The notes below the pieces were generated by a model. That model did not search any database. It had not been told where the DNA came from and was given only the letters and a program-made list of their open reading frames with translations. From a virus (taxonomy: Duplodnaviria; Heunggongvirae; Uroviricota; Caudoviricetes; Crassvirales), in the IMG/VR virus record IMGVR_UViG_3300033120_000148, positions 11,764-75,763 of that record: DNA of 64,000 bases; one strand, 5' to 3'. Shown piece after piece: positions 1-64,000 of the stretch; position 1 is the stretch's first letter, and each line of letters starts with the position of its first letter. The translations under genes were made by a program, and so were the position numbers.

Positions 1-1
1 T

Positions 2-36
2 TAAGGAGAGTTGATTTTTCAATTCTCCTTATTTTT
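2..36 (+). terminator. Rho-independent terminator: 12-bp hairpin (AAGGAGAGTTGA/TCAATTCTCCTT, one G.U) followed by ATTTTTTAT
   Basis: Inverted repeat plus T-tract read directly. Likely ends an upstream plus-strand gene outside the window. Confidence 0.5.
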
Positions 37-100
37 TATATATAGTAAATTACTATATAAGTACAATAAATTTAATAAAATCCTTGTTACATTGATATAT

Positions 101-121
101 TTTTAGTATCTTTGCAGCAAG
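101..121 (+). promoter_or_regulatory. Bacteroidota-type promoter, -7 element TATCTTTG (TAnnTTTG) inside extended motif TTTTAgTATCTTTGCAgCAA
   Basis: Sits ~28 nt upstream of the ATG at 142. A near-identical motif recurs at 6958-6978. Matches the Bacteroides sigma-A -7 consensus TAnnTTTG. Confidence 0.5.
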
Positions 122-141
122 GATTTTTAATATTATTAAAT

Positions 142-852
142 ATGAGTAAATATAAAGAACTAGTATATATGGTTCTAGATGAATTGAAACTAATTTCTGA
201 TGATTCTACCTTTACAGAAGATCACATTATATTTCAACTTAATAAATATAGAACAATGTTATTAAAGTAGAAGTATAGTGATGTAAAAAAATAGATACCA
301 GAAAGCAATTATTAGTCTATAGTTTTACCATTATAGGATATAGTACAAGTAGATTCATCTATACATTACTATTAGTCTACTAATAAAGTTCCTATAATGA
401 TACCTATAGGACAAGCAAGAGTAACTCCAATAGATTATTATATAGGAGAATTAACTCTTATATCTAAAGAAAGAATGAGATATGTTGGTTACAATAAGTA
501 TCTAAAGAATATAGCATATTGTTCTATATCACCAGATTATTATCTTATGTTCTACTAGTCTCCTTTAGCTGCTACACCTTTATCTAGAGTCAGGCTTACA
601 GCAGTATTTGAAGATGCTGATAAAGCAGCTTTACTTGCATATGGTAATACTGAAACTAATTTAATGGAATTAGATTTTCCAATTGAGGAAGGTATGATTC
701 CTTAGTTAATACAATTTGTAGTAAAAGAAATTGCAGGACCTTCTTGGAAACCTAAGGATGATAATAATAATAGTAGTGATGATTTATCAGAACTAGCTTC
801 ATTTGTAGCTAGAAATACTAAATCAGGATTACAGCAATAGATGGAAAGTTAA
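142..852 (+). CDS. Hypothetical late/virion protein, 236 aa, translated with TAG as sense (~12 in-frame TAG), TAA stop
   Basis: Single frame from ATG 142 to TAA 850-852 has no TAA/TGA but many TAG. The ORF track reports nothing here because of the TAGs. Confidence 0.55.
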
Positions 853-1382
853 TGGAAGATATTAAACAGTTTAAAGCCAGAGTATTAAAGATACATGATA
901 CTAGAACACATAAAGTAAATAATTCTTTAGGTGTATATGATTCCTATAAATGGCTAAGAAAGAATAAATGGTTTGATATAGGGCATGTAGATGAACATAC
1001 TTATTATACTATAATAAGAGAAATTAATAAACTTATGGCACAAGAATTAAGTAATGGTAACCCTATTACATTACCTCATAGACTTGGTAAACTAGAATTA
1101 AGAAAGAACTCTGCTAAAATATATAGAAAGGATGGTAAAATAAAGACTAATTTACCTATAGATTGGAATAGAACTTTACAACTGTGGCATGATGATGAGA
1201 CAGCTTGTAATGACAAAGTTTTAGTAAGACAAGAATCTAAGGAAATATTTAGAGTTATTTATAATAGATCTAGAGCAAGTTTTACTAATCAATGCTTCTA
1301 TACATTTAATATTAATAGGGATATTAAGAAGAGTTTAAAAAATAATATTAAAACTGGGAGGATGGATGCCTTCATATTATAA
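852..1382 (+). CDS. Hypothetical protein, 176 aa, with no TAG codons although embedded in the recoded block
   Basis: Intact ORF in the track. Its start overlaps the previous stop (TAATG) and its stop overlaps the next start (TAATGG). Uses CAA/CAG for Gln. Confidence 0.6.
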   Translation: MEDIKQFKARVLKIHDTRTHKVNNSLGVYDSYKWLRKNKWFDIGHVDEHTYYTIIREINKLMAQELSNGNPITLPHRLGKLELRKNSAKIYRKDGKIKTNLPIDWNRTLQLWHDDETACNDKVLVRQESKEIFRVIYNRSRASFTNQCFYTFNINRDIKKSLKNNIKTGRMDAFIL

Positions 1383-2089
1383 TGGAATCAAATTATATAT
1401 CAATAAAACAAATATTAGATAATGTTCTAGTGCATCCTATGTTATAGGATGTTACATTAGAAAGAGCTGTTTCCTATGCTATAGATTTTATGAGGATTGT
1501 AGGTATGCCTACAATATTCATGGAGAAAGTTACAACACTAGAATTAGTGGATAACAGAGTACTATTACCTGATGATTTCTTTGAAGTTATATAGATTAAA
1601 ATGACTTCAAATAAAAGGGCTGAGGTATTTAGAAGCTCTGGAGATAGTTTTCATATGGACACACCTACAGATGAGACATTGCAATCTCATGCTTTATAGG
1701 AACTAACCTATAAGATATAGGGAGGAGTTCTAATAGCTTCTGTATCTACAGGAACTATATCTTTAGCTTATAGAGCCATCCCTTTAGATACAGATGGTTA
1801 TCCATTAGTAATAGATAATAGTCCATTTACTAGAGCTTTAGAATTATATATTAAAAAGTAGGCTTTTACTATCTTATTTGACATGAATAAGATACCTATG
1901 AATGTGTATTAGAACACAGTTAGAGAATATGCTTTTGCAGTAGCTTAGGCTTCCTCTTCTCTTACAAGACTTAATATAGACCAAATGCAAAGCTTTACTA
2001 ATATGTGGAATACTCTAATACCTAGAGTAACTGAGCATCATAATAGTTTTAAAACATTAGGTTCTCAGGAAAAATTAAAAATGTAGTAA
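1382..2089 (+). CDS. Hypothetical late/virion protein, 235 aa, TAG read as sense, TAA stop
   Basis: Frame starting at ATG 1382 runs to TAA 2087-2089 with ~12 in-frame TAG and no TAA/TGA. Confidence 0.55.
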
Positions 2090-2090
2090 T

Positions 2091-5000
2091 ATGGTAGTAA
2101 AACATTCTTCACATTTAATTAAGGGAATGCAGCAAGATTCCAGTCCTTCTATTGCTAATAGTGAGTATGCAATAGATGCTAGAAATATTAGAATTACAGC
2201 AAGAGAGAATACTTCTCTATTTTCTGTAGTAAATGAGAAAGGTAATATTGAAATTACTTTAAAGACAATTAATGGTACTGATGCTACTTTGATAGGTGAT
2301 TATGTAGGACATGCAGTCTTAAATAATTACTTAGTAGTATTTATGCACTCATCAGACTATGACTATATCTATAGACTTGAAAAGAAAATAGATTATAAGC
2401 TTGTAGAATTCTTAGAAGTAGTAACTCTATACCAAGGAAATTTAGGTTTAGATGTCAGTCATCCTTTGGAAACTTTGCCTATATTTGAAAATGAAGACAT
2501 CTAGAAAATATACTGGACTGATGGACTAAATCAACCTAGAGTTATTAATATAGTTGCTACTTAGAATGTAAGAGCTAAATATACTTCTACATCATTTGAT
2601 TTTGTTAGAAAACTTAATCTATAGGAGAAGGTAACAATTAATAGAAATGTAGTAACAAATGGTTTATTTTCTCCTGGGGTACTATAGTATGTATTTACAT
2701 ACTATAATAAATATGCTTAGGAAAGTAATATATTCTATACTTCTCCTCAGTATTATACCTCATTTAATAATAGAGGAGCATCTCCTGAAGATAGTATAAG
2801 TAACAGCTTTGATATAAATATCTCAAACATGGATTATAACTTTGATTATGTTAGAGTTTATTCTATTATGAGAACTTCTATTGATGCTACACCTACTTGT
2901 AAAAGAGTTATAGATATAGCTTTACCTACATCTTAGGAATATTCAATAAAATAGTCTACAGAAACACTATAGACTACAGATAAACTGGTGTGGTATGATG
3001 GAAAAAGCACATATTCTACAGATACAAATCCTACTGGAAGTTTTACAATATTAAGTAGTTATGCCTATATATAGCATGTAACTTCTTCTGGATATACTAT
3101 GATATATAATAGTTTTAATGAGGGTGATGTTATTAATCTATCATTTACTAATGGTGATAATAATACTAAAGTATATACAGTAGATATTACTAGACCCACA
3201 TCAATTACTTATACAGATACAGGTACTCAAGGATCTACTATAGATCCTACTGAACTACTATATGTAGGAGGTGAAGAGGTTATATTTGGTACAATGAACT
3301 AGAAAGATAATACACTATTTCTAGGTGATATAACTCTAAAAAGAAAATTATTAAGTACTTAGTTAAGGACTTTAGTAGCTTCTCATCTAGTGAATTTTAA
3401 TTATGCTCTAGATGATATAGGTAGTTATAAACGTCTAAATCTACCTTCAGCATCTGGTTATTATCCATATGATAATTAGCTTAAGTATAACTCAAGTCAG
3501 ATAAAGACATTTAAATATCTTGAGTACTATAGATTTGGTATCCAAGCTTAGCATTATACAGGTAAATGGTCAGAACCTATTTGGGTAGATGATGAACAGA
3601 ATTTAGTTCCTATTAGTAATGACCCTACATAGGGAAGTAACAGCTTTAATACTGTAAAATTAGTTACAGCTTCTACTAACTTTGGTAGTGATATTATACA
3701 AATGCTACTTGACTAGGGGTATGTTAAAATTAGACCTGTAGTAGTATATCCTACTATTAATGATAGAGAAGTAATATGCCAAGGTGTATTATGCCCTACA
3801 GTATATAATGTTAAAGACAGACATGAGAATGCTCCATTTGCTTAGTCTTCATGGTTTATAAGACCTAATGCTCCATTTGATTTAAAGAAATCATTTGATA
3901 TGAAAGCAGATGGAACTAATATATCTGATATGCACTTATTAGGGGATTATACTACTACAGATATAGTATCTAGAGGTGGAATATTATCAGCAGGTAGATC
4001 TACAATAAAAGATGTACAGCCCGATGGCTCTATAAAATATATACCTATTGATGTATCTAACTTTGGGGATTGGGCTGAATTTAGGCATAATTATCCAATA
4101 CCAGATAACTTATCTAGACAGGCAGAAATTCAATCAATTTCTTCTCCACCAAGTAATCCTTACACTCAATATAATGAAGATAATTTAATAAATGATTATA
4201 TTGATTCTAATAAGTAGAATTATTATGTTGACTAGTCTATTTTAACATTCCACTCTCCTGATATAGAATTTGATTCAGAAGTAAGAAGTTTAGATTCTTC
4301 TAATTTAAAACTTAGAATAGTTGGAGTTGTTCCATTAACTTCATTTTATAGTGATATTGAGTTAAATACTTCAACTCCTGTATTACAATTTAAGGGTACA
4401 TCTGACTTGCCAAATGGTTTCTATAAAGAAAGAATGAGTGCTTAGAATCTATTCAATACACCAGGCTCTCTTGGAATATCTACTAAGTTAAAATCAGAAT
4501 CTAATTTTGGATGGAGAGGATGCTAGGCAGCACCAATGTGGTTTGATGAAGTATATGATTCTACTTACAATACTAATACTGATCATAAGGTTACAGGATT
4601 TGTAGTATATCCATGGCATAGAAGTGGATCTATGAATAATCAAAAGAATGGAGAAGGTGATAGTAAATATAGATACTCATTACTTCAAAAGAAATAGATG
4701 TCGACTATAAGATTTTCTTATAACACTTTCTATTTAAGTATTAATAATTTATGGAATGCTTATATAAAGGATTCTACTACTAATACTGGTATATCAGGAG
4801 TAAATATATTTGACTCTGATTAGATCTCAGTTACTAAGATTAAAGCTTAGGAAAACTCAGGATTATAGGATATAAATTACTATGGAAATATTGATAAGTT
4901 ACTAATAGGAAATTACTCTGGCAGCTCAAATGCTGGTTATACTATAGCTATAGGTGGGTCTATGAATGATTCCTCTACTAATATTCATAGTATATTCTCT

Positions 5001-6863
5001 GCTCCTAAATATAAATCTTGCTCCTCTTTAGCTAATGCTGGTAATATATCTGGTACAGACCCTGTTAGAATTAAATATAAATCTACTGCTCATGCAGTTC
5101 TAGCATTAAATTATGCTAAAGATGGGAGTCAGAGAGTTTTACCAACAACTTATGATAGTAGCTATTACTATGGAACTAATGGATAGACTTGGGCTATAAA
5201 TAATGTAGGAGGTAATTTCTCAGATGTAACAGGTACTGAATCTAATGTAACAGGTTATGATGATAGGGGGGAGCCTACATATGAGGATCAAACAATTTCT
5301 TATAATGTTTGGGGATTCTGGGATAAGAAACATATTACAAAATCTGTAAGTCAAGATACTCTTAATGTGGGTAAAATAGGTGATAGTTCTGAAGGTACTA
5401 TTCAATATGGATGGTTATGGTTAGGAGAACTTTATAATGACTCTGTAACTAATAGATTTGGTGGTAAAACTGAGGAAGCTTTTGAAAATAATAAATGGTT
5501 ACCTTGTGGTAGCCCTATTAATTTAAAGTAGGCTAATGGTACTACTAAAACTTCAGTAAATGTTATATGGTCTGAGGGTGATACTTACTATTAGAGATAT
5601 GATAATCTAAAGACATTCCCATTTACAAATGATGATATAAATCAGGTAACAGATATAGTATCATTTATGGTAGAAACAAGAGTTAATCTTGATGGTAGAT
5701 ATGATAGAAATAGAGGACAAACAAGTAATATAACTATGAGTCCTACTAATTTTAACTTAATGAATAATGTATATAGTTAGAAGAATAATTTCTTTACTTA
5801 TAATACCGTTAATCCTAACAAGTTAAATCTAGATAATTTCCATAATTCTATCACATGGACTAAGTCTAAGACTATGGGGGATCTAATAGATACTTGGACT
5901 AATATTACAATGGCTTCTACTTTAGATTTAGATGGTGATAAAGGTATAGTAAGATCACTTAAAAAGTTTAATAATGAAATATATGCTTTTTAGGATAGAG
6001 GAATAAGTAATATTCTATTTAATTCTAGAACTCAATTATCTTCAACAGATGGAATACCAATTGAAATAGCTAATAGTGGAAAAGTTGATGGTAAAAGATA
6101 TATAGCTACTAATCTAGGTTGTGCTAATAAATGGTCTATAAATGAGACTTCTAATGGTATATATTTTGCTGACAAAGAGAATAATTCAGTTTATTTATTT
6201 GATGGTAAATTTAGTAGTTTAACAGATAAATTTGGTTTTAGAAAGTGGCTTGGTGATTAGACTCCATACTTTAATAATTTTAGAACTTACTGTGATAAGA
6301 ATAATTCAGATATTTACTTTAATGTAAATAATGGTGACTCATCATCATAGTGTTTATGCTTCTCTGAATTCTTAAATCAGTTTACTTCTTTTATGTCATA
6401 TACAGATGTAGACTCTATGTTTAATCTGGGAAGTGACTTCTATGCTATTAAAAATAATAAGATATGGCATAACTTTGAAGGTGAATATAATATGTTCTTT
6501 GGTACATTCTAGCCTTTTAGTCTAACAGTTATATCTAATTAGGATGAAAATCTAGATAAGATATATAATAATATTGAATTTAGATCTGATACTTTTAATG
6601 GGCAAGTTTCTACTAATAATACTTTTGATACACTGGATGTATGGAATGAATATCAACATGGTACTATGAGTTTAATAAATACTAAAGATAAACCTTCTTC
6701 ACTTAAAAGAAAGTTTAGAGTATGGAGAACATTAATACCTAGAGATAATATAAATAGTAGGGATAGAATTAGAGGTACTTGGGCTTATGTAAAGTTAGCT
6801 ATGAATAATCCTAATACTTTTAGAACTCAATTATATGACTTAAATGTTCATTTCTTTGAATAA
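2091..6863 (+). CDS. Giant virion/tail-type structural protein, ~1590 aa, TAG recoded as sense
   Basis: All five track fragments (2091, 3099, 3900, 4962, 6666) are in the same frame. Codon-by-codon reading finds only TAG between them, no TAA/TGA, ending at TAA 6861-6863. A 4.7-kb frame free of TAA/TGA in ~30% GC DNA is non-random. Confidence 0.6.
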
Positions 6864-6887
6864 TGTAGTATAATTATATATAATATA

Positions 6888-6937
6888 ATGGGTAGATTAA
6901 GTTAAATCTTAGTCTACCCATAATTATTTTAATTAAG
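6888..6937 (+). terminator. Rho-independent terminator: 14-bp stem (ATGGGTAGATTAAG / CTTAGTCTACCCAT, one U.G), 6-nt loop, then AATTATTTTAATT
   Basis: Perfect inverted repeat immediately after the TAA of the 1590-aa gene, followed by the promoter motif at 6958-6978. Confidence 0.6.
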
Positions 6938-6957
6938 TTATTGTATATATCAATAAT

Positions 6958-6978
6958 TTTATTTATCTTTGCAACAAA
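6958..6978 (+). promoter_or_regulatory. Bacteroidota-type promoter, TATCTTTG -7 element inside TTTTATTTATCTTTGCAACAA
   Basis: Second copy of the motif seen at 101-121. Sits ~19 nt upstream of ATG 6990. Confidence 0.5.
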
Positions 6979-6989
6979 ATTTATATAGT

Positions 6990-9416
6990 ATGACTAAGAA
7001 ACAAGTTATAAGAAAGTCTAATAGAACACTAAATATATTTGCAGACGGAGGAACTACTGATAAAAAACCTACTGACAGTAAAGGATCTATTATAAATTCA
7101 TTATCAGGAGTTGGAGGGTCACTAGTAGGATCTATTGGTGGTGGTCTAGTTGGTGGTGGATTATAGTCTGGAGCAGGCTCTGCAATAAGTGGAATTGGAT
7201 CTACTGTTGGTGGAGCAGTTGGAGCAGTTAATCCATTACTGGGTGGTATAATAACAGCAGGCTCTGGTATTGTAGGAGGTTTAACAAATAGGATGTTTGG
7301 TTCTAAATTAAATAATTAGAAAATATCAGATATTTAGAGTTAGAATAATACTTTAAATACTACTATGCTTGATAGTAGTAATAATGATACTGTAGCTAGT
7401 TAGTGGGCATCATAGGGTTTTGGTGATAACTTTACTAGATCTGATATAGGAAAAGATGGCTGGTTTAGTAATAAAGCTGAAAATAAATATAAAGAATTAT
7501 AGCTTCAATAGAATGTTGCTAGAAATAGAATGATGGAGTCATATAATAATGCTGCAGATAATGCTGATGAGACTTAGGACTAGTTAGCTTTAACTAACTT
7601 CGCTGCTTATGGTGGACCACTTAATATATATGCTGAAGGTGGTAATCTACATTAGAAAGCTGTTACATATAAAAATAGGTTAGAAGCTGTAAGAGGACCT
7701 ATGAATGATGACTATGACTATACAGGATACTATATGAAGTATCCTAAAAAAGCAGAGGCAATGATTAAAGGAGATAAAAAAGCTCATTTTACTGATGAAT
7801 TTAAATTACCAAATCATGCTACTTTCTCTGATGAATCTATATACTCTAAACAAAGAGGTGGTGGAACTTAGGAAGGTGGACACTGGGGTTATTCAAATGG
7901 ACATGATACATTTAATGTATCTCAAGATAACTTTAATAATAATCCTAATCTTGGTTAGTATTTTATGCAGAATGAACCTAGTAGTATTCCTATATATAAT
8001 GGGGGAATATTATTACCACAAGTTACTATTTAGGGTAATAGATTTGCAGAAGGTGGTGAACTAGATGATTTAAATAATCATGGAGCTACTTGGTCTAATG
8101 GAGTTACATATATTAATAATGGTGGAACTCATGAAGAAAACCCTAATGAAGGTGTTTAGGTTGGAGTAGATTCTTAGGGAAATCCTAATCTAGTAGAAGA
8201 AGGTGAGGTAAAATGGAATAACTATATATTTAGTAATAGAATATTTGCTAATAAAAAAGGCTTAAAAGCTAGTAATTTGCCTACATCTTTAGATAATAAT
8301 TCATTTGCTTCAGCAGCAGAGAAAATTAGTAAACAATCAAAAGAGATGCCTAATGACCCTATTAGTAAAAGATCATTAAATGTATCTCTCTCAAGATTAT
8401 AGTAGTTACAAGAAAGTATGAGACAAAAGCAAAATAAAACATAGAATAGTAATCCTAATAAATTTGCAATTGGAGGTCCAACTGGAGATACATTTGAAGC
8501 CCCATTCAAAATGAGAGCTGATGGTACTTATCCTATTAATGATACTTATAGTTTACCTATTTAGAACCCAACTAAAGATTCAACTAAACGTGGTAAATTA
8601 TCATTATCTGATACTGCAATATCAGATATGTATAATGATAATTTAGTTAAATCAGCTACAAATACTAAGCTTGGTTTTAAGGTACCAGATATGGTAACTA
8701 CAACTAAGAAACCTCCTAGTGATCCTAATAATTTTGACAAGGGATTACCATTTTTAAGATATGCCCCAGCTATAGGTTCTGGTGTAGCAGCTTTCACTGA
8801 TATGATGGGATGGACTAATAAACCAGACTACAGTGGAATAAATAAAATAAGTGACACTGTAAATCACATGTCACCTGCTTCATATAGACCCATAGGTGAC
8901 TATATGACATATAAGCCACTAGATAGAAATTACTATTAGAATATGCTTGACTCATAGGCTGAATCTACAAAGAGAGGTATAGTTGAATAGTCAGGTGGAA
9001 ATAGAGCTACAGCTATAGCAGGTTTACTTGCAGCAGATTATAATGCTTAGAGTAAAGTTGGTGAACTAGCTAGATAGGCAGAAGAGTATAATCAAGGACT
9101 AAAGGAAAGGGTTAAATCATTTAATAGAGGTACAAACTAGTATAATTCAGACTAGGCTCTAAAAGTAGATGAACTTAATATGAATCTTGATAGACTTAAA
9201 TATGAATCTTCTGTACAACAAGCACAAATGAGATAGGAAGCTTTAGCTAGAGCTACTGCTGCTAGAACTGCTAATATTTCTAACTTCTTTAATAACTTAG
9301 GTGGTATTGGAAGAGAGGATACACAGAAGAATTGGATTAGATCAAACCCTGGTTTCCTATATGATATTAGTGATAACGGTATATCTTATAAAAATAAAAA
9401 GAAAGGAGGTAATTAA
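6990..9416 (+). CDS. Virion structural protein, ~808 aa, Gly-rich N-terminus (GGSLVGSIGGGLVGGGLQSGAGSAISGIGSTVGGAVGAV), TAG recoded
   Basis: Frame 0 from ATG 6990 (the track's 6969 start is a TTG) to TAA 9414-9416. Contains track fragments 6969 and 8628. Many in-frame TAG, no TAA/TGA. Confidence 0.6.
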
Positions 9417-9417
9417 T

Positions 9418-11205
9418 ATGTCAGATTATAGTTTAGTTGTAAATTCACAATTTTAGCCATTTTCATATTAGGAAATGTTAGCTCCTGTGTTACAAGCAAC
9501 CTAGGCACAGCAAGATATAGAGAATCAGTATAGTATGCTTGATTCTGAGGCTAATACTATTTAGTAGAGAGCTTTAACAGATAGTAATTCTGAATGGGCT
9601 AAGAAATATACTACTTATACAAAATAGTTAGAGGACTCTGCTGCAGATTTAGCAGCAAATGGTTTAACTCCATCATCTAGGAGTTCTTTATTAAAATTAA
9701 AAAGAGACTATTCAAGCAATGTAAATCCTGCTTTAATGGCTATCCAAAGATAGGCTGAAATAGCAAGAACTTAGTAGGCTAAAAATGGTGAGGGAGTAAG
9801 AATGGTTTATGGAGCAATGCCTTCCATTGACTAGTTGATAGCTGATCCTAATTTAGATAGAGTTAGTTATAGTGGTAAGGACATTGAAGCTTCTGCTGCA
9901 AATTCTGCTGCTGCTGCTTCTGCAAGACATGTAATAGATAACTTTAAGAAAGACCCAGCTAATGCTGGTTGGATGAAACATATTAAAGAAACTGGATATA
10001 GTTCACAAGCATTTAATGCCTTACTTAATGAAGCTAAGAATTCAAGTGATCCTAATGTAAATATATTAGCATAGATTACAAATTAGGTTAAGCAACAATT
10101 TGGTAACTTTGAAGGAGTATCTGATGTAGATAAACATAGACTAGAAGGTGAAATACTATCAGGTTTATTCAAAGGTTCTGTATATAGAAATGAGGATAAC
10201 TATTAGACAGATCCTATCTATATGGCTAATTTACAATCTAGTCTTGAGGAAGGTAGATAGATTAGAGCTGAGAATAGAGCACTTGCTAGAGAGAACCCAG
10301 GTAATACATCTACTAATGGTGTAGCACCTAATCCTATTAATATGTATTCTCCTAAAGAGAAGAAGGAACAAGCTGATGCAATATCTAAATTTAAGCAGTA
10401 TTTCTATAGAGATAACTCTGGTTAGGTTAAAATGACTTATAAAGGACTACAAGAATATAGAAGAAATGCAGCTATAGTACCAACTGTAGCAGGGTCTGGT
10501 GGAGGAACAGCAGCTTTAATGAATGCAGAAACAGCTATGGGTAGAAAGAGAGGTTATCAACCTACTTAGTTCAAAGTATTTATGGATAAACTTGGTGCTA
10601 ATCATTATATAGATAGTAAGAAATTTAAAGGTGGTAAGGGTTGGCAACCAGGCAATGTAGGTAATCTTTGGTCTAGATATAGTTCTGCAAATAATGCAGG
10701 TAAATATGATGCTACTAAAGCTACTCAATATGAGTATAAAATTGCTAAAGATCAATAGGATCTTACAAAGGATAATATAGTTATGGCTTTAAAGAATTAG
10801 CCAGCATATGAAGTAGCATTTAATGGTACTACATTAGCTAGAACTCATAAAGTTCTTTCATATAGTGATCTATATACAAATGGTAGAGTAGTAGCTACAA
10901 GATTGAGTCCTTATGGTAATACATTTGTAGTCATTGATAAATCAGGAAAGGTTAGTGAATATGAAATGCCTCCTGGAATTAATCCTACTAATGAAGGTAA
11001 CAGAGATAAATTGCTAAAACAATTACCTACAATGTAGTAGGTATTAAAAACTGGCAAAGCTGGTAATCATATATTAAAGCCTAAGGAAAAGGAAGACTTA
11101 CAAAGTCTATATAATTAGAATATATAGAATGCTTACATGTATAACTCTTAGCTCAATGTAACTAATACTACAGAACCTTAGAAGGCTTATCCTTATTCTT
11201 ATTAA
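9418..11205 (+). CDS. Hypothetical virion protein, ~595 aa, TAG recoded
   Basis: ATG overlaps the previous stop (TAATATG). Frame 1 contains track fragment 9835 and ends at a triple TAA (11203-11211). Confidence 0.55.
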
Positions 11206-11213
11206 TAATAAAT

Positions 11214-14200
11214 ATGGGAACATTAAAATAGGTAAAATAGAAACCAATAGATATATTGAAAACTGGTCCTGCCAGTTTTAGAGAACTACAATAGGCTAAC
11301 CAGTCAAACTTTAGTCCTTAGTATTAGGCATTTGTAAATGACTTAAAGATTAAGTCTCAGCCAACATCATTATTTGATGCTGCTGCTTAGGCTTAGCAGG
11401 ATGTTGCTTCTCCATTAAATAATAGTGAAACACCATGGGGTAAAAGTAAATTTGATGCTACTTCAGCTAATGATAACACATTTAATAATTTAGGTGATAT
11501 TAGAGCTGAAAATGAACCTTGGTATGATAAAATAGGTGCAGGTATTTCTAAGGGAGCAGTACTAGCAGGTACTACTTTCTTAGATGGTACTCTTGGTTTA
11601 TTATATGGAGCAGGAACTGCAATTTCTCAAGGAAGAATATCAGGTATTTGGGATAATGATTTCTCAAGGTCTATGCAAAGTATTAATAATTATATGGAGA
11701 AAGAACTTCCAAATTATTATACTTAGAAAGAACAATAGGCAGCTTGGTATAGTCCAGATAATATATTTACAGCTAACTTCCTAGGAGATAAATTTATAAA
11801 GAACTTAGGATTTAGTATTGGTGCTTTTTATTCTGGTGGTGTTACAGCCTCTGGATTAAAATTAAGTCAATTACCATAGTTAATTGAAAAAGTAACAGGT
11901 ATAACAAATGCAGCTAGTCATGTAACTTCTGCTGTAGGTGCAACTATATCTGCTGTTAATGAAGGTAGAATAGAAGCCCTTAATAATTCAGGAGATTGGT
12001 ATAAGGCTTAGAAGACTATACTTGATGACAAATATAAATCAAGAATAGAGGCTATTTAGTAGTAGTATCAAGCTAATGCTAACAGACAAATGATTAAAAC
12101 TGCTGAGGGTTCTTATGTAGATCCTGCTTATTTACAATATAAGCAAGATATAGCTAGAGAATAGAATTCATATCAAGGTACTCTTAGAAAGATGAATGAA
12201 GACAGGTTACATATGGGCAATGTTGATTTATTAATGAACTTACCTATATTAACTGCTTCTAATCTTATATAGTTTGGTAAGATGTATGCTAATGGATTTA
12301 AGACTGCTAGAAAGACTACAAATATTACTGGAGGAATTGGTAATTATGCAGCTAATACATCTAATGCGAGAGCTGCTCTTGCATTCACTAAAAGTGCTTT
12401 ATCAGAAGGTAATGAGGAAGTACTTCAATAGGCTGCTAGTAATATATCTGGAGATTATTATGCTACAGATGTAAATAACTATTATAAAGCTAAAACTGAT
12501 CCTAAGGCAGCTAAAGATACTCTAAGTTGGACAAAAGCTTTTGCTTAGGGAATGAATGAAACATTAAATGATAACTCATCTTGGGAATAGTTCCTTATAG
12601 GTAGTATAACAGGTGCACTTGGTATGCCTAGATTTAGGTCTATTAAGAATGCAGAAGGTCATTTTCAGTTTCCAGTAACTTTAGAAGGAGGTGCTTATAA
12701 TCAGTTTAAAGATTATAGAGAGGAAGCAGCTAGAACTCAAGGAGTAGTAGATTATTTAAATAACAGAGTTAACTCCCCTGATTTTAAGAATTACTATCAA
12801 GGACTTGTTAGACATAATAAGTTCTAGAATGATATGAATTAGGCAGTAGATAATAATGATGATTTTAATTTCAAGAATGCTGAGCATTCTCAATTAGTTT
12901 CTGATGTTTCCATGTTTGCAAAAGCTGGAAAATTAGAAGATCTAAATACATTAGTGAAAGCAGCTTATGATACATCTGATGATAATTTAAAATCTATTAC
13001 TGAGAACACTACAACTAAAACTCCTAATGGTATATCTGGTCCATTTGTAGACTCTAGTGGTAATCCTATGTATGCTACTGAAGCAGGTAAATAGGAGATG
13101 ATTAATAAGCTTACTAAGTCTAAAGATGAGATAATGAAGGAAGTAAATAACTATAGTAAGATAAGAGACTAGATTAATGCAAGTACTAATGAAGCTCTTA
13201 CTGATGATTAGCTTGATGAATTAACTTGGATGACTTCTTAGATAGGTAACTTTGAAGACAGATCTACTGAGATGGCTAAGGATATTAAAACTTCTATATC
13301 TAAAGTTATAGGTAATCTTTCTTCTAAATTATCTTTGGCTACACAAATTAGACATCAAGAAGGTAAGGACCATGCAGATTTAACACCTGTTTACAGACAA
13401 GCAGATAAAGCAGTTATCAACTTAACTAAGACTATGGATAGTTTAAACTCACTACAAAGTCGAAGTGATGATTCTATGCTAAGTGCTTTAACTGATAACC
13501 CAGAAGTTGTAAATTACTTAAATAAGCAAATAGATAATCTAGATGAATCTGTACTAGATAAAGAATCTAAGAAAGATATAAATTAGAAATTGAATGATAT
13601 TCTTAAACTTGGTAAAGCTATAGATGTATTTAGAAGTAAACTAGATGAATACACCAATAACCCTGCTAAATAGTAGGAAGACCATGCTAAGATTGATACT
13701 GATAAAATAAAGGAAGAAGAGGCAAATAAGAAAGCATCTATAAAAGATAGATTAAGAAATGCTAAAGATTTATAGGAGTATAGATCTATATTAAGTGATG
13801 AGGAAGATGACACAGATGATGCTGTAAAAGACTTACAAAATGAGAACCATAACTTAACTATAACTAATAAAAAGATTAATAGTAGGTATAGAAGCTTGCA
13901 AAATGCTATACTTAATAATAAAGATATAGATGATGAAACTAAGTAGGATGCTCTTGATATGTTGGATAATCATTATAATAAAGCCAAATCACTTGGTGAA
14001 TTCAGAGATCCAAACTCAGCAAGTCTAACTGATGAAGACTACTTCAATCATGATACAGGATTTAATGAAGGGTCATCTAATGATAGATTTTAGAAAGCTA
14101 AATATGCAATTGATAAAGCTTTTGAAAAGGTAGTTAAGGATAATAACTTCATGAGGTCTCTAGCTTAGTAGCAGCCATTACAAGATATAGTTAGGCAGAC

Positions 14201-17200
14201 TACTGAAAAAAATGGAGTTAAAATAACTAAATATGGAAGAAGAAAAGGAGATAAAATAATTAATGGTACTGGTCCTAGCATAAGTAAAGATGATATTCCT
14301 GAATCAGAATTAGAAACTATTGAAGGCCTACTTGATGATATGGGAGATACAGCTAAGTTAGAACTGATTGAATTAAGAGAAAGGGATGGAAAATATTCTG
14401 GAACTGTAAGACTTAATGGGCAGATAAGTGGTGCTCCTATTAATGAAAAATTTGAATTTCTATTTGATAAAAATCCAGATAAACTGAGGGGTGTAGATAA
14501 AGAAGAAACAGGAGATAGTAAAACAGCAACAATACCAACAGAAGATAATTCAAATGAATTACCCAGGACAATTAATGAAATACCTGTAGGTGATTATTCA
14601 ATAGATGAAGTTAAAGAAGAGAATAAAAACTCTGATACTAATGATAAGAAACTTACATCTAAAGATAATTCTTAGTACTATATTCCTGCTGTACCAGAGT
14701 TGGATATTGAAGCTAGTAGAAATGGTGATTATAGAAACTTTGATGAAGTTAAAAAGGAGTAGAATCCTAAACTAGATTTCTCTAAAATATATAATTATTT
14801 ATCTAGTAATAATGCTTTTTCATATGTAAATGAAGGTAATCTTAAAGAAGGTGATAGATTAGGTTTTATGATAGATCCTAACTTTAGTGATACTACTATA
14901 TTTATTATTGATAAGAAAAATAATTAGATAGTAGGTTCTCTATTTGAGTCTGATTATAAACTAAAACAGTATGAAGGCTTGGAGCAATTAGTTAACAAGA
15001 TATATCAAGAATATAAAAATAGAGAAGATAGAAATTCTAAATTTATAGCTACTCCTACTACAAGAGTGTCTTAGATGCTTGTAGGTAGAATTCCATATAT
15101 TGCAGATGAAAAGAATCTAAAGAATGTAATAGAAGAAGGTAAAGCTAATAGTACTATTTTTGGCATAGTTAAAAATGGGTCTATTACTACTAATGAAGCT
15201 ATTCCTAGTGATTAGATTATGATGCACTCTGGATTAGATGGTAAAGAAGGTAGATTATATATGTTACTATCTAATGCTGCAGGTAAATATTCACCTGTAG
15301 CTGTGAGAGTAAAGCACTTTAATGCTGATGAATTTAATCTAGATGATGCTACTGTAGCAGAAACACCAATGGGTAAGAGTATTTCTAAAGCTATAAATGA
15401 TTTAGCTAGATCCTCATCTTAGGAAGACATAACTAATGCAATGGTTAATCTAATATAGGATATTCATCTGCAAGATGAGATAATTACTCCTATGGAGAAT
15501 AACAAAGGTAGAGGTATTCTTATAAGTTCTAAGGTCAAGGGAGCAGATGGTAAATATGAAATGGTTGAAATAGATGGTAAATAGTATATTAAAGAAACTA
15601 GAATACCTATTTACTTTACTAAAGAGGTTAAACCAGTAGAAAAGAATGGACTAAGTCTAGAATTTTCATCATTTGAAGCGGCTGATATTCCTAGTAGTAG
15701 TGTAGAGATGAAGCCTGTTTAGGATATAGTAAAGGAAATAACAAATGCTTTATATTCATTGAATAAACCTTTACAAGTAAGTACTGGAAGAATTAATTAG
15801 TCTGGATATAATGCTAGAATAATTAACTCAAATATACTTTCATCAAATATTAGTTCTACTAAAATTAAAGGAAGTTTCTTTACAACAGATTACTTTGATA
15901 AATCAGGAAATCTACATGCTGCTATAACAGTAGCAAATAATAGACCTTCAGTAGGAAGAAAAATTGAAACTGTTGTTGGTGGAAAAGAGAGTGCTATTCC
16001 AGGAACTCCTGTAAATCTTAATAATATATAGTACTATGTTGATTTATCTACTAAGGAAATAAGAGATAAATTCAATAATAAAGTTACTACTAATTAGGAT
16101 TTACTATTTAATCTAGCTTGGGTAAGAAATAACTATGGTAGATTAAAGAGTACTGGTGCTATTAAAAATAATAAAGTTTTATTGCCTGATGGTAGGGCAC
16201 TAGATATTAGTAAATAGAAGATATTAAGTGGAAAAGAGTATGATAAATTTATAGATTCATTAGATGCTGTAAAAGAGAGTACAGAAGCTAATTACTAGGA
16301 TGGATTAAAGGCTGTAGAGCAAATGCAAGAAAACTAGAAATTAGTTGATAGTCAGACCTATTCTATATTGGAAGATGATGGTAATTATTATGATTATACT
16401 CCTGCTGTAGATAAAGCACAATCTAGAGATACTATTTTAGACAATGGTCTTCACACATTAATACTATAGTTTTTTAATTCATCTGAACCTATAGTTAAGC
16501 CTGATACTATGACTAAGAAAGCCTATTAGGCATTAATAGATTAGCTAAATAATATTAAAGAAGCTTTAGAAAATAGAGGTGAGAGATTTATATCTAATAA
16601 TATAACATTATTCTATAAGTATCCAAATGGAGATAGAATAGCTGCTAAGGTAGATATAATGACTATGGATAAAGATGGTAGATTTAGATTATATGCTGTT
16701 AGAAAATAGTCTTAGAATAAAGATGATATACAGAAGATAACTAAAGAATTATCTATTATGTCAAATCTATTTAGTTCTCAATATAACTTGCCTATTTATT
16801 CTATGGCTATAATACCTTTCTCTGTAAAAACAAGAGGAAATAAGGTATCTGAGACTAAATTAGAAAAGGGTATATCTATCAAATAGAATGCAGGTACTGA
16901 TACACCAGCTATAGGTAATATATAGAAAGCTAAATCTACATTACCAATATTTGAAAGTTCCTTAGAAACTCTAAAACCTATTAATGATGTTAATACTGAC
17001 AACAGATCATTAGATTCTGATACAATAGGTTATTTCTAGATTGAAGGTAAGTTACATACTGGTTATTTAATGCCTATAGGTAATATTGAAGGTAATGAGT
17101 TATATTTAACTAGAACTGCCAATATGACAAAAGGATTTAAAGACACTGTAGCTCATGCTGCAACTTATAATTATTTTGTAGTATTTCCTAATGGTGAAAC

Positions 17201-17717
17201 ATTTAATATTAAGAATAATAGCATTACAAAAGATCCTAAGGAAATGGCTAAAACAGCTATTAATCTTTTAAGTAAAAATCCTAATAGAGTAAAGGATATG
17301 TCTACTTCTGATACATTACTTTATAAAAAAGGTGAAGAGGTAACTTAGGAAGTTGAAAAACCTAAATTAACTACTGCTAATCTATTATAGAGTAGTAATA
17401 ATAAGTTAACAGCTTCTCAATAGACTGTATTAAAAGAGTAGGCTGTAGCTGATGTAGATGAAGAATTTGAAGATGATTTGGATCTAGATGATATTACTAA
17501 TATAGGTGATTCTATAATGAGTGGTCAAAAGGCTGATATTACAGATTCTAATAATAGTAAAGATGATAGTAAGATTGATGTAATTACAGATATAGATTAT
17601 GATTCACTATCAAATGATGCTAAAAAGTCACTGACTTCAAAAGGTTGGACAAAAGCAAAGTGGAATAAAGTATCTATTGCAGAGAAGTAGAAAGCTCTAA
17701 ATTGTCTAGGTTTTTAA
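11214..17717 (+). CDS. Giant virion/tail-type protein, ~2167 aa, TAG recoded (dozens of in-frame TAG)
   Basis: Track fragments 12624, 12912, 13272, 14340, 15219, 17070 and 17478 all share frame 0. Read through, they are joined only by TAG codons, ending at TAA 17715-17717. Confidence 0.6.
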
Positions 17718-17763
17718 TTTGTTTGGTCATATTTCTAAGACTGTTAGGAATAAATTTTTTATA

Positions 17764-17803
17764 GGGGAAGCAGAGTAATCTGTTTCTCCTATTTTTGTTT
17801 GTT
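17764..17803 (+). terminator. Rho-independent terminator for the plus-strand arm: 10-bp stem (GGGGAAGCAG/CTGTTTCTCC, two G.U), loop AGTAAT, then TATTTTTGTTTGTT
   Basis: Hairpin plus T-tract ~45 nt after the stop of the 2167-aa gene. Confidence 0.5.
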
Positions 17804-17810
17804 AGGAATT

Positions 17811-17841
17811 AAAAAAAATAAGGGAAGATTTCTCTTCCCTT
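17811..17841 (-). terminator. Rho-independent terminator for the minus-strand arm: perfect 8-bp stem AAGGGAAG/CTTCCCTT, then an A8 run (U-tract on minus strand)
   Basis: Lies between the stop of the 1350-aa gene (17878) and the plus-strand terminator, giving a convergent terminator pair. Confidence 0.55.
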
Positions 17842-17877
17842 ACATTTTAATAACTAAAAATTATGAAATATATTAAA

Positions 17878-20800
17878 TTACTGCTTGAAGAATGGTATAG
17901 CCAATTCTGGTGCAATACCTCTTGTTACAGTGTTTCTCATTGGAGCTAGAGGACTTCTCATTAAGTACTTATAAGCCTTATTATGACCTTTAAATACACC
18001 ACTTTGCATAATAGCATTTTCACCTCCAATAGCCTCATAGTTATAAGGATTTATAACATTAAGTAAATCTAATGTTGATTGAATTGTCTGTATAGCAGCA
18101 GCAGGAGATTTAACTAATTTAAGACCCTCATCTATCATAGGTTTTCCTGGCACTAATACACCAATTTCATTTTGCAATCTTCTTAATTGATACTCAGCCA
18201 TTTTACCTGCCCAAGTACTATTTTTAGTGTCCCAATCAATTAAGCCTAGAGCTGTTATTATCATTAAATAATGTCCTACTTCTACTATAGCTCTCTTAAT
18301 ATTAGCTTTCTCAGTATTAGTTAATTCACTCCAAGATGAACCAATATCAAATTGAGATTGTTTTAAGTCTTTAGCTAATTGCATCATAAATCTACCTGCA
18401 GTTTTATAATAACCTTCAGTCCATTCTTGTAGATCCATATTATAAGTAGCTTCTTGAAATCTTCTATTTAAAGATGGTTTAACCCATTTTCTAAACATTA
18501 TAGCCATTCTACCTACAGCAAATTGTTGCATTGCACTTCTATCTGCTTTATTATAAACACCGTGCATTCTCTCATTAATTGCAGTAGTTTTTCTACTAAA
18601 AGCTATAATATCATCTCTAGTAAATTCAGATCCATCTTCTTTAGTATAACCATCTTTTACCTGTAACTTAGCTCCTAATTTCTTATTATTAGGATCAGTA
18701 TAAACTACTTCCATAGCATCCCATAGAGAAACTAATTTACCTTCTGGTGATTTCATTTTATATCTATCAGCAAGAGCTAATGAAGTTCTATTTTGCATCC
18801 AATGCTCACCAGCATTATTCATCATAAATAAAGCTGAACTACCAAACATTCTAGTGAACCATGTTTTTCTATCATAGTTCAACTCTTTAATCTCTGTTTC
18901 ATATTCCTGCATTACATTGAATAATTCATCCCATAGAGCTAGTTTTCCTACTTTAACTCTATTACCTATCTCTGCTAGATACTCTGGTAAAGCACTACCA
19001 TAATTTCTATCAGCATGTAAAGTATTAGATTCATTATAATACTCACCTGCTAAAGATTCAATTCTCATCATTATAGTACCAGTAGCAACATTAGAAATAC
19101 CTGACAATATATTTAGAGCCAGAGTATTAACAGAAGTTAATCTGTTAAATGTATCTGCTGTTTTAGCTTTATCTATTTTTGAATCACCAAAAGTACCTTC
19201 ATCCGCTATATATCTACCATATACTTGCATATTAAAGAAACTATTAAGTCTCTTCATGAACTTTGTTTTATCTCCTGAAATAGTTATAGGTGATTCTACC
19301 TTAGTTCCAAATACCTTAAATTTTTCCTTTAATGTCTTTCCACCTGAGGTCTGCAAGATCTTTCTTTCTCTTAGTAAATCTCTTCCTAATTCAAGTGTAT
19401 CTAGTACCTTATTCATTTGATTATAGTCATTAGCCATAGCTGCATAAGCAGTTAATGTTGACACTGCATCTGTTGATATATCATTATTACTTTCACCATC
19501 TTTTAGATTAGTATAGTAAATAGGCAATGACATAACTTCATTACCACTGAAATCTTTAGTAGCATGCTTATAACCAAAATCAGTGTCATCTGCTCTTCTT
19601 ATAAAAGAATCCTTTATACTTTCCCATATTTGTTTAGTTCCCGACTTTAAATCATCAGAGCCTTTAACTCTTTCAACTAGGTCTTTTCTAATCTTAACAG
19701 TATTTAAGAGCTTGGCATTAGGTAAATATGAATCTAGTGACTTCTTTATTTTCATAAATTTATCATAGAATTCTCTTTGTGCTGGAGTTAATTTCTTAAA
19801 AGCTTCACTACTATAAATTGAAATCTTAGGTCTATGTACACCATCTACAGTTTCAAAGTTCTCAGTAAACCATTTCTTTCTTTCTCTTTTTGCTTCTCTT
19901 TCTTCATTAGGATCAGATATACTAGGATATTTATCATGTAATCCTTGAGTCATCTCTTCATATTTCTTTTTATATAAAGAGTAATCAATTTCTGATATAT
20001 ATTTTCCAGTTAAATTACCTTCAGCATCTCTTTCAAACATCCATTCAGTATCTTTAATACCTGACTGCTCTAATGTCATTATAGCAGATTGTAACTCTTT
20101 AACAACATCTATAGTATCTAATCTAGCATTCTCTTTACTCTTTTTAACAGCTTGATCCATTATTTTTAGCATATAGTCTGTACTATCAGCCATTGAATCC
20201 AGCCAAAGATTAAAGAAAGAAATATCCTTACCAGCTTCTTTAACTATATCTTCAGCAGTCATTGTAGTACCTTTATATTTTCCAAAGGGAATAGTAATAC
20301 CATCACCTACAAATGGCTTAATAAAGCTAACAAATAATGGCATTGCAACTTCATTATAAGTTATAGATAAATCATTTAGTACCCCAGTAGCTTCATCTAA
20401 AACTTCTTTTAGTTCACTAGAGTACTGATTATCATCAAATCTACTTTCCTCTAGTACTGATTTTCTTATATCTTTAAATATAGGTTCAAAGCTACTCATA
20501 TAATTTCTTATATCTCTTAGAACTCCTGCCTTTTCATTTATTGATTTACTATCATTAGTAGAAGATCCTGCTAACATACTATTTAATCTAGAGTTTACTT
20601 TCTGTAGTTCATCTAGAGCATTCTTAGTAAATTCTGAAATACCATTAATTATTTCATTATTCTCTATACTTTCAGTAATATTATTTATTACTTCTCTTTG
20701 ATGTAATGTAAACTTGGCATTATTATTTCTAGTACTATATATACTCAATCTTTTTAACTCATTAGATTGAATACTCTTTAATAGGTCTCTAGTTTTACCT

Positions 20801-21930
20801 GCTCTTTCAGATAATTGATATAATCTATTAGTAACTTTAATATTCTTTAAATCTAAGCTATTTGATAGATCACCATTAAGCAGATCATCTGCTATAGTAT
20901 TAGCAATACTATTAGTATTAAGTACAGCCTTTTGAATATCTGTAGTACCTATATTATAAAAGAAATCCCTTATTACATTTATTAATCTTATTAGAATAGA
21001 TTTATATGGCTTACTAGGAATACTTGCTACATCTAGTAAGTGTTTAGCCACTAACTTTCCTGCTGCTTCTTTAGCCATATCTGCAGGATTACCATTATAC
21101 ATTATACTGTAGTCATCATAATCCTCTCCTAATATTTCATTAATTAAATCATTATCTACAATAGAATTAATTAATCTATTAACTAAAGGGTTATCACCTA
21201 ATGCTTCTACAGCAAAATGGGAGAATTCTTCTGGTAAAGCCTTCTCTCCTGCTTCTCCTTGGGCTAATCTAATTAACTGAATTATACCATCTACAGAAGC
21301 TTTAGCTAATTCAAAATCAGTAACTCCATTAATATTTAATCTTCTCTCTAAATCATTTAGAGCACCTATTGATATATTTTTACTCTCTAATATTTCTCTT
21401 AATCTAGTATTAAGAGCTTCATTATAACTCATATTAGAAGCATTTAGAGAGTTGTAAGCATTTCTTCTTTCTACCTTAGGAGCAATATATATTTCTCCTG
21501 TCTCAGAGTCTTGTACTTTTACTACTGAAGCTACAAAGTTATCTCTGTAGTCAGAAGTAGTATTAAATTCAATAGCTTTTTGTTTAAACTTGTTATAGTT
21601 TTCTTGGTTATTTATATTTAAAGAAACTCTATCAGACCCCTTTTTAAAATAACCAATATCTTTATTTAGTTTTGTAAGTACATTACTTTCTGCAATGACT
21701 TTATTTAAACCTGCTTTGTACATTAAACTACTTATAGTAGGTTCTCCATTTTCATCAAGATTTAATTTACTATTCCAGTTATTAATAAAATCACTAGATT
21801 TGGTTTTTAAATAAATATCTCTAGCAGATTCTCTAGTAGTTAGTGATAGTAGACCCTTAAAGAGTCTACTATCTACTAATTCATTATTTTTGTTTTTTAC
21901 TTTAGGAATAATTGCACACTGTAACTTCAT
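17878..21930 (-). CDS. Giant hypothetical protein, 1350 aa (virion/RNAP-associated type in crAss-like phages?)
   Basis: Uninterrupted standard-code ORF with TAA stop. Sits immediately downstream of the 2401-aa gene with an 18-nt spacer. Confidence 0.7.
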   Translation of the reverse strand: MKLQCAIIPKVKNKNNELVDSRLFKGLLSLTTRESARDIYLKTKSSDFINNWNSKLNLDENGEPTISSLMYKAGLNKVIAESNVLTKLNKDIGYFKKGSDRVSLNINNQENYNKFKQKAIEFNTTSDYRDNFVASVVKVQDSETGEIYIAPKVERRNAYNSLNASNMSYNEALNTRLREILESKNISIGALNDLERRLNINGVTDFELAKASVDGIIQLIRLAQGEAGEKALPEEFSHFAVEALGDNPLVNRLINSIVDNDLINEILGEDYDDYSIMYNGNPADMAKEAAGKLVAKHLLDVASIPSKPYKSILIRLINVIRDFFYNIGTTDIQKAVLNTNSIANTIADDLLNGDLSNSLDLKNIKVTNRLYQLSERAGKTRDLLKSIQSNELKRLSIYSTRNNNAKFTLHQREVINNITESIENNEIINGISEFTKNALDELQKVNSRLNSMLAGSSTNDSKSINEKAGVLRDIRNYMSSFEPIFKDIRKSVLEESRFDDNQYSSELKEVLDEATGVLNDLSITYNEVAMPLFVSFIKPFVGDGITIPFGKYKGTTMTAEDIVKEAGKDISFFNLWLDSMADSTDYMLKIMDQAVKKSKENARLDTIDVVKELQSAIMTLEQSGIKDTEWMFERDAEGNLTGKYISEIDYSLYKKKYEEMTQGLHDKYPSISDPNEEREAKRERKKWFTENFETVDGVHRPKISIYSSEAFKKLTPAQREFYDKFMKIKKSLDSYLPNAKLLNTVKIRKDLVERVKGSDDLKSGTKQIWESIKDSFIRRADDTDFGYKHATKDFSGNEVMSLPIYYTNLKDGESNNDISTDAVSTLTAYAAMANDYNQMNKVLDTLELGRDLLRERKILQTSGGKTLKEKFKVFGTKVESPITISGDKTKFMKRLNSFFNMQVYGRYIADEGTFGDSKIDKAKTADTFNRLTSVNTLALNILSGISNVATGTIMMRIESLAGEYYNESNTLHADRNYGSALPEYLAEIGNRVKVGKLALWDELFNVMQEYETEIKELNYDRKTWFTRMFGSSALFMMNNAGEHWMQNRTSLALADRYKMKSPEGKLVSLWDAMEVVYTDPNNKKLGAKLQVKDGYTKEDGSEFTRDDIIAFSRKTTAINERMHGVYNKADRSAMQQFAVGRMAIMFRKWVKPSLNRRFQEATYNMDLQEWTEGYYKTAGRFMMQLAKDLKQSQFDIGSSWSELTNTEKANIKRAIVEVGHYLMIITALGLIDWDTKNSTWAGKMAEYQLRRLQNEIGVLVPGKPMIDEGLKLVKSPAAAIQTIQSTLDLLNVINPYNYEAIGGENAIMQSGVFKGHNKAYKYLMRSPLAPMRNTVTRGIAPELAIPFFKQ

Positions 21931-21947
21931 ATCTTATACTTAATTAA

Positions 21948-24900
21948 TTAACAAATAGGTTCACCATTGGCATCCTTGTAATCATCATTAGATTGTATTG
22001 AATTAATACCTGAATGAATATTAGGAGCATCTTCTAATTCTGATCCATAAACTGCTCTAAAAGCATCCTTTGGAATATCCATAATACCTTTTATATCATC
22101 AGCAGATGGTTCTTGCTTTTCCATAGATTCATCACTTGAGTCATCTATATTATCTGTAGAATCTTCCTCATTATAATCAGTATTATTATTATCCTCAGTT
22201 ACACTATTACCAGTATCATTTATATCAGTATTACTATTAGATGGCAATACAGAATTCATAGCATCTACATCTTTACCATATTCATACTCTAAGAAATTAT
22301 TAACTTTTCCTAGAGGTTTAATTCTATAGTAAGTTGCCGTATTTAATTCACTGCCTTCATCTTTCTTATAATAGAAGAAGTCATCTTTTCCTTTTACTGC
22401 TATATAATCAAGAAAATCATATATAGTTGTACCATTTACAGTAATAGCAGTTTTAATAAAAGGATCTAAGTCAACTCTTGGGAAATTCCCATCAATAGTA
22501 AATTCTTTTATTGCTTTATTATCCTTAACTATATTATCTTTTATTGAACCTGTTTTTATCTCTGGTACTAATCTTCTATTATTTAAGTGATTACTAATAT
22601 ATTGACCTATAAATTCTTTATAACTATCATTAGTATTTAGTAAACCTCTTAATGTAGAAATATAATCAGGTACAGCTAATCTTAAAGATGTTGGAGCTAA
22701 ATGAATGAATGAATTAGCACCAAAAGAAAATCCATTTCTATAGAAGTTATATCTAAATAAATTTAGAGCTAACTTTTGTGCTTCCTCATTCTTCATATAG
22801 AGTAATGATTCCCAATCTCTCATATATCTCTCTTTAAGAGTAGAACTTAGTTGACCTACATTCTTAAATACAAGAGTTTCTACTGGATTGGTTCTAGAAG
22901 GCTTAACAACTTGTAATCTCTTAATAAAATCAAGAGAAGCTATATCTTCATTATTAGTTACAATCTTCTTAAATTCAGAAGGAAAATTATTAATAAAGTT
23001 TCTTCTTTTATCTTCAGAAGTTATCTCTCCAAACTCACTACCAAAGAATTTAGTTTTAGACATTACATATACTAGTAGATCATTATAAATACTATTAATA
23101 GTTTTTACATCTAATTTACCAGTTTTAGAGATGTCATAGAATCCATTAAAGCCATCATAGTTATTACCCTTACCAGTAAATACTTCCTTAAATGACTTTG
23201 TATAATTAGGAAAATACTTTGAGAAAATACCCTCTGTCCCAGTTATACCACAGGTAAAAGCTGCTTGTATATAAGGCAAAGGACTTTCATTTAAAGTATT
23301 TCTTAAATTAGATATTGACATACTCTTACTATCAATTACCTTTACTACATCTGCATTATTCAAAGGAAAACTTAGAGTATCCATCTTATCATAAAGTGTC
23401 TCAACTTTCTGTATCTTATTCATAGTATGAGCTATAGTAGGACCTGCAGCTCCAGCTGGAGTATCAGATCTTGTAGCTTGAACAACTAGACTAAGAGCAT
23501 CTGCTGAGTTCATTATTCTTTGAAATAGTACTCCAATAGCTAATTGATTTCTAGAGAATTCTATTGTATCAGCTTTACTTCTATTATTATTTTGTAGTAA
23601 ATACTGAGCTAATTCCTCATTACTAAAACTTCTTCCAGCATAGTTATCATAAGATAGTATCTTAGATACACTAGATCTTTTAGCATATTTACTTAGAACA
23701 TTCTTAATAGCAGTATCTTTGTTTATACCACTTCTATAATTTCTAAAATAATAATTAGTCATGTCTTTTACAATAGGCTGACTCATAAGTAAACCTATTT
23801 CAACAGGAGTATAACCTAATCTTGATAATAACATAGAAGCATCAGAAGTAAATAGATTTTGATTAATATCTGCTAGTACTTGATCCTTAACATTATCTAC
23901 TGAAGCAGCAAGAAAACCTGCATTATTTCTAGAAATAAATTCTCCTTCAGGATTCTTTATTTCATGTAAAGAAGTTAAAGATTTACCATTAAGAACAAAT
24001 TTACCTGCAGAATTTAATTCTAACTTAGTATGCTGTATTAGAGCATGATTAGAGTTATGATTTGCATACATCTTAATCAATTCTCCACCAGTCATATTTT
24101 GTTGATGAAAATAAACTTGTGTCCTAGGAGATAAAGGATTTATAAACTTCCTATTCTTTTCTGCCAGTTTCTCTAGTACCTTAACATTAGTGATATTTAA
24201 TAATGTTTCTAATACAGATTGACTAGGAGAATTTGACATACCTTTTAAATCTTCTCTTAAAGATTCTATAGTAGAATTTTGTAATATAGATACAATCTTA
24301 GCTGCTCTTTTCTGATAATCAAATCCACCAGGATTAAGAATTTTAGGAGCAGTATCAGGATTAGTTAGTACTCCATACATCATATCAATAATCAGATTAT
24401 TTCTAGCTGCTAAAGAATTCTCTTCTGGCTTTAAATTAAAATCATATTTTATTTTGTATAAAGAGGTTCTTTGCTTCCTATAGTTTTCTTTATTACTTCT
24501 GAACCACTCTTTAAATGAAGGGTCTTCATCTTCATTTAATTCATTTGCTAATTGGCTATTAGAGAATGAAGACATTATAGAGTGATAGGCTGCATTTGAT
24601 TTAGCAAAATCTTCTCTAGCCTGTCTTATATTATACTTAGATATACCAAATTCAGGTAACATAATATATAATTTATCTACATCAAAATCTGAACCTGATA
24701 AGGCAGTAATCTCTGAAGGTAACATTATAGCTGAACCATTCTGTTGAGGAAGAAAACCCTTGATATACAGAGGAACCATACTATATTTATCTTCAGTTGG
24801 AACTCTATATCCTATTAACTTTCTAAGATCCTCAGGTAATTTAGACACATCTAATTGATGAGTTTCTGGATTCATTAATGGTTCATAGAAGTCTCTACTG

Positions 24901-27900
24901 TAAGCAGGCATGTAGCATTCAAGATACTTAATTCTTTTGTTCTCTCCCTTACCTGTAAATACAATATGTAAATCATCTGATAATCCATAATCAGAAACCT
25001 GAATTAATGCTCCACCTTTTAGTTTTTGTTTAACTATTCTACTCTTAATAATACTGTTAAGCATCTGCTGAGTTTTAACAGATTGCACAGGGTCAAATAA
25101 TGGAATAGTAAAATCACCATTATTATCTAATGTACAAGCTTTAATCATATCATAGTTATACTTCTTATTACCCTTGACAGTTTCAATTAATATATTAGAC
25201 ACCTCTTTAGGATCTAGAAGTTCTTTCTTAACAGAGTCATAAGACTCTAACATATTCTCAGTAATAATACTATTATAGAGAGAAAGAAATTCAGCCTTAC
25301 TAAAGTTCTTGCCATTAACTGATATAATTGCATCTTCTGGAATATCTGCTGTAATTAGTTTCTTTATCTGTGTTCCTAATAATTGCTTAGCATCTATTAA
25401 ATGCTCAGGTGTTGCAGTCTGAATACCATAATCTTCATAGCTTATAGCATGTACAACATTAGGGTCTTCATTACCTGCTGCTATTCCAGTAGTATTATTT
25501 AGAATTTCTAAAGTCTTATCAAATGAATCTACATTATAAGAATCTATTTGCTTATTATATTCCTCTTGTGTAATAGTGCCTTCTTTTAAGTCATTATCTA
25601 GTTTCTTCTTTACAGAATTATCTATAGTAGAATTTAGATTTATTACTCCTTGTTTACCTACTTTTACAGCAGATTCAAATTGCACTACATCTATATTATT
25701 CTGCTCCATGAAACTATTAATAGCTCTTAATTTGCCAGATTTACCTAGAGGACCAGATACTAAGTTGTACATAGCTAAAAGTAAAAACTCTGAGTTCTTA
25801 TGCTGTACAGGTGTTTTAATATTACCAAAGGTATCTATACCACTATTATTACTTACTTGTGTAAATACAAATGGTTTAATAGTCTGCCAAATAGTATCAA
25901 AATCTGAAGCATCCCAAGTATTATTCTTGAAATTATGATAAGCTTTTTCCATATCATCATTCCAATCTCCAGACATAACCTTAATAGCTCTATAAGAATC
26001 TAGACTTCTATAAGCTTGAGCATCAGCTACATTTACTTCTTTAAACTTCTTAATGATTTCCTCTCTACCAGGAACATTCTTCTCTTTCAATATTTCATTA
26101 ATATCATCTAGAACGCTAGAAGTTATCTCTTCATCTTTAAGATAAATAGTTCTTTCTATTTTCCTACCTACTTTTTCACCATTAAATGTAGCATCAGTAT
26201 TTAATCTAAGAGGAGAGGCATAAATCTCCTTATATCTCTTTTGAAAATCTACTGCACCTTTATAAAATGCTAAATCAGTAGTAGTTAATTGAATTATTTG
26301 AGAAGTTGCAAATGAACTATTCCAGAAGTATTCTCTGAAAGCTTCCTTAGCAGTATTCTTTAATGATAATCTACTCTTTAGATTCTCTAGTTTTTCTGCT
26401 GATTTCTCATCAGAAAACTCCAATTCATAAATGTCATCTAGAACTGATGAAGCAAAGTTATCATTAATAGGACTATTATTAACATACTGTTGTAATAGAG
26501 ACTCCATATTCTCACTCCAAGACTCAGAACTTTCAGAAGTTACTAATTGCTTAATCTCTCTAAGAAGTTTTGCCTGATTAGAATTATTCTTTATGATACT
26601 ATCTCTGAAAGTTAAATTCTTAAATTTACCATTTTCAGTTTCCTCAAATACACCATTATCATACCATTCTTTATAAGCATCTTCAAAAGAAGACTCCATA
26701 ATATCTTGTATAACTGCTGATATATAAGATTTCATTGCAGCACCATCACCATCTTCTCTAAGTCTAGCTATAGTATCTAAGAATGACTCACCCTGCAATT
26801 CTACAGAGTTTAACTGTGGTAAGAACTTAAATTCTGCTCCACCAATATTACTGATTTCACCATTATTATTTCTAACAATATCAAAATTAGTTATTGGTTT
26901 AATTGACTTATCCCCACTCTGATAGGCATTATCTCTAGCTCTCACTAGCATAATTCTATCATACTCTTGTCCTACTAGATCTATAAATTTAGTAGTCAGT
27001 ATCTCTTGATAGCTCATAGGTTCACCATCCTCATTATACATATCTCCATTAGTATATTTTCTAAATCTAATGAATTCTGCAGAAGGACTATCAGATAAAA
27101 TAGGTACATGATACCATGCCCACTTAGTATCTGATTTAATATTAGAGGGTTCACTATTATACTCATTAAATAGAATTAAAGAATAATCTAGGTCATCCCA
27201 TTTAGTATATTCTACCTTGTCTGAATTTAATAATACCTTTCTATTTAAACCTTCTCTCATTTTAGGAGAATTGACTAACTGATTAAGCCAATCATTTCTC
27301 CAAGAATTATTCTTAAAGAACCAGTTATATTGTTTAAATTCTGTATTTATGAATTGCTCAAACCTCTCTTCATTATTGTATACATTTTTAAGATTTTTAA
27401 TTAATTTACCAAGATAACTAGGATTTACATGAGAATAGTAGGATTTACCATTCTCTCTACTACTGCTCTCTATAGCATCTTCAGTTACTTCTGCAAGCAT
27501 ATTTGCTATATTAGAATATGAATTGCTAAATAAATTAATTAAATCATTTTTATTATTATCTGAAGTACTAACTTTATTCTTTGCTATACCACTAAAGATA
27601 ACATTTAATGAATTAACTAGAGTAACTACAGATGGAGTAAAGTCTACTTTATCAGTCCCTATATATGTACCAATAACTTTCTTTAACATATCAGGATTAG
27701 CATCTACACCAACCATATGCAATGCCTTTAGTAAGTCATTAAATATAGATTCATCTTCGCCTGCTAATTCTGCTTTATCTTTATTAGATAAATTATTAAA
27801 TTTACTATTGATACCTGATAATATAGCTAGACCTTTACCAGCATTACTAGCATTAAAACCTTGTGAAGTATAAACACTATCTTTATCTAGTATTACATTA

Positions 27901-29153
27901 CCTTCATAGTTATCTCTCCAACTATTTATTAGATAATATATACCTTCAGGTTTATTAACCTGCTTAGTTTGTACATTAAATGTTCCATCAGGATTTAACT
28001 TCTTGATTTGAATCCAATAAGGTGTAAAATCCTTTCTGAAATCTTGATAGAATTTAGAGAATAAAGTATTATCACCTTGTATAGTTTTGATTAGTTGTTT
28101 AACCCAAACTTTATTATTTGATAATTTATCTAAAGTAGGAATCATATCACTGGAGTTAATCATGTCCTTTAAGCTATCAATCAAAGCAGCATGAACATAA
28201 TCAGCATCCAGATACCTAGGGAAACCTAAATCATCCTTCTCAATCTTACCTCTGCTATTAAGCTTAGGTATGTTGCTTATTACTTCTCTTACTTTCTTAG
28301 ACAGTGACTCATGTGAGCTAATTTCTCTAAAATTAGTCATCCAACCATCTTTAACAGATTCCTCTTTAGATAATTCATCAGCCTTTACTTTTACAGCATC
28401 TGTATCAGATTCTGTCATATCCACATCTGAAGAAGCCATATCATCTGAATCTACTACTATACCTTCAGTAATAGATAAAATAGCTCCTGCCTCATCTGCT
28501 AAAGCTCTGAAATTTCTAATTAGTTTTTCATATTCAGAATTTTTATAGGCAGCTATTTTCTTAGCTGCTTCTAATTTCTTTTCATCTGAATATCTTTCAG
28601 AGCCTTTCTTAGAATTAATAGTATCAAGTTCTGCTGCAATATTATTCTCCATAGAGTCATTAACATACTTTTTAAATATGTCTAGAACTCTATTAAAGAT
28701 GCCAGCAGGAGTATATAAATTAAGAACAGATATTCTATCCAAATCATTTAATTTGGAAATAAGTTCTTCTTTATTTTCAACCTCTGGGTCTCCTGACTTT
28801 TTATTTACATATTCAGATACCTCCTGTAATGAAGTATCAATTTCATTACTAAATAATTTTGCTATTAAATTAGCTCTATCCCTTCTTTTAATAGGATCAT
28901 AGTCCTTTGCAACTTGTCTTAAATCATCACTGTTAGTAGTAATAGTAGTAGTATTATAGTCATAAGAATTATCCTTATTCTCTCTAAGTTTGATCATAAA
29001 GTCAGATAATTCTCCTACAGTTGGATAAGATTCTATAGAACCTTTACCACTTTCTTGCCATAAAGAAATAAGATTTTTAATAGATTCAGCAGTTTCCTGT
29101 GGAAATGATTTCGCTATCTCTTTTATTTCTTCAGTCATTAATAAACAACTCAT
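21948..29153 (-). CDS. Giant 2401-aa protein, candidate crAss-like virion-packaged RNA polymerase (DxDxD-type motif GSDFDVDKLY)
   Basis: Uninterrupted ORF. DFDVD resembles the double-psi beta-barrel Asp triad (NADFDGD / DxDGD) of two-barrel RNAPs. No other recognisable motif, so the function is tentative. Confidence 0.65.
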   Translation of the reverse strand: MSCLLMTEEIKEIAKSFPQETAESIKNLISLWQESGKGSIESYPTVGELSDFMIKLRENKDNSYDYNTTTITTNSDDLRQVAKDYDPIKRRDRANLIAKLFSNEIDTSLQEVSEYVNKKSGDPEVENKEELISKLNDLDRISVLNLYTPAGIFNRVLDIFKKYVNDSMENNIAAELDTINSKKGSERYSDEKKLEAAKKIAAYKNSEYEKLIRNFRALADEAGAILSITEGIVVDSDDMASSDVDMTESDTDAVKVKADELSKEESVKDGWMTNFREISSHESLSKKVREVISNIPKLNSRGKIEKDDLGFPRYLDADYVHAALIDSLKDMINSSDMIPTLDKLSNNKVWVKQLIKTIQGDNTLFSKFYQDFRKDFTPYWIQIKKLNPDGTFNVQTKQVNKPEGIYYLINSWRDNYEGNVILDKDSVYTSQGFNASNAGKGLAILSGINSKFNNLSNKDKAELAGEDESIFNDLLKALHMVGVDANPDMLKKVIGTYIGTDKVDFTPSVVTLVNSLNVIFSGIAKNKVSTSDNNKNDLINLFSNSYSNIANMLAEVTEDAIESSSRENGKSYYSHVNPSYLGKLIKNLKNVYNNEERFEQFINTEFKQYNWFFKNNSWRNDWLNQLVNSPKMREGLNRKVLLNSDKVEYTKWDDLDYSLILFNEYNSEPSNIKSDTKWAWYHVPILSDSPSAEFIRFRKYTNGDMYNEDGEPMSYQEILTTKFIDLVGQEYDRIMLVRARDNAYQSGDKSIKPITNFDIVRNNNGEISNIGGAEFKFLPQLNSVELQGESFLDTIARLREDGDGAAMKSYISAVIQDIMESSFEDAYKEWYDNGVFEETENGKFKNLTFRDSIIKNNSNQAKLLREIKQLVTSESSESWSENMESLLQQYVNNSPINDNFASSVLDDIYELEFSDEKSAEKLENLKSRLSLKNTAKEAFREYFWNSSFATSQIIQLTTTDLAFYKGAVDFQKRYKEIYASPLRLNTDATFNGEKVGRKIERTIYLKDEEITSSVLDDINEILKEKNVPGREEIIKKFKEVNVADAQAYRSLDSYRAIKVMSGDWNDDMEKAYHNFKNNTWDASDFDTIWQTIKPFVFTQVSNNSGIDTFGNIKTPVQHKNSEFLLLAMYNLVSGPLGKSGKLRAINSFMEQNNIDVVQFESAVKVGKQGVINLNSTIDNSVKKKLDNDLKEGTITQEEYNKQIDSYNVDSFDKTLEILNNTTGIAAGNEDPNVVHAISYEDYGIQTATPEHLIDAKQLLGTQIKKLITADIPEDAIISVNGKNFSKAEFLSLYNSIITENMLESYDSVKKELLDPKEVSNILIETVKGNKKYNYDMIKACTLDNNGDFTIPLFDPVQSVKTQQMLNSIIKSRIVKQKLKGGALIQVSDYGLSDDLHIVFTGKGENKRIKYLECYMPAYSRDFYEPLMNPETHQLDVSKLPEDLRKLIGYRVPTEDKYSMVPLYIKGFLPQQNGSAIMLPSEITALSGSDFDVDKLYIMLPEFGISKYNIRQAREDFAKSNAAYHSIMSSFSNSQLANELNEDEDPSFKEWFRSNKENYRKQRTSLYKIKYDFNLKPEENSLAARNNLIIDMMYGVLTNPDTAPKILNPGGFDYQKRAAKIVSILQNSTIESLREDLKGMSNSPSQSVLETLLNITNVKVLEKLAEKNRKFINPLSPRTQVYFHQQNMTGGELIKMYANHNSNHALIQHTKLELNSAGKFVLNGKSLTSLHEIKNPEGEFISRNNAGFLAASVDNVKDQVLADINQNLFTSDASMLLSRLGYTPVEIGLLMSQPIVKDMTNYYFRNYRSGINKDTAIKNVLSKYAKRSSVSKILSYDNYAGRSFSNEELAQYLLQNNNRSKADTIEFSRNQLAIGVLFQRIMNSADALSLVVQATRSDTPAGAAGPTIAHTMNKIQKVETLYDKMDTLSFPLNNADVVKVIDSKSMSISNLRNTLNESPLPYIQAAFTCGITGTEGIFSKYFPNYTKSFKEVFTGKGNNYDGFNGFYDISKTGKLDVKTINSIYNDLLVYVMSKTKFFGSEFGEITSEDKRRNFINNFPSEFKKIVTNNEDIASLDFIKRLQVVKPSRTNPVETLVFKNVGQLSSTLKERYMRDWESLLYMKNEEAQKLALNLFRYNFYRNGFSFGANSFIHLAPTSLRLAVPDYISTLRGLLNTNDSYKEFIGQYISNHLNNRRLVPEIKTGSIKDNIVKDNKAIKEFTIDGNFPRVDLDPFIKTAITVNGTTIYDFLDYIAVKGKDDFFYYKKDEGSELNTATYYRIKPLGKVNNFLEYEYGKDVDAMNSVLPSNSNTDINDTGNSVTEDNNNTDYNEEDSTDNIDDSSDESMEKQEPSADDIKGIMDIPKDAFRAVYGSELEDAPNIHSGINSIQSNDDYKDANGEPIC

Positions 29154-29169
29154 AATTTTTATTTTTTAA

Positions 29170-29190
29170 TTATTTTGCAAAGGTAATACT
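29170..29190 (-). promoter_or_regulatory. Bacteroidota-type -7 element TACCTTTG (minus strand) 24 nt upstream of the ATG of the 2401-aa gene
   Basis: Reverse complement of CAAAGGTA at 29178-29185, followed on the minus strand by CAAAA, similar to the plus-strand motif. Confidence 0.4.
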
Positions 29191-29257
29191 TTTAATTCAT
29201 AAAAACAATACTATAAGTATAAAACTTATAGTATATTTATATTTAATATATTAGAAC

Positions 29258-30091
29258 TTAAATTCTAAACATGTCATATATTGTTTCTTTTACTTTTTTA
29301 GCTAATATTTGAATATCAGGATGGGCATTAGGAGATTCTCTTAATTTAATGAAATCCTGCCATTGTGGTAAAGTACCTGTCATAACTAGTTCTGTTTTTA
29401 GAGCTAAAGGTAATATATCTCTAGCTTGTTGAGGTTGCATACCTCCTTTTAGTAATTCAAAATATCTTCTTTCACTATCTTCAAGAGTAAAGTTAAAAAT
29501 ACCTTCATTCTCGTTAGCAATTATACCCCCTTCATTTACACCTGTATACCAATAGGGTTTAATAAAAGTAAGTTGATTATCAAACTTATCCATACTATAG
29601 TTACAATAACGTGAACTTTCTTGGGAGAAGCTAAATATTCTATGCCTAACCAACTCATTCGCTATAGCCCTGCTACAAATGAACTTAAATGTTATCCTAG
29701 GTATATGTTGATCATATTGTATCACTGAATAATCATCATATAACTGTTCAATATGATTCTCAACTAGTACTCTATAATTGGTTGTAATATATAGTGTACC
29801 ATTACGTTCATTGTAGAAAGTATAAGGAGAACTCAAAAGAGTTTCTATATCTGGTTTTCTTATACTTAATTCATTACCTCTTATACATAGATATACAGTA
29901 CCATGTTCTAATACAGATAAATGCCCACTACTTATAATCCGATTTATAAATCCTCTATATGAGTCATCGGTAATTTTATCCTCTGATTTGTAACATACTC
30001 TACCTACAGTTTCAATAAATTTAAATAGTTCTGGCAAATCAGTATCTCTATCCCTCTGAAGCATTGTTACACATTGTTCTATTAATTTCAT
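29258..30091 (-). CDS. thyX: Flavin-dependent thymidylate synthase ThyX
   Basis: ThyX signature RHRX7S present as ELVRHRIFSFSQESSRY. Length 277 aa is typical. Confidence 0.85.
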   Translation of the reverse strand: MKLIEQCVTMLQRDRDTDLPELFKFIETVGRVCYKSEDKITDDSYRGFINRIISSGHLSVLEHGTVYLCIRGNELSIRKPDIETLLSSPYTFYNERNGTLYITTNYRVLVENHIEQLYDDYSVIQYDQHIPRITFKFICSRAIANELVRHRIFSFSQESSRYCNYSMDKFDNQLTFIKPYWYTGVNEGGIIANENEGIFNFTLEDSERRYFELLKGGMQPQQARDILPLALKTELVMTGTLPQWQDFIKLRESPNAHPDIQILAKKVKETIYDMFRI

Positions 30092-30095
30092 ATTT

Positions 30096-30275
30096 TTATT
30101 TTAAATTATTTTCTTTTATAAGTCTTTTAGCTATTACACATCTAATATTAAAAGGCACACTTATATGCTTTCCTATACTATTAGTAAAGATAAAATGATC
30201 TCCTTTTTTTCTATTTAAATAAAAGCCATTATTATTTAGTAATTTTGTAAATTCTTTAAAGGTATATTGTTTCAT
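30096..30275 (-). CDS. HicA-like (YcfA family) putative mRNA interferase, 59 aa; not in the ORF track (<60 aa)
   Basis: MKQYTFKEFTKLLNNNGFYLNRKKGDHFIFTNSIGKHISVPFNIRCVIAKRLIKENNLK aligns along its whole length with E. coli HicA (MKQSEFRRWLESQGV..GSNHLKLRF..MPRH..IKEPLRKAILKQLGL). Overlaps the 3' end of the kinase gene by 20 nt. Confidence 0.5.
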   Translation of the reverse strand: MKQYTFKEFTKLLNNNGFYLNRKKGDHFIFTNSIGKHISVPFNIRCVIAKRLIKENNLK

Positions 30276-30726
30276 CTGAATTTAATATATCTTTATAGTT
30301 TTTATATAAAGAGGTAATAAGTTCCTCACCAACAGGGTGGGTTCTAAATGAATCTCTAAATATACACTCTTCTAATGATTCATTGAAGGTTCTAACAGAA
30401 ATAGTGCAATTAATCTTATAGGTATTACAATATTTCTTAATTAATTCTACCTCTTTCTTTAGTAAAGTAATACTTAGATTCATATTATCAACTACTACAC
30501 TTAGTCCATTTTTTATAGTCTCTTTAATTATTGCTAATCTAGTTTTTCTAAATAAAGGACCTAGTACTTGATTAAAAGGAAATTCTAATGGCTGCATCAT
30601 CAGCTTTAAGTCATCATTATTTATTCTTATCCTTTTAGTAGTATCTTTTAGAACCCACTCCTTTGCCCACACAGTTTTCCCACTTCCTGGAATACCTCTG
30701 CAAAATATTATTTCTATTTCATTCAT
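30256..30726 (-). CDS. P-loop kinase (polynucleotide kinase / dNMP kinase-like)
   Basis: Walker A FCRGIPGSGKTVWA at the N-terminus. Short at 156 aa. Confidence 0.55.
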   Translation of the reverse strand: MNEIEIIFCRGIPGSGKTVWAKEWVLKDTTKRIRINNDDLKLMMQPLEFPFNQVLGPLFRKTRLAIIKETIKNGLSVVVDNMNLSITLLKKEVELIKKYCNTYKINCTISVRTFNESLEECIFRDSFRTHPVGEELITSLYKNYKDILNSDETIYL

Positions 30727-30932
30727 ATTTTTTTTATTATTTCTTTTTATTGTTTTTCTTTATAACTAGTATCTTATCAGATATAAATAAGAGAAATGTT
30801 ATCCAAGACCCTACAGATATAAATAAAGCAAGTAGTAGATCACCTAAAGTTAATCCTACAACTTTTTCTTTATATATTGACTTAGCTATAATATAGTAGG
30901 AGCAAATTACTCCTACTATATATAGTATAAAC

Positions 30933-31259
30933 TTAATCATTGTGCTGTCTGTCATCTGGTATATCATTAATTTGATTATCTTCTTTATAAGCTACATATA
31001 GAATATGGATACAAACAAAGATTGCTATAACCATAACTATTTCAAGCATAAATGGAAATAATACAAAGAACCAAGGAAGTGATAATACTTTACCTAGTTT
31101 TAATATAACAAAGAATACACTTGCTATAAATAAGGGAGATTTAAATATATTACTTACTTTTCTACCTTTTAATTGTGTGTCTTTAAACTCCTTAAATGTA
31201 AGGAGTTTCTTTGCATCATCTTTTTTTACACTTTCAACTGAATTCTCTTCTAATTCCAT
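30933..31259 (-). CDS. Membrane protein, 108 aa
   Basis: Two hydrophobic helices (LFIASVFFVILKLGKVL, FFVLFPFMLEIVMVIAIFVCIHILYV). Confidence 0.45.
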   Translation of the reverse strand: MELEENSVESVKKDDAKKLLTFKEFKDTQLKGRKVSNIFKSPLFIASVFFVILKLGKVLSLPWFFVLFPFMLEIVMVIAIFVCIHILYVAYKEDNQINDIPDDRQHND

Positions 31260-31296
31260 ATTTATTTTATTTAAATTATTTTACTATAAGAATATA

Positions 31297-31725
31297 TTAG
31301 TCATTTGTATTAGCTAGATCTCTTCTCTTATCTAATATATCTAAATACTTCTTCATTACTTCTTTCTGTTCAACTAATAAAGCAGTAACTTCAGTACTTT
31401 TAACTATATCATTAAAATTATCTGAATCAAGAAAATCACATAATCTTATATAGTTTTTAGCTAATTCATTAAATTCAAGAGTTAATCTATCTTTAAATGT
31501 ATCTGCTAAACTATAAGAAGATTCAAAATTGTCTTTAGGAAGCCATTGTATATACCCTTTATACCCTTCAACATTAGGTTTATTACTAAGATCTTCTACT
31601 AAGAAACCTTCATCAGAGCCATTTTCATTTTCTGGCAGTGTCCAACCTCTTAATTCATTATACTTTAACCTAGTCATAGGTTTAGCATTAACTTCTTTTA
31701 TTCCTTTGTACTTTTTCATTTTCAT
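31297..31725 (-). CDS. Hypothetical protein, 142 aa
   Basis: ORF only. Confidence 0.45.
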   Translation of the reverse strand: MKMKKYKGIKEVNAKPMTRLKYNELRGWTLPENENGSDEGFLVEDLSNKPNVEGYKGYIQWLPKDNFESSYSLADTFKDRLTLEFNELAKNYIRLCDFLDSDNFNDIVKSTEVTALLVEQKEVMKKYLDILDKRRDLANTND

Positions 31726-31982
31726 TTTTTAATAAATTTATTTTTTACTTCTTTAAGAGTTTTAATCTCATCTTGAAGATACCATATAGCTTTTTCTAAG
31801 TCTTCAATAGTTTTATCAATAATTGTCATTGAAGAATCTTCTTTATGCCCTGATCTTAAAATATACTTAATGGCATTACCTAAATCAAAGTCTAACCATC
31901 TTGCAATATCTATAACTTCAATACCACTTTTCTCCTTTAACCAATTATAATGAGAAGGATGATTTACATTATTCTGACTCAT
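31722..31982 (-). CDS. Hypothetical protein, 86 aa
   Basis: ORF with start/stop overlap to its neighbours. Confidence 0.4.
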   Translation of the reverse strand: MSQNNVNHPSHYNWLKEKSGIEVIDIARWLDFDLGNAIKYILRSGHKEDSSMTIIDKTIEDLEKAIWYLQDEIKTLKEVKNKFIKK

Positions 31983-32358
31983 ACTGTTTTAACTTTTTTC
32001 TTAATAAAGATATTTCTAATTTTAACTTCTCTACTTCTACATTGTTAGCATGTTTAGTAGTTAAGTCTTTAAAGTTTTTTAAGTCATCATCAGAGTATTT
32101 ATTACATATATTTATAAGATCATTAGCTCTTCTTAATTCTTTAATGATATTATTCTTTTCTACTACTAAATTCTTTAATTCTACTATAGGATCAGAGGAC
32201 TCAATACAATTTATTAATTCCTCTGATTCTCCAAGTCTAATTAAAGCATCTTTATAATAGGCTTTTCTCTCTTCATCATACTTTTTAAAAGCCTTAATTT
32301 GACTACTTAAAAATGCTATTTTCTTAGTTTTACTATCTAATAATTCTTCATTTAACAT
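31969..32358 (-). CDS. Coiled-coil hypothetical protein, 129 aa
   Basis: Heptad-rich K/E/L composition. Confidence 0.4.
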   Translation of the reverse strand: MLNEELLDSKTKKIAFLSSQIKAFKKYDEERKAYYKDALIRLGESEELINCIESSDPIVELKNLVVEKNNIIKELRRANDLINICNKYSDDDLKNFKDLTTKHANNVEVEKLKLEISLLRKKLKQYESE

Positions 32359-32388
32359 AGTTTATTTTTTTAATGTACCCAATGATCA

Positions 32389-33099
32389 CTATTTAATTTT
32401 TGATTTTAAATTATTTACAATGGTTTCTAACTCTTCTAAAGAGGCATCATTTTTTATTTTATTAGCTCTATAACTAATAATCCAAACATTACCTTTTATA
32501 TAACCTAAACTTGGAATAATTCTATCTAAAGATGGAGAATTATCAGAAGCTTTAGTAGTATTAGGTATTAATGTAATACCTAATAAAGGACATTTATCAG
32601 GTATAGGAATATCATCTATAGTAATATTAAAATCTAAATTTCTAAGTTTAGCTCTTCTTTTAGCTGATCTTAAAAGATACTTTTGATAAGAAATAGTATT
32701 ATTTACTCTCCTATCTTGATCTCTTTTATTAGATTTAATTACATATTCAATAGATTGTCTTTTTATTTTTTCTAAATCTCTTCTTCTTTTTAAGGCTTCT
32801 GGAGTATTTTGTATAATATGCTCACATTCTCTACAGAAACTTCTTCTGCCATATAGAGAATTTCCAACATTAAAATACTTTAAAAGTAATTCTTTACCAC
32901 ATTTAGAACAAGTCTTCTTTTGGTCTATACTAGCCTCTTTAGCTCTTTTCTTTCCTGTATATGCAGGATAATTACCAACTAATACCTTTTGTATAGTTAC
33001 TCTAGAAACATTGAATACACTTCCTATAGACAACAAAGTTTGTCCATTTTGGTACATTTCTATAATTTTATTAATCTGATCTTCAGTAAAATATATCAT
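32389..33099 (-). CDS. HNH-family homing endonuclease with N-terminal HTH, free-standing; uses a TAG stop
   Basis: N-terminal sigma-70 region-4-like HTH (QTLLSIGSVFNVSRVTIQKVL), Zn-ribbon CSKCGK..CREC, C-terminal HNH_3-like motif SLDRIIPSLGYIKGNVWIISYRANKIKND. Stop codon is TAG, with TGA two codons later. Confidence 0.7.
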   Translation of the reverse strand: MIYFTEDQINKIIEMYQNGQTLLSIGSVFNVSRVTIQKVLVGNYPAYTGKKRAKEASIDQKKTCSKCGKELLLKYFNVGNSLYGRRSFCRECEHIIQNTPEALKRRRDLEKIKRQSIEYVIKSNKRDQDRRVNNTISYQKYLLRSAKRRAKLRNLDFNITIDDIPIPDKCPLLGITLIPNTTKASDNSPSLDRIIPSLGYIKGNVWIISYRANKIKNDASLEELETIVNNLKSKIK

Positions 33100-33170
33100 A
33101 ATCTTTTTTTTATTATCCTACAAAGGTACAATAATAAATTGATATATGCAAATAATTCCACTGAAATAGA

Positions 33171-33970
33171 TCAGTGAACCCAATGCGTGTTTATTTCTGC
33201 ATCAGCAGGAATAGGCAAAGATTTACAATAAATAGCTGCAGCATCTTCCATTATTTTTTTTAATATAGATGGAAAATCTGTTATTTCTTCGGGGAACTCA
33301 CAATTTATTTCATCATGTACTTCTACACATAATTTAATTTTATTAAAATAGTTATTACTTACTATGTAGTTAAATAACATGATACTAGCTTTCTTTAAAA
33401 TTATAGCTCCAGTTCCCTGAGTTACTACATTTCTAGCTAATCTATCATAATTACCTGCTATTTTAAAATGTTTTCTAACTAGTAAAGCAATACTATCTCC
33501 AGTACCTTTATGATTTATTTTATAATCATCCCAAAATTCTCTAGTAAAACTATTTTGTACTGATAACCATTTATTAAAATCCCACCAATATAATCTAGTT
33601 CCAGTTAAAGGATTGATTAAAATGTAACCATTTTTTCTTACAAATTGTGATCCTTTTTTAGCAAAGGAAGAAACACCTATAAATTCCTTATCTAGCATAT
33701 CAATATAACTCTGAGCCTCTTCTACTGTACAATTAGCAGATTTTGCAATAGTTGGTGCTGCTGCTCCAAACATATATGCAAATTCTACACCTTTTACTTT
33801 CTTTCTCCATTTAGGGGCTAATGCCTTAACATCTGCTGCTGATTTACAACCACATTCTATACATTCTTTTCTGAATACAATCCAAGCAAACATATTATGA
33901 GTGTCTCCACTTCTTTCAAGAAATTCTTTTAAAAATTCTTTATCTTTGTATATATCTGCTCCTAATCTTG
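33171..33970 (-). CDS. polA: Family A DNA polymerase, exon 2 (motifs B and C)
   Basis: KKVKGVEFAYMFGAAAPTIAK is motif B (K..NFG..YG) and LCVEVHDEI is motif C (HDE). GDTHNMFA corresponds to Taq RDIHTETA. The N-terminal boundary is approximate and depends on the splice site. Confidence 0.8.
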
Positions 33971-35029
33971 CACCCATACTAGGGTGGACTATCCCTTCAC
34001 CTTATTTATAAAAACTTAGGTGTACCTATTATAGTCTCTGCACATTTCTATCTACTTTGAAAATTACCATTTAGGTGGATAGACTTTGCTCAGGGTTATC
34101 ATGCCAGATTTTCCCTGAATTTAAGGTATTTACACACTTCTACTTTCATAGAAGGAGAGCCATTTATTGTATTTTCTTTTTATAAAAATACAGGCATTAA
34201 AATATAACATACTACCTATAAATAAAACATCTTTTATTTTATAAACTTCTATATAATATAATTTATTACCATAATTATTAGTTCTTTCTCTTATATAAGA
34301 AGTAATATTATATTTATCTAAAAAATATTTTATTTGTTTTATAAAGTCCAAAGATTTACCACATATAAAAAAGTCAAGATGACCGCTACTTGGATGAAAA
34401 CCTCCATCACCATCAAATATGCCTCTTAATATGTTCCAATTTATAGGTGTATAAATTTTACAATTATAACTTTTATTATAGAAATTGCCTTTCCTTCTTA
34501 GCCAACACTCAGCATCATCATTTACAAATGCTACACTGTACATATAAGATGAATTAATTTTTTGAAGTACTTTTGATACTTTCAAAGAAGGGGATACAAA
34601 GTCTCTAAATTTTTCAACTATGTATCCATCCCTCTCATTTAATCCAAGAGATATACTATAAGTATATTTAGTACCACTTTTTTTACTAATATTTCCATCT
34701 GTAAGTAATAACCCAAGAAAGTAATCAGATAGTTCATCATTACTTTTAAATGGATTATGTTTACATAATCTTTGTACCTTCTGTGTACTTCTTAGAGGTA
34801 TATTATATCTCATAAGGACTCTTCTAATAGAAGTATTATAAGTATTCCACTTCTTTGCAATTTCTACTGTATTTAATCCTTTTTTATAGTCTTCTATAAT
34901 AGAGGATTCTTTTTCTTTTGAAAATTTACTCATATCTACATATTTAAATTAATATGCAAATATAAGCATTATAATCGTAATAACCAAATTATTTATAAAA
35001 TTTATTATGTTATATTAGTATTTTACTAA
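33970..35029 (-). mobile_element. Group I intron (~1.06 kb) inserted in polA immediately after motif A, carrying a LAGLIDADG homing endonuclease ORF
   Basis: Minus-strand 3' part contains group I core elements tgCAGAGACTAtaa (R-like) and AAGGGATAGTCC (S-like), whose GACTA/TAGTC halves can form P7. Exon 1 ends ..CDYSAEEL and exon 2 resumes (R)LGADIY..GDTHNMFA, which together match DYSQIELRxLAH. The HEG has its own ATG/TAA and is flanked by noncoding sequence. Confidence 0.7.
34130..34933 (-). CDS. LAGLIDADG homing endonuclease (intron-encoded)
   Basis: Two LAGLIDADG motifs: LGLLLTDGNIS and LRGIFDGDGGF. Confidence 0.85.
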   Translation of the reverse strand: MSKFSKEKESSIIEDYKKGLNTVEIAKKWNTYNTSIRRVLMRYNIPLRSTQKVQRLCKHNPFKSNDELSDYFLGLLLTDGNISKKSGTKYTYSISLGLNERDGYIVEKFRDFVSPSLKVSKVLQKINSSYMYSVAFVNDDAECWLRRKGNFYNKSYNCKIYTPINWNILRGIFDGDGGFHPSSGHLDFFICGKSLDFIKQIKYFLDKYNITSYIRERTNNYGNKLYYIEVYKIKDVLFIGSMLYFNACIFIKRKYNKWLSFYESRSV

Positions 35030-36400
35030 CTCTTCAGCACTATAATCACATGAAATAAATTTACTACCCTTTTCAGAAATAAAAGAACTTCTAGTTATTT
35101 CATCACTAGGTAATTGTTGTAAATTAGGATAAGAGCATGCTAGACCCTCTCTTTTCTGTTTATCAGAAGGTTTAATAGGTAAACCTTTTAGTTTAGCTAA
35201 ATCAGTATTTATCTGTGTACTACCACTAGATAACCTCCCTGAAATAGTACCTAATTGTTTAAATGATGTATGTATTCTTCCTGTAATAGGATTAATAGCA
35301 TTAAGATGACCCTGACCAAATGAAGTTACTACTTTGTGGTATTCCTGATGTTTAAAATATAGATCTAAGAAAGTATCATCTATACCTTTCTGAGAAATTA
35401 ATTGCTTTTCAATTACACTATCTTTTTCTTCCCCACTATTTTTATCAATAACTGTAGTATTAAATCCTAATAATTTAGCCACTTTAGTAACTTGCTTACT
35501 AGAACCCCAATCTATAGAACTTTTAAGAGTAGTATCATAACCAGTAAATAAATCTCCTTGATAATCTATGTAAGTAAATTGCTTTGTTTTTGGATTACTA
35601 GCAATATAATCATTTAAATCTTTAATAGATTTATTATAATTTATTCTATCAGTATTCATTTTAGCTTTCCACTTAACTTCATCTAGCTTTATACCACACC
35701 ATTCCATATAAGCTATAGCAGGTATATATTCACATTCTAATCTAATGCCATTATAACATCCTTTTTCATTACATAATCTTAACTGAATTAACATTATATC
35801 ATATAAATCTACTACATCATTAGCAGCATATTCAATAACTTTGTCATCTAGACCCCTCCAGATAATCTCTCCTCTTACAGTTTTATCCATTTCCTTATGA
35901 AGATACTTTAATTCTAAAGCCTTTAATGAAAAACTTAATTGATATAATAAATTATCATCTTTATCTTTCACTTTAATATAAGGAAAATCATAATTTCCTT
36001 CTTCATATTCTACAGGAGATATTTTCAAGTAAGGAAAACCTAGATATAATACCTGCTCAACTATCATAGTATCATATACTCTCAAAGGAATAATCTCATA
36101 CTTATAGAGAAATTGTAAATCAAACTTTATATTCTGCCCTATAAGTAACATTCTTTCTAGTTCCCCCTTATATTCTAAAGGAGAAATAGTAGTGCAATCA
36201 ACTACTATTTGAGTTGATTTATCAATACTACCAAATTGCATAGATAGAATATTACATATATGAGCATCTTTGCCAGATGTTTCTGAATCATACTGGCATA
36301 AGTTCCAAGACTTTAGTATATCTATAGATTCCTTTACAGATATATTTTTGAATAGGTCATTAGAAAATAATTCTTGATTTCTTGAAACTAAATATATCAT
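35029..36400 (-). CDS. polA: Family A DNA polymerase, exon 1 (3'-5' exonuclease domain + palm through motif A)
   Basis: Exo I YDSETSG, Exo II GQNIKFDLQFL, Exo III YAANDVVDLYD. Pol motifs TGRIHTSFKQLGTISGRLSS, PNLQQLP and motif A CDYSAEEL. Confidence 0.85.
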
Positions 36401-36903
36401 TACTTATATTTATTATAGGCAACTAATTCATCAAAGTCAAGTATATACTTATACTTAGTAAAGAATGAATTTCCTAAAATACCATGTACAGTTACACCTG
36501 ATTCATTTTTTACATTATCAAAAGCTGCACTTAAATCCATTACACAGAAATCAGATGTAAAATCCTGTTCTTTATAACTAATAGTCATTGAACATATTTT
36601 AGTATCTGTTGAAGTACCTTCTATTCCATATATAGGTATAGATGTAGCATTTTCCTTTAAATGAATATTTAATGTATTAAACACTCTTTCATCAATAACA
36701 GATTTATTTGCACCACTATCTAGTAAGAAATGTAATTTATTAGGGCCATATATAAATGTTATTATTGGAAGATCTGTTAAGTCAAGAGATTCCTTAAATG
36801 ATATTTTTGTGCACTTATTACTGTCTTCTACACCATTAACTATTAATCCAATGGCAACTACAGCCAATAGTACAACTAATATTGTTATCATTTGCATTAT
36901 CAT
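36400..36903 (-). CDS. Retropepsin-like (clan AA) aspartic protease with N-terminal transmembrane anchor
   Basis: N-terminal TM segment MITILVVLLAVVAIGLIV. Catalytic motif FLLDSGANKSVI (hhhDSGA). C-terminal ILGNSFF matches the retropepsin hhG(R/N)D/S motif. Confidence 0.6.
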   Translation of the reverse strand: MIMQMITILVVLLAVVAIGLIVNGVEDSNKCTKISFKESLDLTDLPIITFIYGPNKLHFLLDSGANKSVIDERVFNTLNIHLKENATSIPIYGIEGTSTDTKICSMTISYKEQDFTSDFCVMDLSAAFDNVKNESGVTVHGILGNSFFTKYKYILDFDELVAYNKYK

Positions 36904-36925
36904 ATATATTCAAAGTATTAAATTA

Positions 36926-37465
36926 TTATATTCCTGTAGAACCAAATCCTCCTCTATCAGTATTTGATAGATGATCTACATATTCAATTTCAATCTTAGA
37001 GGTAAATAGCCACTTAATCTTTTGCCACATTGTAGCTTTCTGACTAAGTTGTATTCTAAATTGACAGATTCTACAACCTTCCTCTATCTTAGTATCTCTC
37101 ATAGCTAATGCTGGGAATTTCCATTCATCATTATTTCCACTATATGAATGATCTATAATTCCAAAACTAATAGCACATATAATACCATATTTACTGAAAG
37201 TACTACTTCTTGGAACTAAAATAGCCTCATATCCATTTGGCAATTGCATAGCAATACCTAAAGGTATATTCACTACTTTAGGGAATATAACATCTCTAAA
37301 TTTATTTACAGTCTCACCTTTCCCTTTTTGTCTATGAAGAGTTTCTGCTATTGGACCTTTAAGAGTAACTTGAGAAGCTGTAGGTAAATCAATCCAATCT
37401 CCTTTATCAATAATTTTAATCTCTTGACTTTGTCTTATGTTTTTTACTTTTATTTTTAATTTCAT
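36926..37465 (-). CDS. dut: dUTP pyrophosphatase
   Basis: Motif 2 PRSS, motif 3 GIIDHSYSG, motif 5 DRGGFGSTGI. Confidence 0.85.
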   Translation of the reverse strand: MKLKIKVKNIRQSQEIKIIDKGDWIDLPTASQVTLKGPIAETLHRQKGKGETVNKFRDVIFPKVVNIPLGIAMQLPNGYEAILVPRSSTFSKYGIICAISFGIIDHSYSGNNDEWKFPALAMRDTKIEEGCRICQFRIQLSQKATMWQKIKWLFTSKIEIEYVDHLSNTDRGGFGSTGI

Positions 37466-37648
37466 CTTTTTTAAATCCTATTATCGCCCTAGGCTTTATT
37501 GTTTCTACTTTACTTAGTACATTAATTGTATTATTATTGGTCGTTGTACTATATCTCTTAAATACTGTAACACCAATAAAAGTTATTTTTGTTTCTCTTA
37601 CCGCTATATCATCTTTAATATATTCTTTTTTATTTATTTTTATCATAC

Positions 37649-38125
37649 TTATTTTTGTAACTTGGAAGTTATATCTTCAAGAGTTAATAATCCATCTTTA
37701 TCTATATGGGTTCTAAATAGTATTTGATTAGTATCTTTCTTATTTAAGGGACCAAAATCTTCTCTATAAGGACCATATTTGACAAAGTTGAATACTTTAT
37801 AATTTACTTTAGTATAATACCCATATTCCCTACCAGAATACCAGGCTGTTAATAACCCTGTATATTTATCTCTAATAAATGCAGCTAAGTGTTCTACTTC
37901 TAAAGGGGAACTATCTCCACCCATAAAAGCTACACATGTAATTCCTTTATTAATACTTATTAAATTAGCTAGTGCTTCTTCATTTAATTCAATACCAATG
38001 TCATCTGCAAGGTATGCACTATGGCATCCCTTACAGTGACATGGACAATTTGAAATATTAATAGCTAATGTTATTTCATCAGGAATTTCTTGAAAAACAA
38101 TTTTAGTATCTACATATTTCAGCAT
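37649..38125 (-). CDS. nrdG: Anaerobic ribonucleotide reductase activating protein (radical SAM)
   Basis: NCPCHCKGCH cysteine cluster near the N-terminus, 158 aa, adjacent to nrdD. Confidence 0.75.
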   Translation of the reverse strand: MLKYVDTKIVFQEIPDEITLAINISNCPCHCKGCHSAYLADDIGIELNEEALANLISINKGITCVAFMGGDSSPLEVEHLAAFIRDKYTGLLTAWYSGREYGYYTKVNYKVFNFVKYGPYREDFGPLNKKDTNQILFRTHIDKDGLLTLEDITSKLQK

Positions 38126-38298
38126 TATATTGATCTTATAGTTAGTGTATCAGAACACATATAGTGTATTTGACTCATTTTAAATCCCTTACTTTCAAGA
38201 AATTCTTCAACATCATCATTCTGAAGATCTATCTGACTTTCATCAACATGAAGTAATACTATTTCACCCACATTATAATCTAATATACTTATAGTCAT
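38125..38298 (-). CDS. Small acidic ORF (57 aa) translationally coupled between nrdD and nrdG
   Basis: ATGA overlap with the nrdD stop and TAATG overlap with the nrdG start. Absent from the track (<60 aa). Confidence 0.35.
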   Translation of the reverse strand: MTISILDYNVGEIVLLHVDESQIDLQNDDVEEFLESKGFKMSQIHYMCSDTLTIRSI

Positions 38299-40442
38299 AT
38301 TTCTTCCTTTCCATCGCTAAATATTCTTTTCTTTACTTCAATATTTCTAGCTTTACTATAGGAGCTATAAGGTCTAAGAAATCCAATTATCCTTACCCAG
38401 TAATCTATATGTTCACTACCACATATAGGACATACTTTGATAGGAGAATTAACTACATGACCACAATCTGAGCATTCACTAATAGGTATATTAAAAGTAA
38501 AATAATTACACCCTTCCTTTACAGCAAAATCTAGTATCTTTGTGTACTGTGCTTCACTTAGATGTTCATCTAAATGAATATGACAAGCTTGACCTCCTCC
38601 ACAGTATGTATTCACATCTCTATTATGTAGTTTTAATTTATCTAATATAGATATATTTTCATCCCACTGTTTAAAGAAGTAACTACTATACAGATTTTGA
38701 TCTTCAGGTACTTTATAACCATCTTTTTTATCCTGCTCATATAACTTTACAGCTAAATTCTCTCCTGGAATTGCTTCCAAGTTAAATACAAATGGTCTCT
38801 TTTTATCATGAATAGAGTGCTTCTTATTCTCTTCTTGTATAGTAGAGAATATAAGTTTAAGAAAATCCTTATACTCTTTATTATTATCTACTTTTAACCC
38901 TAAGGCTTCTGCTGCTTCACAGTAGCCAATTACTCCTATAGTACAGAATAGCTTCTTCATAAAGATATAACCAGCATTAGAACTGCTATACATCTTTTTA
39001 TCTTCCATTTCATATAGCATAGTTTTATATGCTATTTGATATTTATATACTCTTTCAAGTATACTTTTAAGATAATCTTTAAGAAGTATATTATTATCTT
39101 TACATCTAATCCAATTTTGAACTATTCTATTTAAATTAAGAGTAATTACATTAGCTGAACCAGTCATAATACCTGTTAATCCTATAGTAGAATTAAATGT
39201 ATTATCAACTATTTCATTTTGAACCCTACAACATGAAGAAATACTATTAGGATTATTACTTAGATATAGAAAGAAGCTACCTCCTTTAGCCCATTCTTCT
39301 ACTACCCATTTCTTTGTTTCTAAGTCAAGACAATTATTATTATCATGAAGCATACAAACTGAAGTTACTGGGAAAGTTAGAGGTTTAATTAATCTAAGTT
39401 CTCTATGTAATTCCATAAAGATTCTCTGAAGTTTATCTATTGCTACCCATTCTGGTTTAGAACCATCTGGATAATAGAACTCTCCAAATAATGATTCATA
39501 GTAATACTTATCAAAGAAATTAAGATTAGAGAAAGGACTATTATAGCTTCTATTGCCTGCAGGTTGATTAATACCATATATAAATTGCTTCATTCCTTTC
39601 CTAATAGCATCTTTAATAGTCTTCTTTTTAAGACAATGCTCAGATGAAATAGAGCAGTCTAATTTATCATACCATTTATCACCATATTCTGCAATTACAT
39701 AATAATTTAAAGCTATAATATAGTCTCCCATAGCTACAGCCCCTCTTACCTGTGATGATAATAAGAACATTAAATTAGTAACTTGTCCACTAAATGACTG
39801 AATATCATTAGGTGGTCCAGGAGTTACACCATCAATATCTTTAGTACCATTAAGCATCACAGGATACAAGGTAACAGCTTTACAATAAGGCTTTAATACA
39901 GGTGTTTGGCTCTCATCATGAGGATATATAATGTAATCATCAATGTCTTTCTCATAATCTTTAGATACCTCAGGGAATAATTCATTCAGTTCATCTTTCA
40001 TTCTCTGCCTTTGAATTACTCTATTAGTACTTTTAAATACCTCTCCCTCAAGATTTGCTACATTCTTCATAGTCACATTTGCATTAGCATCTGTTTCTGA
40101 AGAAGTTGCAGCATTATCTGAAGAATTAGTATAGTTATCCATATAATTAAGTCTTTCCTTAATAAATCTAGCATCATCATGATTTTTTCTATATATAATA
40201 TAGGCTTTTGCTACATTATAGAAGCCTTGATTCATTAATTCTCTTTCTATAGTATTTTGTATATTTTCAACAGTTTCTGTAGTTTCTATTTCTTTGTTCC
40301 ATAACACATTTAACTTTTTATAGTCAAAAGTATCATTACTTTCATTACAAGCTTTAAAGGCTTTATTTATAGCTACATAAATCTTTGCCAACTTAAAGTC
40401 CTCTAGTTCACCATTTCTTTTAATTACCTTCATTAAATCCAA
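38295..40442 (-). CDS. nrdD: Anaerobic (class III) ribonucleoside-triphosphate reductase
   Basis: N-terminal ATP-cone (VIKRNGELEDFKLAKI), 715 aa, C-terminal Zn ribbon CSDCGH..CPICG, and glycyl-radical region RIIGFLRP. Confidence 0.8.
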   Translation of the reverse strand: MDLMKVIKRNGELEDFKLAKIYVAINKAFKACNESNDTFDYKKLNVLWNKEIETTETVENIQNTIERELMNQGFYNVAKAYIIYRKNHDDARFIKERLNYMDNYTNSSDNAATSSETDANANVTMKNVANLEGEVFKSTNRVIQRQRMKDELNELFPEVSKDYEKDIDDYIIYPHDESQTPVLKPYCKAVTLYPVMLNGTKDIDGVTPGPPNDIQSFSGQVTNLMFLLSSQVRGAVAMGDYIIALNYYVIAEYGDKWYDKLDCSISSEHCLKKKTIKDAIRKGMKQFIYGINQPAGNRSYNSPFSNLNFFDKYYYESLFGEFYYPDGSKPEWVAIDKLQRIFMELHRELRLIKPLTFPVTSVCMLHDNNNCLDLETKKWVVEEWAKGGSFFLYLSNNPNSISSCCRVQNEIVDNTFNSTIGLTGIMTGSANVITLNLNRIVQNWIRCKDNNILLKDYLKSILERVYKYQIAYKTMLYEMEDKKMYSSSNAGYIFMKKLFCTIGVIGYCEAAEALGLKVDNNKEYKDFLKLIFSTIQEENKKHSIHDKKRPFVFNLEAIPGENLAVKLYEQDKKDGYKVPEDQNLYSSYFFKQWDENISILDKLKLHNRDVNTYCGGGQACHIHLDEHLSEAQYTKILDFAVKEGCNYFTFNIPISECSDCGHVVNSPIKVCPICGSEHIDYWVRIIGFLRPYSSYSKARNIEVKKRIFSDGKEEI

Positions 40443-41509
40443 TCATTAATATTATTTATACCATCAATATTTATTCCAAAAGGAATAGTTCTATTTTCTT
40501 TTAGATAAGCACTCAATTCTTCACCTAAAACTAATGGACTAGTTAATACAGTACCATCATTTAATTCTATAGAATCATACAATCTTGTTGTATCAGGATA
40601 TAACCACAGCATTGGTGTAAGAGACCTCTTATTAACAACTATAAATTGATAGTCAGCTAATTTAAAGTCTTTAAAATATGGGTCATTATCCATATTTTGT
40701 CTTATAGTAGCCCAATACAATCTAGCTTGAATATCATAACACCAAGTCTTAAATGACTCATAGAATTTATATTCAGGATGACCACTAGTCTTTAAATCAA
40801 AGGGATATATAATATTCTTATCATAATCCACTATAATTAAATCAGCCATGACTCTATAAGCAATCTCTGGGGAATCATCAGTAGCCTTGAATTTAGACTT
40901 AAATTTAAGTTGATAATATCTTTGTATACCTCCTTTTTCCCAAGGATTATTTTCAGCAAATAAACCCTTTGTCAGTTTACTACTTTTTAATACTCTCACA
41001 GTATTAGCCACATCAAGCCAATCCTCTTTACTTAGTATAGTTTTACCATTAGATTTAAGTAATTCTTGATAGTAAGTTTCACCCTCTCTTAAAATACCTT
41101 CTATTCTCTTAGCATCTGCTGCATTACTCCTATAGTCATATTTATTTAGAACCTCAATTATATTAGCACTAGGAATCCTAACTAAATCATTATAAGTTTC
41201 TTTATATGTTTCAAACAACTCTTTGACTACTTTTAAAGGTTTCTCACCAATCTTAGGAAATTCTGCAATAGCATATCTACTATTGAATTCATCCATACCA
41301 CCAGTCATAATACTATCTACAGCACCACCAAAGGTTAAGCTTGGAGATTCTATTTTATCAAATAATTTAGGAATACAATCTACTCCACCTCTTTTAAAAC
41401 TTGCTAATGTTGAATAACTTAGATTAGGATCTGCTCTATATTCTGTCTCTGTTACTTGCCAAGATATATCTTTAAAATCTTTTATTTGTGCATTCTTATT
41501 TTCTTCCAT
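40433..41509 (-). CDS. PD-(D/E)xK family exonuclease (RecB/Cas4/YqaJ-like), putative
   Basis: IIVDYDKN...FDLKTSG resembles the hDhK(T) motif of the RecB/lambda-Exo nuclease fold. Confidence 0.45.
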   Translation of the reverse strand: MEENKNAQIKDFKDISWQVTETEYRADPNLSYSTLASFKRGGVDCIPKLFDKIESPSLTFGGAVDSIMTGGMDEFNSRYAIAEFPKIGEKPLKVVKELFETYKETYNDLVRIPSANIIEVLNKYDYRSNAADAKRIEGILREGETYYQELLKSNGKTILSKEDWLDVANTVRVLKSSKLTKGLFAENNPWEKGGIQRYYQLKFKSKFKATDDSPEIAYRVMADLIIVDYDKNIIYPFDLKTSGHPEYKFYESFKTWCYDIQARLYWATIRQNMDNDPYFKDFKLADYQFIVVNKRSLTPMLWLYPDTTRLYDSIELNDGTVLTSPLVLGEELSAYLKENRTIPFGINIDGINNINDWI

Positions 41510-41511
41510 AT

Positions 41512-42219
41512 TTATTCCTCATCTACTCCTTCCAATTGCATTAAATACATGTCCAATTTCATTTCTAAAGTTAATAATTGGTCATTGCATTCTTTAGAAG
41601 TCTTCTTAATAACTGACCTAATCAAGTAACTTAAAGAGGAGAAGTCTCTATTAAGTAAATACTTCTCACCTAATGCTATGTCTTTTTTATTACCTAAAGA
41701 TGGTAGTAATTCTTCTATCTCTTTAATAATATCCATATCTTTAATTATTTTTATTGCTTGATGTAATTGTGCTTTAGTATGCACTTCAAAATACATGGAT
41801 TCTACACCTCTTCTTCTTAAATCTTCTAATAAGCTGATAAATAACTTTTTTTTAAGATAGAAAGTATCATTTTCAAAGCCTTTTGCTTCAATATAAATAT
41901 CTACATCATTATATTTAAAATAAAAATCTGGAGTATATCTAATAGGTCTAAGTACTTTAGATTGTCTGTGTAATAAAAGAGGACTTCTTAATCCATTAAC
42001 TCTTTTTTTATGCTGCTCTTTAGTTTCAGAATCATAGAACTCAATAGCAACTTCCCTTCTATCAATTAGAACAAATGTAGTAGGTTCATATTCTACATTA
42101 AACCCGTTTTCAAGTAACTCTTTATAGAAAGACCTTTCAGTAATAGATTTAAATTGAATATTACCTAAACTACATTCTGTTGCATTCTTAATTTTCTTAT
42201 TTTCTCTTCCTTTTGCCAT
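41512..42219 (-). CDS. Hypothetical protein, possible PD-(D/E)xK nuclease
   Basis: Weak D..EAK pattern (DVDIYIEAKG). Confidence 0.35.
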   Translation of the reverse strand: MAKGRENKKIKNATECSLGNIQFKSITERSFYKELLENGFNVEYEPTTFVLIDRREVAIEFYDSETKEQHKKRVNGLRSPLLLHRQSKVLRPIRYTPDFYFKYNDVDIYIEAKGFENDTFYLKKKLFISLLEDLRRRGVESMYFEVHTKAQLHQAIKIIKDMDIIKEIEELLPSLGNKKDIALGEKYLLNRDFSSLSYLIRSVIKKTSKECNDQLLTLEMKLDMYLMQLEGVDEE

Positions 42220-43057
42220 ACATTACCTTTAGAATAGGACTCATTATAGCACAGGCAAATACGGCATCTGACAGAGATCTAAATGCAGGGAAATTATAAT
42301 AACTCTTTATCTTACTCTTATCAAGTTTAACAATTCTAGAAGTCACACTGTCTATAGTGTAGATTTCTTCACTATTTCTAATATGTCCCTCATAATCTTC
42401 ATCTAAACTAGTAGCTATTACTTTTAGCATAAAAGTATAGAATAAACAAGGGTCTATTTCCATATAAGAAATAAGAGAGTCATACATCTCTCTTGCTGGA
42501 GCTTCATCAACATATAGCATGTAATCAAATACTCTAAAGATTAGATGATTACTATCTTTATTAGAGTAGTCATTGATAAGTGCTTTAAGAATCTTCTTAC
42601 TATCTCTTGATAAGTAAGAACCACCTAGATTAAGACTTTTAAGAACAGTAATAGAGGAAGAGGCTTCTTCCTTCCAATTAGCCATAAAGTACCTCATACT
42701 CATTTTAACAGGTGCAGTAACTTCCTCATTTAGTTCTGTATTAAGAACTCCTTTATCTTGAGAGTCTGCTTCATAATCCTTATTACTATAGTATTTACCA
42801 TCTTTAAATATTACCATACCTTTTATAAGCATGTAAGCTAGTACTTCTTTTGAAGTTTGATCCCATCCCTTTGTAAACTCTTTAAAATAAGATCTTACAT
42901 CGGCATCTAGCTTTCCATACTCATGCCAAATTTCATTTTGGGTACTTTTCTCTGCCTCAGAAGTACTTTTCTTTAGTACATCTTTTTCAAGTACTTTCTC
43001 TGACACTTTTTTGTTTTTTACTTTTTCATTCATTTTAAATACTATTAAACCATTCAA
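42197..43057 (-). CDS. Hypothetical protein, 286 aa
   Basis: ORF only. Confidence 0.45.
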   Translation of the reverse strand: MNGLIVFKMNEKVKNKKVSEKVLEKDVLKKSTSEAEKSTQNEIWHEYGKLDADVRSYFKEFTKGWDQTSKEVLAYMLIKGMVIFKDGKYYSNKDYEADSQDKGVLNTELNEEVTAPVKMSMRYFMANWKEEASSSITVLKSLNLGGSYLSRDSKKILKALINDYSNKDSNHLIFRVFDYMLYVDEAPAREMYDSLISYMEIDPCLFYTFMLKVIATSLDEDYEGHIRNSEEIYTIDSVTSRIVKLDKSKIKSYYNFPAFRSLSDAVFACAIMSPILKVMYGKRKRK

Positions 43058-43712
43058 TGTTATAATTGAATTTGTTGTTAATTAAATTGTTTATATCTAT
43101 AAAAAGATTATATGGTAACTTCTCTTTATTTCTAGCATAGTATGCAGGGTGCTTAACCTTAATAATAGTATTTGATTTTTTATTTATATAACCTTCAAAA
43201 GTTGAAGCTTGGTCTCCAAATAGTACATAAATAAGTCCAGGGCACTTTTCTGACAGGTGTTTTAATAGACAAATGATAAATGGTCTCCATATCATAGTAT
43301 GTGAACCTACCTTATTTATTTCTACTGTTAGAGCAGAATTTAGCATTAAAATCCCTTGTTTAGCCCAACTCTCTAAAGTGTTATCAAAATTAATACAATT
43401 ATGAGGTAATTCATAATTAATAACAGCTTCTTTAATTACTTGTAATGAAGGTGATAACTTACCCTCTGGTGTACTAGATTTATTACCAAATAATATACCT
43501 GTAGCTACTCCATACTGAGTATAAGGCTCTTGCCCTATCATTACAACTTTAAGATTATTATAATCACAAATATTAAAAGCTTTAAATATATCTGACATAT
43601 TAGGACATATTACAGTGTTTTTACTTATACTATTAATACTATTTATAACTTTTAATAACTCCTGTTTATCTATGACTTTAATCCAGTCACCAAAGTAATC
43701 TTTTATATTCAT
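43035..43712 (-). CDS. ung: Uracil-DNA glycosylase (family 1-like)
   Basis: [20 protein letters not shown] matches [29 protein letters not shown] matches [16 protein letters not shown] matches HPSPLSA. Confidence 0.6.
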   Translation of the reverse strand: [225 protein letters not shown]

Positions 43713-43726
43713 AATTTATAAGATAT

Positions 43727-44488
43727 TTAGACAGCACTAAAATCTAGTACCTTCTCTAAACTATTTTTAAGAACCACTTCACAGTCTTCTGCAATAGATT
43801 TTAGCCTACTAGCTACTATACCACTTAAATTATCTGATGGCTTTAAAGTTATATCATCTGCTTTAATACCTATATCTTTAAAGACTATCTCTAAATTAGT
43901 ATGAAACTGAGATGACATATAAGGTATAAACTTATTTATTATAGCTTTATGTAATGGCAATGTAGACCCAAGCATACTCTTATTTACCTCTATAACTGAA
44001 TCTGATACAAGTATCTGATCTAATAGTCTATTATAAAGTGTTTTATAAGATATATTAATTAATATAGTACTATCTCTATAGTTAATTATTAACCCATGTG
44101 CTATTATATACTGTTCTCCATCCACACATTCTACAAGTTTTGGAAAACATTTATTACTCATAGTTGCCATTTCCATAATTATTTCATCAGGGTATAAAAT
44201 TTTAGGAGAGTTTTCCACTTTTCTATATAAAGGAAAATATGCAATTTTACCTTCTTTTAACCCTTTAGCTATAGTATGTAATACCTCAATTTTAGAAGTA
44301 TTATATCTAGACATACATATTATTGGAATATCTAAATCATGTTGGGAAAATCCTACAATCTCTAAAAATCCAAATATACTATTCTGTGCTTGTAAATCCC
44401 TAACTGAATCAGTAAAATTACCTCTATAGCCAGGTACATCTAGAATAGCATTTAAACAGGTTCTGTATCTTACACTAGTTCTAACCAT
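43727..44488 (-). CDS. Hypothetical protein, 253 aa (downstream partner of the E1-like gene)
   Basis: ORF only. Start/stop abuts the E1-like gene. Confidence 0.45.
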   Translation of the reverse strand: MVRTSVRYRTCLNAILDVPGYRGNFTDSVRDLQAQNSIFGFLEIVGFSQHDLDIPIICMSRYNTSKIEVLHTIAKGLKEGKIAYFPLYRKVENSPKILYPDEIIMEMATMSNKCFPKLVECVDGEQYIIAHGLIINYRDSTILINISYKTLYNRLLDQILVSDSVIEVNKSMLGSTLPLHKAIINKFIPYMSSQFHTNLEIVFKDIGIKADDITLKPSDNLSGIVASRLKSIAEDCEVVLKNSLEKVLDFSAV

Positions 44489-45585
44489 TATGATTCTGTT
44501 TTAAATAGCATAATTGTTGCATCATAGGATGTCTTAAATGGTAATGTTCTAAAATTATCACCAGACATAAGTGCTGCAAAATTAGCTAATAAGTTAACCA
44601 TATATGAAGCAATCATACAAGCACAAAAAGCTGTTTGCTTATAAGAACAAACAGTAGCATCAGCCTCATCATCACTAAATAAGTATTTATCTTTATACTC
44701 ATTAATAGCATAATCATTATCACCAGTAATAGCGAATATCTGAAACTCCTCTGCAGCTAATCTACCATCTATAAATAGGCACTTCTTTTTTGCTTCATCA
44801 TCTAGATCTTTTAAATGCTGACACCAAGATTTAAAGAATACCTTTCTAGCTCCCATATTATCAAAGCCACAAATCATTATATCCCCTGGTGTAGTATTAG
44901 GCTTAAATTTCTCTCTGCATTCAATATATCTACTATATCCTGAGTATGCTTCAATCTTAGAACATATAGCCGCAGACTTATAGTTTCCTACATCTTTTGA
45001 ACTATATAATTGACCTGATAGATTAACAAACTCTACTTTGTCAGGATCATATAGAATAAGGTAAGCAGGCTTAAATTTAGAAAGTAAATAAGCTACATAG
45101 CTTCCTATTCCACCTAAACCAGCTAGAATAATATTCTTGTTCTCAAAATACTTAAACCAAGATGCACCACTAAATCTTATAGTTGTTGAATCCACAGATT
45201 CTACATTTAAAGTTTTAATCTCAAGAGTAGGTTCTGTTGTACTAGGTTCTTCAGTAGATTCCTGCATGTTCATAAGTTCTTCAACTAACCTATCATCTAT
45301 ATTAATTGGATCTACAAGTATTTCTGCAACTTCATCTCTGCTCTCATTATTATCTGCTAGAACAGATTCTAAATCATCTAAATTTATAGCCTGAGTAACA
45401 GTTGGAAGAATTACATTAGAATTATCACTATTTGATTCAGGTGCATTTAATGCAGTTCCTACATTATTTATGTAAGAATTTACAAAGTTTTCTCTAGCAG
45501 ATATAGCTTGTTGATGCAGAGTATCAGCCATTGAATTTAGTTCCTCTTCAACTGAGAATACATTAGTATTGTTATCTGTATCCAT
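44488..45585 (-). CDS. E1-like (ThiF/MoeB/HesA superfamily) adenylyltransferase with acidic low-complexity N-terminal extension
   Basis: Rossmann loop ILAGLGGIGSY, E1 motif YDPDKVEFVNLSGQ (DxDxVE.SNL.RQ) and CGFDNMGARKVF (GxDN...R). Confidence 0.75.
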   Translation of the reverse strand: MDTDNNTNVFSVEEELNSMADTLHQQAISARENFVNSYINNVGTALNAPESNSDNSNVILPTVTQAINLDDLESVLADNNESRDEVAEILVDPINIDDRLVEELMNMQESTEEPSTTEPTLEIKTLNVESVDSTTIRFSGASWFKYFENKNIILAGLGGIGSYVAYLLSKFKPAYLILYDPDKVEFVNLSGQLYSSKDVGNYKSAAICSKIEAYSGYSRYIECREKFKPNTTPGDIMICGFDNMGARKVFFKSWCQHLKDLDDEAKKKCLFIDGRLAAEEFQIFAITGDNDYAINEYKDKYLFSDDEADATVCSYKQTAFCACMIASYMVNLLANFAALMSGDNFRTLPFKTSYDATIMLFKTES

Positions 45586-45587
45586 AA

Positions 45588-46829
45588 TTAATTTGTTTGT
45601 CTATCATCATATGCAAAATCACATATAATAGCCATTATTTCTTTAAAGTATTCATTATCATCTTCTCCTAATTCATCTTCAATAAGTAGAAATTCACTAT
45701 AAATACCTTGTATTAAATCTTTATCCATGGCTTCATTTAGAACAAAGTCCATGAAGTTATTTATCCAATTCCTAAATGAATTAAAGGTTTCAAATCTCTT
45801 AGAGTTAATAACTGGCATATCTTCTTTAATCCACTTTATAAGGTCTGTATCATCAACTTCTACAGATACTTCTCCTTTTAAGATTTGGAATATATAATTA
45901 TTAATCTCTTTCTTTTCTTCTTCAGTATATTCCTTTTCTATATTAGTATCTATAACATGATAACCTTCAGGTATCTTAGAATCTAGATTTACATCATCAT
46001 ATCCTTCCCAGTTATTATAATCATAATCACCAGATACAGCATCATCTAACCAAGTTTTATCTAATTGACCTTCATTCTTTGAAGTTTCCTTATCTTCCTT
46101 ACTTGTAAATAATGAAGTTTCTTTAGTCTTAAATGGTAGTTCAGAGTCTTTATAGAAACTCTTATTGAAAGTTTTAACAGTAGTAGTTTTACTCTTTAGA
46201 GCTGTAATTCTCTTCACTAGATCCTTATCATACCACTCTACTTCTTCTTTCTCTACTATTAGAGGGAATTTCTCTACTACTATACCACCATCAACATCAT
46301 AGGGTTCACTTGTAGTTACTATATCATTACTGTCATCCATAGATTTCTTAGTAACATAATTAACTACTTTACCTATAATTGTAGACTTTCTAGTTACAGC
46401 AGCAGTGTAAATACCAGCATTATTAACAATAAGACTTACAAAGAAGTTTCTATCCTTACCTTCTTCTACAAGAGTGCTATCATCTGTGGAACTAAAAAAT
46501 GTAGCCATAGAATTATGGGAATGAATTAAACCTTGATCACAATCCATTAAATCTTCTGTAACCATGTAATTAGCTACACTTTCATCTATTTTGAATTCTG
46601 TTGTAGTAGTTAGACCATAGTCCATAGGTAGAATATCTACACAAGTGATAACAAGATTATTATCATCAAAACTACCTTCTGTCTTAAAGAATAATACTCC
46701 AGACCATTCTACTGTGTCTATAAAGCTACACAGAATTCTTATTTTACTTTCAACTTTCTTGGGAATTATTATTTTATAATTATAAGACCCAGTTGCTGCT
46801 ACTAATGAAGCATTTTTTATATTTTGCAT
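45588..46829 (-). CDS. JAB/MPN+ (JAMM) metalloprotease-domain protein
   Basis: HSHNSMATFFSSTDD fits the JAMM HxHx7Sx2D motif. Sits immediately upstream of the E1-like gene. Confidence 0.6.
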   Translation of the reverse strand: MQNIKNASLVAATGSYNYKIIIPKKVESKIRILCSFIDTVEWSGVLFFKTEGSFDDNNLVITCVDILPMDYGLTTTTEFKIDESVANYMVTEDLMDCDQGLIHSHNSMATFFSSTDDSTLVEEGKDRNFFVSLIVNNAGIYTAAVTRKSTIIGKVVNYVTKKSMDDSNDIVTTSEPYDVDGGIVVEKFPLIVEKEEVEWYDKDLVKRITALKSKTTTVKTFNKSFYKDSELPFKTKETSLFTSKEDKETSKNEGQLDKTWLDDAVSGDYDYNNWEGYDDVNLDSKIPEGYHVIDTNIEKEYTEEEKKEINNYIFQILKGEVSVEVDDTDLIKWIKEDMPVINSKRFETFNSFRNWINNFMDFVLNEAMDKDLIQGIYSEFLLIEDELGEDDNEYFKEIMAIICDFAYDDRQTN

Positions 46830-48249
46830 AATTTAAATTTAATATTAAAATCATCTTTGTTACTACATAACTTACTAACATAGGATTTAAAATAAATGTA
46901 TTTATATTTGTTTTATCAAATGTATTTAAGTCACAAATATTTAATTTTACTATTTGTCCCTTAAATTTAAATAAATCTATACCATTTAGTTCTTTTAAAA
47001 TTCTTATATCTGTAGCACTTATAAGGTCAGAATTGATAACTTCTTTTACAATTTTACCATCAACTACACCAACTTTTATAATATCATCAAATGTTGTACT
47101 ACTCTGGTCAAAGAATTGTTCATAAGCTTCTACTGTCTCCTCTTTTCTTGCCTTTAAATAGTCAAGAAACCAATTACTAATTAATATAGTTAAGTCTTTC
47201 ATAGAATCACTAGGAACAAATGATGAATTACTACATCCCCATTTTAAATCTCCAAGATGGTAGTTAATCATATACTTTATAAATTTCTCAAATACCTCTC
47301 TAAAGTCATCTCTTGTAATTTGATAGTCATTAACTAAAGCAGGGAATATAACATCTCTGTAATCTTTAGGTAACCAATTAATAATACTTGACATACTTTT
47401 ATAAGGACCACCTGATAAAGATTCTACAGCAACATATCTATCTATCTCTATACAATATAGTTTCCATATATATAGATCATAACTAGTTAATAATGTAGAC
47501 TCTGTTGATATAATAGGACCATGTCCTAAACACACACTATTAAATTCAGAAAGTCCTCTTTTATATTCAGGATTATTTTCAATACTACGACATACTGGTC
47601 TAGCATGAGAGTGCTTATAATTATTCTTTAATTCAGCTACAGTATAAGTACCTCTATTTAATGTAAAATGACTTTCTAGTGTACCATCTCCTGCTATTGG
47701 TATACAAATATATACATCTCTTAATAGCATAGATTGGTCTTCTTCATTAGATATTTCTACCTCTGGGAAATGAATTAATATATCTCCTGCATAATTATCT
47801 GTTTCATCTATTTTTCTATTTAAAGTACTACTCACTCTATCAAATATACTAGTATAGCCTTCTATATTTATAGATTTAATAGCTTCAAAGATGCTCTTTA
47901 TAATATCTGTACATCTACGATATTCAACTGCATCATATAGCAGATAAAATAAAGCACTTAAATTATCTAATTCTTCATCATCCCAATCAAGATCATAATC
48001 TCTTGCAATATAATAGCATTTATCTCTTATAGCATCATCTAAACCATAAATTCCTAATATTGATACTATACTATCTTCAATAGATGTTGTAAAATCAACT
48101 CTGGGTTCACCATAATAATCTTCAAACACTTCAACTATAGAAGTTACTTTATCTACATCATAGTTAAGTTTTAATTCTTCAATATTAATAGAAGTATAGC
48201 TTAGAAATGTATTTACTATCCGAGAATTAAGTTCATCTTCATATATCAT
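46780..48249 (-). CDS. Hypothetical protein, 489 aa
   Basis: ORF only. Confidence 0.45.
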   Translation of the reverse strand: MIYEDELNSRIVNTFLSYTSINIEELKLNYDVDKVTSIVEVFEDYYGEPRVDFTTSIEDSIVSILGIYGLDDAIRDKCYYIARDYDLDWDDEELDNLSALFYLLYDAVEYRRCTDIIKSIFEAIKSINIEGYTSIFDRVSSTLNRKIDETDNYAGDILIHFPEVEISNEEDQSMLLRDVYICIPIAGDGTLESHFTLNRGTYTVAELKNNYKHSHARPVCRSIENNPEYKRGLSEFNSVCLGHGPIISTESTLLTSYDLYIWKLYCIEIDRYVAVESLSGGPYKSMSSIINWLPKDYRDVIFPALVNDYQITRDDFREVFEKFIKYMINYHLGDLKWGCSNSSFVPSDSMKDLTILISNWFLDYLKARKEETVEAYEQFFDQSSTTFDDIIKVGVVDGKIVKEVINSDLISATDIRILKELNGIDLFKFKGQIVKLNICDLNTFDKTNINTFILNPMLVSYVVTKMILILNLNYAKYKKCFISSSNWVL

Positions 48250-48282
48250 ATTTTTATTATTTCATTTATTAGTAATAAATAA

Positions 48283-48307
48283 AAAGGGAGAGTAAAATAC
48301 TCTCCCT
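48283..48307 (-). terminator. Rho-independent terminator after the 232-aa gene: perfect 8-bp stem AGGGAGAG/CTCTCCCT, then a T-rich tract on the minus strand
   Basis: Inverted repeat with a U-tract (reverse complement of ATAAATAAAAA). Confidence 0.5.
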
Positions 48308-48317
48308 ATTATATCTA

Positions 48318-49016
48318 CTAATCTCTCATTGCTCTAAGTTCATCTTCTGAAAAAGGAGACTCACTGCCTGAATCTGAACTCATATCTAGGTCTTCTCCAT
48401 TAGCAATTGCATTTAGCTCCTCAATTACATCCTCAGGATACTCACCATCAGCAGCTGTATTCAAGCCATCAGAAAGAAGCTGAGCCATTTTTTTAATAGT
48501 ACTCTCAAGCTTATTAACTCTTTCTTCTAGAGCAGAATTAGATTTCTCTGTATTCTCATTAGCAACTTTGTTGTGAATAGCATTACCAATTACATCCTCA
48601 CTAGATACAGCAGTTTTTTTCTTCTTGTCAAGAAGAGCAATAAGATCTACAGTCTTACAAGTAGTGAAGTTCTTACCATAAACCTTCTTGCATTCTTCTG
48701 TAAGATGGTTCTCCTTAATAGCAGTAATTACCTCTGTTCTACTCATTACACCACTCTTAATCTTCTTATTAGGTACAGTCAAGAATATAGCCAAATCATT
48801 AGTGATTGAACCCTTGAAAGGAAGTTCCTTAGGCAATACAGAATCATCTCTAGTAAGAACAGTCTTACTTACACCTTCAGTGAATTCCATACCTTCATAG
48901 TCAAAGTTCTTATTGTCTAGTTCTCTCTTCAACTCTCCAAGTGTTTCTACACCTGTGTTCAATACTAACTTCTTTGATGACTTTGTTGTTACAACTACAA
49001 TTTTTCTTGTTTCCAT
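48318..49016 (-). CDS. Hypothetical protein with acidic C-terminal tail (possible ssDNA-binding protein)
   Basis: C-terminus DLDMSSDSGSESPFSEDELRAMRD. Followed by a strong terminator, suggesting high expression. Function is speculative. Confidence 0.4.
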   Translation of the reverse strand: METRKIVVVTTKSSKKLVLNTGVETLGELKRELDNKNFDYEGMEFTEGVSKTVLTRDDSVLPKELPFKGSITNDLAIFLTVPNKKIKSGVMSRTEVITAIKENHLTEECKKVYGKNFTTCKTVDLIALLDKKKKTAVSSEDVIGNAIHNKVANENTEKSNSALEERVNKLESTIKKMAQLLSDGLNTAADGEYPEDVIEELNAIANGEDLDMSSDSGSESPFSEDELRAMRD

Positions 49017-49063
49017 TTTCTTTAAATTTTAAATGTTTTAATTTTATTTTACTTTTAGTTTTG

Positions 49064-50083
49064 TTATTCTGAAATCTTTTCCTTAATCAAATCTAATATA
49101 ACCCTATTAAACTTATCATGATTACTATAAAAGAAATCACTTATATCCTTACCACCTTCAAATTGAGGTAATATGATATTAATAAATCCAGTACTTTCAG
49201 CTAATTTTTCACTATCTTCTAGTCCTGGTTTATCATTGTCTAGACATATAAATACTTTCTCAAATCTTGATTTTAATTCATTTATAGCTGTCTGACTCAT
49301 TTTATATCCTTCTCCTTGAATAGCAATTGCTGGTATTCCTGTATTACACCATAAACATAGTGCATCTTTAAGAGAAGAACATATACAGACATATTTACCT
49401 AATTTTGGTATTTTAGTCCATAAGCTAACTACTGAGCTATCATGTTTATTGGACCATTTATAGCCCTTTGTATTAAAGGGTTGGTATATTTTTAATGTAA
49501 CCTTACCTTCTTTATGCTCAACATAGGCATAAGCATATTTATCCGCACCAAATACATACTGTTTACCATTCTTTATTACAATCTTATGTGATATAGGATA
49601 AACCTCAGCAAACTTTAACCATTCTATAGTTATACCATAAGATTTCCAGTATTCTATATCATGTTTTCGCCAATCTCTTACTTTACATTGTAATATAGTA
49701 TCATTACTTAGATTTGATTTTGGTGTATTACTTTTGTTATTGCCAGTACTGTTAACAATTGAAGTGTTAATGCTCACACTGTGTCTTTTAATGTGTTCTA
49801 AATCTTTTAGTACTCTACTAATAACTCCAGGTACACTTATTTGCCATAGTTGACTTAATAGGTTAAAAGGTCTACCTCCCTCCCTAGTGGAAAAATCTAT
49901 ATAATTTACTTCTTTTCCATCAGGAGTATAAATACCAAATGAAGGATGTTTATCACTTCTTAATGGACTACATATTAAACAAGGTATTTCAGTTAAATGC
50001 AAATAATATGCTACTATCTGTGTTTCATCTACTTGTGTTAATATTTCTTCTATACTTGTGGAAGTATTACCTTTACCTATCAT
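49064..50083 (-). CDS. DNA primase (TOPRIM domain)
   Basis: TOPRIM Glu (IAIQGEGY) and DxD (FICLDNDKPG). N-terminal Cys/His cluster. Confidence 0.6.
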   Translation of the reverse strand: MIGKGNTSTSIEEILTQVDETQIVAYYLHLTEIPCLICSPLRSDKHPSFGIYTPDGKEVNYIDFSTREGGRPFNLLSQLWQISVPGVISRVLKDLEHIKRHSVSINTSIVNSTGNNKSNTPKSNLSNDTILQCKVRDWRKHDIEYWKSYGITIEWLKFAEVYPISHKIVIKNGKQYVFGADKYAYAYVEHKEGKVTLKIYQPFNTKGYKWSNKHDSSVVSLWTKIPKLGKYVCICSSLKDALCLWCNTGIPAIAIQGEGYKMSQTAINELKSRFEKVFICLDNDKPGLEDSEKLAESTGFINIILPQFEGGKDISDFFYSNHDKFNRVILDLIKEKISE

Positions 50084-50114
50084 ATTATAATTATTTATTA
50101 ACTATTACTTGCTG

Positions 50115-51032
50115 TTACCAGTTTGGTGTTTCTGGAGCATCAAATGGTAGAGCTTCTTTACTACTATCTTTAGCAAATGTAGTAGGAGATACAACATATT
50201 CATGTACAGCTACAGCTTCAAATTCAGTATGAGAATATCCTCCTGCCTGCTTTCTTTCTTGTAGAGCAGCATCAATATGACTATAGTCACTTGCACTATT
50301 CTTCAAGAACTTCTGCATGAATACATCTTGGTATTGCTTACCTTCATCTGTTGTCTTAATACCAAACATAACTTTTACTTCATTATTTGGTTGGAATGTT
50401 GCAACAGCTTTAATTTCAGCAAAGTTACCTTTGAAATAATCAGCAATATTGTCCAATCTTACTTCACACTCTGCAGGATCTACTGTAGTATTTGCTACCC
50501 AAGCCTTATTCTTGTATACAAGTCTATTAGGAATTACCAAATACTCTTTCAAGAAAGATGTGAGATACTCCTCTCCAGGATAGCAAGCTCTATAATCAGG
50601 ATCAATATTTGCAGGACCATTTGAATACATAGGAATACTTTTAGCATCAAATTCTGTTGGAGTAACCCAAGCTGTAGCACCATACTTATCAATAATCTGA
50701 ATCTTGCCTGATGCACTCTTAGTTACTTTATTCTTTAAGAAGAATGAAATCTTAGAGATAAATGAATCATCAGATTCTTTACTCTTATATTCTACAATTA
50801 CATCAATTCTTGCAGTTTCAATCTTCTGTCCATCAACTTCTTCTTCACCTACATAAGTTGGCTCTGCATCAATATCTCTATTTGGATAAATCTTCTCTAG
50901 CTCAGCCTTTGTTGGGCATATTGCTAAAACTTTAACTGGTGCAATACCAATATATCTCTTAACTACTGGAGCATCTGTAGATACTTTACCTGTTGCAACA
51001 GCCATAAAAACTTTGTTTGTCTTCTTTGTCAT
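50115..51032 (-). CDS. Hypothetical protein, 305 aa
   Basis: ORF only. Confidence 0.45.
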   Translation of the reverse strand: MTKKTNKVFMAVATGKVSTDAPVVKRYIGIAPVKVLAICPTKAELEKIYPNRDIDAEPTYVGEEEVDGQKIETARIDVIVEYKSKESDDSFISKISFFLKNKVTKSASGKIQIIDKYGATAWVTPTEFDAKSIPMYSNGPANIDPDYRACYPGEEYLTSFLKEYLVIPNRLVYKNKAWVANTTVDPAECEVRLDNIADYFKGNFAEIKAVATFQPNNEVKVMFGIKTTDEGKQYQDVFMQKFLKNSASDYSHIDAALQERKQAGGYSHTEFEAVAVHEYVVSPTTFAKDSSKEALPFDAPETPNW

Positions 51033-51101
51033 TTTACTTTTATAAAATTAATAATTACTTACTCTTATTTTATTACTATTTATGTCAACTAAATGTATTA
51101 G

Positions 51102-51515
51102 TTATACATTAGCACCTTCATTCCAAGGAGCTGTAGTATCATTACTATCATTCATAGGTGCTGCATTTTCAGTCTCAGCAAGAATCTCTTTTGTATTCTC
51201 TACCTTCTCTGAATCTGTTACTTCAGGAGTAGCAGGAGGAATAATAGTATCAGGATATTTGAAAGCAAACTTTGTGATAGTTGTTTTACCTGATGTATCA
51301 ACAATCTTTTCAATCAATTGGTCTGTTGTAAATCCACCTGTCATTGACATAATAGGTTTCTGCCAAGTAGCAATTGTTTCATTAATTTCATTTAGTTCCT
51401 CAGTTAGAGCAGCTATTTTTTCCTCTATCTTTTCTTTCTTCTGATTATACTTGTCAATATTGCTTGCTGTACTCTTAATAACTGACTGTGATAATTTTGT
51501 AATTTTATTAACCAT
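51102..51515 (-). CDS. Coiled-coil hypothetical protein, 137 aa
   Basis: ORF only. A 15-nt tandem direct repeat (51526-51555) lies in its upstream region. Confidence 0.4.
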   Translation of the reverse strand: MVNKITKLSQSVIKSTASNIDKYNQKKEKIEEKIAALTEELNEINETIATWQKPIMSMTGGFTTDQLIEKIVDTSGKTTITKFAFKYPDTIIPPATPEVTDSEKVENTKEILAETENAAPMNDSNDTTAPWNEGANV

Positions 51516-51562
51516 TTTTGTTTTTACTTTAATTTATTTTACTTTAATTTATTCTATTTACC

Positions 51563-51959
51563 TTACTCTCCTTGATAGTAAGCATCTGATAATTCAATAA
51601 GTTTACCTAGATCATTTGACATATATAGAGGTAACATTCCTACTGGACTCTTAGCTGGATATACACCATCATCATTGGTAACAAATTCTCTGATACTCTT
51701 TTTTTCTTTTTCATCAAAAGTAGCCTTTCCATATAATACTACTTCAAATTTACCTTCGGGGCAGATATACTGATCTACCATATTTCCAGTACTCTTATAT
51801 CTGTAAGATATACTATCACCATTCTTATCTTTGTACTCTTCATAATGAGCTAAGCAAATAATATTCTTTCCCTCAGGAACATTATTAATAGCATCAAAGA
51901 TAATACCCATTCCATATCCAATCTGCTTTGGTGTCAATTTTGTTAACTTATAGGCTTTT
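51563..51959 (-). CDS. AAA_24-like (Sak4/RecA-like) ATPase, 3' part (exon 2 candidate)
   Basis: GKNIICLAHYEEY matches the hhhhHE motif downstream of Walker B in AAA_24 proteins. No ATG: the track start at 51937 is TTG, and the frame is open back to a TAA at 51959-51961. Confidence 0.45.
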
Positions 51960-52277
51960 TATCCTATAATTCTATAGTTTCTTGTATTGTTACTATAGTT
52001 CAGCATATATTTTCATCTCTAATAGTATTAGAGAGTTGGGTACTCTTGGCAAAATTATATTCTTATTATTTTTTAATAAGGTTCATTTGCTATGCGTTAC
52101 ACTGTACAGTCCTTTTATCTACTGTATTTAGCACGGTATTGAGTAAATGTTTTTCCTATTGGGAACAAAACTTCTCATATCAATTGTTATATATTTGCCA
52201 ACCGAAATATAAATACAATGGGTATATACAAATCCTTTCACCGTTTTTATCCAATTATTTTCACATAAATCACTTTA
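51960..52277 (-). other. 338-nt ORF-less insert splitting the AAA_24-like gene; candidate HEG-less self-splicing intron (or a disrupting insertion)
   Basis: Locally GC-richer, with a palindrome ACTGTACAGT and no ORF on the gene strand. The flanking ORF halves together form a complete AAA_24-type ATPase. Confidence 0.4.
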
Positions 52278-52637
52278 TGCAGGGACACATACTCTATCCC
52301 ATCCTCCTTTTAGAGCATTTTTCATATAGTAATCTTGACTGATATAGTTCATATCATCCAATACTATATTCTTGTAAGGACACTTTTCTGAAGCCAATAG
52401 ATTAATGATGTTAGCTACTTCTGTAGCATCATTGGTTATAATTCTATTTCCACTAGTCAAAGCTTTTGAAGTAGTAATAGGATACCTCTTTGACCCTCCT
52501 CTAAATGGTAATGGTTTATTTACACTACTAATAATATAAGTAGTTTTAGGATCTAATCCCTTAATACCAAGCTCTGGAATTTCTCCAATTGAAGTTGATT
52601 TACCAAATCCACTTTTAGCTAAAATTAAACACTTCAT
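52278..52637 (-). CDS. AAA_24-like ATPase, 5' part (Walker A + Walker B)
   Basis: Walker A LILAKSGFGKST, Walker B NIVLDDMNY. Ends ..LKGGWDRVCVPA with TAA. Confidence 0.5.
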
Positions 52638-53796
52638 CTTTTTTCTTTTTTACTTTTATTTTACTAAATAACATAAAGACCTTTGCTGCCTTTCCTCTTA
52701 AAGCCTTTAAATAACTATAAACTTCCTCTATTCCTGCTTTATTAGTTGGTAATGGTAATTCTTTAAAATTACATACTGCACCATCAAAGAATAATGGGCA
52801 TATTCCACCCATTTCACCATCCCTCGATACAATCATTTCTACAAATCTAAGATTGTCTTTGAATTCCATAACATTGTAGCCTAAATACTCTTTTAAACCA
52901 AATCTAAAAGGTGAAAATAAACCCATTACTACATTGCTATCTCTTGCAGTATATTTTGAATCTCCAAGACCTGCTACTGAAGGTCTTACTTTACCTAACT
53001 TAAATGCTTCATTACCCTCTTGGTCAAAGTTCTGCTGTTGAATAACAATAGGACTCATATAATATCTGTTTCTAAGATACTTAGCTAGATATTCTGACAA
53101 TTTATCCATAGAAGCTTTTAAATTCATACCTTTTTCAGTATCTATAAGATTAATAGTATCAATTAATGGTACTACTATTGCATTAGGATCATCTGGAATA
53201 TATTTATCAAATACTTGTATAGTTCTTGTATATCCTAGTTCATCTTTATATTTACCTTCTTTTAGTTGAACTTTACCATGTTCCTCAGCATATTGTTTAC
53301 AATACTTATATATACCTGTAGGATTAGGTGCTTCAGTAGGAAATATTACATGATCTTCAAAATACTTTAATATATCCTGAAATTCATCAGAGTTAATCAT
53401 ATCAAGTATTTCTTGAGAACATGGTTTATTTGTACTTCTTAAATCTCTTGGAGATATTCTAGTTTTACCATTAGTTAAATCAAATAATAGCCAAGACATG
53501 AATCTCTCCATAATTCTAGCAGGAGTTTCTTCTAAAGGGAAATAGATTACAGTATAATTAATATCAGATTTAGAATAGTAACAATACATCAAAGTTTTAT
53601 AGATAAAGACAAATGAAGTAAATTGTGATTTACCACCTTTGGTAAAACTTGTTACTGTATAATAGCAAGCCTTTTCTACTCCAATAAAGTCATCTTTAAA
53701 CCTTTCAAATGGTGGTGGTAAACAATTAATTTTACCCTCAATTAATCTTTGTCTTCTATCTGTTATATTACTAATTACATCATTGATTAAACTCAT
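52615..53796 (-). CDS. DnaB-family replicative helicase (C-terminal RecA-like domain), putative
   Basis: LPPPFERFKDDFIGVEK..VTSFTKGGKSQF resembles the DnaB Walker A region. IVVPLIDTINLI resembles Walker B. SPIVIQQQNFDQEGN resembles the Q/H3 region. Confidence 0.5.
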   Translation of the reverse strand: MSLINDVISNITDRRQRLIEGKINCLPPPFERFKDDFIGVEKACYYTVTSFTKGGKSQFTSFVFIYKTLMYCYYSKSDINYTVIYFPLEETPARIMERFMSWLLFDLTNGKTRISPRDLRSTNKPCSQEILDMINSDEFQDILKYFEDHVIFPTEAPNPTGIYKYCKQYAEEHGKVQLKEGKYKDELGYTRTIQVFDKYIPDDPNAIVVPLIDTINLIDTEKGMNLKASMDKLSEYLAKYLRNRYYMSPIVIQQQNFDQEGNEAFKLGKVRPSVAGLGDSKYTARDSNVVMGLFSPFRFGLKEYLGYNVMEFKDNLRFVEMIVSRDGEMGGICPLFFDGAVCNFKELPLPTNKAGIEEVYSYLKALRGKAAKVFMLFSKIKVKKKKDEVFNFS

Positions 53797-53802
53797 TTAA
53801 TA

Positions 53803-54405
53803 TTATTTTATTTCAACTTCCCATAGATTACTAACAGTTTCTTCTCCTTTATTCTCAATATAATTAATCAACTCAGAGCTTTCTTCTACTTTACCTGCAG
53901 CACCTTTTTCATCTTTAAATAGAAAATATTTAAGAACTTTCATAAATCTATAATCACCATTAAAGCTCTCTACATATCTCTTAGCTGCATCAAGTATCTC
54001 CTCATCAGGGTATCTGGTTTCATATTTCTTAAAGAGCACCTTTAATCTCTTTTCAATAAGAGCTACACCATCTGACCAATATAAATTAGTCCCATCCTTC
54101 TTACCTTTAGGAAATACCTCCTTTAGCTTTTTAGCTAATTCTTCTAGTTCCTTATCAGGCTTAGAACTTATAGTTGAATCTACCATAACTGAATTAAGAG
54201 CAGATTTACCTCTCCCTGTTACTAACCATTTATAATGAGTGTTATTAAATAATTCTCTGTTAGCAGTTATATAACCCTTATCAATTAAAGATTTCTCTGC
54301 TTCTTCTAAATCTAAATTTTCTTTAATGCTTATTAGCAAGATACTTTCTGCAATACTAAGATCTTTTTTTACACAAACTTCTTCATTCAAAAATATATTG
54401 CTCAT
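53803..54405 (-). CDS. Hypothetical protein, 200 aa
   Basis: ORF only. Confidence 0.45.
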   Translation of the reverse strand: MSNIFLNEEVCVKKDLSIAESILLISIKENLDLEEAEKSLIDKGYITANRELFNNTHYKWLVTGRGKSALNSVMVDSTISSKPDKELEELAKKLKEVFPKGKKDGTNLYWSDGVALIEKRLKVLFKKYETRYPDEEILDAAKRYVESFNGDYRFMKVLKYFLFKDEKGAAGKVEESSELINYIENKGEETVSNLWEVEIK

Positions 54406-55606
54406 TTTTTAAATCATTAATATTTTTAATCTCCTTAATTAATGCTGGATTATAATCTTTCAGCATTTTATCTTTTAGTTTCTCTTCCCTAGTGAATCTG
54501 TAATAAGGAATAATAATTACAGGACTTTCATGTCTAAGTAATCTACCTAATCTCTGAATAATAACTATTTCAGAGCTATTCAAATTAGCAAATACACCTA
54601 CCTTACAATTAACTAGATTAGCACCTTCATTAAGCATAGTACATGATGATAAATGGTTTATTTTATTACAATTAAAATCATTCATTATCTTTTCATTTCT
54701 AACACTCTTATTTTTAAAACTAATAGCATTATCACATAGCTCTTTTGCTTGTTCTATAGAACTACAAAAAGTCATGGTTCTAGATGAGTCTATAATAGAT
54801 AGTATATCTTTAATTACAGGTGTTTTTAATTTACTTAACCATTTTAATCTTTGATTACATAGTTGTAGCCATTTTCTGTGATGCCTTATTCTATTAGGAT
54901 TATCAGGATTCATACTTGATCCTTTATAAAAACTAATATCATTATCCATATTCTGATAGAACTCATTTTCAGTGCAACGAATTTCTATTTTATATAAATG
55001 CTGTTTAATAGCATCCCATCTATGTTTCCAATCTACAACAATTGTAGGATTTCTTCCATTACTATTCTTTGTTATAATCTGACTAGGGTCTAAATCATTA
55101 AGAGTTAAAGGTATTAAATATACTCTTGGATCAGGTAATACTTTATCATCTATTGCATCTTTAATACTAATCTTATATACATATAGATGCTTAAATACTC
55201 TATTTAAATCATATAATTTATACCTTGTAATAGTAGCAGACAATAAAATTGAATGCTTGAAAGACATCTCATTAATAATAGACATACATTTATCAGTAAT
55301 ATGCTGAGCTTCATCAAATATAATAGTATCAATTTCTTTATCCTTATATTTGTGTAAACTCACATATGTTGTAAATATTATATTATCTAGATACTTACTA
55401 TATCCCCATTTGTTAATTTCATCTTTCCAAGTAGTTATCAATACCAGTTTAGGAATTACTATTAAGATTATTCCTGTAGGGTTATATACATTTAATAAAT
55501 CTAAGGAATTCTTAGTCTTACCATATCCCGTAGCTAGTTCTAGTAAGATATTATTATAACTTTCCCCTAGATTTAATATTTCTTTATTAACCTCTTCTCT
55601 ATTCAT
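54383..55606 (-). CDS. Superfamily 2 DNA/RNA helicase
   Basis: Motif I LATGYGKT, motif II FDEAQH, motif III LLSATITR. Confidence 0.7.
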   Translation of the reverse strand: MNREEVNKEILNLGESYNNILLELATGYGKTKNSLDLLNVYNPTGIILIVIPKLVLITTWKDEINKWGYSKYLDNIIFTTYVSLHKYKDKEIDTIIFDEAQHITDKCMSIINEMSFKHSILLSATITRYKLYDLNRVFKHLYVYKISIKDAIDDKVLPDPRVYLIPLTLNDLDPSQIITKNSNGRNPTIVVDWKHRWDAIKQHLYKIEIRCTENEFYQNMDNDISFYKGSSMNPDNPNRIRHHRKWLQLCNQRLKWLSKLKTPVIKDILSIIDSSRTMTFCSSIEQAKELCDNAISFKNKSVRNEKIMNDFNCNKINHLSSCTMLNEGANLVNCKVGVFANLNSSEIVIIQRLGRLLRHESPVIIIPYYRFTREEKLKDKMLKDYNPALIKEIKNINDLKNEQYIFE

Positions 55607-56105
55607 TTTCTACTATTATTCTTAATTTCTTTGTATACTTTGGATCTTTAGCATAGTTTAATTCTTCAAGAAAGCTATAATAGCTCCCTCTATCATATTT
55701 ATATTGGATATATTTTATATAAGCTTCTACACTTTCTGACCAGTGTTTAAACTTATAATATCTTTTATTTTTACTATCATAAAGTCCAAATAGGTTATTA
55801 TTTTTTGTGCATACATCTGATTTAAAATTACCAGTTTCTAGTATGGCTTGAGCATAAACAACATTAGGATATTTAACCTCATAATATTCTAATGCTTCTC
55901 TTAATCCTTTTTCTGGATTTTTATTGAGAAACTCTGGATTATTTGTTTTTTCTTCTATTACAGTTTCATATGTTAATGTGTCATTAGTGTAACATGCTCT
56001 ATCACTAACTCTAGTATAATTAGTACTATCTTTTATTGTACATAATTGTATTTGCATACATAGTGCTACTAATAGAAATGTCACATTCATTATTTTTTGC
56101 TTCAT
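55599..56105 (-). CDS. Secreted GH73 N-acetylglucosaminidase (endolysin-type peptidoglycan hydrolase)
   Basis: Signal peptide MNVTFLLVALCMQIQLC. AQAILETGNFKS..NNLFGL matches the FlgJ/glucosaminidase motif AQAILESGWGKS..NNLFGIK. Confidence 0.65.
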   Translation of the reverse strand: MKQKIMNVTFLLVALCMQIQLCTIKDSTNYTRVSDRACYTNDTLTYETVIEEKTNNPEFLNKNPEKGLREALEYYEVKYPNVVYAQAILETGNFKSDVCTKNNNLFGLYDSKNKRYYKFKHWSESVEAYIKYIQYKYDRGSYYSFLEELNYAKDPKYTKKLRIIVENE

Positions 56106-56178
56106 TTTATATAGTTTAAATTAATAATAGTATTAGGAGTCTAAGTTAATAGCCTCACTAATATTAATATAGAACTAC

Positions 56179-56541
56179 TTAATCTTCATTTACAGAGAAT
56201 GTAAATGACTCTCCACCCTCATTTTGGCAAATGTTGAATAGATGCTTAATAAGTCTTTGGTTCTTATTAAGTAGTTTCCATGATGACACAGAAGGCATCC
56301 AAGAAGGAATATTATCTGGGTCTATCATTGAGTTATATGCTTCCTCAGAAATATTTATTTTCTTTAAAGCAGGTTTTGACTTTCTTGTCTTAAACTCGAT
56401 TCTTTCTCTATGCTTGTTTTCATCTGAAACAATCATAGTGTGAACATTATAAGACTCTGTTGGGTTTTTTGAGCACTCCTTCTCACTCATCATTACTCCT
56501 CCTGGAAGAGTAATAATAAGATTTACTTTAATATTATCCAT
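56179..56541 (-). CDS. Hypothetical protein, 120 aa
   Basis: ORF only. Not GroES-like. Confidence 0.4.
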   Translation of the reverse strand: MDNIKVNLIITLPGGVMMSEKECSKNPTESYNVHTMIVSDENKHRERIEFKTRKSKPALKKINISEEAYNSMIDPDNIPSWMPSVSSWKLLNKNQRLIKHLFNICQNEGGESFTFSVNED

Positions 56542-58121
56542 TAAAAAATTGATTTATTATCATGATTATCTACCATGATACACTTTGTATTCATTATAGT
56601 TAGAGCTACTGAAGCTGCATTTTCCAATGATACTCTAGTAACCTTAGCAGGGTCAATAATACCTGCTTCAATCATATCTACTATTTTATCATTTTTAGCA
56701 TCATATCCTATCCTATTACTAGAATCATAAACATCATCTACATCTGGTACATCCTTAGTAAATATATTAAATGGCTTTAATATAGCTTTTTCAACTATTT
56801 CAATACCTCTCTCTACACTAGGGTCTTCCTCTGTACTAGCTAAGTGGTGTAGTATCATAGATGCCTTAGCATATGTTGCACCACCACCTACTACAATACC
56901 TTCTTCCATTGCTGCATATATAGCACAGATAGCATCATCTACCCTATCTTTTCTCTCATTAACCTCAATGTCTGATTTACCACCTACTTTAATGACTCCA
57001 ATACTACTCTTAAATGTAGCTAATCTCCTCTCTAAAACTCTCTTTACAGAGTCATCACTTGAATTAGTAATTAGATTTTCAATCTCTTTGCATCTATTAT
57101 CTATTTCAGTAGAAGATACTCCATCATTTAGCTCCATAAGAGTATAATTATTGGAGATAGTAGCAGAATTTACTTTTCCTAGCTTACTTTCATCTATATT
57201 TGCTAGTGTATTTCCTATTGAGTCATCAATTAAAGTAGCACCAGTAATAATACTAATATCCTTTAGTGTTTCTTCTCTATTATATGACATTCCAGGAGAT
57301 TTAATAACACACACATTTATCTTACCTCTTATATAATTATATACTAGAGCCTCAAGAGCTGTCTTTGAAATATCATTTACAAAGATAATTAGACACTGAC
57401 CACCTTCTTTGCTTTTACTAATAGCTGGTATTAAAGTATTAGCATCATCTACTCTGCCATTATAAACCAGCACACTAGGATGTATTAATTGAATTTTATC
57501 ATCATCATACTGAGAAGCAAAATTTGCATCTGCATAACCTCTATCTACCTTTGCTCCCTTATAGAAATCTAGATAAGATATATTATTATAAGCTATATCA
57601 GCAGTAACATAACAGTTAATATCCTTCTCAAAGGCTTGACTGATTAAGTCACTGATTGAACTGTCATTATTAGCTGAGATATATGCTACTTGCTTAATAG
57701 ATTCTAGATTATTAGCTACTTCAATATAGCTATCTTTAATATATTCTCCAACTGCATCCACAGCAATATTAATTCCCTCTTTAACTTTTCTAGCATCATA
57801 ACCCTCATCAATACTTTTAATACCTTCATTAATCATAGTTGCTGCTAGAATAGTAGTAGTTGTAGTACCATCTCCTGCTTCTTTAGCTGTCTTTATTGCA
57901 GCACCCTTAACTAAATCTGCACCCATCTTCTCAAATGGGTCTTGCAAATCTACTTCTTGTGCTACAGTAACTCCATCTTTAGTTATATAGGGATATTCAC
58001 TACCTCTATCAATAATTACTTCTTTACCATTAGGTCCTAATGTACTACCAACTGCTTCTGCTAGTATGTTAACACCCTCTTGTAATTTGTATATTGCATC
58101 AAATTTAACTGTCTTACTCAT
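56541..58121 (-). CDS. groL: GroEL-type chaperonin (Cpn60), phage-encoded
   Basis: TLGPNGKEVIID, ITKDGVTVAQEVDL, AGDGTTTTTILA, GGGATYAKAS and C-terminal GIIDPAKVTRVSLENAASVA all match GroEL along the full 526 aa. Confidence 0.9.
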   Translation of the reverse strand: MSKTVKFDAIYKLQEGVNILAEAVGSTLGPNGKEVIIDRGSEYPYITKDGVTVAQEVDLQDPFEKMGADLVKGAAIKTAKEAGDGTTTTTILAATMINEGIKSIDEGYDARKVKEGINIAVDAVGEYIKDSYIEVANNLESIKQVAYISANNDSSISDLISQAFEKDINCYVTADIAYNNISYLDFYKGAKVDRGYADANFASQYDDDKIQLIHPSVLVYNGRVDDANTLIPAISKSKEGGQCLIIFVNDISKTALEALVYNYIRGKINVCVIKSPGMSYNREETLKDISIITGATLIDDSIGNTLANIDESKLGKVNSATISNNYTLMELNDGVSSTEIDNRCKEIENLITNSSDDSVKRVLERRLATFKSSIGVIKVGGKSDIEVNERKDRVDDAICAIYAAMEEGIVVGGGATYAKASMILHHLASTEEDPSVERGIEIVEKAILKPFNIFTKDVPDVDDVYDSSNRIGYDAKNDKIVDMIEAGIIDPAKVTRVSLENAASVALTIMNTKCIMVDNHDNKSIF

Positions 58122-58356
58122 TTACTAATTTATATAATATTTTAAATGCTCTAAATCTAATAAAGTAAATACATACAATAGAAACAAATACTATTGCTAT
58201 AATTCCTTCTACTTTATCATACCATGATAAGTCTTTTCCAATTGCTCCTGCTAAAGTAGCTCCTATAACAAATGACATAAGTAGTATACAACTAAGGTAT
58301 AATATAATTAATATTATTAATCTTATATAGTATATAGTACGTCTAAATTTATTCAT
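58114..58356 (-). CDS. Small two-TM membrane protein (holin-like?)
   Basis: 80 aa with two hydrophobic helices. Located in the lysis cluster. Confidence 0.4.
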   Translation of the reverse strand: MNKFRRTIYYIRLIILIILYLSCILLMSFVIGATLAGAIGKDLSWYDKVEGIIAIVFVSIVCIYFIRFRAFKILYKLVNE

Positions 58357-58409
58357 TTACAGAGATATTAATTCCCTATAATTAAATCAATAACTATAGG
58401 GAATATTAT

Positions 58410-59240
58410 TTACTTTATATCATAAAATGGTGTTGCGCCATTTCCCATTAACATAGTAATCTTAACATTCCCTTTATTTCTTACCATATCAACTTTCTCT
58501 TTCTCAATCTCAACTGATCTTAGTCTTATATACTGCTCAGGGTTTAATCCCATCTTAGCTCTATAGGCATCATCTGCTTCTGCTCTCTTTTCTTCTGCTA
58601 GCTTTCTATATCCCTGCATCTGAGAAGCTGCTATTTGAGTCTGCTTAGCTTGTATCTGTGCTGCTGTCTTATTATATTCTTCCATTACTTCTGCATTAGG
58701 ACTTGCTTTATCTATAATAACTTTCATAATAGTAATAGGAATATGTTCTCTCTTAACTTTATCCTTTAGAACATTCTCTATTCTTTTTGAAGCATTATCA
58801 TAAATAGTTCTCTTACAAGTTAATTCCATCATAGGATACTTGCTAATCTCATTTCTTACTTCATTGCACATGTCCTTCTTAATATCATTTTCATACCACT
58901 TTACTCCAAAGTTCTTTATAAGAGTAGGTGATTCTCCCTTATTAATTCTAATAAGAACATGGGCAGTTAAATCTACAGGTGTATTATCAGAACTCATAAT
59001 ATCAGTAAATGATTCATCATATTGTACTGGTATAATTTTAACTCTGACTACATCTGTAGTCCATGCTGTCCAAGTAGTTCCTGATGTAATAGGAGTATCA
59101 TAAACTCCCCCATGCCCAAAGAACCATGGCTTAGCAATTAATACTGCTTCTTCATCTGCATCAACATCTGAAAAACTACAGCTAGATAGACCTATCATAC
59201 TGATTAGACCTATCAAAAACAATTTTAAAATTTGTTTCAT
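58410..59240 (-). CDS. Lipoprotein with SPFH/band-7 (prohibitin/stomatin-like) domain
   Basis: Lipobox LIGLISMIGLSSC. SPFH-like core RVKIIPVQYD..VDLTAHVLIRIN, then Ala/Gln-rich coiled coil TAAQIQAKQTQIAASQMQGYRKLAEEKRAEADDAYRAKMG. Confidence 0.55.
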   Translation of the reverse strand: MKQILKLFLIGLISMIGLSSCSFSDVDADEEAVLIAKPWFFGHGGVYDTPITSGTTWTAWTTDVVRVKIIPVQYDESFTDIMSSDNTPVDLTAHVLIRINKGESPTLIKNFGVKWYENDIKKDMCNEVRNEISKYPMMELTCKRTIYDNASKRIENVLKDKVKREHIPITIMKVIIDKASPNAEVMEEYNKTAAQIQAKQTQIAASQMQGYRKLAEEKRAEADDAYRAKMGLNPEQYIRLRSVEIEKEKVDMVRNKGNVKITMLMGNGATPFYDIK

Positions 59241-59261
59241 ACTTTCTTTTAAATAAATTAA

Positions 59262-59690
59262 TTATTTTTTACTATCTTCATATAGCTGAGTAATAACATT
59301 ATTAGGTGTTATTACATATTGAATGCCACCTAAATCTGTATGTGCTTCTAGTATAGCCCCTCTAATAGGTAATACCTTACATATATCTCTAAACCAAGGG
59401 ATTAGATTACTCTTAATATCGTCATCACCATAGTCTCTTAGATCTCCCCAAATAGATATTTCCCAAAAAGCTACATCACATAGGTCATTATGATTATATT
59501 TAATACATAAGCTTCCTTCAGATCCTTTAGGTACTCTACTTTCCCTACCTTTCTTAGTATCTAGTTCCTCATAAGATACTGGTTTACCTATAGTACCTTC
59601 AAGAACTTTTCTATTATCATCTATTAAAGACTCATTAAATATAAGAGCATTGACTCTAATATGACCTGCTACATGTGTCCATTCACTCAT
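59262..59690 (-). CDS. Hypothetical protein, 142 aa
   Basis: ORF only. Confidence 0.45.
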   Translation of the reverse strand: MSEWTHVAGHIRVNALIFNESLIDDNRKVLEGTIGKPVSYEELDTKKGRESRVPKGSEGSLCIKYNHNDLCDVAFWEISIWGDLRDYGDDDIKSNLIPWFRDICKVLPIRGAILEAHTDLGGIQYVITPNNVITQLYEDSKK

Positions 59691-59692
59691 AA

Positions 59693-60193
59693 TTATTTAA
59701 ATTTATTAATAAATTCATTAACATCATAATAGGGAATTCCAAAGTTCTCTGCACACTTCTTATCTGAATCAGAGAATTGACCTTCCAAGCCACTAGCATC
59801 ACCAATCATAATGCAGTCTTCTTTAAGGAAACCAAAGTTCATACTTAGTTCTTCAAGCATTCCAGGATTAGGTTTTCTATCATAATTTTCTTTAACATTA
59901 GAGGCACAATAAATTCCATAACATTTACAATCTATATACTCTGCTATAGCTTGTTCAATATACTGAAGTTTATCTCTAAAGTGCATCTCAGGAACAAATA
60001 TTCCTATTCCACCTTGGTTGGTTACTATACCTATTTTAGAAGGTTTAATCTTCTTTAAGGCATCTAGTAATTCAAAATTAAATTTCATATCCCATATACC
60101 CTTAGGGAATGTTTCCCCACTAATAGTATTTATTATTGTACCATCTAGATCTAGGAATACTACTTTATTATTAAGTTCTTCTCTCTCTTTCAT
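59693..60193 (-). CDS. HAD-superfamily (IIIA-type) phosphatase, polynucleotide 3'-phosphatase-like
   Basis: Motif I VVFLDLDGTIIN, motif II GIVTNQGGIG, motif III RKPNPGML, motif IV IMIGDASG. Confidence 0.7.
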   Translation of the reverse strand: MKEREELNNKVVFLDLDGTIINTISGETFPKGIWDMKFNFELLDALKKIKPSKIGIVTNQGGIGIFVPEMHFRDKLQYIEQAIAEYIDCKCYGIYCASNVKENYDRKPNPGMLEELSMNFGFLKEDCIMIGDASGLEGQFSDSDKKCAENFGIPYYDVNEFINKFK

Positions 60194-60198
60194 ATTTA

Positions 60199-60528
60199 TT
60201 AATTTAATCTTAAAACTAAACTAGTATAACCATCTTCTTTATAGTAAGGAATAAAACCCTTGTTAATATACCAATTTTCTATCCAAGAGTCTTCTTCTGC
60301 TTTTAAATGCAAAGTAGAGCAGCCTAATTCTTTAGCTCTAGATATAACATATTGCAGCATTGCATTACCAAAGCCTTTAGACCTATGTTTTTTTCTTACT
60401 GATAAATTATAAAGCCATACTTCATCTCTATAGTTCTTATAAAATGATAATTCTCCAAAAGAAATACCTTCCTCCTGCATTATCCTAATAGTTACTTCAT
60501 CATCTAATACTACTATATGCTCTATCAT
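60199..60528 (-). CDS. GNAT family N-acetyltransferase
   Basis: Motif A HRSKGFGNAMLQYVISRAKELG. Confidence 0.65.
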   Translation of the reverse strand: MIEHIVVLDDEVTIRIMQEEGISFGELSFYKNYRDEVWLYNLSVRKKHRSKGFGNAMLQYVISRAKELGCSTLHLKAEEDSWIENWYINKGFIPYYKEDGYTSLVLRLN

Positions 60529-60529
60529 A

Positions 60530-60808
60530 CTATTTTAATTTATCTATAAATTCTTGTACAAGATTACATTCTTTTGTACAAGGGTTACCATAGGTTTTAC
60601 AATTTCTATGACATTCTCCAAAAGAAGCATAGACACACAACTTCATATAGTTATTAATAGCTTTACTCTTTACTTCTTCCTGAGCTATTTCAATAGCCTT
60701 ATAAGCATCTTCTTTTTTAACCCAGTTTAAAGTATTAAAGAAAGTAATATTATTTTTATGGTTATGTATATGTTCATTGATATAATGTCTTGCTTTTTTA
60801 CCAATCAT
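60530..60808 (-). CDS. Cys-rich hypothetical protein, 92 aa
   Basis: CxxxC/CxxxC cluster (CHRNCKTYGNPCTKEC). Confidence 0.4.
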   Translation of the reverse strand: MIGKKARHYINEHIHNHKNNITFFNTLNWVKKEDAYKAIEIAQEEVKSKAINNYMKLCVYASFGECHRNCKTYGNPCTKECNLVQEFIDKLK

Positions 60809-61038
60809 ACTATTTTAAGTTCAATTGTTATTTTCTTAGGGTCATGGTTTATACCCCAATTTTTAGTTAAATCCTTTACTAAATCTTCAACTGCTGGTAT
60901 ATCACCTAAATGATGTAATTGGCTACACCATTCTCCATCAGTATCATTCTTATTGTCATAAATTTTTGATGGTTTAAGCCAAAATACATGAGTACCAGTT
61001 CTATCTTTAGCTACCCATATTGTTATAAATGTCTCCAT
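60805..61038 (-). CDS. Hypothetical protein, 77 aa
   Basis: ORF only. Confidence 0.4.
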   Translation of the reverse strand: METFITIWVAKDRTGTHVFWLKPSKIYDNKNDTDGEWCSQLHHLGDIPAVEDLVKDLTKNWGINHDPKKITIELKIV

Positions 61039-61057
61039 ACAGTATATAATTTTATAT

Positions 61058-61471
61058 TTATTTATAAATTTTCTTTATTTCAAAACCTATTATAACATGG
61101 TAATTAATATCCCTAAATATTAAGGCTGTTTCTAGTAAACTAATAACTCTATAAATACCTTCTTTTTTTATTATTTCACTATCTGTGGGCAATGAAAGAA
61201 TGGGAATATATATTCCTGTATTTAATAGTAGAACAATATCATACCTATCCAGTTTAGGATAGCTAATATAACTAATACTTTCAAGTCTTCTATACCTAAC
61301 CACTCTAGGACAATGAATATTATTTAGATAAAGTACCATTCTATTTTTATTTGCAATAGATATATTATACATTTCAAATGTACTGCTATTTCTTATTTTA
61401 CATTCTGAAATTAGAGAATTAATATACTTTCTGTCTCTCTTAATAATTCTAACTCTATATAGTTTAACCAT
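61058..61471 (-). CDS. Hypothetical protein, 137 aa, tandem paralog A
   Basis: N-terminus LYRVRIIKRDRKYINSLI shares the motif LYxxRIIKRDR with the neighbouring gene. Confidence 0.45.
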   Translation of the reverse strand: MVKLYRVRIIKRDRKYINSLISECKIRNSSTFEMYNISIANKNRMVLYLNNIHCPRVVRYRRLESISYISYPKLDRYDIVLLLNTGIYIPILSLPTDSEIIKKEGIYRVISLLETALIFRDINYHVIIGFEIKKIYK

Positions 61472-61474
61472 AAT

Positions 61475-61864
61475 TTAGCACCTTTCACATTTTATATTTA
61501 CAAAGTCTTGGTAATTATTTGCAATAGCTCTTATAAGGTTCTTAATCTGTAATAGTTTATTTAAATCCCTATAGGAAAACTCTTTATTAATATATGCTAT
61601 TGGTATAAGCAATAAATGATTACAAGAGGAACATGTTGAAGAACTTGATAGTGCTGCTTCTATCTTATCACCATATATATCTAAATATTCTAGTTCCCCG
61701 AAATCACTAAATTTAGAAGGACATTTTATTTCAATAATATTAATTTCCGTACTTTGTGTTCTCTTAATTGTAATATTAATAGATTCTAAAGCAGTTCTTA
61801 TAATACTATATAGAATATCTCTATCTCTTTTAATAATTCTACATTTATATAAACCTCTAGTCAT
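61475..61864 (-). CDS. Hypothetical protein, 129 aa, tandem paralog B (Cys-rich C-terminus)
   Basis: N-terminus LYKCRIIKRDRDILYSII. C-terminus CSSCNH..CERC. Confidence 0.45.
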   Translation of the reverse strand: MTRGLYKCRIIKRDRDILYSIIRTALESINITIKRTQSTEINIIEIKCPSKFSDFGELEYLDIYGDKIEAALSSSSTCSSCNHLLLIPIAYINKEFSYRDLNKLLQIKNLIRAIANNYQDFVNIKCERC

Positions 61865-61938
61865 ATATCAGATTTTAATAGTAGTATAATTACTCTAATA
61901 CTGATTAGGTACTAAAGTAATTATATATACAGTATATA

Positions 61939-62172
61939 CTATTCATTAACTTCATATAGTAAAGAATACCGATATTCTGGTGTCTCTACATTAGAGCTTT
62001 TAGTATTCTTTCTTAATTTAGGTAACATAGATAGTAGTAACCTTCTATCCTTTATATTCTTAATAGTTCTTTTAAAAAGATCCTTTAAGTCACTAGTAGG
62101 AACTGATGATACATCTGTGTTATTAATCTCTAGAATTGCTTTACTAGCAGTCTCAATATATTTTATCTTCAT
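61939..62172 (-). CDS. Hypothetical protein, 77 aa
   Basis: ORF only. Confidence 0.4.
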   Translation of the reverse strand: MKIKYIETASKAILEINNTDVSSVPTSDLKDLFKRTIKNIKDRRLLLSMLPKLRKNTKSSNVETPEYRYSLLYEVNE

Positions 62173-62191
62173 AATTTATTATTTAAAGAAA

Positions 62192-62341
62192 TTACTCCAT
62201 ACCAATTAAGTCATAGCAGCCCTTTGAAACTCTAGACTCTCTTAAATTAGTTACAGGATGAATAATATTATCCTCCTTAAATCTTATTTCAGCATTAGCT
62301 GGTAATCCTACTAATGCTTTTCTTAACTCTTTTACTGTCAT
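62192..62341 (-). CDS. Small ORF, 49 aa, not in the track
   Basis: ATG..TAA ORF found by eye in an otherwise unexplained 250-nt gap. Confidence 0.25.
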   Translation of the reverse strand: MTVKELRKALVGLPANAEIRFKEDNIIHPVTNLRESRVSKGCYDLIGME

Positions 62342-62424
62342 AATTTATTAATTTATTGTTATACCTTGATTAAATTGTTCAATGGTTAAAGTTCTCCATT
62401 TATAGCTATCATACAATTTATTAT

Positions 62425-62997
62425 TCATAGTTTGGTTCTAGCTATTAACTTACCTATTTCATATATTTCTTTTATATATTCATAATATCTCTTTTCAATA
62501 TTTAAGAGTTTAAATCCTTTCATATTATCTATACACCATGTAACATAGTTAAAGTCTTTATATATTATCTTACAAATATATTCTCCACTATACTTACCTA
62601 TTTTAAATTTAGACATATTCTCTTTACCCAGAATAGCTTTTAGTTCAAATTCATCAGCTCTTCTATAGTATTTGAGTTTATCTTTAGGTATATCTTCATA
62701 CACACTGAAAGGATAGTATTCACTAATAAAATACACACCAGAGTTACTACTATTATACATAGTAGCTCTAGCTAAGAATTCATCTTCATTATTACATAAA
62801 GTCATAGGACTAAATGAATCAGCATTTCCATTAGATAGCATATAGAACCCTCTTAATGGTATAGTACACATAGCAGTATACTCATCATCATTAAGAGAAG
62901 TCAATATCTTCTTATATCCAAGCTCTTTCAATTTATCTCTTAGTTCTTTAGTATTTTTAAGTATAGCACACTGATCTCCACTTATATTATAACTCAT
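62425..62997 (-). CDS. Hypothetical protein, 190 aa
   Basis: ORF only. Confidence 0.45.
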   Translation of the reverse strand: MSYNISGDQCAILKNTKELRDKLKELGYKKILTSLNDDEYTAMCTIPLRGFYMLSNGNADSFSPMTLCNNEDEFLARATMYNSSNSGVYFISEYYPFSVYEDIPKDKLKYYRRADEFELKAILGKENMSKFKIGKYSGEYICKIIYKDFNYVTWCIDNMKGFKLLNIEKRYYEYIKEIYEIGKLIARTKL

Positions 62998-63214
62998 CTA
63001 GTTCCTCCTCTATTCTAATTGGACTATCTTGTAAAGTTAATTCTTTACCTAATAATTTCTTGATAGAACCTGTAGGTAAAACTATAGTAGTTGAAACATA
63101 ACCCTCTTCTTCTAAGAATTGATAGTCATCCCATTCAAAGCCATCATAATTAGGTTTATAAGCTGATATAGTTTCTGCACCACTCTTATCTACTGCTAGC
63201 CATACTTCATTCAT
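62987..63214 (-). CDS. Hypothetical acidic protein, 75 aa
   Basis: ORF only. Confidence 0.4.
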   Translation of the reverse strand: MNEVWLAVDKSGAETISAYKPNYDGFEWDDYQFLEEEGYVSTTIVLPTGSIKKLLGKELTLQDSPIRIEEELDEL

Positions 63215-63429
63215 TTCTTTTTATGTTTAAATATTACAGTACTACTATTTATAGAACCTTCTATGTAGGCAATTATAAAGGCAAATATTGTAGCCCAAGA
63301 TAATACAGTAAGTAATAATGTACTACTAAATATATCACCAAGTTCATAATCTCTATACCCTAGAATATGTTTTATATCAAGAAAACCTGCTATAATACAT
63401 CCTATTAAATAAATTATTATATATATCAT
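63211..63429 (-). CDS. Small two-TM membrane protein, 72 aa
   Basis: Hydrophobic helices IIYLIGCIIAGFL and LLLTVLSWATIFAFIIAYI. Confidence 0.4.
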   Translation of the reverse strand: MIYIIIYLIGCIIAGFLDIKHILGYRDYELGDIFSSTLLLTVLSWATIFAFIIAYIEGSINSSTVIFKHKKK

Positions 63430-63446
63430 ATTATTATTATTTATTA

Positions 63447-63989
63447 TTAATAACGAAATCCTAATCTATAATACCAATGGTCTTTAATACCACAGTATTT
63501 TACTAGACACTCTCTTACAAATTTTATAGGGCAATGCCATTTAAGATACTTTATCTGCTCTAATGAAAGTCCTTCAGTAATAGCTATAGGATAATTAGAT
63601 AATGATGAGGACCTAGATGATAAATATTTATATCTCTTATTTATTCTATAGATATAATCTGTTGCAATATTAAAATCTATATTAGATATACTTACTAGTA
63701 ATGTTGCTGCTTGAATACTACCTAATGATAAATTATACTTATTATAAAGTTCTTTAGCTAGCATGTATTTATTGTTAAAATCATTAGCTTTAGCTGAAGT
63801 AAATAAATCAATATTTTTAGTATAATCTAGGAATATATGTAGATAAGTATCTAGAGTACTTTTTTCTCGAATATGGTTAACTAACCATTTCTGCAATTCT
63901 AATACTTGTTCATACTTATATACCTCTAGCTTACAATATACTTCATCTTTGGAGTCAAATTCTGATAAACAATACTCTTCATTTTTCAT
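63447..63989 (-). CDS. Hypothetical protein, 180 aa
   Basis: ORF only. Confidence 0.45.
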   Translation of the reverse strand: MKNEEYCLSEFDSKDEVYCKLEVYKYEQVLELQKWLVNHIREKSTLDTYLHIFLDYTKNIDLFTSAKANDFNNKYMLAKELYNKYNLSLGSIQAATLLVSISNIDFNIATDYIYRINKRYKYLSSRSSSLSNYPIAITEGLSLEQIKYLKWHCPIKFVRECLVKYCGIKDHWYYRLGFRY

Positions 63990-64000
63990 AACTAGGTCAA

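What the first reader, a model, noticed from the sequence alone, without database searches (positions are those of the whole stretch)
56541..58121. Phage-encoded full-length GroEL chaperonin without a recognisable GroES
Motifs are conserved along all 526 aa (AGDGTTTTTILA, GGGATYAKAS, C-terminal DPAKVTRVSLENAASVA). The neighbouring 120-aa ORF is not GroES-like. Phage GroEL homologs are rare; the known example works without a co-chaperonin. It sits between the lysis cluster and small hypothetical genes.
Basis: partly seen in the sequence, partly recalled or inferred. Interest (0 to 1): 0.55.

Follow-up and report, generated by a model that had tools for sequence, protein, structure and literature searches.

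The report
Divergent GroEL in a crAss-like phage
A gut crAss-like phage carries its own, very divergent but intact GroEL protein-folding machine; the "missing" GroES-type lid is probably not missing, because near-identical relatives encode one about 18 kb away, outside this window, so this is a new host group for a known kind of phage gene rather than a new kind of system.

Summary
The ORF is real: 56541..58121 (-), 526 aa, a full-length group I chaperonin with every ATP-site residue intact and under purifying selection (omega 0.18). The window is a Steigviridae-like crAss phage. The gene is not host contamination, a chimera or a recent capture. It is at most 40% identical to any bacterial GroEL, its codon usage matches the phage, and three independent assemblies show the same context.

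Phage GroELs are common: 241 GenBank phage records, at least 588 IMG/VR contigs, and Marine et al. 2017. "Without GroES" holds only inside the window. Steigviridae carry a conserved gp31-like Cpn10 (the crAss001 Gp15 family; hhalign 97% to Cpn10). A ~97%-identical contig with this GroEL encodes a complete 140-aa copy 18,076 bp away, in the TAG-recoded late block. Its mobile loop is uniquely remodelled in this lineage.

The adjacent 120-aa ORF is not a co-chaperonin. It is a crAss backbone gene (crAss001 gp94 family) with no recognisable fold.

What is new: none of 74 related IMG/VR crAss-like contigs has a GroEL at the corresponding locus, none was found in crAss001 or the DAC17 locus, and no paper reports one. 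Best reading: an acquired viral-type GroEL now works with the phage's ancestral co-chaperonin. Verdict: new member of a known kind, moderate interest.

The parts
56541..58121 (-). Phage GroEL (group I chaperonin), 526 aa. The ATPase site is intact. The inter-ring (SR1) positions, hinge glycines G374/G375, the GFGDRRK motif, the cavity acidic residues and the GGM tail are lost.
   Evidence: identity of the gene; site audit in E. coli numbering; omega 0.18; GC3 0.156, codon-usage correlation 0.94 with the phage; same context in independent assemblies
56179..56541 (-). 120-aa gene whose ATG overlaps the GroEL stop codon (TAATG). It belongs to a conserved crAss-like backbone family (crAss001 gp94, DAC17_104) of unknown function. 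It is not a co-chaperonin.
58114..58356 (-). 80-aa hydrophobic (probably membrane) protein whose stop overlaps the GroEL start by 8 nt. GroEL is therefore embedded in a tightly packed co-directional gene string.
   Evidence: coordinates and sequence; no family hit; crAss001 has an 84-aa gene, gp90, between SPFH and the hydrolase
58410..59240 (-). SPFH/Band-7 lipoprotein, the counterpart of crAss001 gp91. It marks the upstream flank of the GroEL insertion site.
   Evidence: Band_7 1.5e-12; phrog_200; found in 36 of 74 related loci
55599..56105 (-). Peptidoglycan hydrolase (glucosaminidase), the counterpart of crAss001 gp89. It marks the downstream flank.
   Evidence: Glucosaminidase 6.5e-18
54383..55606 (-). 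SF2 helicase / HKD-nuclease-like protein, the counterpart of crAss001 gp88. It is the anchor gene that places the phage among Steigviridae.
   Evidence: 42-44% identity to DAC17, DAC15, Kolpuevirus, cr116_1, IAS virus and crAss001

Best explanation
The gene is a horizontally acquired, long-resident viral GroEL in one lineage of Steigviridae-like crAss phages. It is an active ATP-driven chaperonin, made from the standard-code (early/middle) gene block, that helps fold phage proteins. It most likely works together with the phage's own gp31-like co-chaperonin (the crAss001 Gp15 family). That co-chaperonin is an ancestral backbone gene encoded about 18 kb away in the TAG-recoded late block, outside this window. 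GroEL-less relatives presumably use the same co-chaperonin to recruit host GroEL, as phage T4 does with gp31; that step is inferred. In this lineage the phage would therefore supply both halves of the machine. Shown: the identity and integrity of the GroEL; purifying selection; its uniqueness among relatives; the existence and Cpn10 homology of the Gp15 family; the presence of both genes on one contig of a ~97%-identical strain; the remodelled mobile loop. Inferred: that the window's own genome carries the Cpn10; that the two proteins interact; what the substrates are; the ring stoichiometry.
For: GroEL integrity. It is a full-length Cpn60. All ATP/Mg-site residues are kept (T30, L31, G32, P33, K51, D52, D87-T91, S151, D398, G414-416, D495). 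Omega is 0.18 against a variant that differs at 25 of 526 residues (95% identical).

A resident phage gene. GC3 is 0.156 against a phage mean of 0.172 +/- 0.038 and 0.55-0.67 for Bacteroidales groEL. Codon-usage (RSCU) correlation with the phage is 0.94, against -0.08 for a Bacteroidaceae groEL. The context is identical in three assemblies (window, L001, L244).

A singular acquisition. None of 74 related IMG/VR crAss-like contigs has a GroEL within +/-8 kb of the conserved ORF120..hydrolase-helicase-DnaB module. The regions of crAss001 and DAC17 I inspected have none. Only one protein cluster at or above 90% identity exists, and the next-best hit is 42% identical.

Affinity to viral GroELs that have their own lid. 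In a neighbour-joining tree it groups (bootstrap 0.89) with Flavobacterium phage elemoC, Cellulophaga phage phi38:1 and the marine GroEL>GroES contigs. It shares rare derived residues with them (R36K, Q366E, M288T) and the same pattern of lost canonical residues.

The co-chaperonin. crAss001 Gp15 is annotated 'putative 10kDa chaperonin'. It scores Pfam Cpn10 E 0.0036 and PHROG GroES 1.6e-5. The family profile aligns to Cpn10 with hhalign probability 97%, E 1e-10, over the full length, with the roof hairpin absent. The family is conserved in 52 GenBank crAss-like records. Logan contig SRR8925771_4342 carries both this GroEL and a complete 140-aa Gp15 homologue (E 7.6e-52), 18,076 bp apart.

Possible co-adaptation. 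The family's mobile loop T-x-G-G-[LI]-[IL]-D (GG in 101 of 127 members, D in 126 of 127) reads SDTL-IKN with a 3-residue deletion only in the GroEL lineage. The variant is stable in three contigs from three sequencing runs, with about 7 synonymous against 6 non-synonymous differences (omega about 0.2).

The hydrophobic groove between apical helices H and I is kept (I234, I237, L259, V263, Y264, N265, R268).
Against: The window's own genome was not seen beyond 64 kb. The Cpn10 is inferred from a ~97%-identical strain, not observed in this sequence.

No test of physical interaction was possible. The two genes are unlinked, on opposite strands and in different expression modules, whereas 31 of 39 viral GroEL loci with a Cpn10 have it adjacent to GroEL.

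The Gp15 family presumably evolved to fit host GroEL. The acquired GroEL differs from bacterial GroEL at apical residues (S201D, Y203N, V264Y, E238S, A241K), so compatibility is not guaranteed.

The remodelled loop lacks the canonical Gly-plus-three-hydrophobics motif. It could equally reflect relaxed constraint rather than co-adaptation, and it is a single evolutionary event.

The grouping with GroEL>GroES clades joins long branches (pairwise identities 34-39%). Indels are not shared with them, so long-branch attraction is not excluded.

The Pfam Cpn10 score of crAss001 Gp15 (17.7 bits) is below the gathering cut-off (21.1).
Confidence: 0.45

Rival explanations
1. The phage GroEL works without any lid, as a nucleotide-dependent holdase or aggregation preventer, like the phage EL gp146, OBP and AR9 chaperonins. 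It may cycle as single rings.
For: All four positions mutated in the engineered single-ring GroEL SR1 (recalled from memory) are lost: R452N, and E461/S463/V464 are deleted. Hinge glycines G374/G375 are both Ser. The D83-K327 pair is lost. Cavity-wall acidic residues are reduced (E252N, E255S, E363R). The GGM tail is absent. No Cpn10 lies within about 56 kb on one side and about 8 kb on the other. Phage EL chaperonin does not bind GroES and does not encapsulate substrate (PMC7185714). 29 of the 60 viral GroEL loci I classified (those with enough flanking sequence) have no Cpn10 nearby.
Against: The same losses are typical of viral GroELs that do have a dedicated adjacent Cpn10 (the 'down' group), so they do not indicate lid independence. 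The protein is far closer to GroEL (1e-88 to 7.5e-103) than to phage EL gp146 (4.5e-28). The lineage does encode a Cpn10 homologue under selection. The hydrophobic H/I groove is retained.
Confidence: 0.22
2. The phage GroEL uses the host (Bacteroidales) GroES, and the phage Gp15-like protein keeps working only with host GroEL.
For: L234I and L237I are conservative changes, and L259, V263, N265 and R268 are kept. The 'down' clade, which has co-evolved Cpn10s, has L234Q instead. Marine et al. proposed host co-chaperonin use for GroEL-only viruses.
Against: The protein is at most 40% identical to any bacterial GroEL, and only 120 of 201 bacterially near-invariant positions are kept. Y203N, S201D and V264Y lie in the binding surface. 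The phage co-chaperonin's loop changed only in this lineage, which host-only pairing does not predict.
Confidence: 0.18
3. The adjacent 120-aa ORF is a novel, non-homologous co-chaperonin that was acquired together with GroEL.
For: Its start overlaps the GroEL stop (TAATG) in every context seen. Omega is 0.10. It occupies the position of the Cpn10 in GroEL>GroES phages. By eye there is a 'GGVMM' motif.
Against: Homologues exist in crAss001 (gp94, 3e-42), in DAC17 and in 74 IMG/VR contigs that have no GroEL nearby. 138 of 2,000 shuffled sequences score as well against the Cpn10 HMM. hhalign probability is 0.2%. The confident model is an ordered alpha/beta fold with no GroES or gp31 match, and the supposed loop is structured.
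Confidence: 0.03
4. The GroEL is host DNA joined to the phage by misassembly, a very recent host capture, or a decaying pseudogene.
For: The best bacterial hits are Bacteroidota, and the best PDB hit is an ancestral FCB-group GroEL.
Against: Three independent assemblies share the junctions. GC, GC3 and codon usage are phage-like. No bacterial protein among 5.8 billion clusters exceeds 42% identity. The reading frame is intact, the ATP site is intact, and omega is 0.18.
Confidence: 0.01

Closest known systems
Viral group I chaperonins of Bacteroidota and marine phages (Marine et al. 2017 clades 'GroEL>GroES', 'GroES>GroEL' and 'GroEL'; cultured examples: Flavobacterium phages elemoC and immuto, Cellulophaga phage phi38:1, Bacteroides phage SJC03)
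   Same: A full-length GroEL homologue encoded by a tailed phage of a Bacteroidota host. It has diverged strongly from cellular GroEL, has lost the Met-rich tail and several canonical residues, and groups with elemoC, phi38:1 and the GroEL>GroES contigs (bootstrap 0.89).
   Different: Those phages keep a Cpn10 next to GroEL or within about 300 bp of it. Here the only Cpn10 homologue is 18 kb away, on the other strand, and has a different evolutionary origin (crAss backbone). The host phage is a crAss-like podophage of gut Bacteroidales, a group in which I found no GroEL reported. Identity to all of them is only 34-41%.
Phage T4 gp31 (and RB49 CocO) working with host GroEL
   Same: The crAss Gp15 family is a phage-encoded Cpn10 homologue that lacks the roof hairpin. 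It is longer than GroES and sits by the head and packaging genes. It also hits PHROG 931 'head morphogenesis'.
   Different: T4 relies on host GroEL. This lineage additionally encodes its own GroEL. No sequence-level membership in the gp31 family was tested, and the functional analogy rests on established knowledge of T4.
Co-chaperonin-independent chaperonins of jumbo phages (Pseudomonas phage EL gp146, OBP gp246, Bacillus phage AR9 gp228)
   Same: A phage-encoded Cpn60-family ATPase with altered ring-ring contacts and no adjacent GroES.
   Different: EL gp146 shares only 22% identity with GroEL (PMC7185714). The window protein matches GroEL at 1e-88 or better but EL gp146 only at 4.5e-28. It is therefore an ordinary, if very derived, group I GroEL and not a member of that divergent phage group, and its genome lineage does have a Cpn10.
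Bacterial GroEL-GroES (E. coli/Salmonella GroEL; PDB 1AON)
   Same: The same three-domain architecture aligns end to end, the nucleotide site is identical, and R197/E386(D) and most groove hydrophobics are kept.
   Different: 34% identity to Salmonella GroEL and at most 40% to any bacterial GroEL. 81 of 201 near-invariant positions are changed, including R452, E461/S463/V464, G374/G375, D83/K327 and GFGDRRK. There is a 6-residue deletion near residue 461, no GGM tail, and no groES-groEL operon.

Membership tests
Group I chaperonin (Cpn60/GroEL, Pfam PF00118) | Full-length match to the Cpn60_TCP1 model above the curated cut-off | tested here: met
   202.4 bits against a cut-off of 34.3, residues 20-518 of 526. 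PHROG groEL 9e-121.
Group I chaperonin (Cpn60/GroEL, Pfam PF00118) | Conserved nucleotide-binding and hydrolysis residues (T30-P33, K51, D52, GDGTTT 86-91, D398, GGG 414-416, D495) | tested here: met
   All are identical to the bacterial consensus in an alignment with 81 bacterial and 82 viral GroELs.
Group I chaperonin (Cpn60/GroEL, Pfam PF00118) | Apical hydrophobic substrate/GroES-binding residues (Y199, S201, Y203, F204, L234, L237, L259, V263, V264) | tested here: inconclusive
   Four are identical (Y199, F204, L259, V263), two are conservative (L234I, L237I) and three are changed (S201D, Y203N, V264Y). A similar or greater loss is seen in viral GroELs that have their own Cpn10.
Group I chaperonin (Cpn60/GroEL, Pfam PF00118) | Staggered back-to-back double ring through R452, E461, S463, V464 and A109 | tested here: not met
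   R452N; E461/S463/V464 fall in a deletion; A109E. This is a residue-level test only. The actual oligomeric state cannot be tested with these tools.
Group I chaperonin (Cpn60/GroEL, Pfam PF00118) | C-terminal Gly/Met-rich tail | tested here: not met
   The protein ends ...MVDNHDNKSIF. A Met-rich tail is present in 72 of 80 bacterial GroELs but in only 1 of 7 'down' and 8 of 29 'none' viral GroELs.
Group I chaperonin (Cpn60/GroEL, Pfam PF00118) | Partner Cpn10 encoded in the same genome, classically as a groES-groEL operon | tested here: inconclusive
   There is no operon and no Cpn10 in the window. A Cpn10 homologue lies 18,076 bp away on a ~97%-identical contig that carries the same GroEL.
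Cpn10/GroES family (PF00166): applied to the crAss Gp15 family and the lineage's 140-aa protein | Significant match to the Cpn10 profile | tested here: inconclusive
   Single-sequence Pfam match for crAss001 Gp15: E 0.0036, 17.7 bits, below the 21.1-bit cut-off. Profile-profile hhalign: 97% probability, E 1e-10, full length. PHROG GroES: 1.6e-5 for crAss001 Gp15 and 0.005 for the lineage protein. Homology is well supported, but the curated single-sequence threshold is not reached.
Cpn10/GroES family (PF00166): applied to the crAss Gp15 family and the lineage's 140-aa protein | Mobile loop with a conserved Gly followed by three hydrophobic residues | tested here: not met
   The feature is met in most of the family (T-x-G-G-[LI]-[IL]-D; GG in 101 of 127 members). 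In the GroEL-carrying lineage it is replaced by SDTL-IKN with a 3-residue deletion.
Jumbo-phage chaperonins (phage EL gp146 type) | Closer in sequence to EL gp146 than to cellular GroEL | tested here: not met
   6tmt scores E 4.5e-28 against 1e-88 to 7.5e-103 for GroELs.
Crassvirales / Steigviridae (identity of the host phage) | Signature genes and synteny of crAss001-like phages | tested here: met
   The window has Pfam crAss_MUZ and crAss001_48 domains. It has 2401-aa and 1350-aa ORFs matching crAss001 Gp50 and Gp49 in size and position. The helicase is 42-44% identical to Steigviridae helicases. The SPFH-hydrolase-helicase-DnaB order is conserved.

The most novel reading that the evidence does not exclude
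This crAss-like lineage has assembled a fully phage-encoded, chimeric chaperonin machine. An ancestral gp31-like lid once recruited host GroEL. It has now been re-tuned, through a remodelled mobile loop, to a horizontally acquired, highly derived and possibly single-ring viral GroEL. That would make capsid or virion-protein folding independent of the host chaperonin, and it would be a natural case of a co-chaperonin switching partners.
Probability: 0.3. Interest if true: 0.6.

Novelty: new member of a known kind. Interest (0 to 1): 0.4.

Why it matters
crAss-like phages are among the most abundant viruses of the human gut, and little is known about how they fold their unusual, very large virion proteins. 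This work shows three things. The Steigviridae backbone encodes a gp31-like co-chaperonin. One lineage has added its own GroEL. In that lineage alone, the co-chaperonin's GroEL-binding loop has changed. Together these give a concrete, testable system for how phages move from hijacking the host chaperonin to bringing their own, and for how chaperonin and co-chaperonin specificity co-evolves.

It also gives a practical caution. 'GroEL without GroES' calls made on partial contigs can be artefacts of the contig edge, and 'orphan' calls from word-indexed searches can be wrong.

Tried and rejected
1. ORF120 as a cryptic co-chaperonin. I was led there by four things: the TAATG overlap with GroEL; the apparent orphan status; a low-confidence model with a 'disordered loop'; and by-eye motifs resembling the downstream Cpn10s of the sister clade. 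I rejected it for four reasons: shuffle tests gave p about 0.05-0.07; hhalign probability was below 1%; an exhaustive HMMER search found 294 representative homologues, including crAss001 gp94, in GroEL-less phages; and a pLDDT 93.7 model is an ordered alpha/beta fold.

2. 'Two-gene insertion' of GroEL plus ORF120 relative to crAss001. Rejected for the same reason: only GroEL is new.

3. Inferring lid independence from the lost SR1, hinge, cavity and tail residues. Rejected because the same losses occur in viral GroELs that have an adjacent Cpn10.

4. Single-protein scans of IMG/VR, JGI metagenomes and GTDB genomes for close GroEL relatives found none.

5. Walking from the window's right edge using exact-protein look-ups failed: there was no record, or only contigs of 4 kb or less. 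It worked once the proteins were registered through the listing of cluster members.

6. The sigma-70 promoter and terminator scan around the gene was uninformative: fewer promoter-like sites than in shuffles and no terminators. Bacteroidales promoter types are not covered by that tool.

7. Literature searches for crAss-like or Crassvirales together with GroEL or chaperonin returned nothing relevant.
Full report
**1. The observation**

- It matches Pfam Cpn60_TCP1 over residues 20-518 (E 1.5e-59) and PHROG 5725 'chaperonin groEL' (9e-121).
- It aligns end to end with solved GroELs. The best is an ancestral Fibrobacteres-Chlorobi-Bacteroidetes GroEL (7.5e-103), and E. coli GroEL scores 1.3e-88. 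The co-chaperonin-independent phage EL gp146 (6tmt) scores only 4.5e-28.
- So this is an ordinary group I GroEL homologue, not a member of the very divergent jumbo-phage chaperonin group.

**2. What the window is**

The window is a crAss-like phage of the Steigviridae type.
- It has a short 80% nucleotide match to the crAss001 Sak4-like gene.
- It has Pfam crAss_MUZ and crAss001_48 domains.
- It has 2401-aa and 1350-aa ORFs that mirror crAss001 Gp50 and Gp49.
- Its helicase is 42-44% identical to those of DAC17, DAC15, Kolpuevirus, cr116_1, IAS virus and crAss001.
- The plus-strand block 1-17,800 opens into long ORFs only when TAG is read through. This is the late-gene stop-codon recoding known for some crAss-like phages. 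GroEL lies in the standard-code minus-strand block.

**3. Not an artefact and not a recent capture**

- GC and skew are uniform across the gene.
- GroEL GC3 is 0.156, against a phage mean of 0.172 +/- 0.038 and 0.55-0.67 for Bacteroidales groEL genes. Its codon usage correlates 0.94 with the rest of the phage, against -0.08 for a Bacteroidaceae groEL.
- The gene order SPFH, 80 aa, GroEL, 120 aa, hydrolase, helicase recurs in two further independent assemblies. These are Logan SRR32380196 (10.6 kb) and SRR8925771 (43.9 kb, about 97% nucleotide identity).
- Among 5.8 billion protein clusters there is one close cluster (95% identity, 38 members). Everything else is 42% identical or less.
- In an alignment with 81 bacterial and 82 viral GroELs, the window protein is at most 40% identical to any bacterial sequence. 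Bacterial GroELs from different phyla are at least 58% identical to each other (mean 69%).
- Against the variant that differs at 25 of 526 residues, dN/dS is 0.18.
- The gene is therefore old in the virus, fully ameliorated and under purifying selection.

**4. Residue audit in E. coli numbering**

*Kept*
- The whole nucleotide site: T30, L31, G32, P33, K51, D52, D87-T91, S151, D398, G414-416, D495.
- R197 and E386(D), and most of the hydrophobic groove between helices H and I: I234, I237, L259, V263, with N265 and R268.

*Lost or changed*
- S201D, Y203N and V264Y in the apical binding surface.
- Hinge residues G374S and G375S.
- The D83K and K327N pair.
- The GFGDRRK motif, which now reads GMSYNRE.
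- Cavity residues E252N, E255S, E363R and K364V.
- Inter-ring residues R452N and A109E, plus a deletion that removes E461, S463 and V464. From memory, these are the four positions mutated in the single-ring SR1 GroEL.
- The C-terminal GGM tail.

Only 120 of 201 positions that are at least 95% conserved in bacteria are retained, against a viral median of 174.5.

I was tempted to read this as evidence of lid independence. A control argues against that. Viral GroELs that have an adjacent downstream Cpn10 show the same losses. Viral GroELs with no Cpn10 nearby mostly keep S201, Y203, G374 and G375.

**5. How rare are phage GroELs, and do they come with GroES?**

They are not rare.
- 241 GenBank phage records have a match.
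- Marine et al. 2017 described abundant viral GroELs falling into GroES>GroEL, GroEL>GroES and GroEL-only clades, with 40% of GroEL contigs carrying a co-chaperonin (PMC5649160).
- With a Cpn10 HMM built here from 123 sequences, 79 of 80 bacterial loci and 39 of 80 viral loci had a Cpn10 within the fetched flanks. 24 were immediately upstream of GroEL and 7 immediately downstream.
- Bacteroides phage SJC03, Flavobacterium phages immuto and elemoC, and Cellulophaga phage phi38:1 all encode their own Cpn10.

**6. Origin of the gene**

- In neighbour-joining trees the window GroEL groups with the marine GroEL>GroES contigs, elemoC and phi38:1 (bootstrap 85-89%).
- It shares a few rare derived residues with them: R36K, Q366E, M288T, R118E and L400I.
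- These are all long branches (34-39% pairwise identity) and indels are not shared, so long-branch attraction is not excluded.
- I regard a virus-to-virus origin within Bacteroidota phages as likelier than direct capture from a host, but it is unproven.

**7. The adjacent 120-aa ORF**

- Its ATG overlaps the GroEL stop codon (TAATG). It is under strong purifying selection (omega 0.10).
- The word-indexed search made it look like an orphan. I therefore tested whether it was a cryptic co-chaperonin. It is not.
- Shuffle-calibrated HMM scores were not significant.
- The exhaustive HMMER search found 294 representative homologues.
- A family HMM hits crAss001 gp94 (3e-42) and DAC17_104 (4e-37). 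Neither phage shows a GroEL in the regions I inspected.
- The family profile has 0.2% hhalign probability against Cpn10.
- It is a conserved crAss backbone gene of unknown function.

**8. Distribution among relatives**

- 74 IMG/VR crAss-sized contigs carry the ORF120 family within the conserved module ORF120..[SPFH]..hydrolase-helicase-o200-DnaB. None has a GroEL within +/-8 kb.
- In the closest of them (L170 and L171) the genes upstream of ORF120 are unrelated to the window's.
- The strain variant L244 lacks the PNK-phosphatase and 142-aa genes.
- GroEL therefore sits in a hypervariable accessory region next to the lysis and replication module. It is a singular acquisition in this lineage.
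- Searches of the paper library for crAss-like or Crassvirales together with GroEL or chaperonin found no report of one.

**9. The missing GroES**

I scanned the complete crAss001 record as a proxy for the unseen part of this genome.
- Gp15 turned up, annotated 'putative 10kDa chaperonin'. It lies between the HU-like gene and the terminase.
- Its single-sequence scores are weak: Pfam Cpn10 E 0.0036, 17.7 bits, below the 21.1-bit cut-off, and PHROG GroES 1.6e-5.
- It is nevertheless the top Cpn10-HMM hit in the whole crAss001 genome.
- The family profile aligns to Cpn10 over its full length with 97% hhalign probability (E 1e-10). The roof hairpin is absent, as in T4 gp31, and there is an insertion of about 23 residues.
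- The family is conserved across Steigviridae genera in 52 GenBank records, and there are 1,711 clusters in the large protein database.
- By synteny the gene should lie outside the window.

I then walked along the 43.9-kb Logan contig that carries this GroEL.
- There is a 125-aa gene, a 94-aa HU-like gene (with in-frame TAGs) and then a complete 140-aa Gp15 homologue (E 7.6e-52). HNH and portal genes (Pfam HNH_3, P22_portal) follow, in the positions of crAss001's endonuclease Gp18, terminase Gp19 and portal Gp20.
- The Gp15 homologue lies 18,076 bp from GroEL on the opposite strand.
- So 'GroEL without GroES' is true of the 64-kb window but almost certainly false of the genome.

**10. A hint of co-adaptation**

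- In 127 Gp15-family members the mobile loop reads T-x-G-G-[LI]-[IL]-D...KQQG. GG is present in 101 of 127 and D in 126 of 127.
- In the GroEL-carrying lineage the segment is DDDSDTL-IKNTS-GS. The Gly-Gly and the near-invariant Asp are lost and three residues are deleted, while both flanks stay conserved.
- The variant is identical in three contigs from three sequencing runs. The gene shows about 7 synonymous against 6 non-synonymous differences (omega about 0.2).
- This fits re-tuning of the lid to a new, divergent GroEL. It also fits relaxed constraint, and it is a single event.

**11. Verdict**

The finding is real and its description is accurate, but its framing is outdated and, for the genome as a whole, wrong.
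- The most likely mechanism (confidence about 0.45): an acquired viral GroEL, an active ATPase, operates with the phage's own ancestral gp31-like co-chaperonin to fold phage proteins.
- The rivals are lid-free, EL-like action (0.22) and use of host GroES (0.18). A cryptic ORF120 lid (0.03) and an artefact (0.01) are effectively excluded.
- It is a new member of a known kind: a viral GroEL, apparently the first in Crassvirales. Its partner is unlinked and has a different evolutionary origin.

Noticed in passing
window 1-17800 (+ strand); also L304 148-432 and 1130-1369, and L305 14874-17246: The late/structural block is readable only if TAG is translated. Seven ORFs of 186-2183 aa appear with TAG read-through and only two of at least 150 aa (186 and 167 aa) under the standard code; TGA or TAA read-through does not help. 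In the ~97%-identical strain the HU-like gene has 2 in-frame TAGs, another small gene has 5, and the portal gene has 21 in-frame stops. No tRNA gene lies in the window, so the suppressor tRNA must be elsewhere. GroEL and the Cpn10-like gene themselves contain no TAG.
   Followed up: partly
[not shown]
   Followed up: partly
L305 10637-11059 (Logan SRR8925771_4342); also L306 3188-3610 and L307 763-1185: The gp31-like co-chaperonin of the GroEL-carrying lineage has a uniquely remodelled mobile loop. The family motif T-x-G-G-[LI]-[IL]-D becomes SDTL-IKN with a 3-residue deletion, while the flanks are conserved. In L307 one Glu codon is replaced by an in-frame stop codon; I did not check which one (a TAG would presumably be read through under the recoding).
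   Followed up: partly
crAss001 NC_049977.1 7411-7821 (L249) and 52 GenBank crAss-like records: The 'putative 10kDa chaperonin' annotation of crAss001 Gp15 rests on a sub-threshold Pfam hit. It is strongly confirmed here by profile-profile comparison (97%, full length, roof hairpin absent). Steigviridae therefore generally encode a gp31-like lid, presumably to use host GroEL.
   Followed up: yes
L127 (IMGVR_UViG_3300031628_000011) 4851-7623: A distantly related phage contig shares helicase, Sak4-like and primase-like homologues with the window at 23-36% identity. It has an independently acquired, bacterial-like GroEL (68% identity to bacterial GroELs, GGM-type tail) directly downstream of its helicase, with no Cpn10 within 6 kb.
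   Followed up: partly
window 59262-60193 (-) compared with L244 6921-8132: Strain-level mosaicism: the ~97%-identical strain lacks the 142-aa gene and the PNK 3'-phosphatase gene that lie between the GNAT acetyltransferase and the SPFH gene in the window. The region upstream of GroEL is a flexible accessory island.
   Followed up: partly
window about 41500-44500 (-): Among ORFs of 286 aa or less in the window, one hits DNA_pol_A (5.7e-25) and another hits LAGLIDADG homing-endonuclease domains (2.6e-12). The run of 225-286-aa ORFs at about 41.5-44.5 kb is my guess at their location, because the tool output does not say which ORFs hit. If so, the family A DNA polymerase gene may be split by a homing endonuclease or intron-like insertion.
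   Followed up: no
method:: The word-indexed homology search reported the 120-aa protein as an orphan (one cluster). The exhaustive HMMER search then found 294 representative homologues at 29-54% identity. 'Orphan' calls from the indexed search are unreliable for short, fast-evolving phage proteins.
   Followed up: yes
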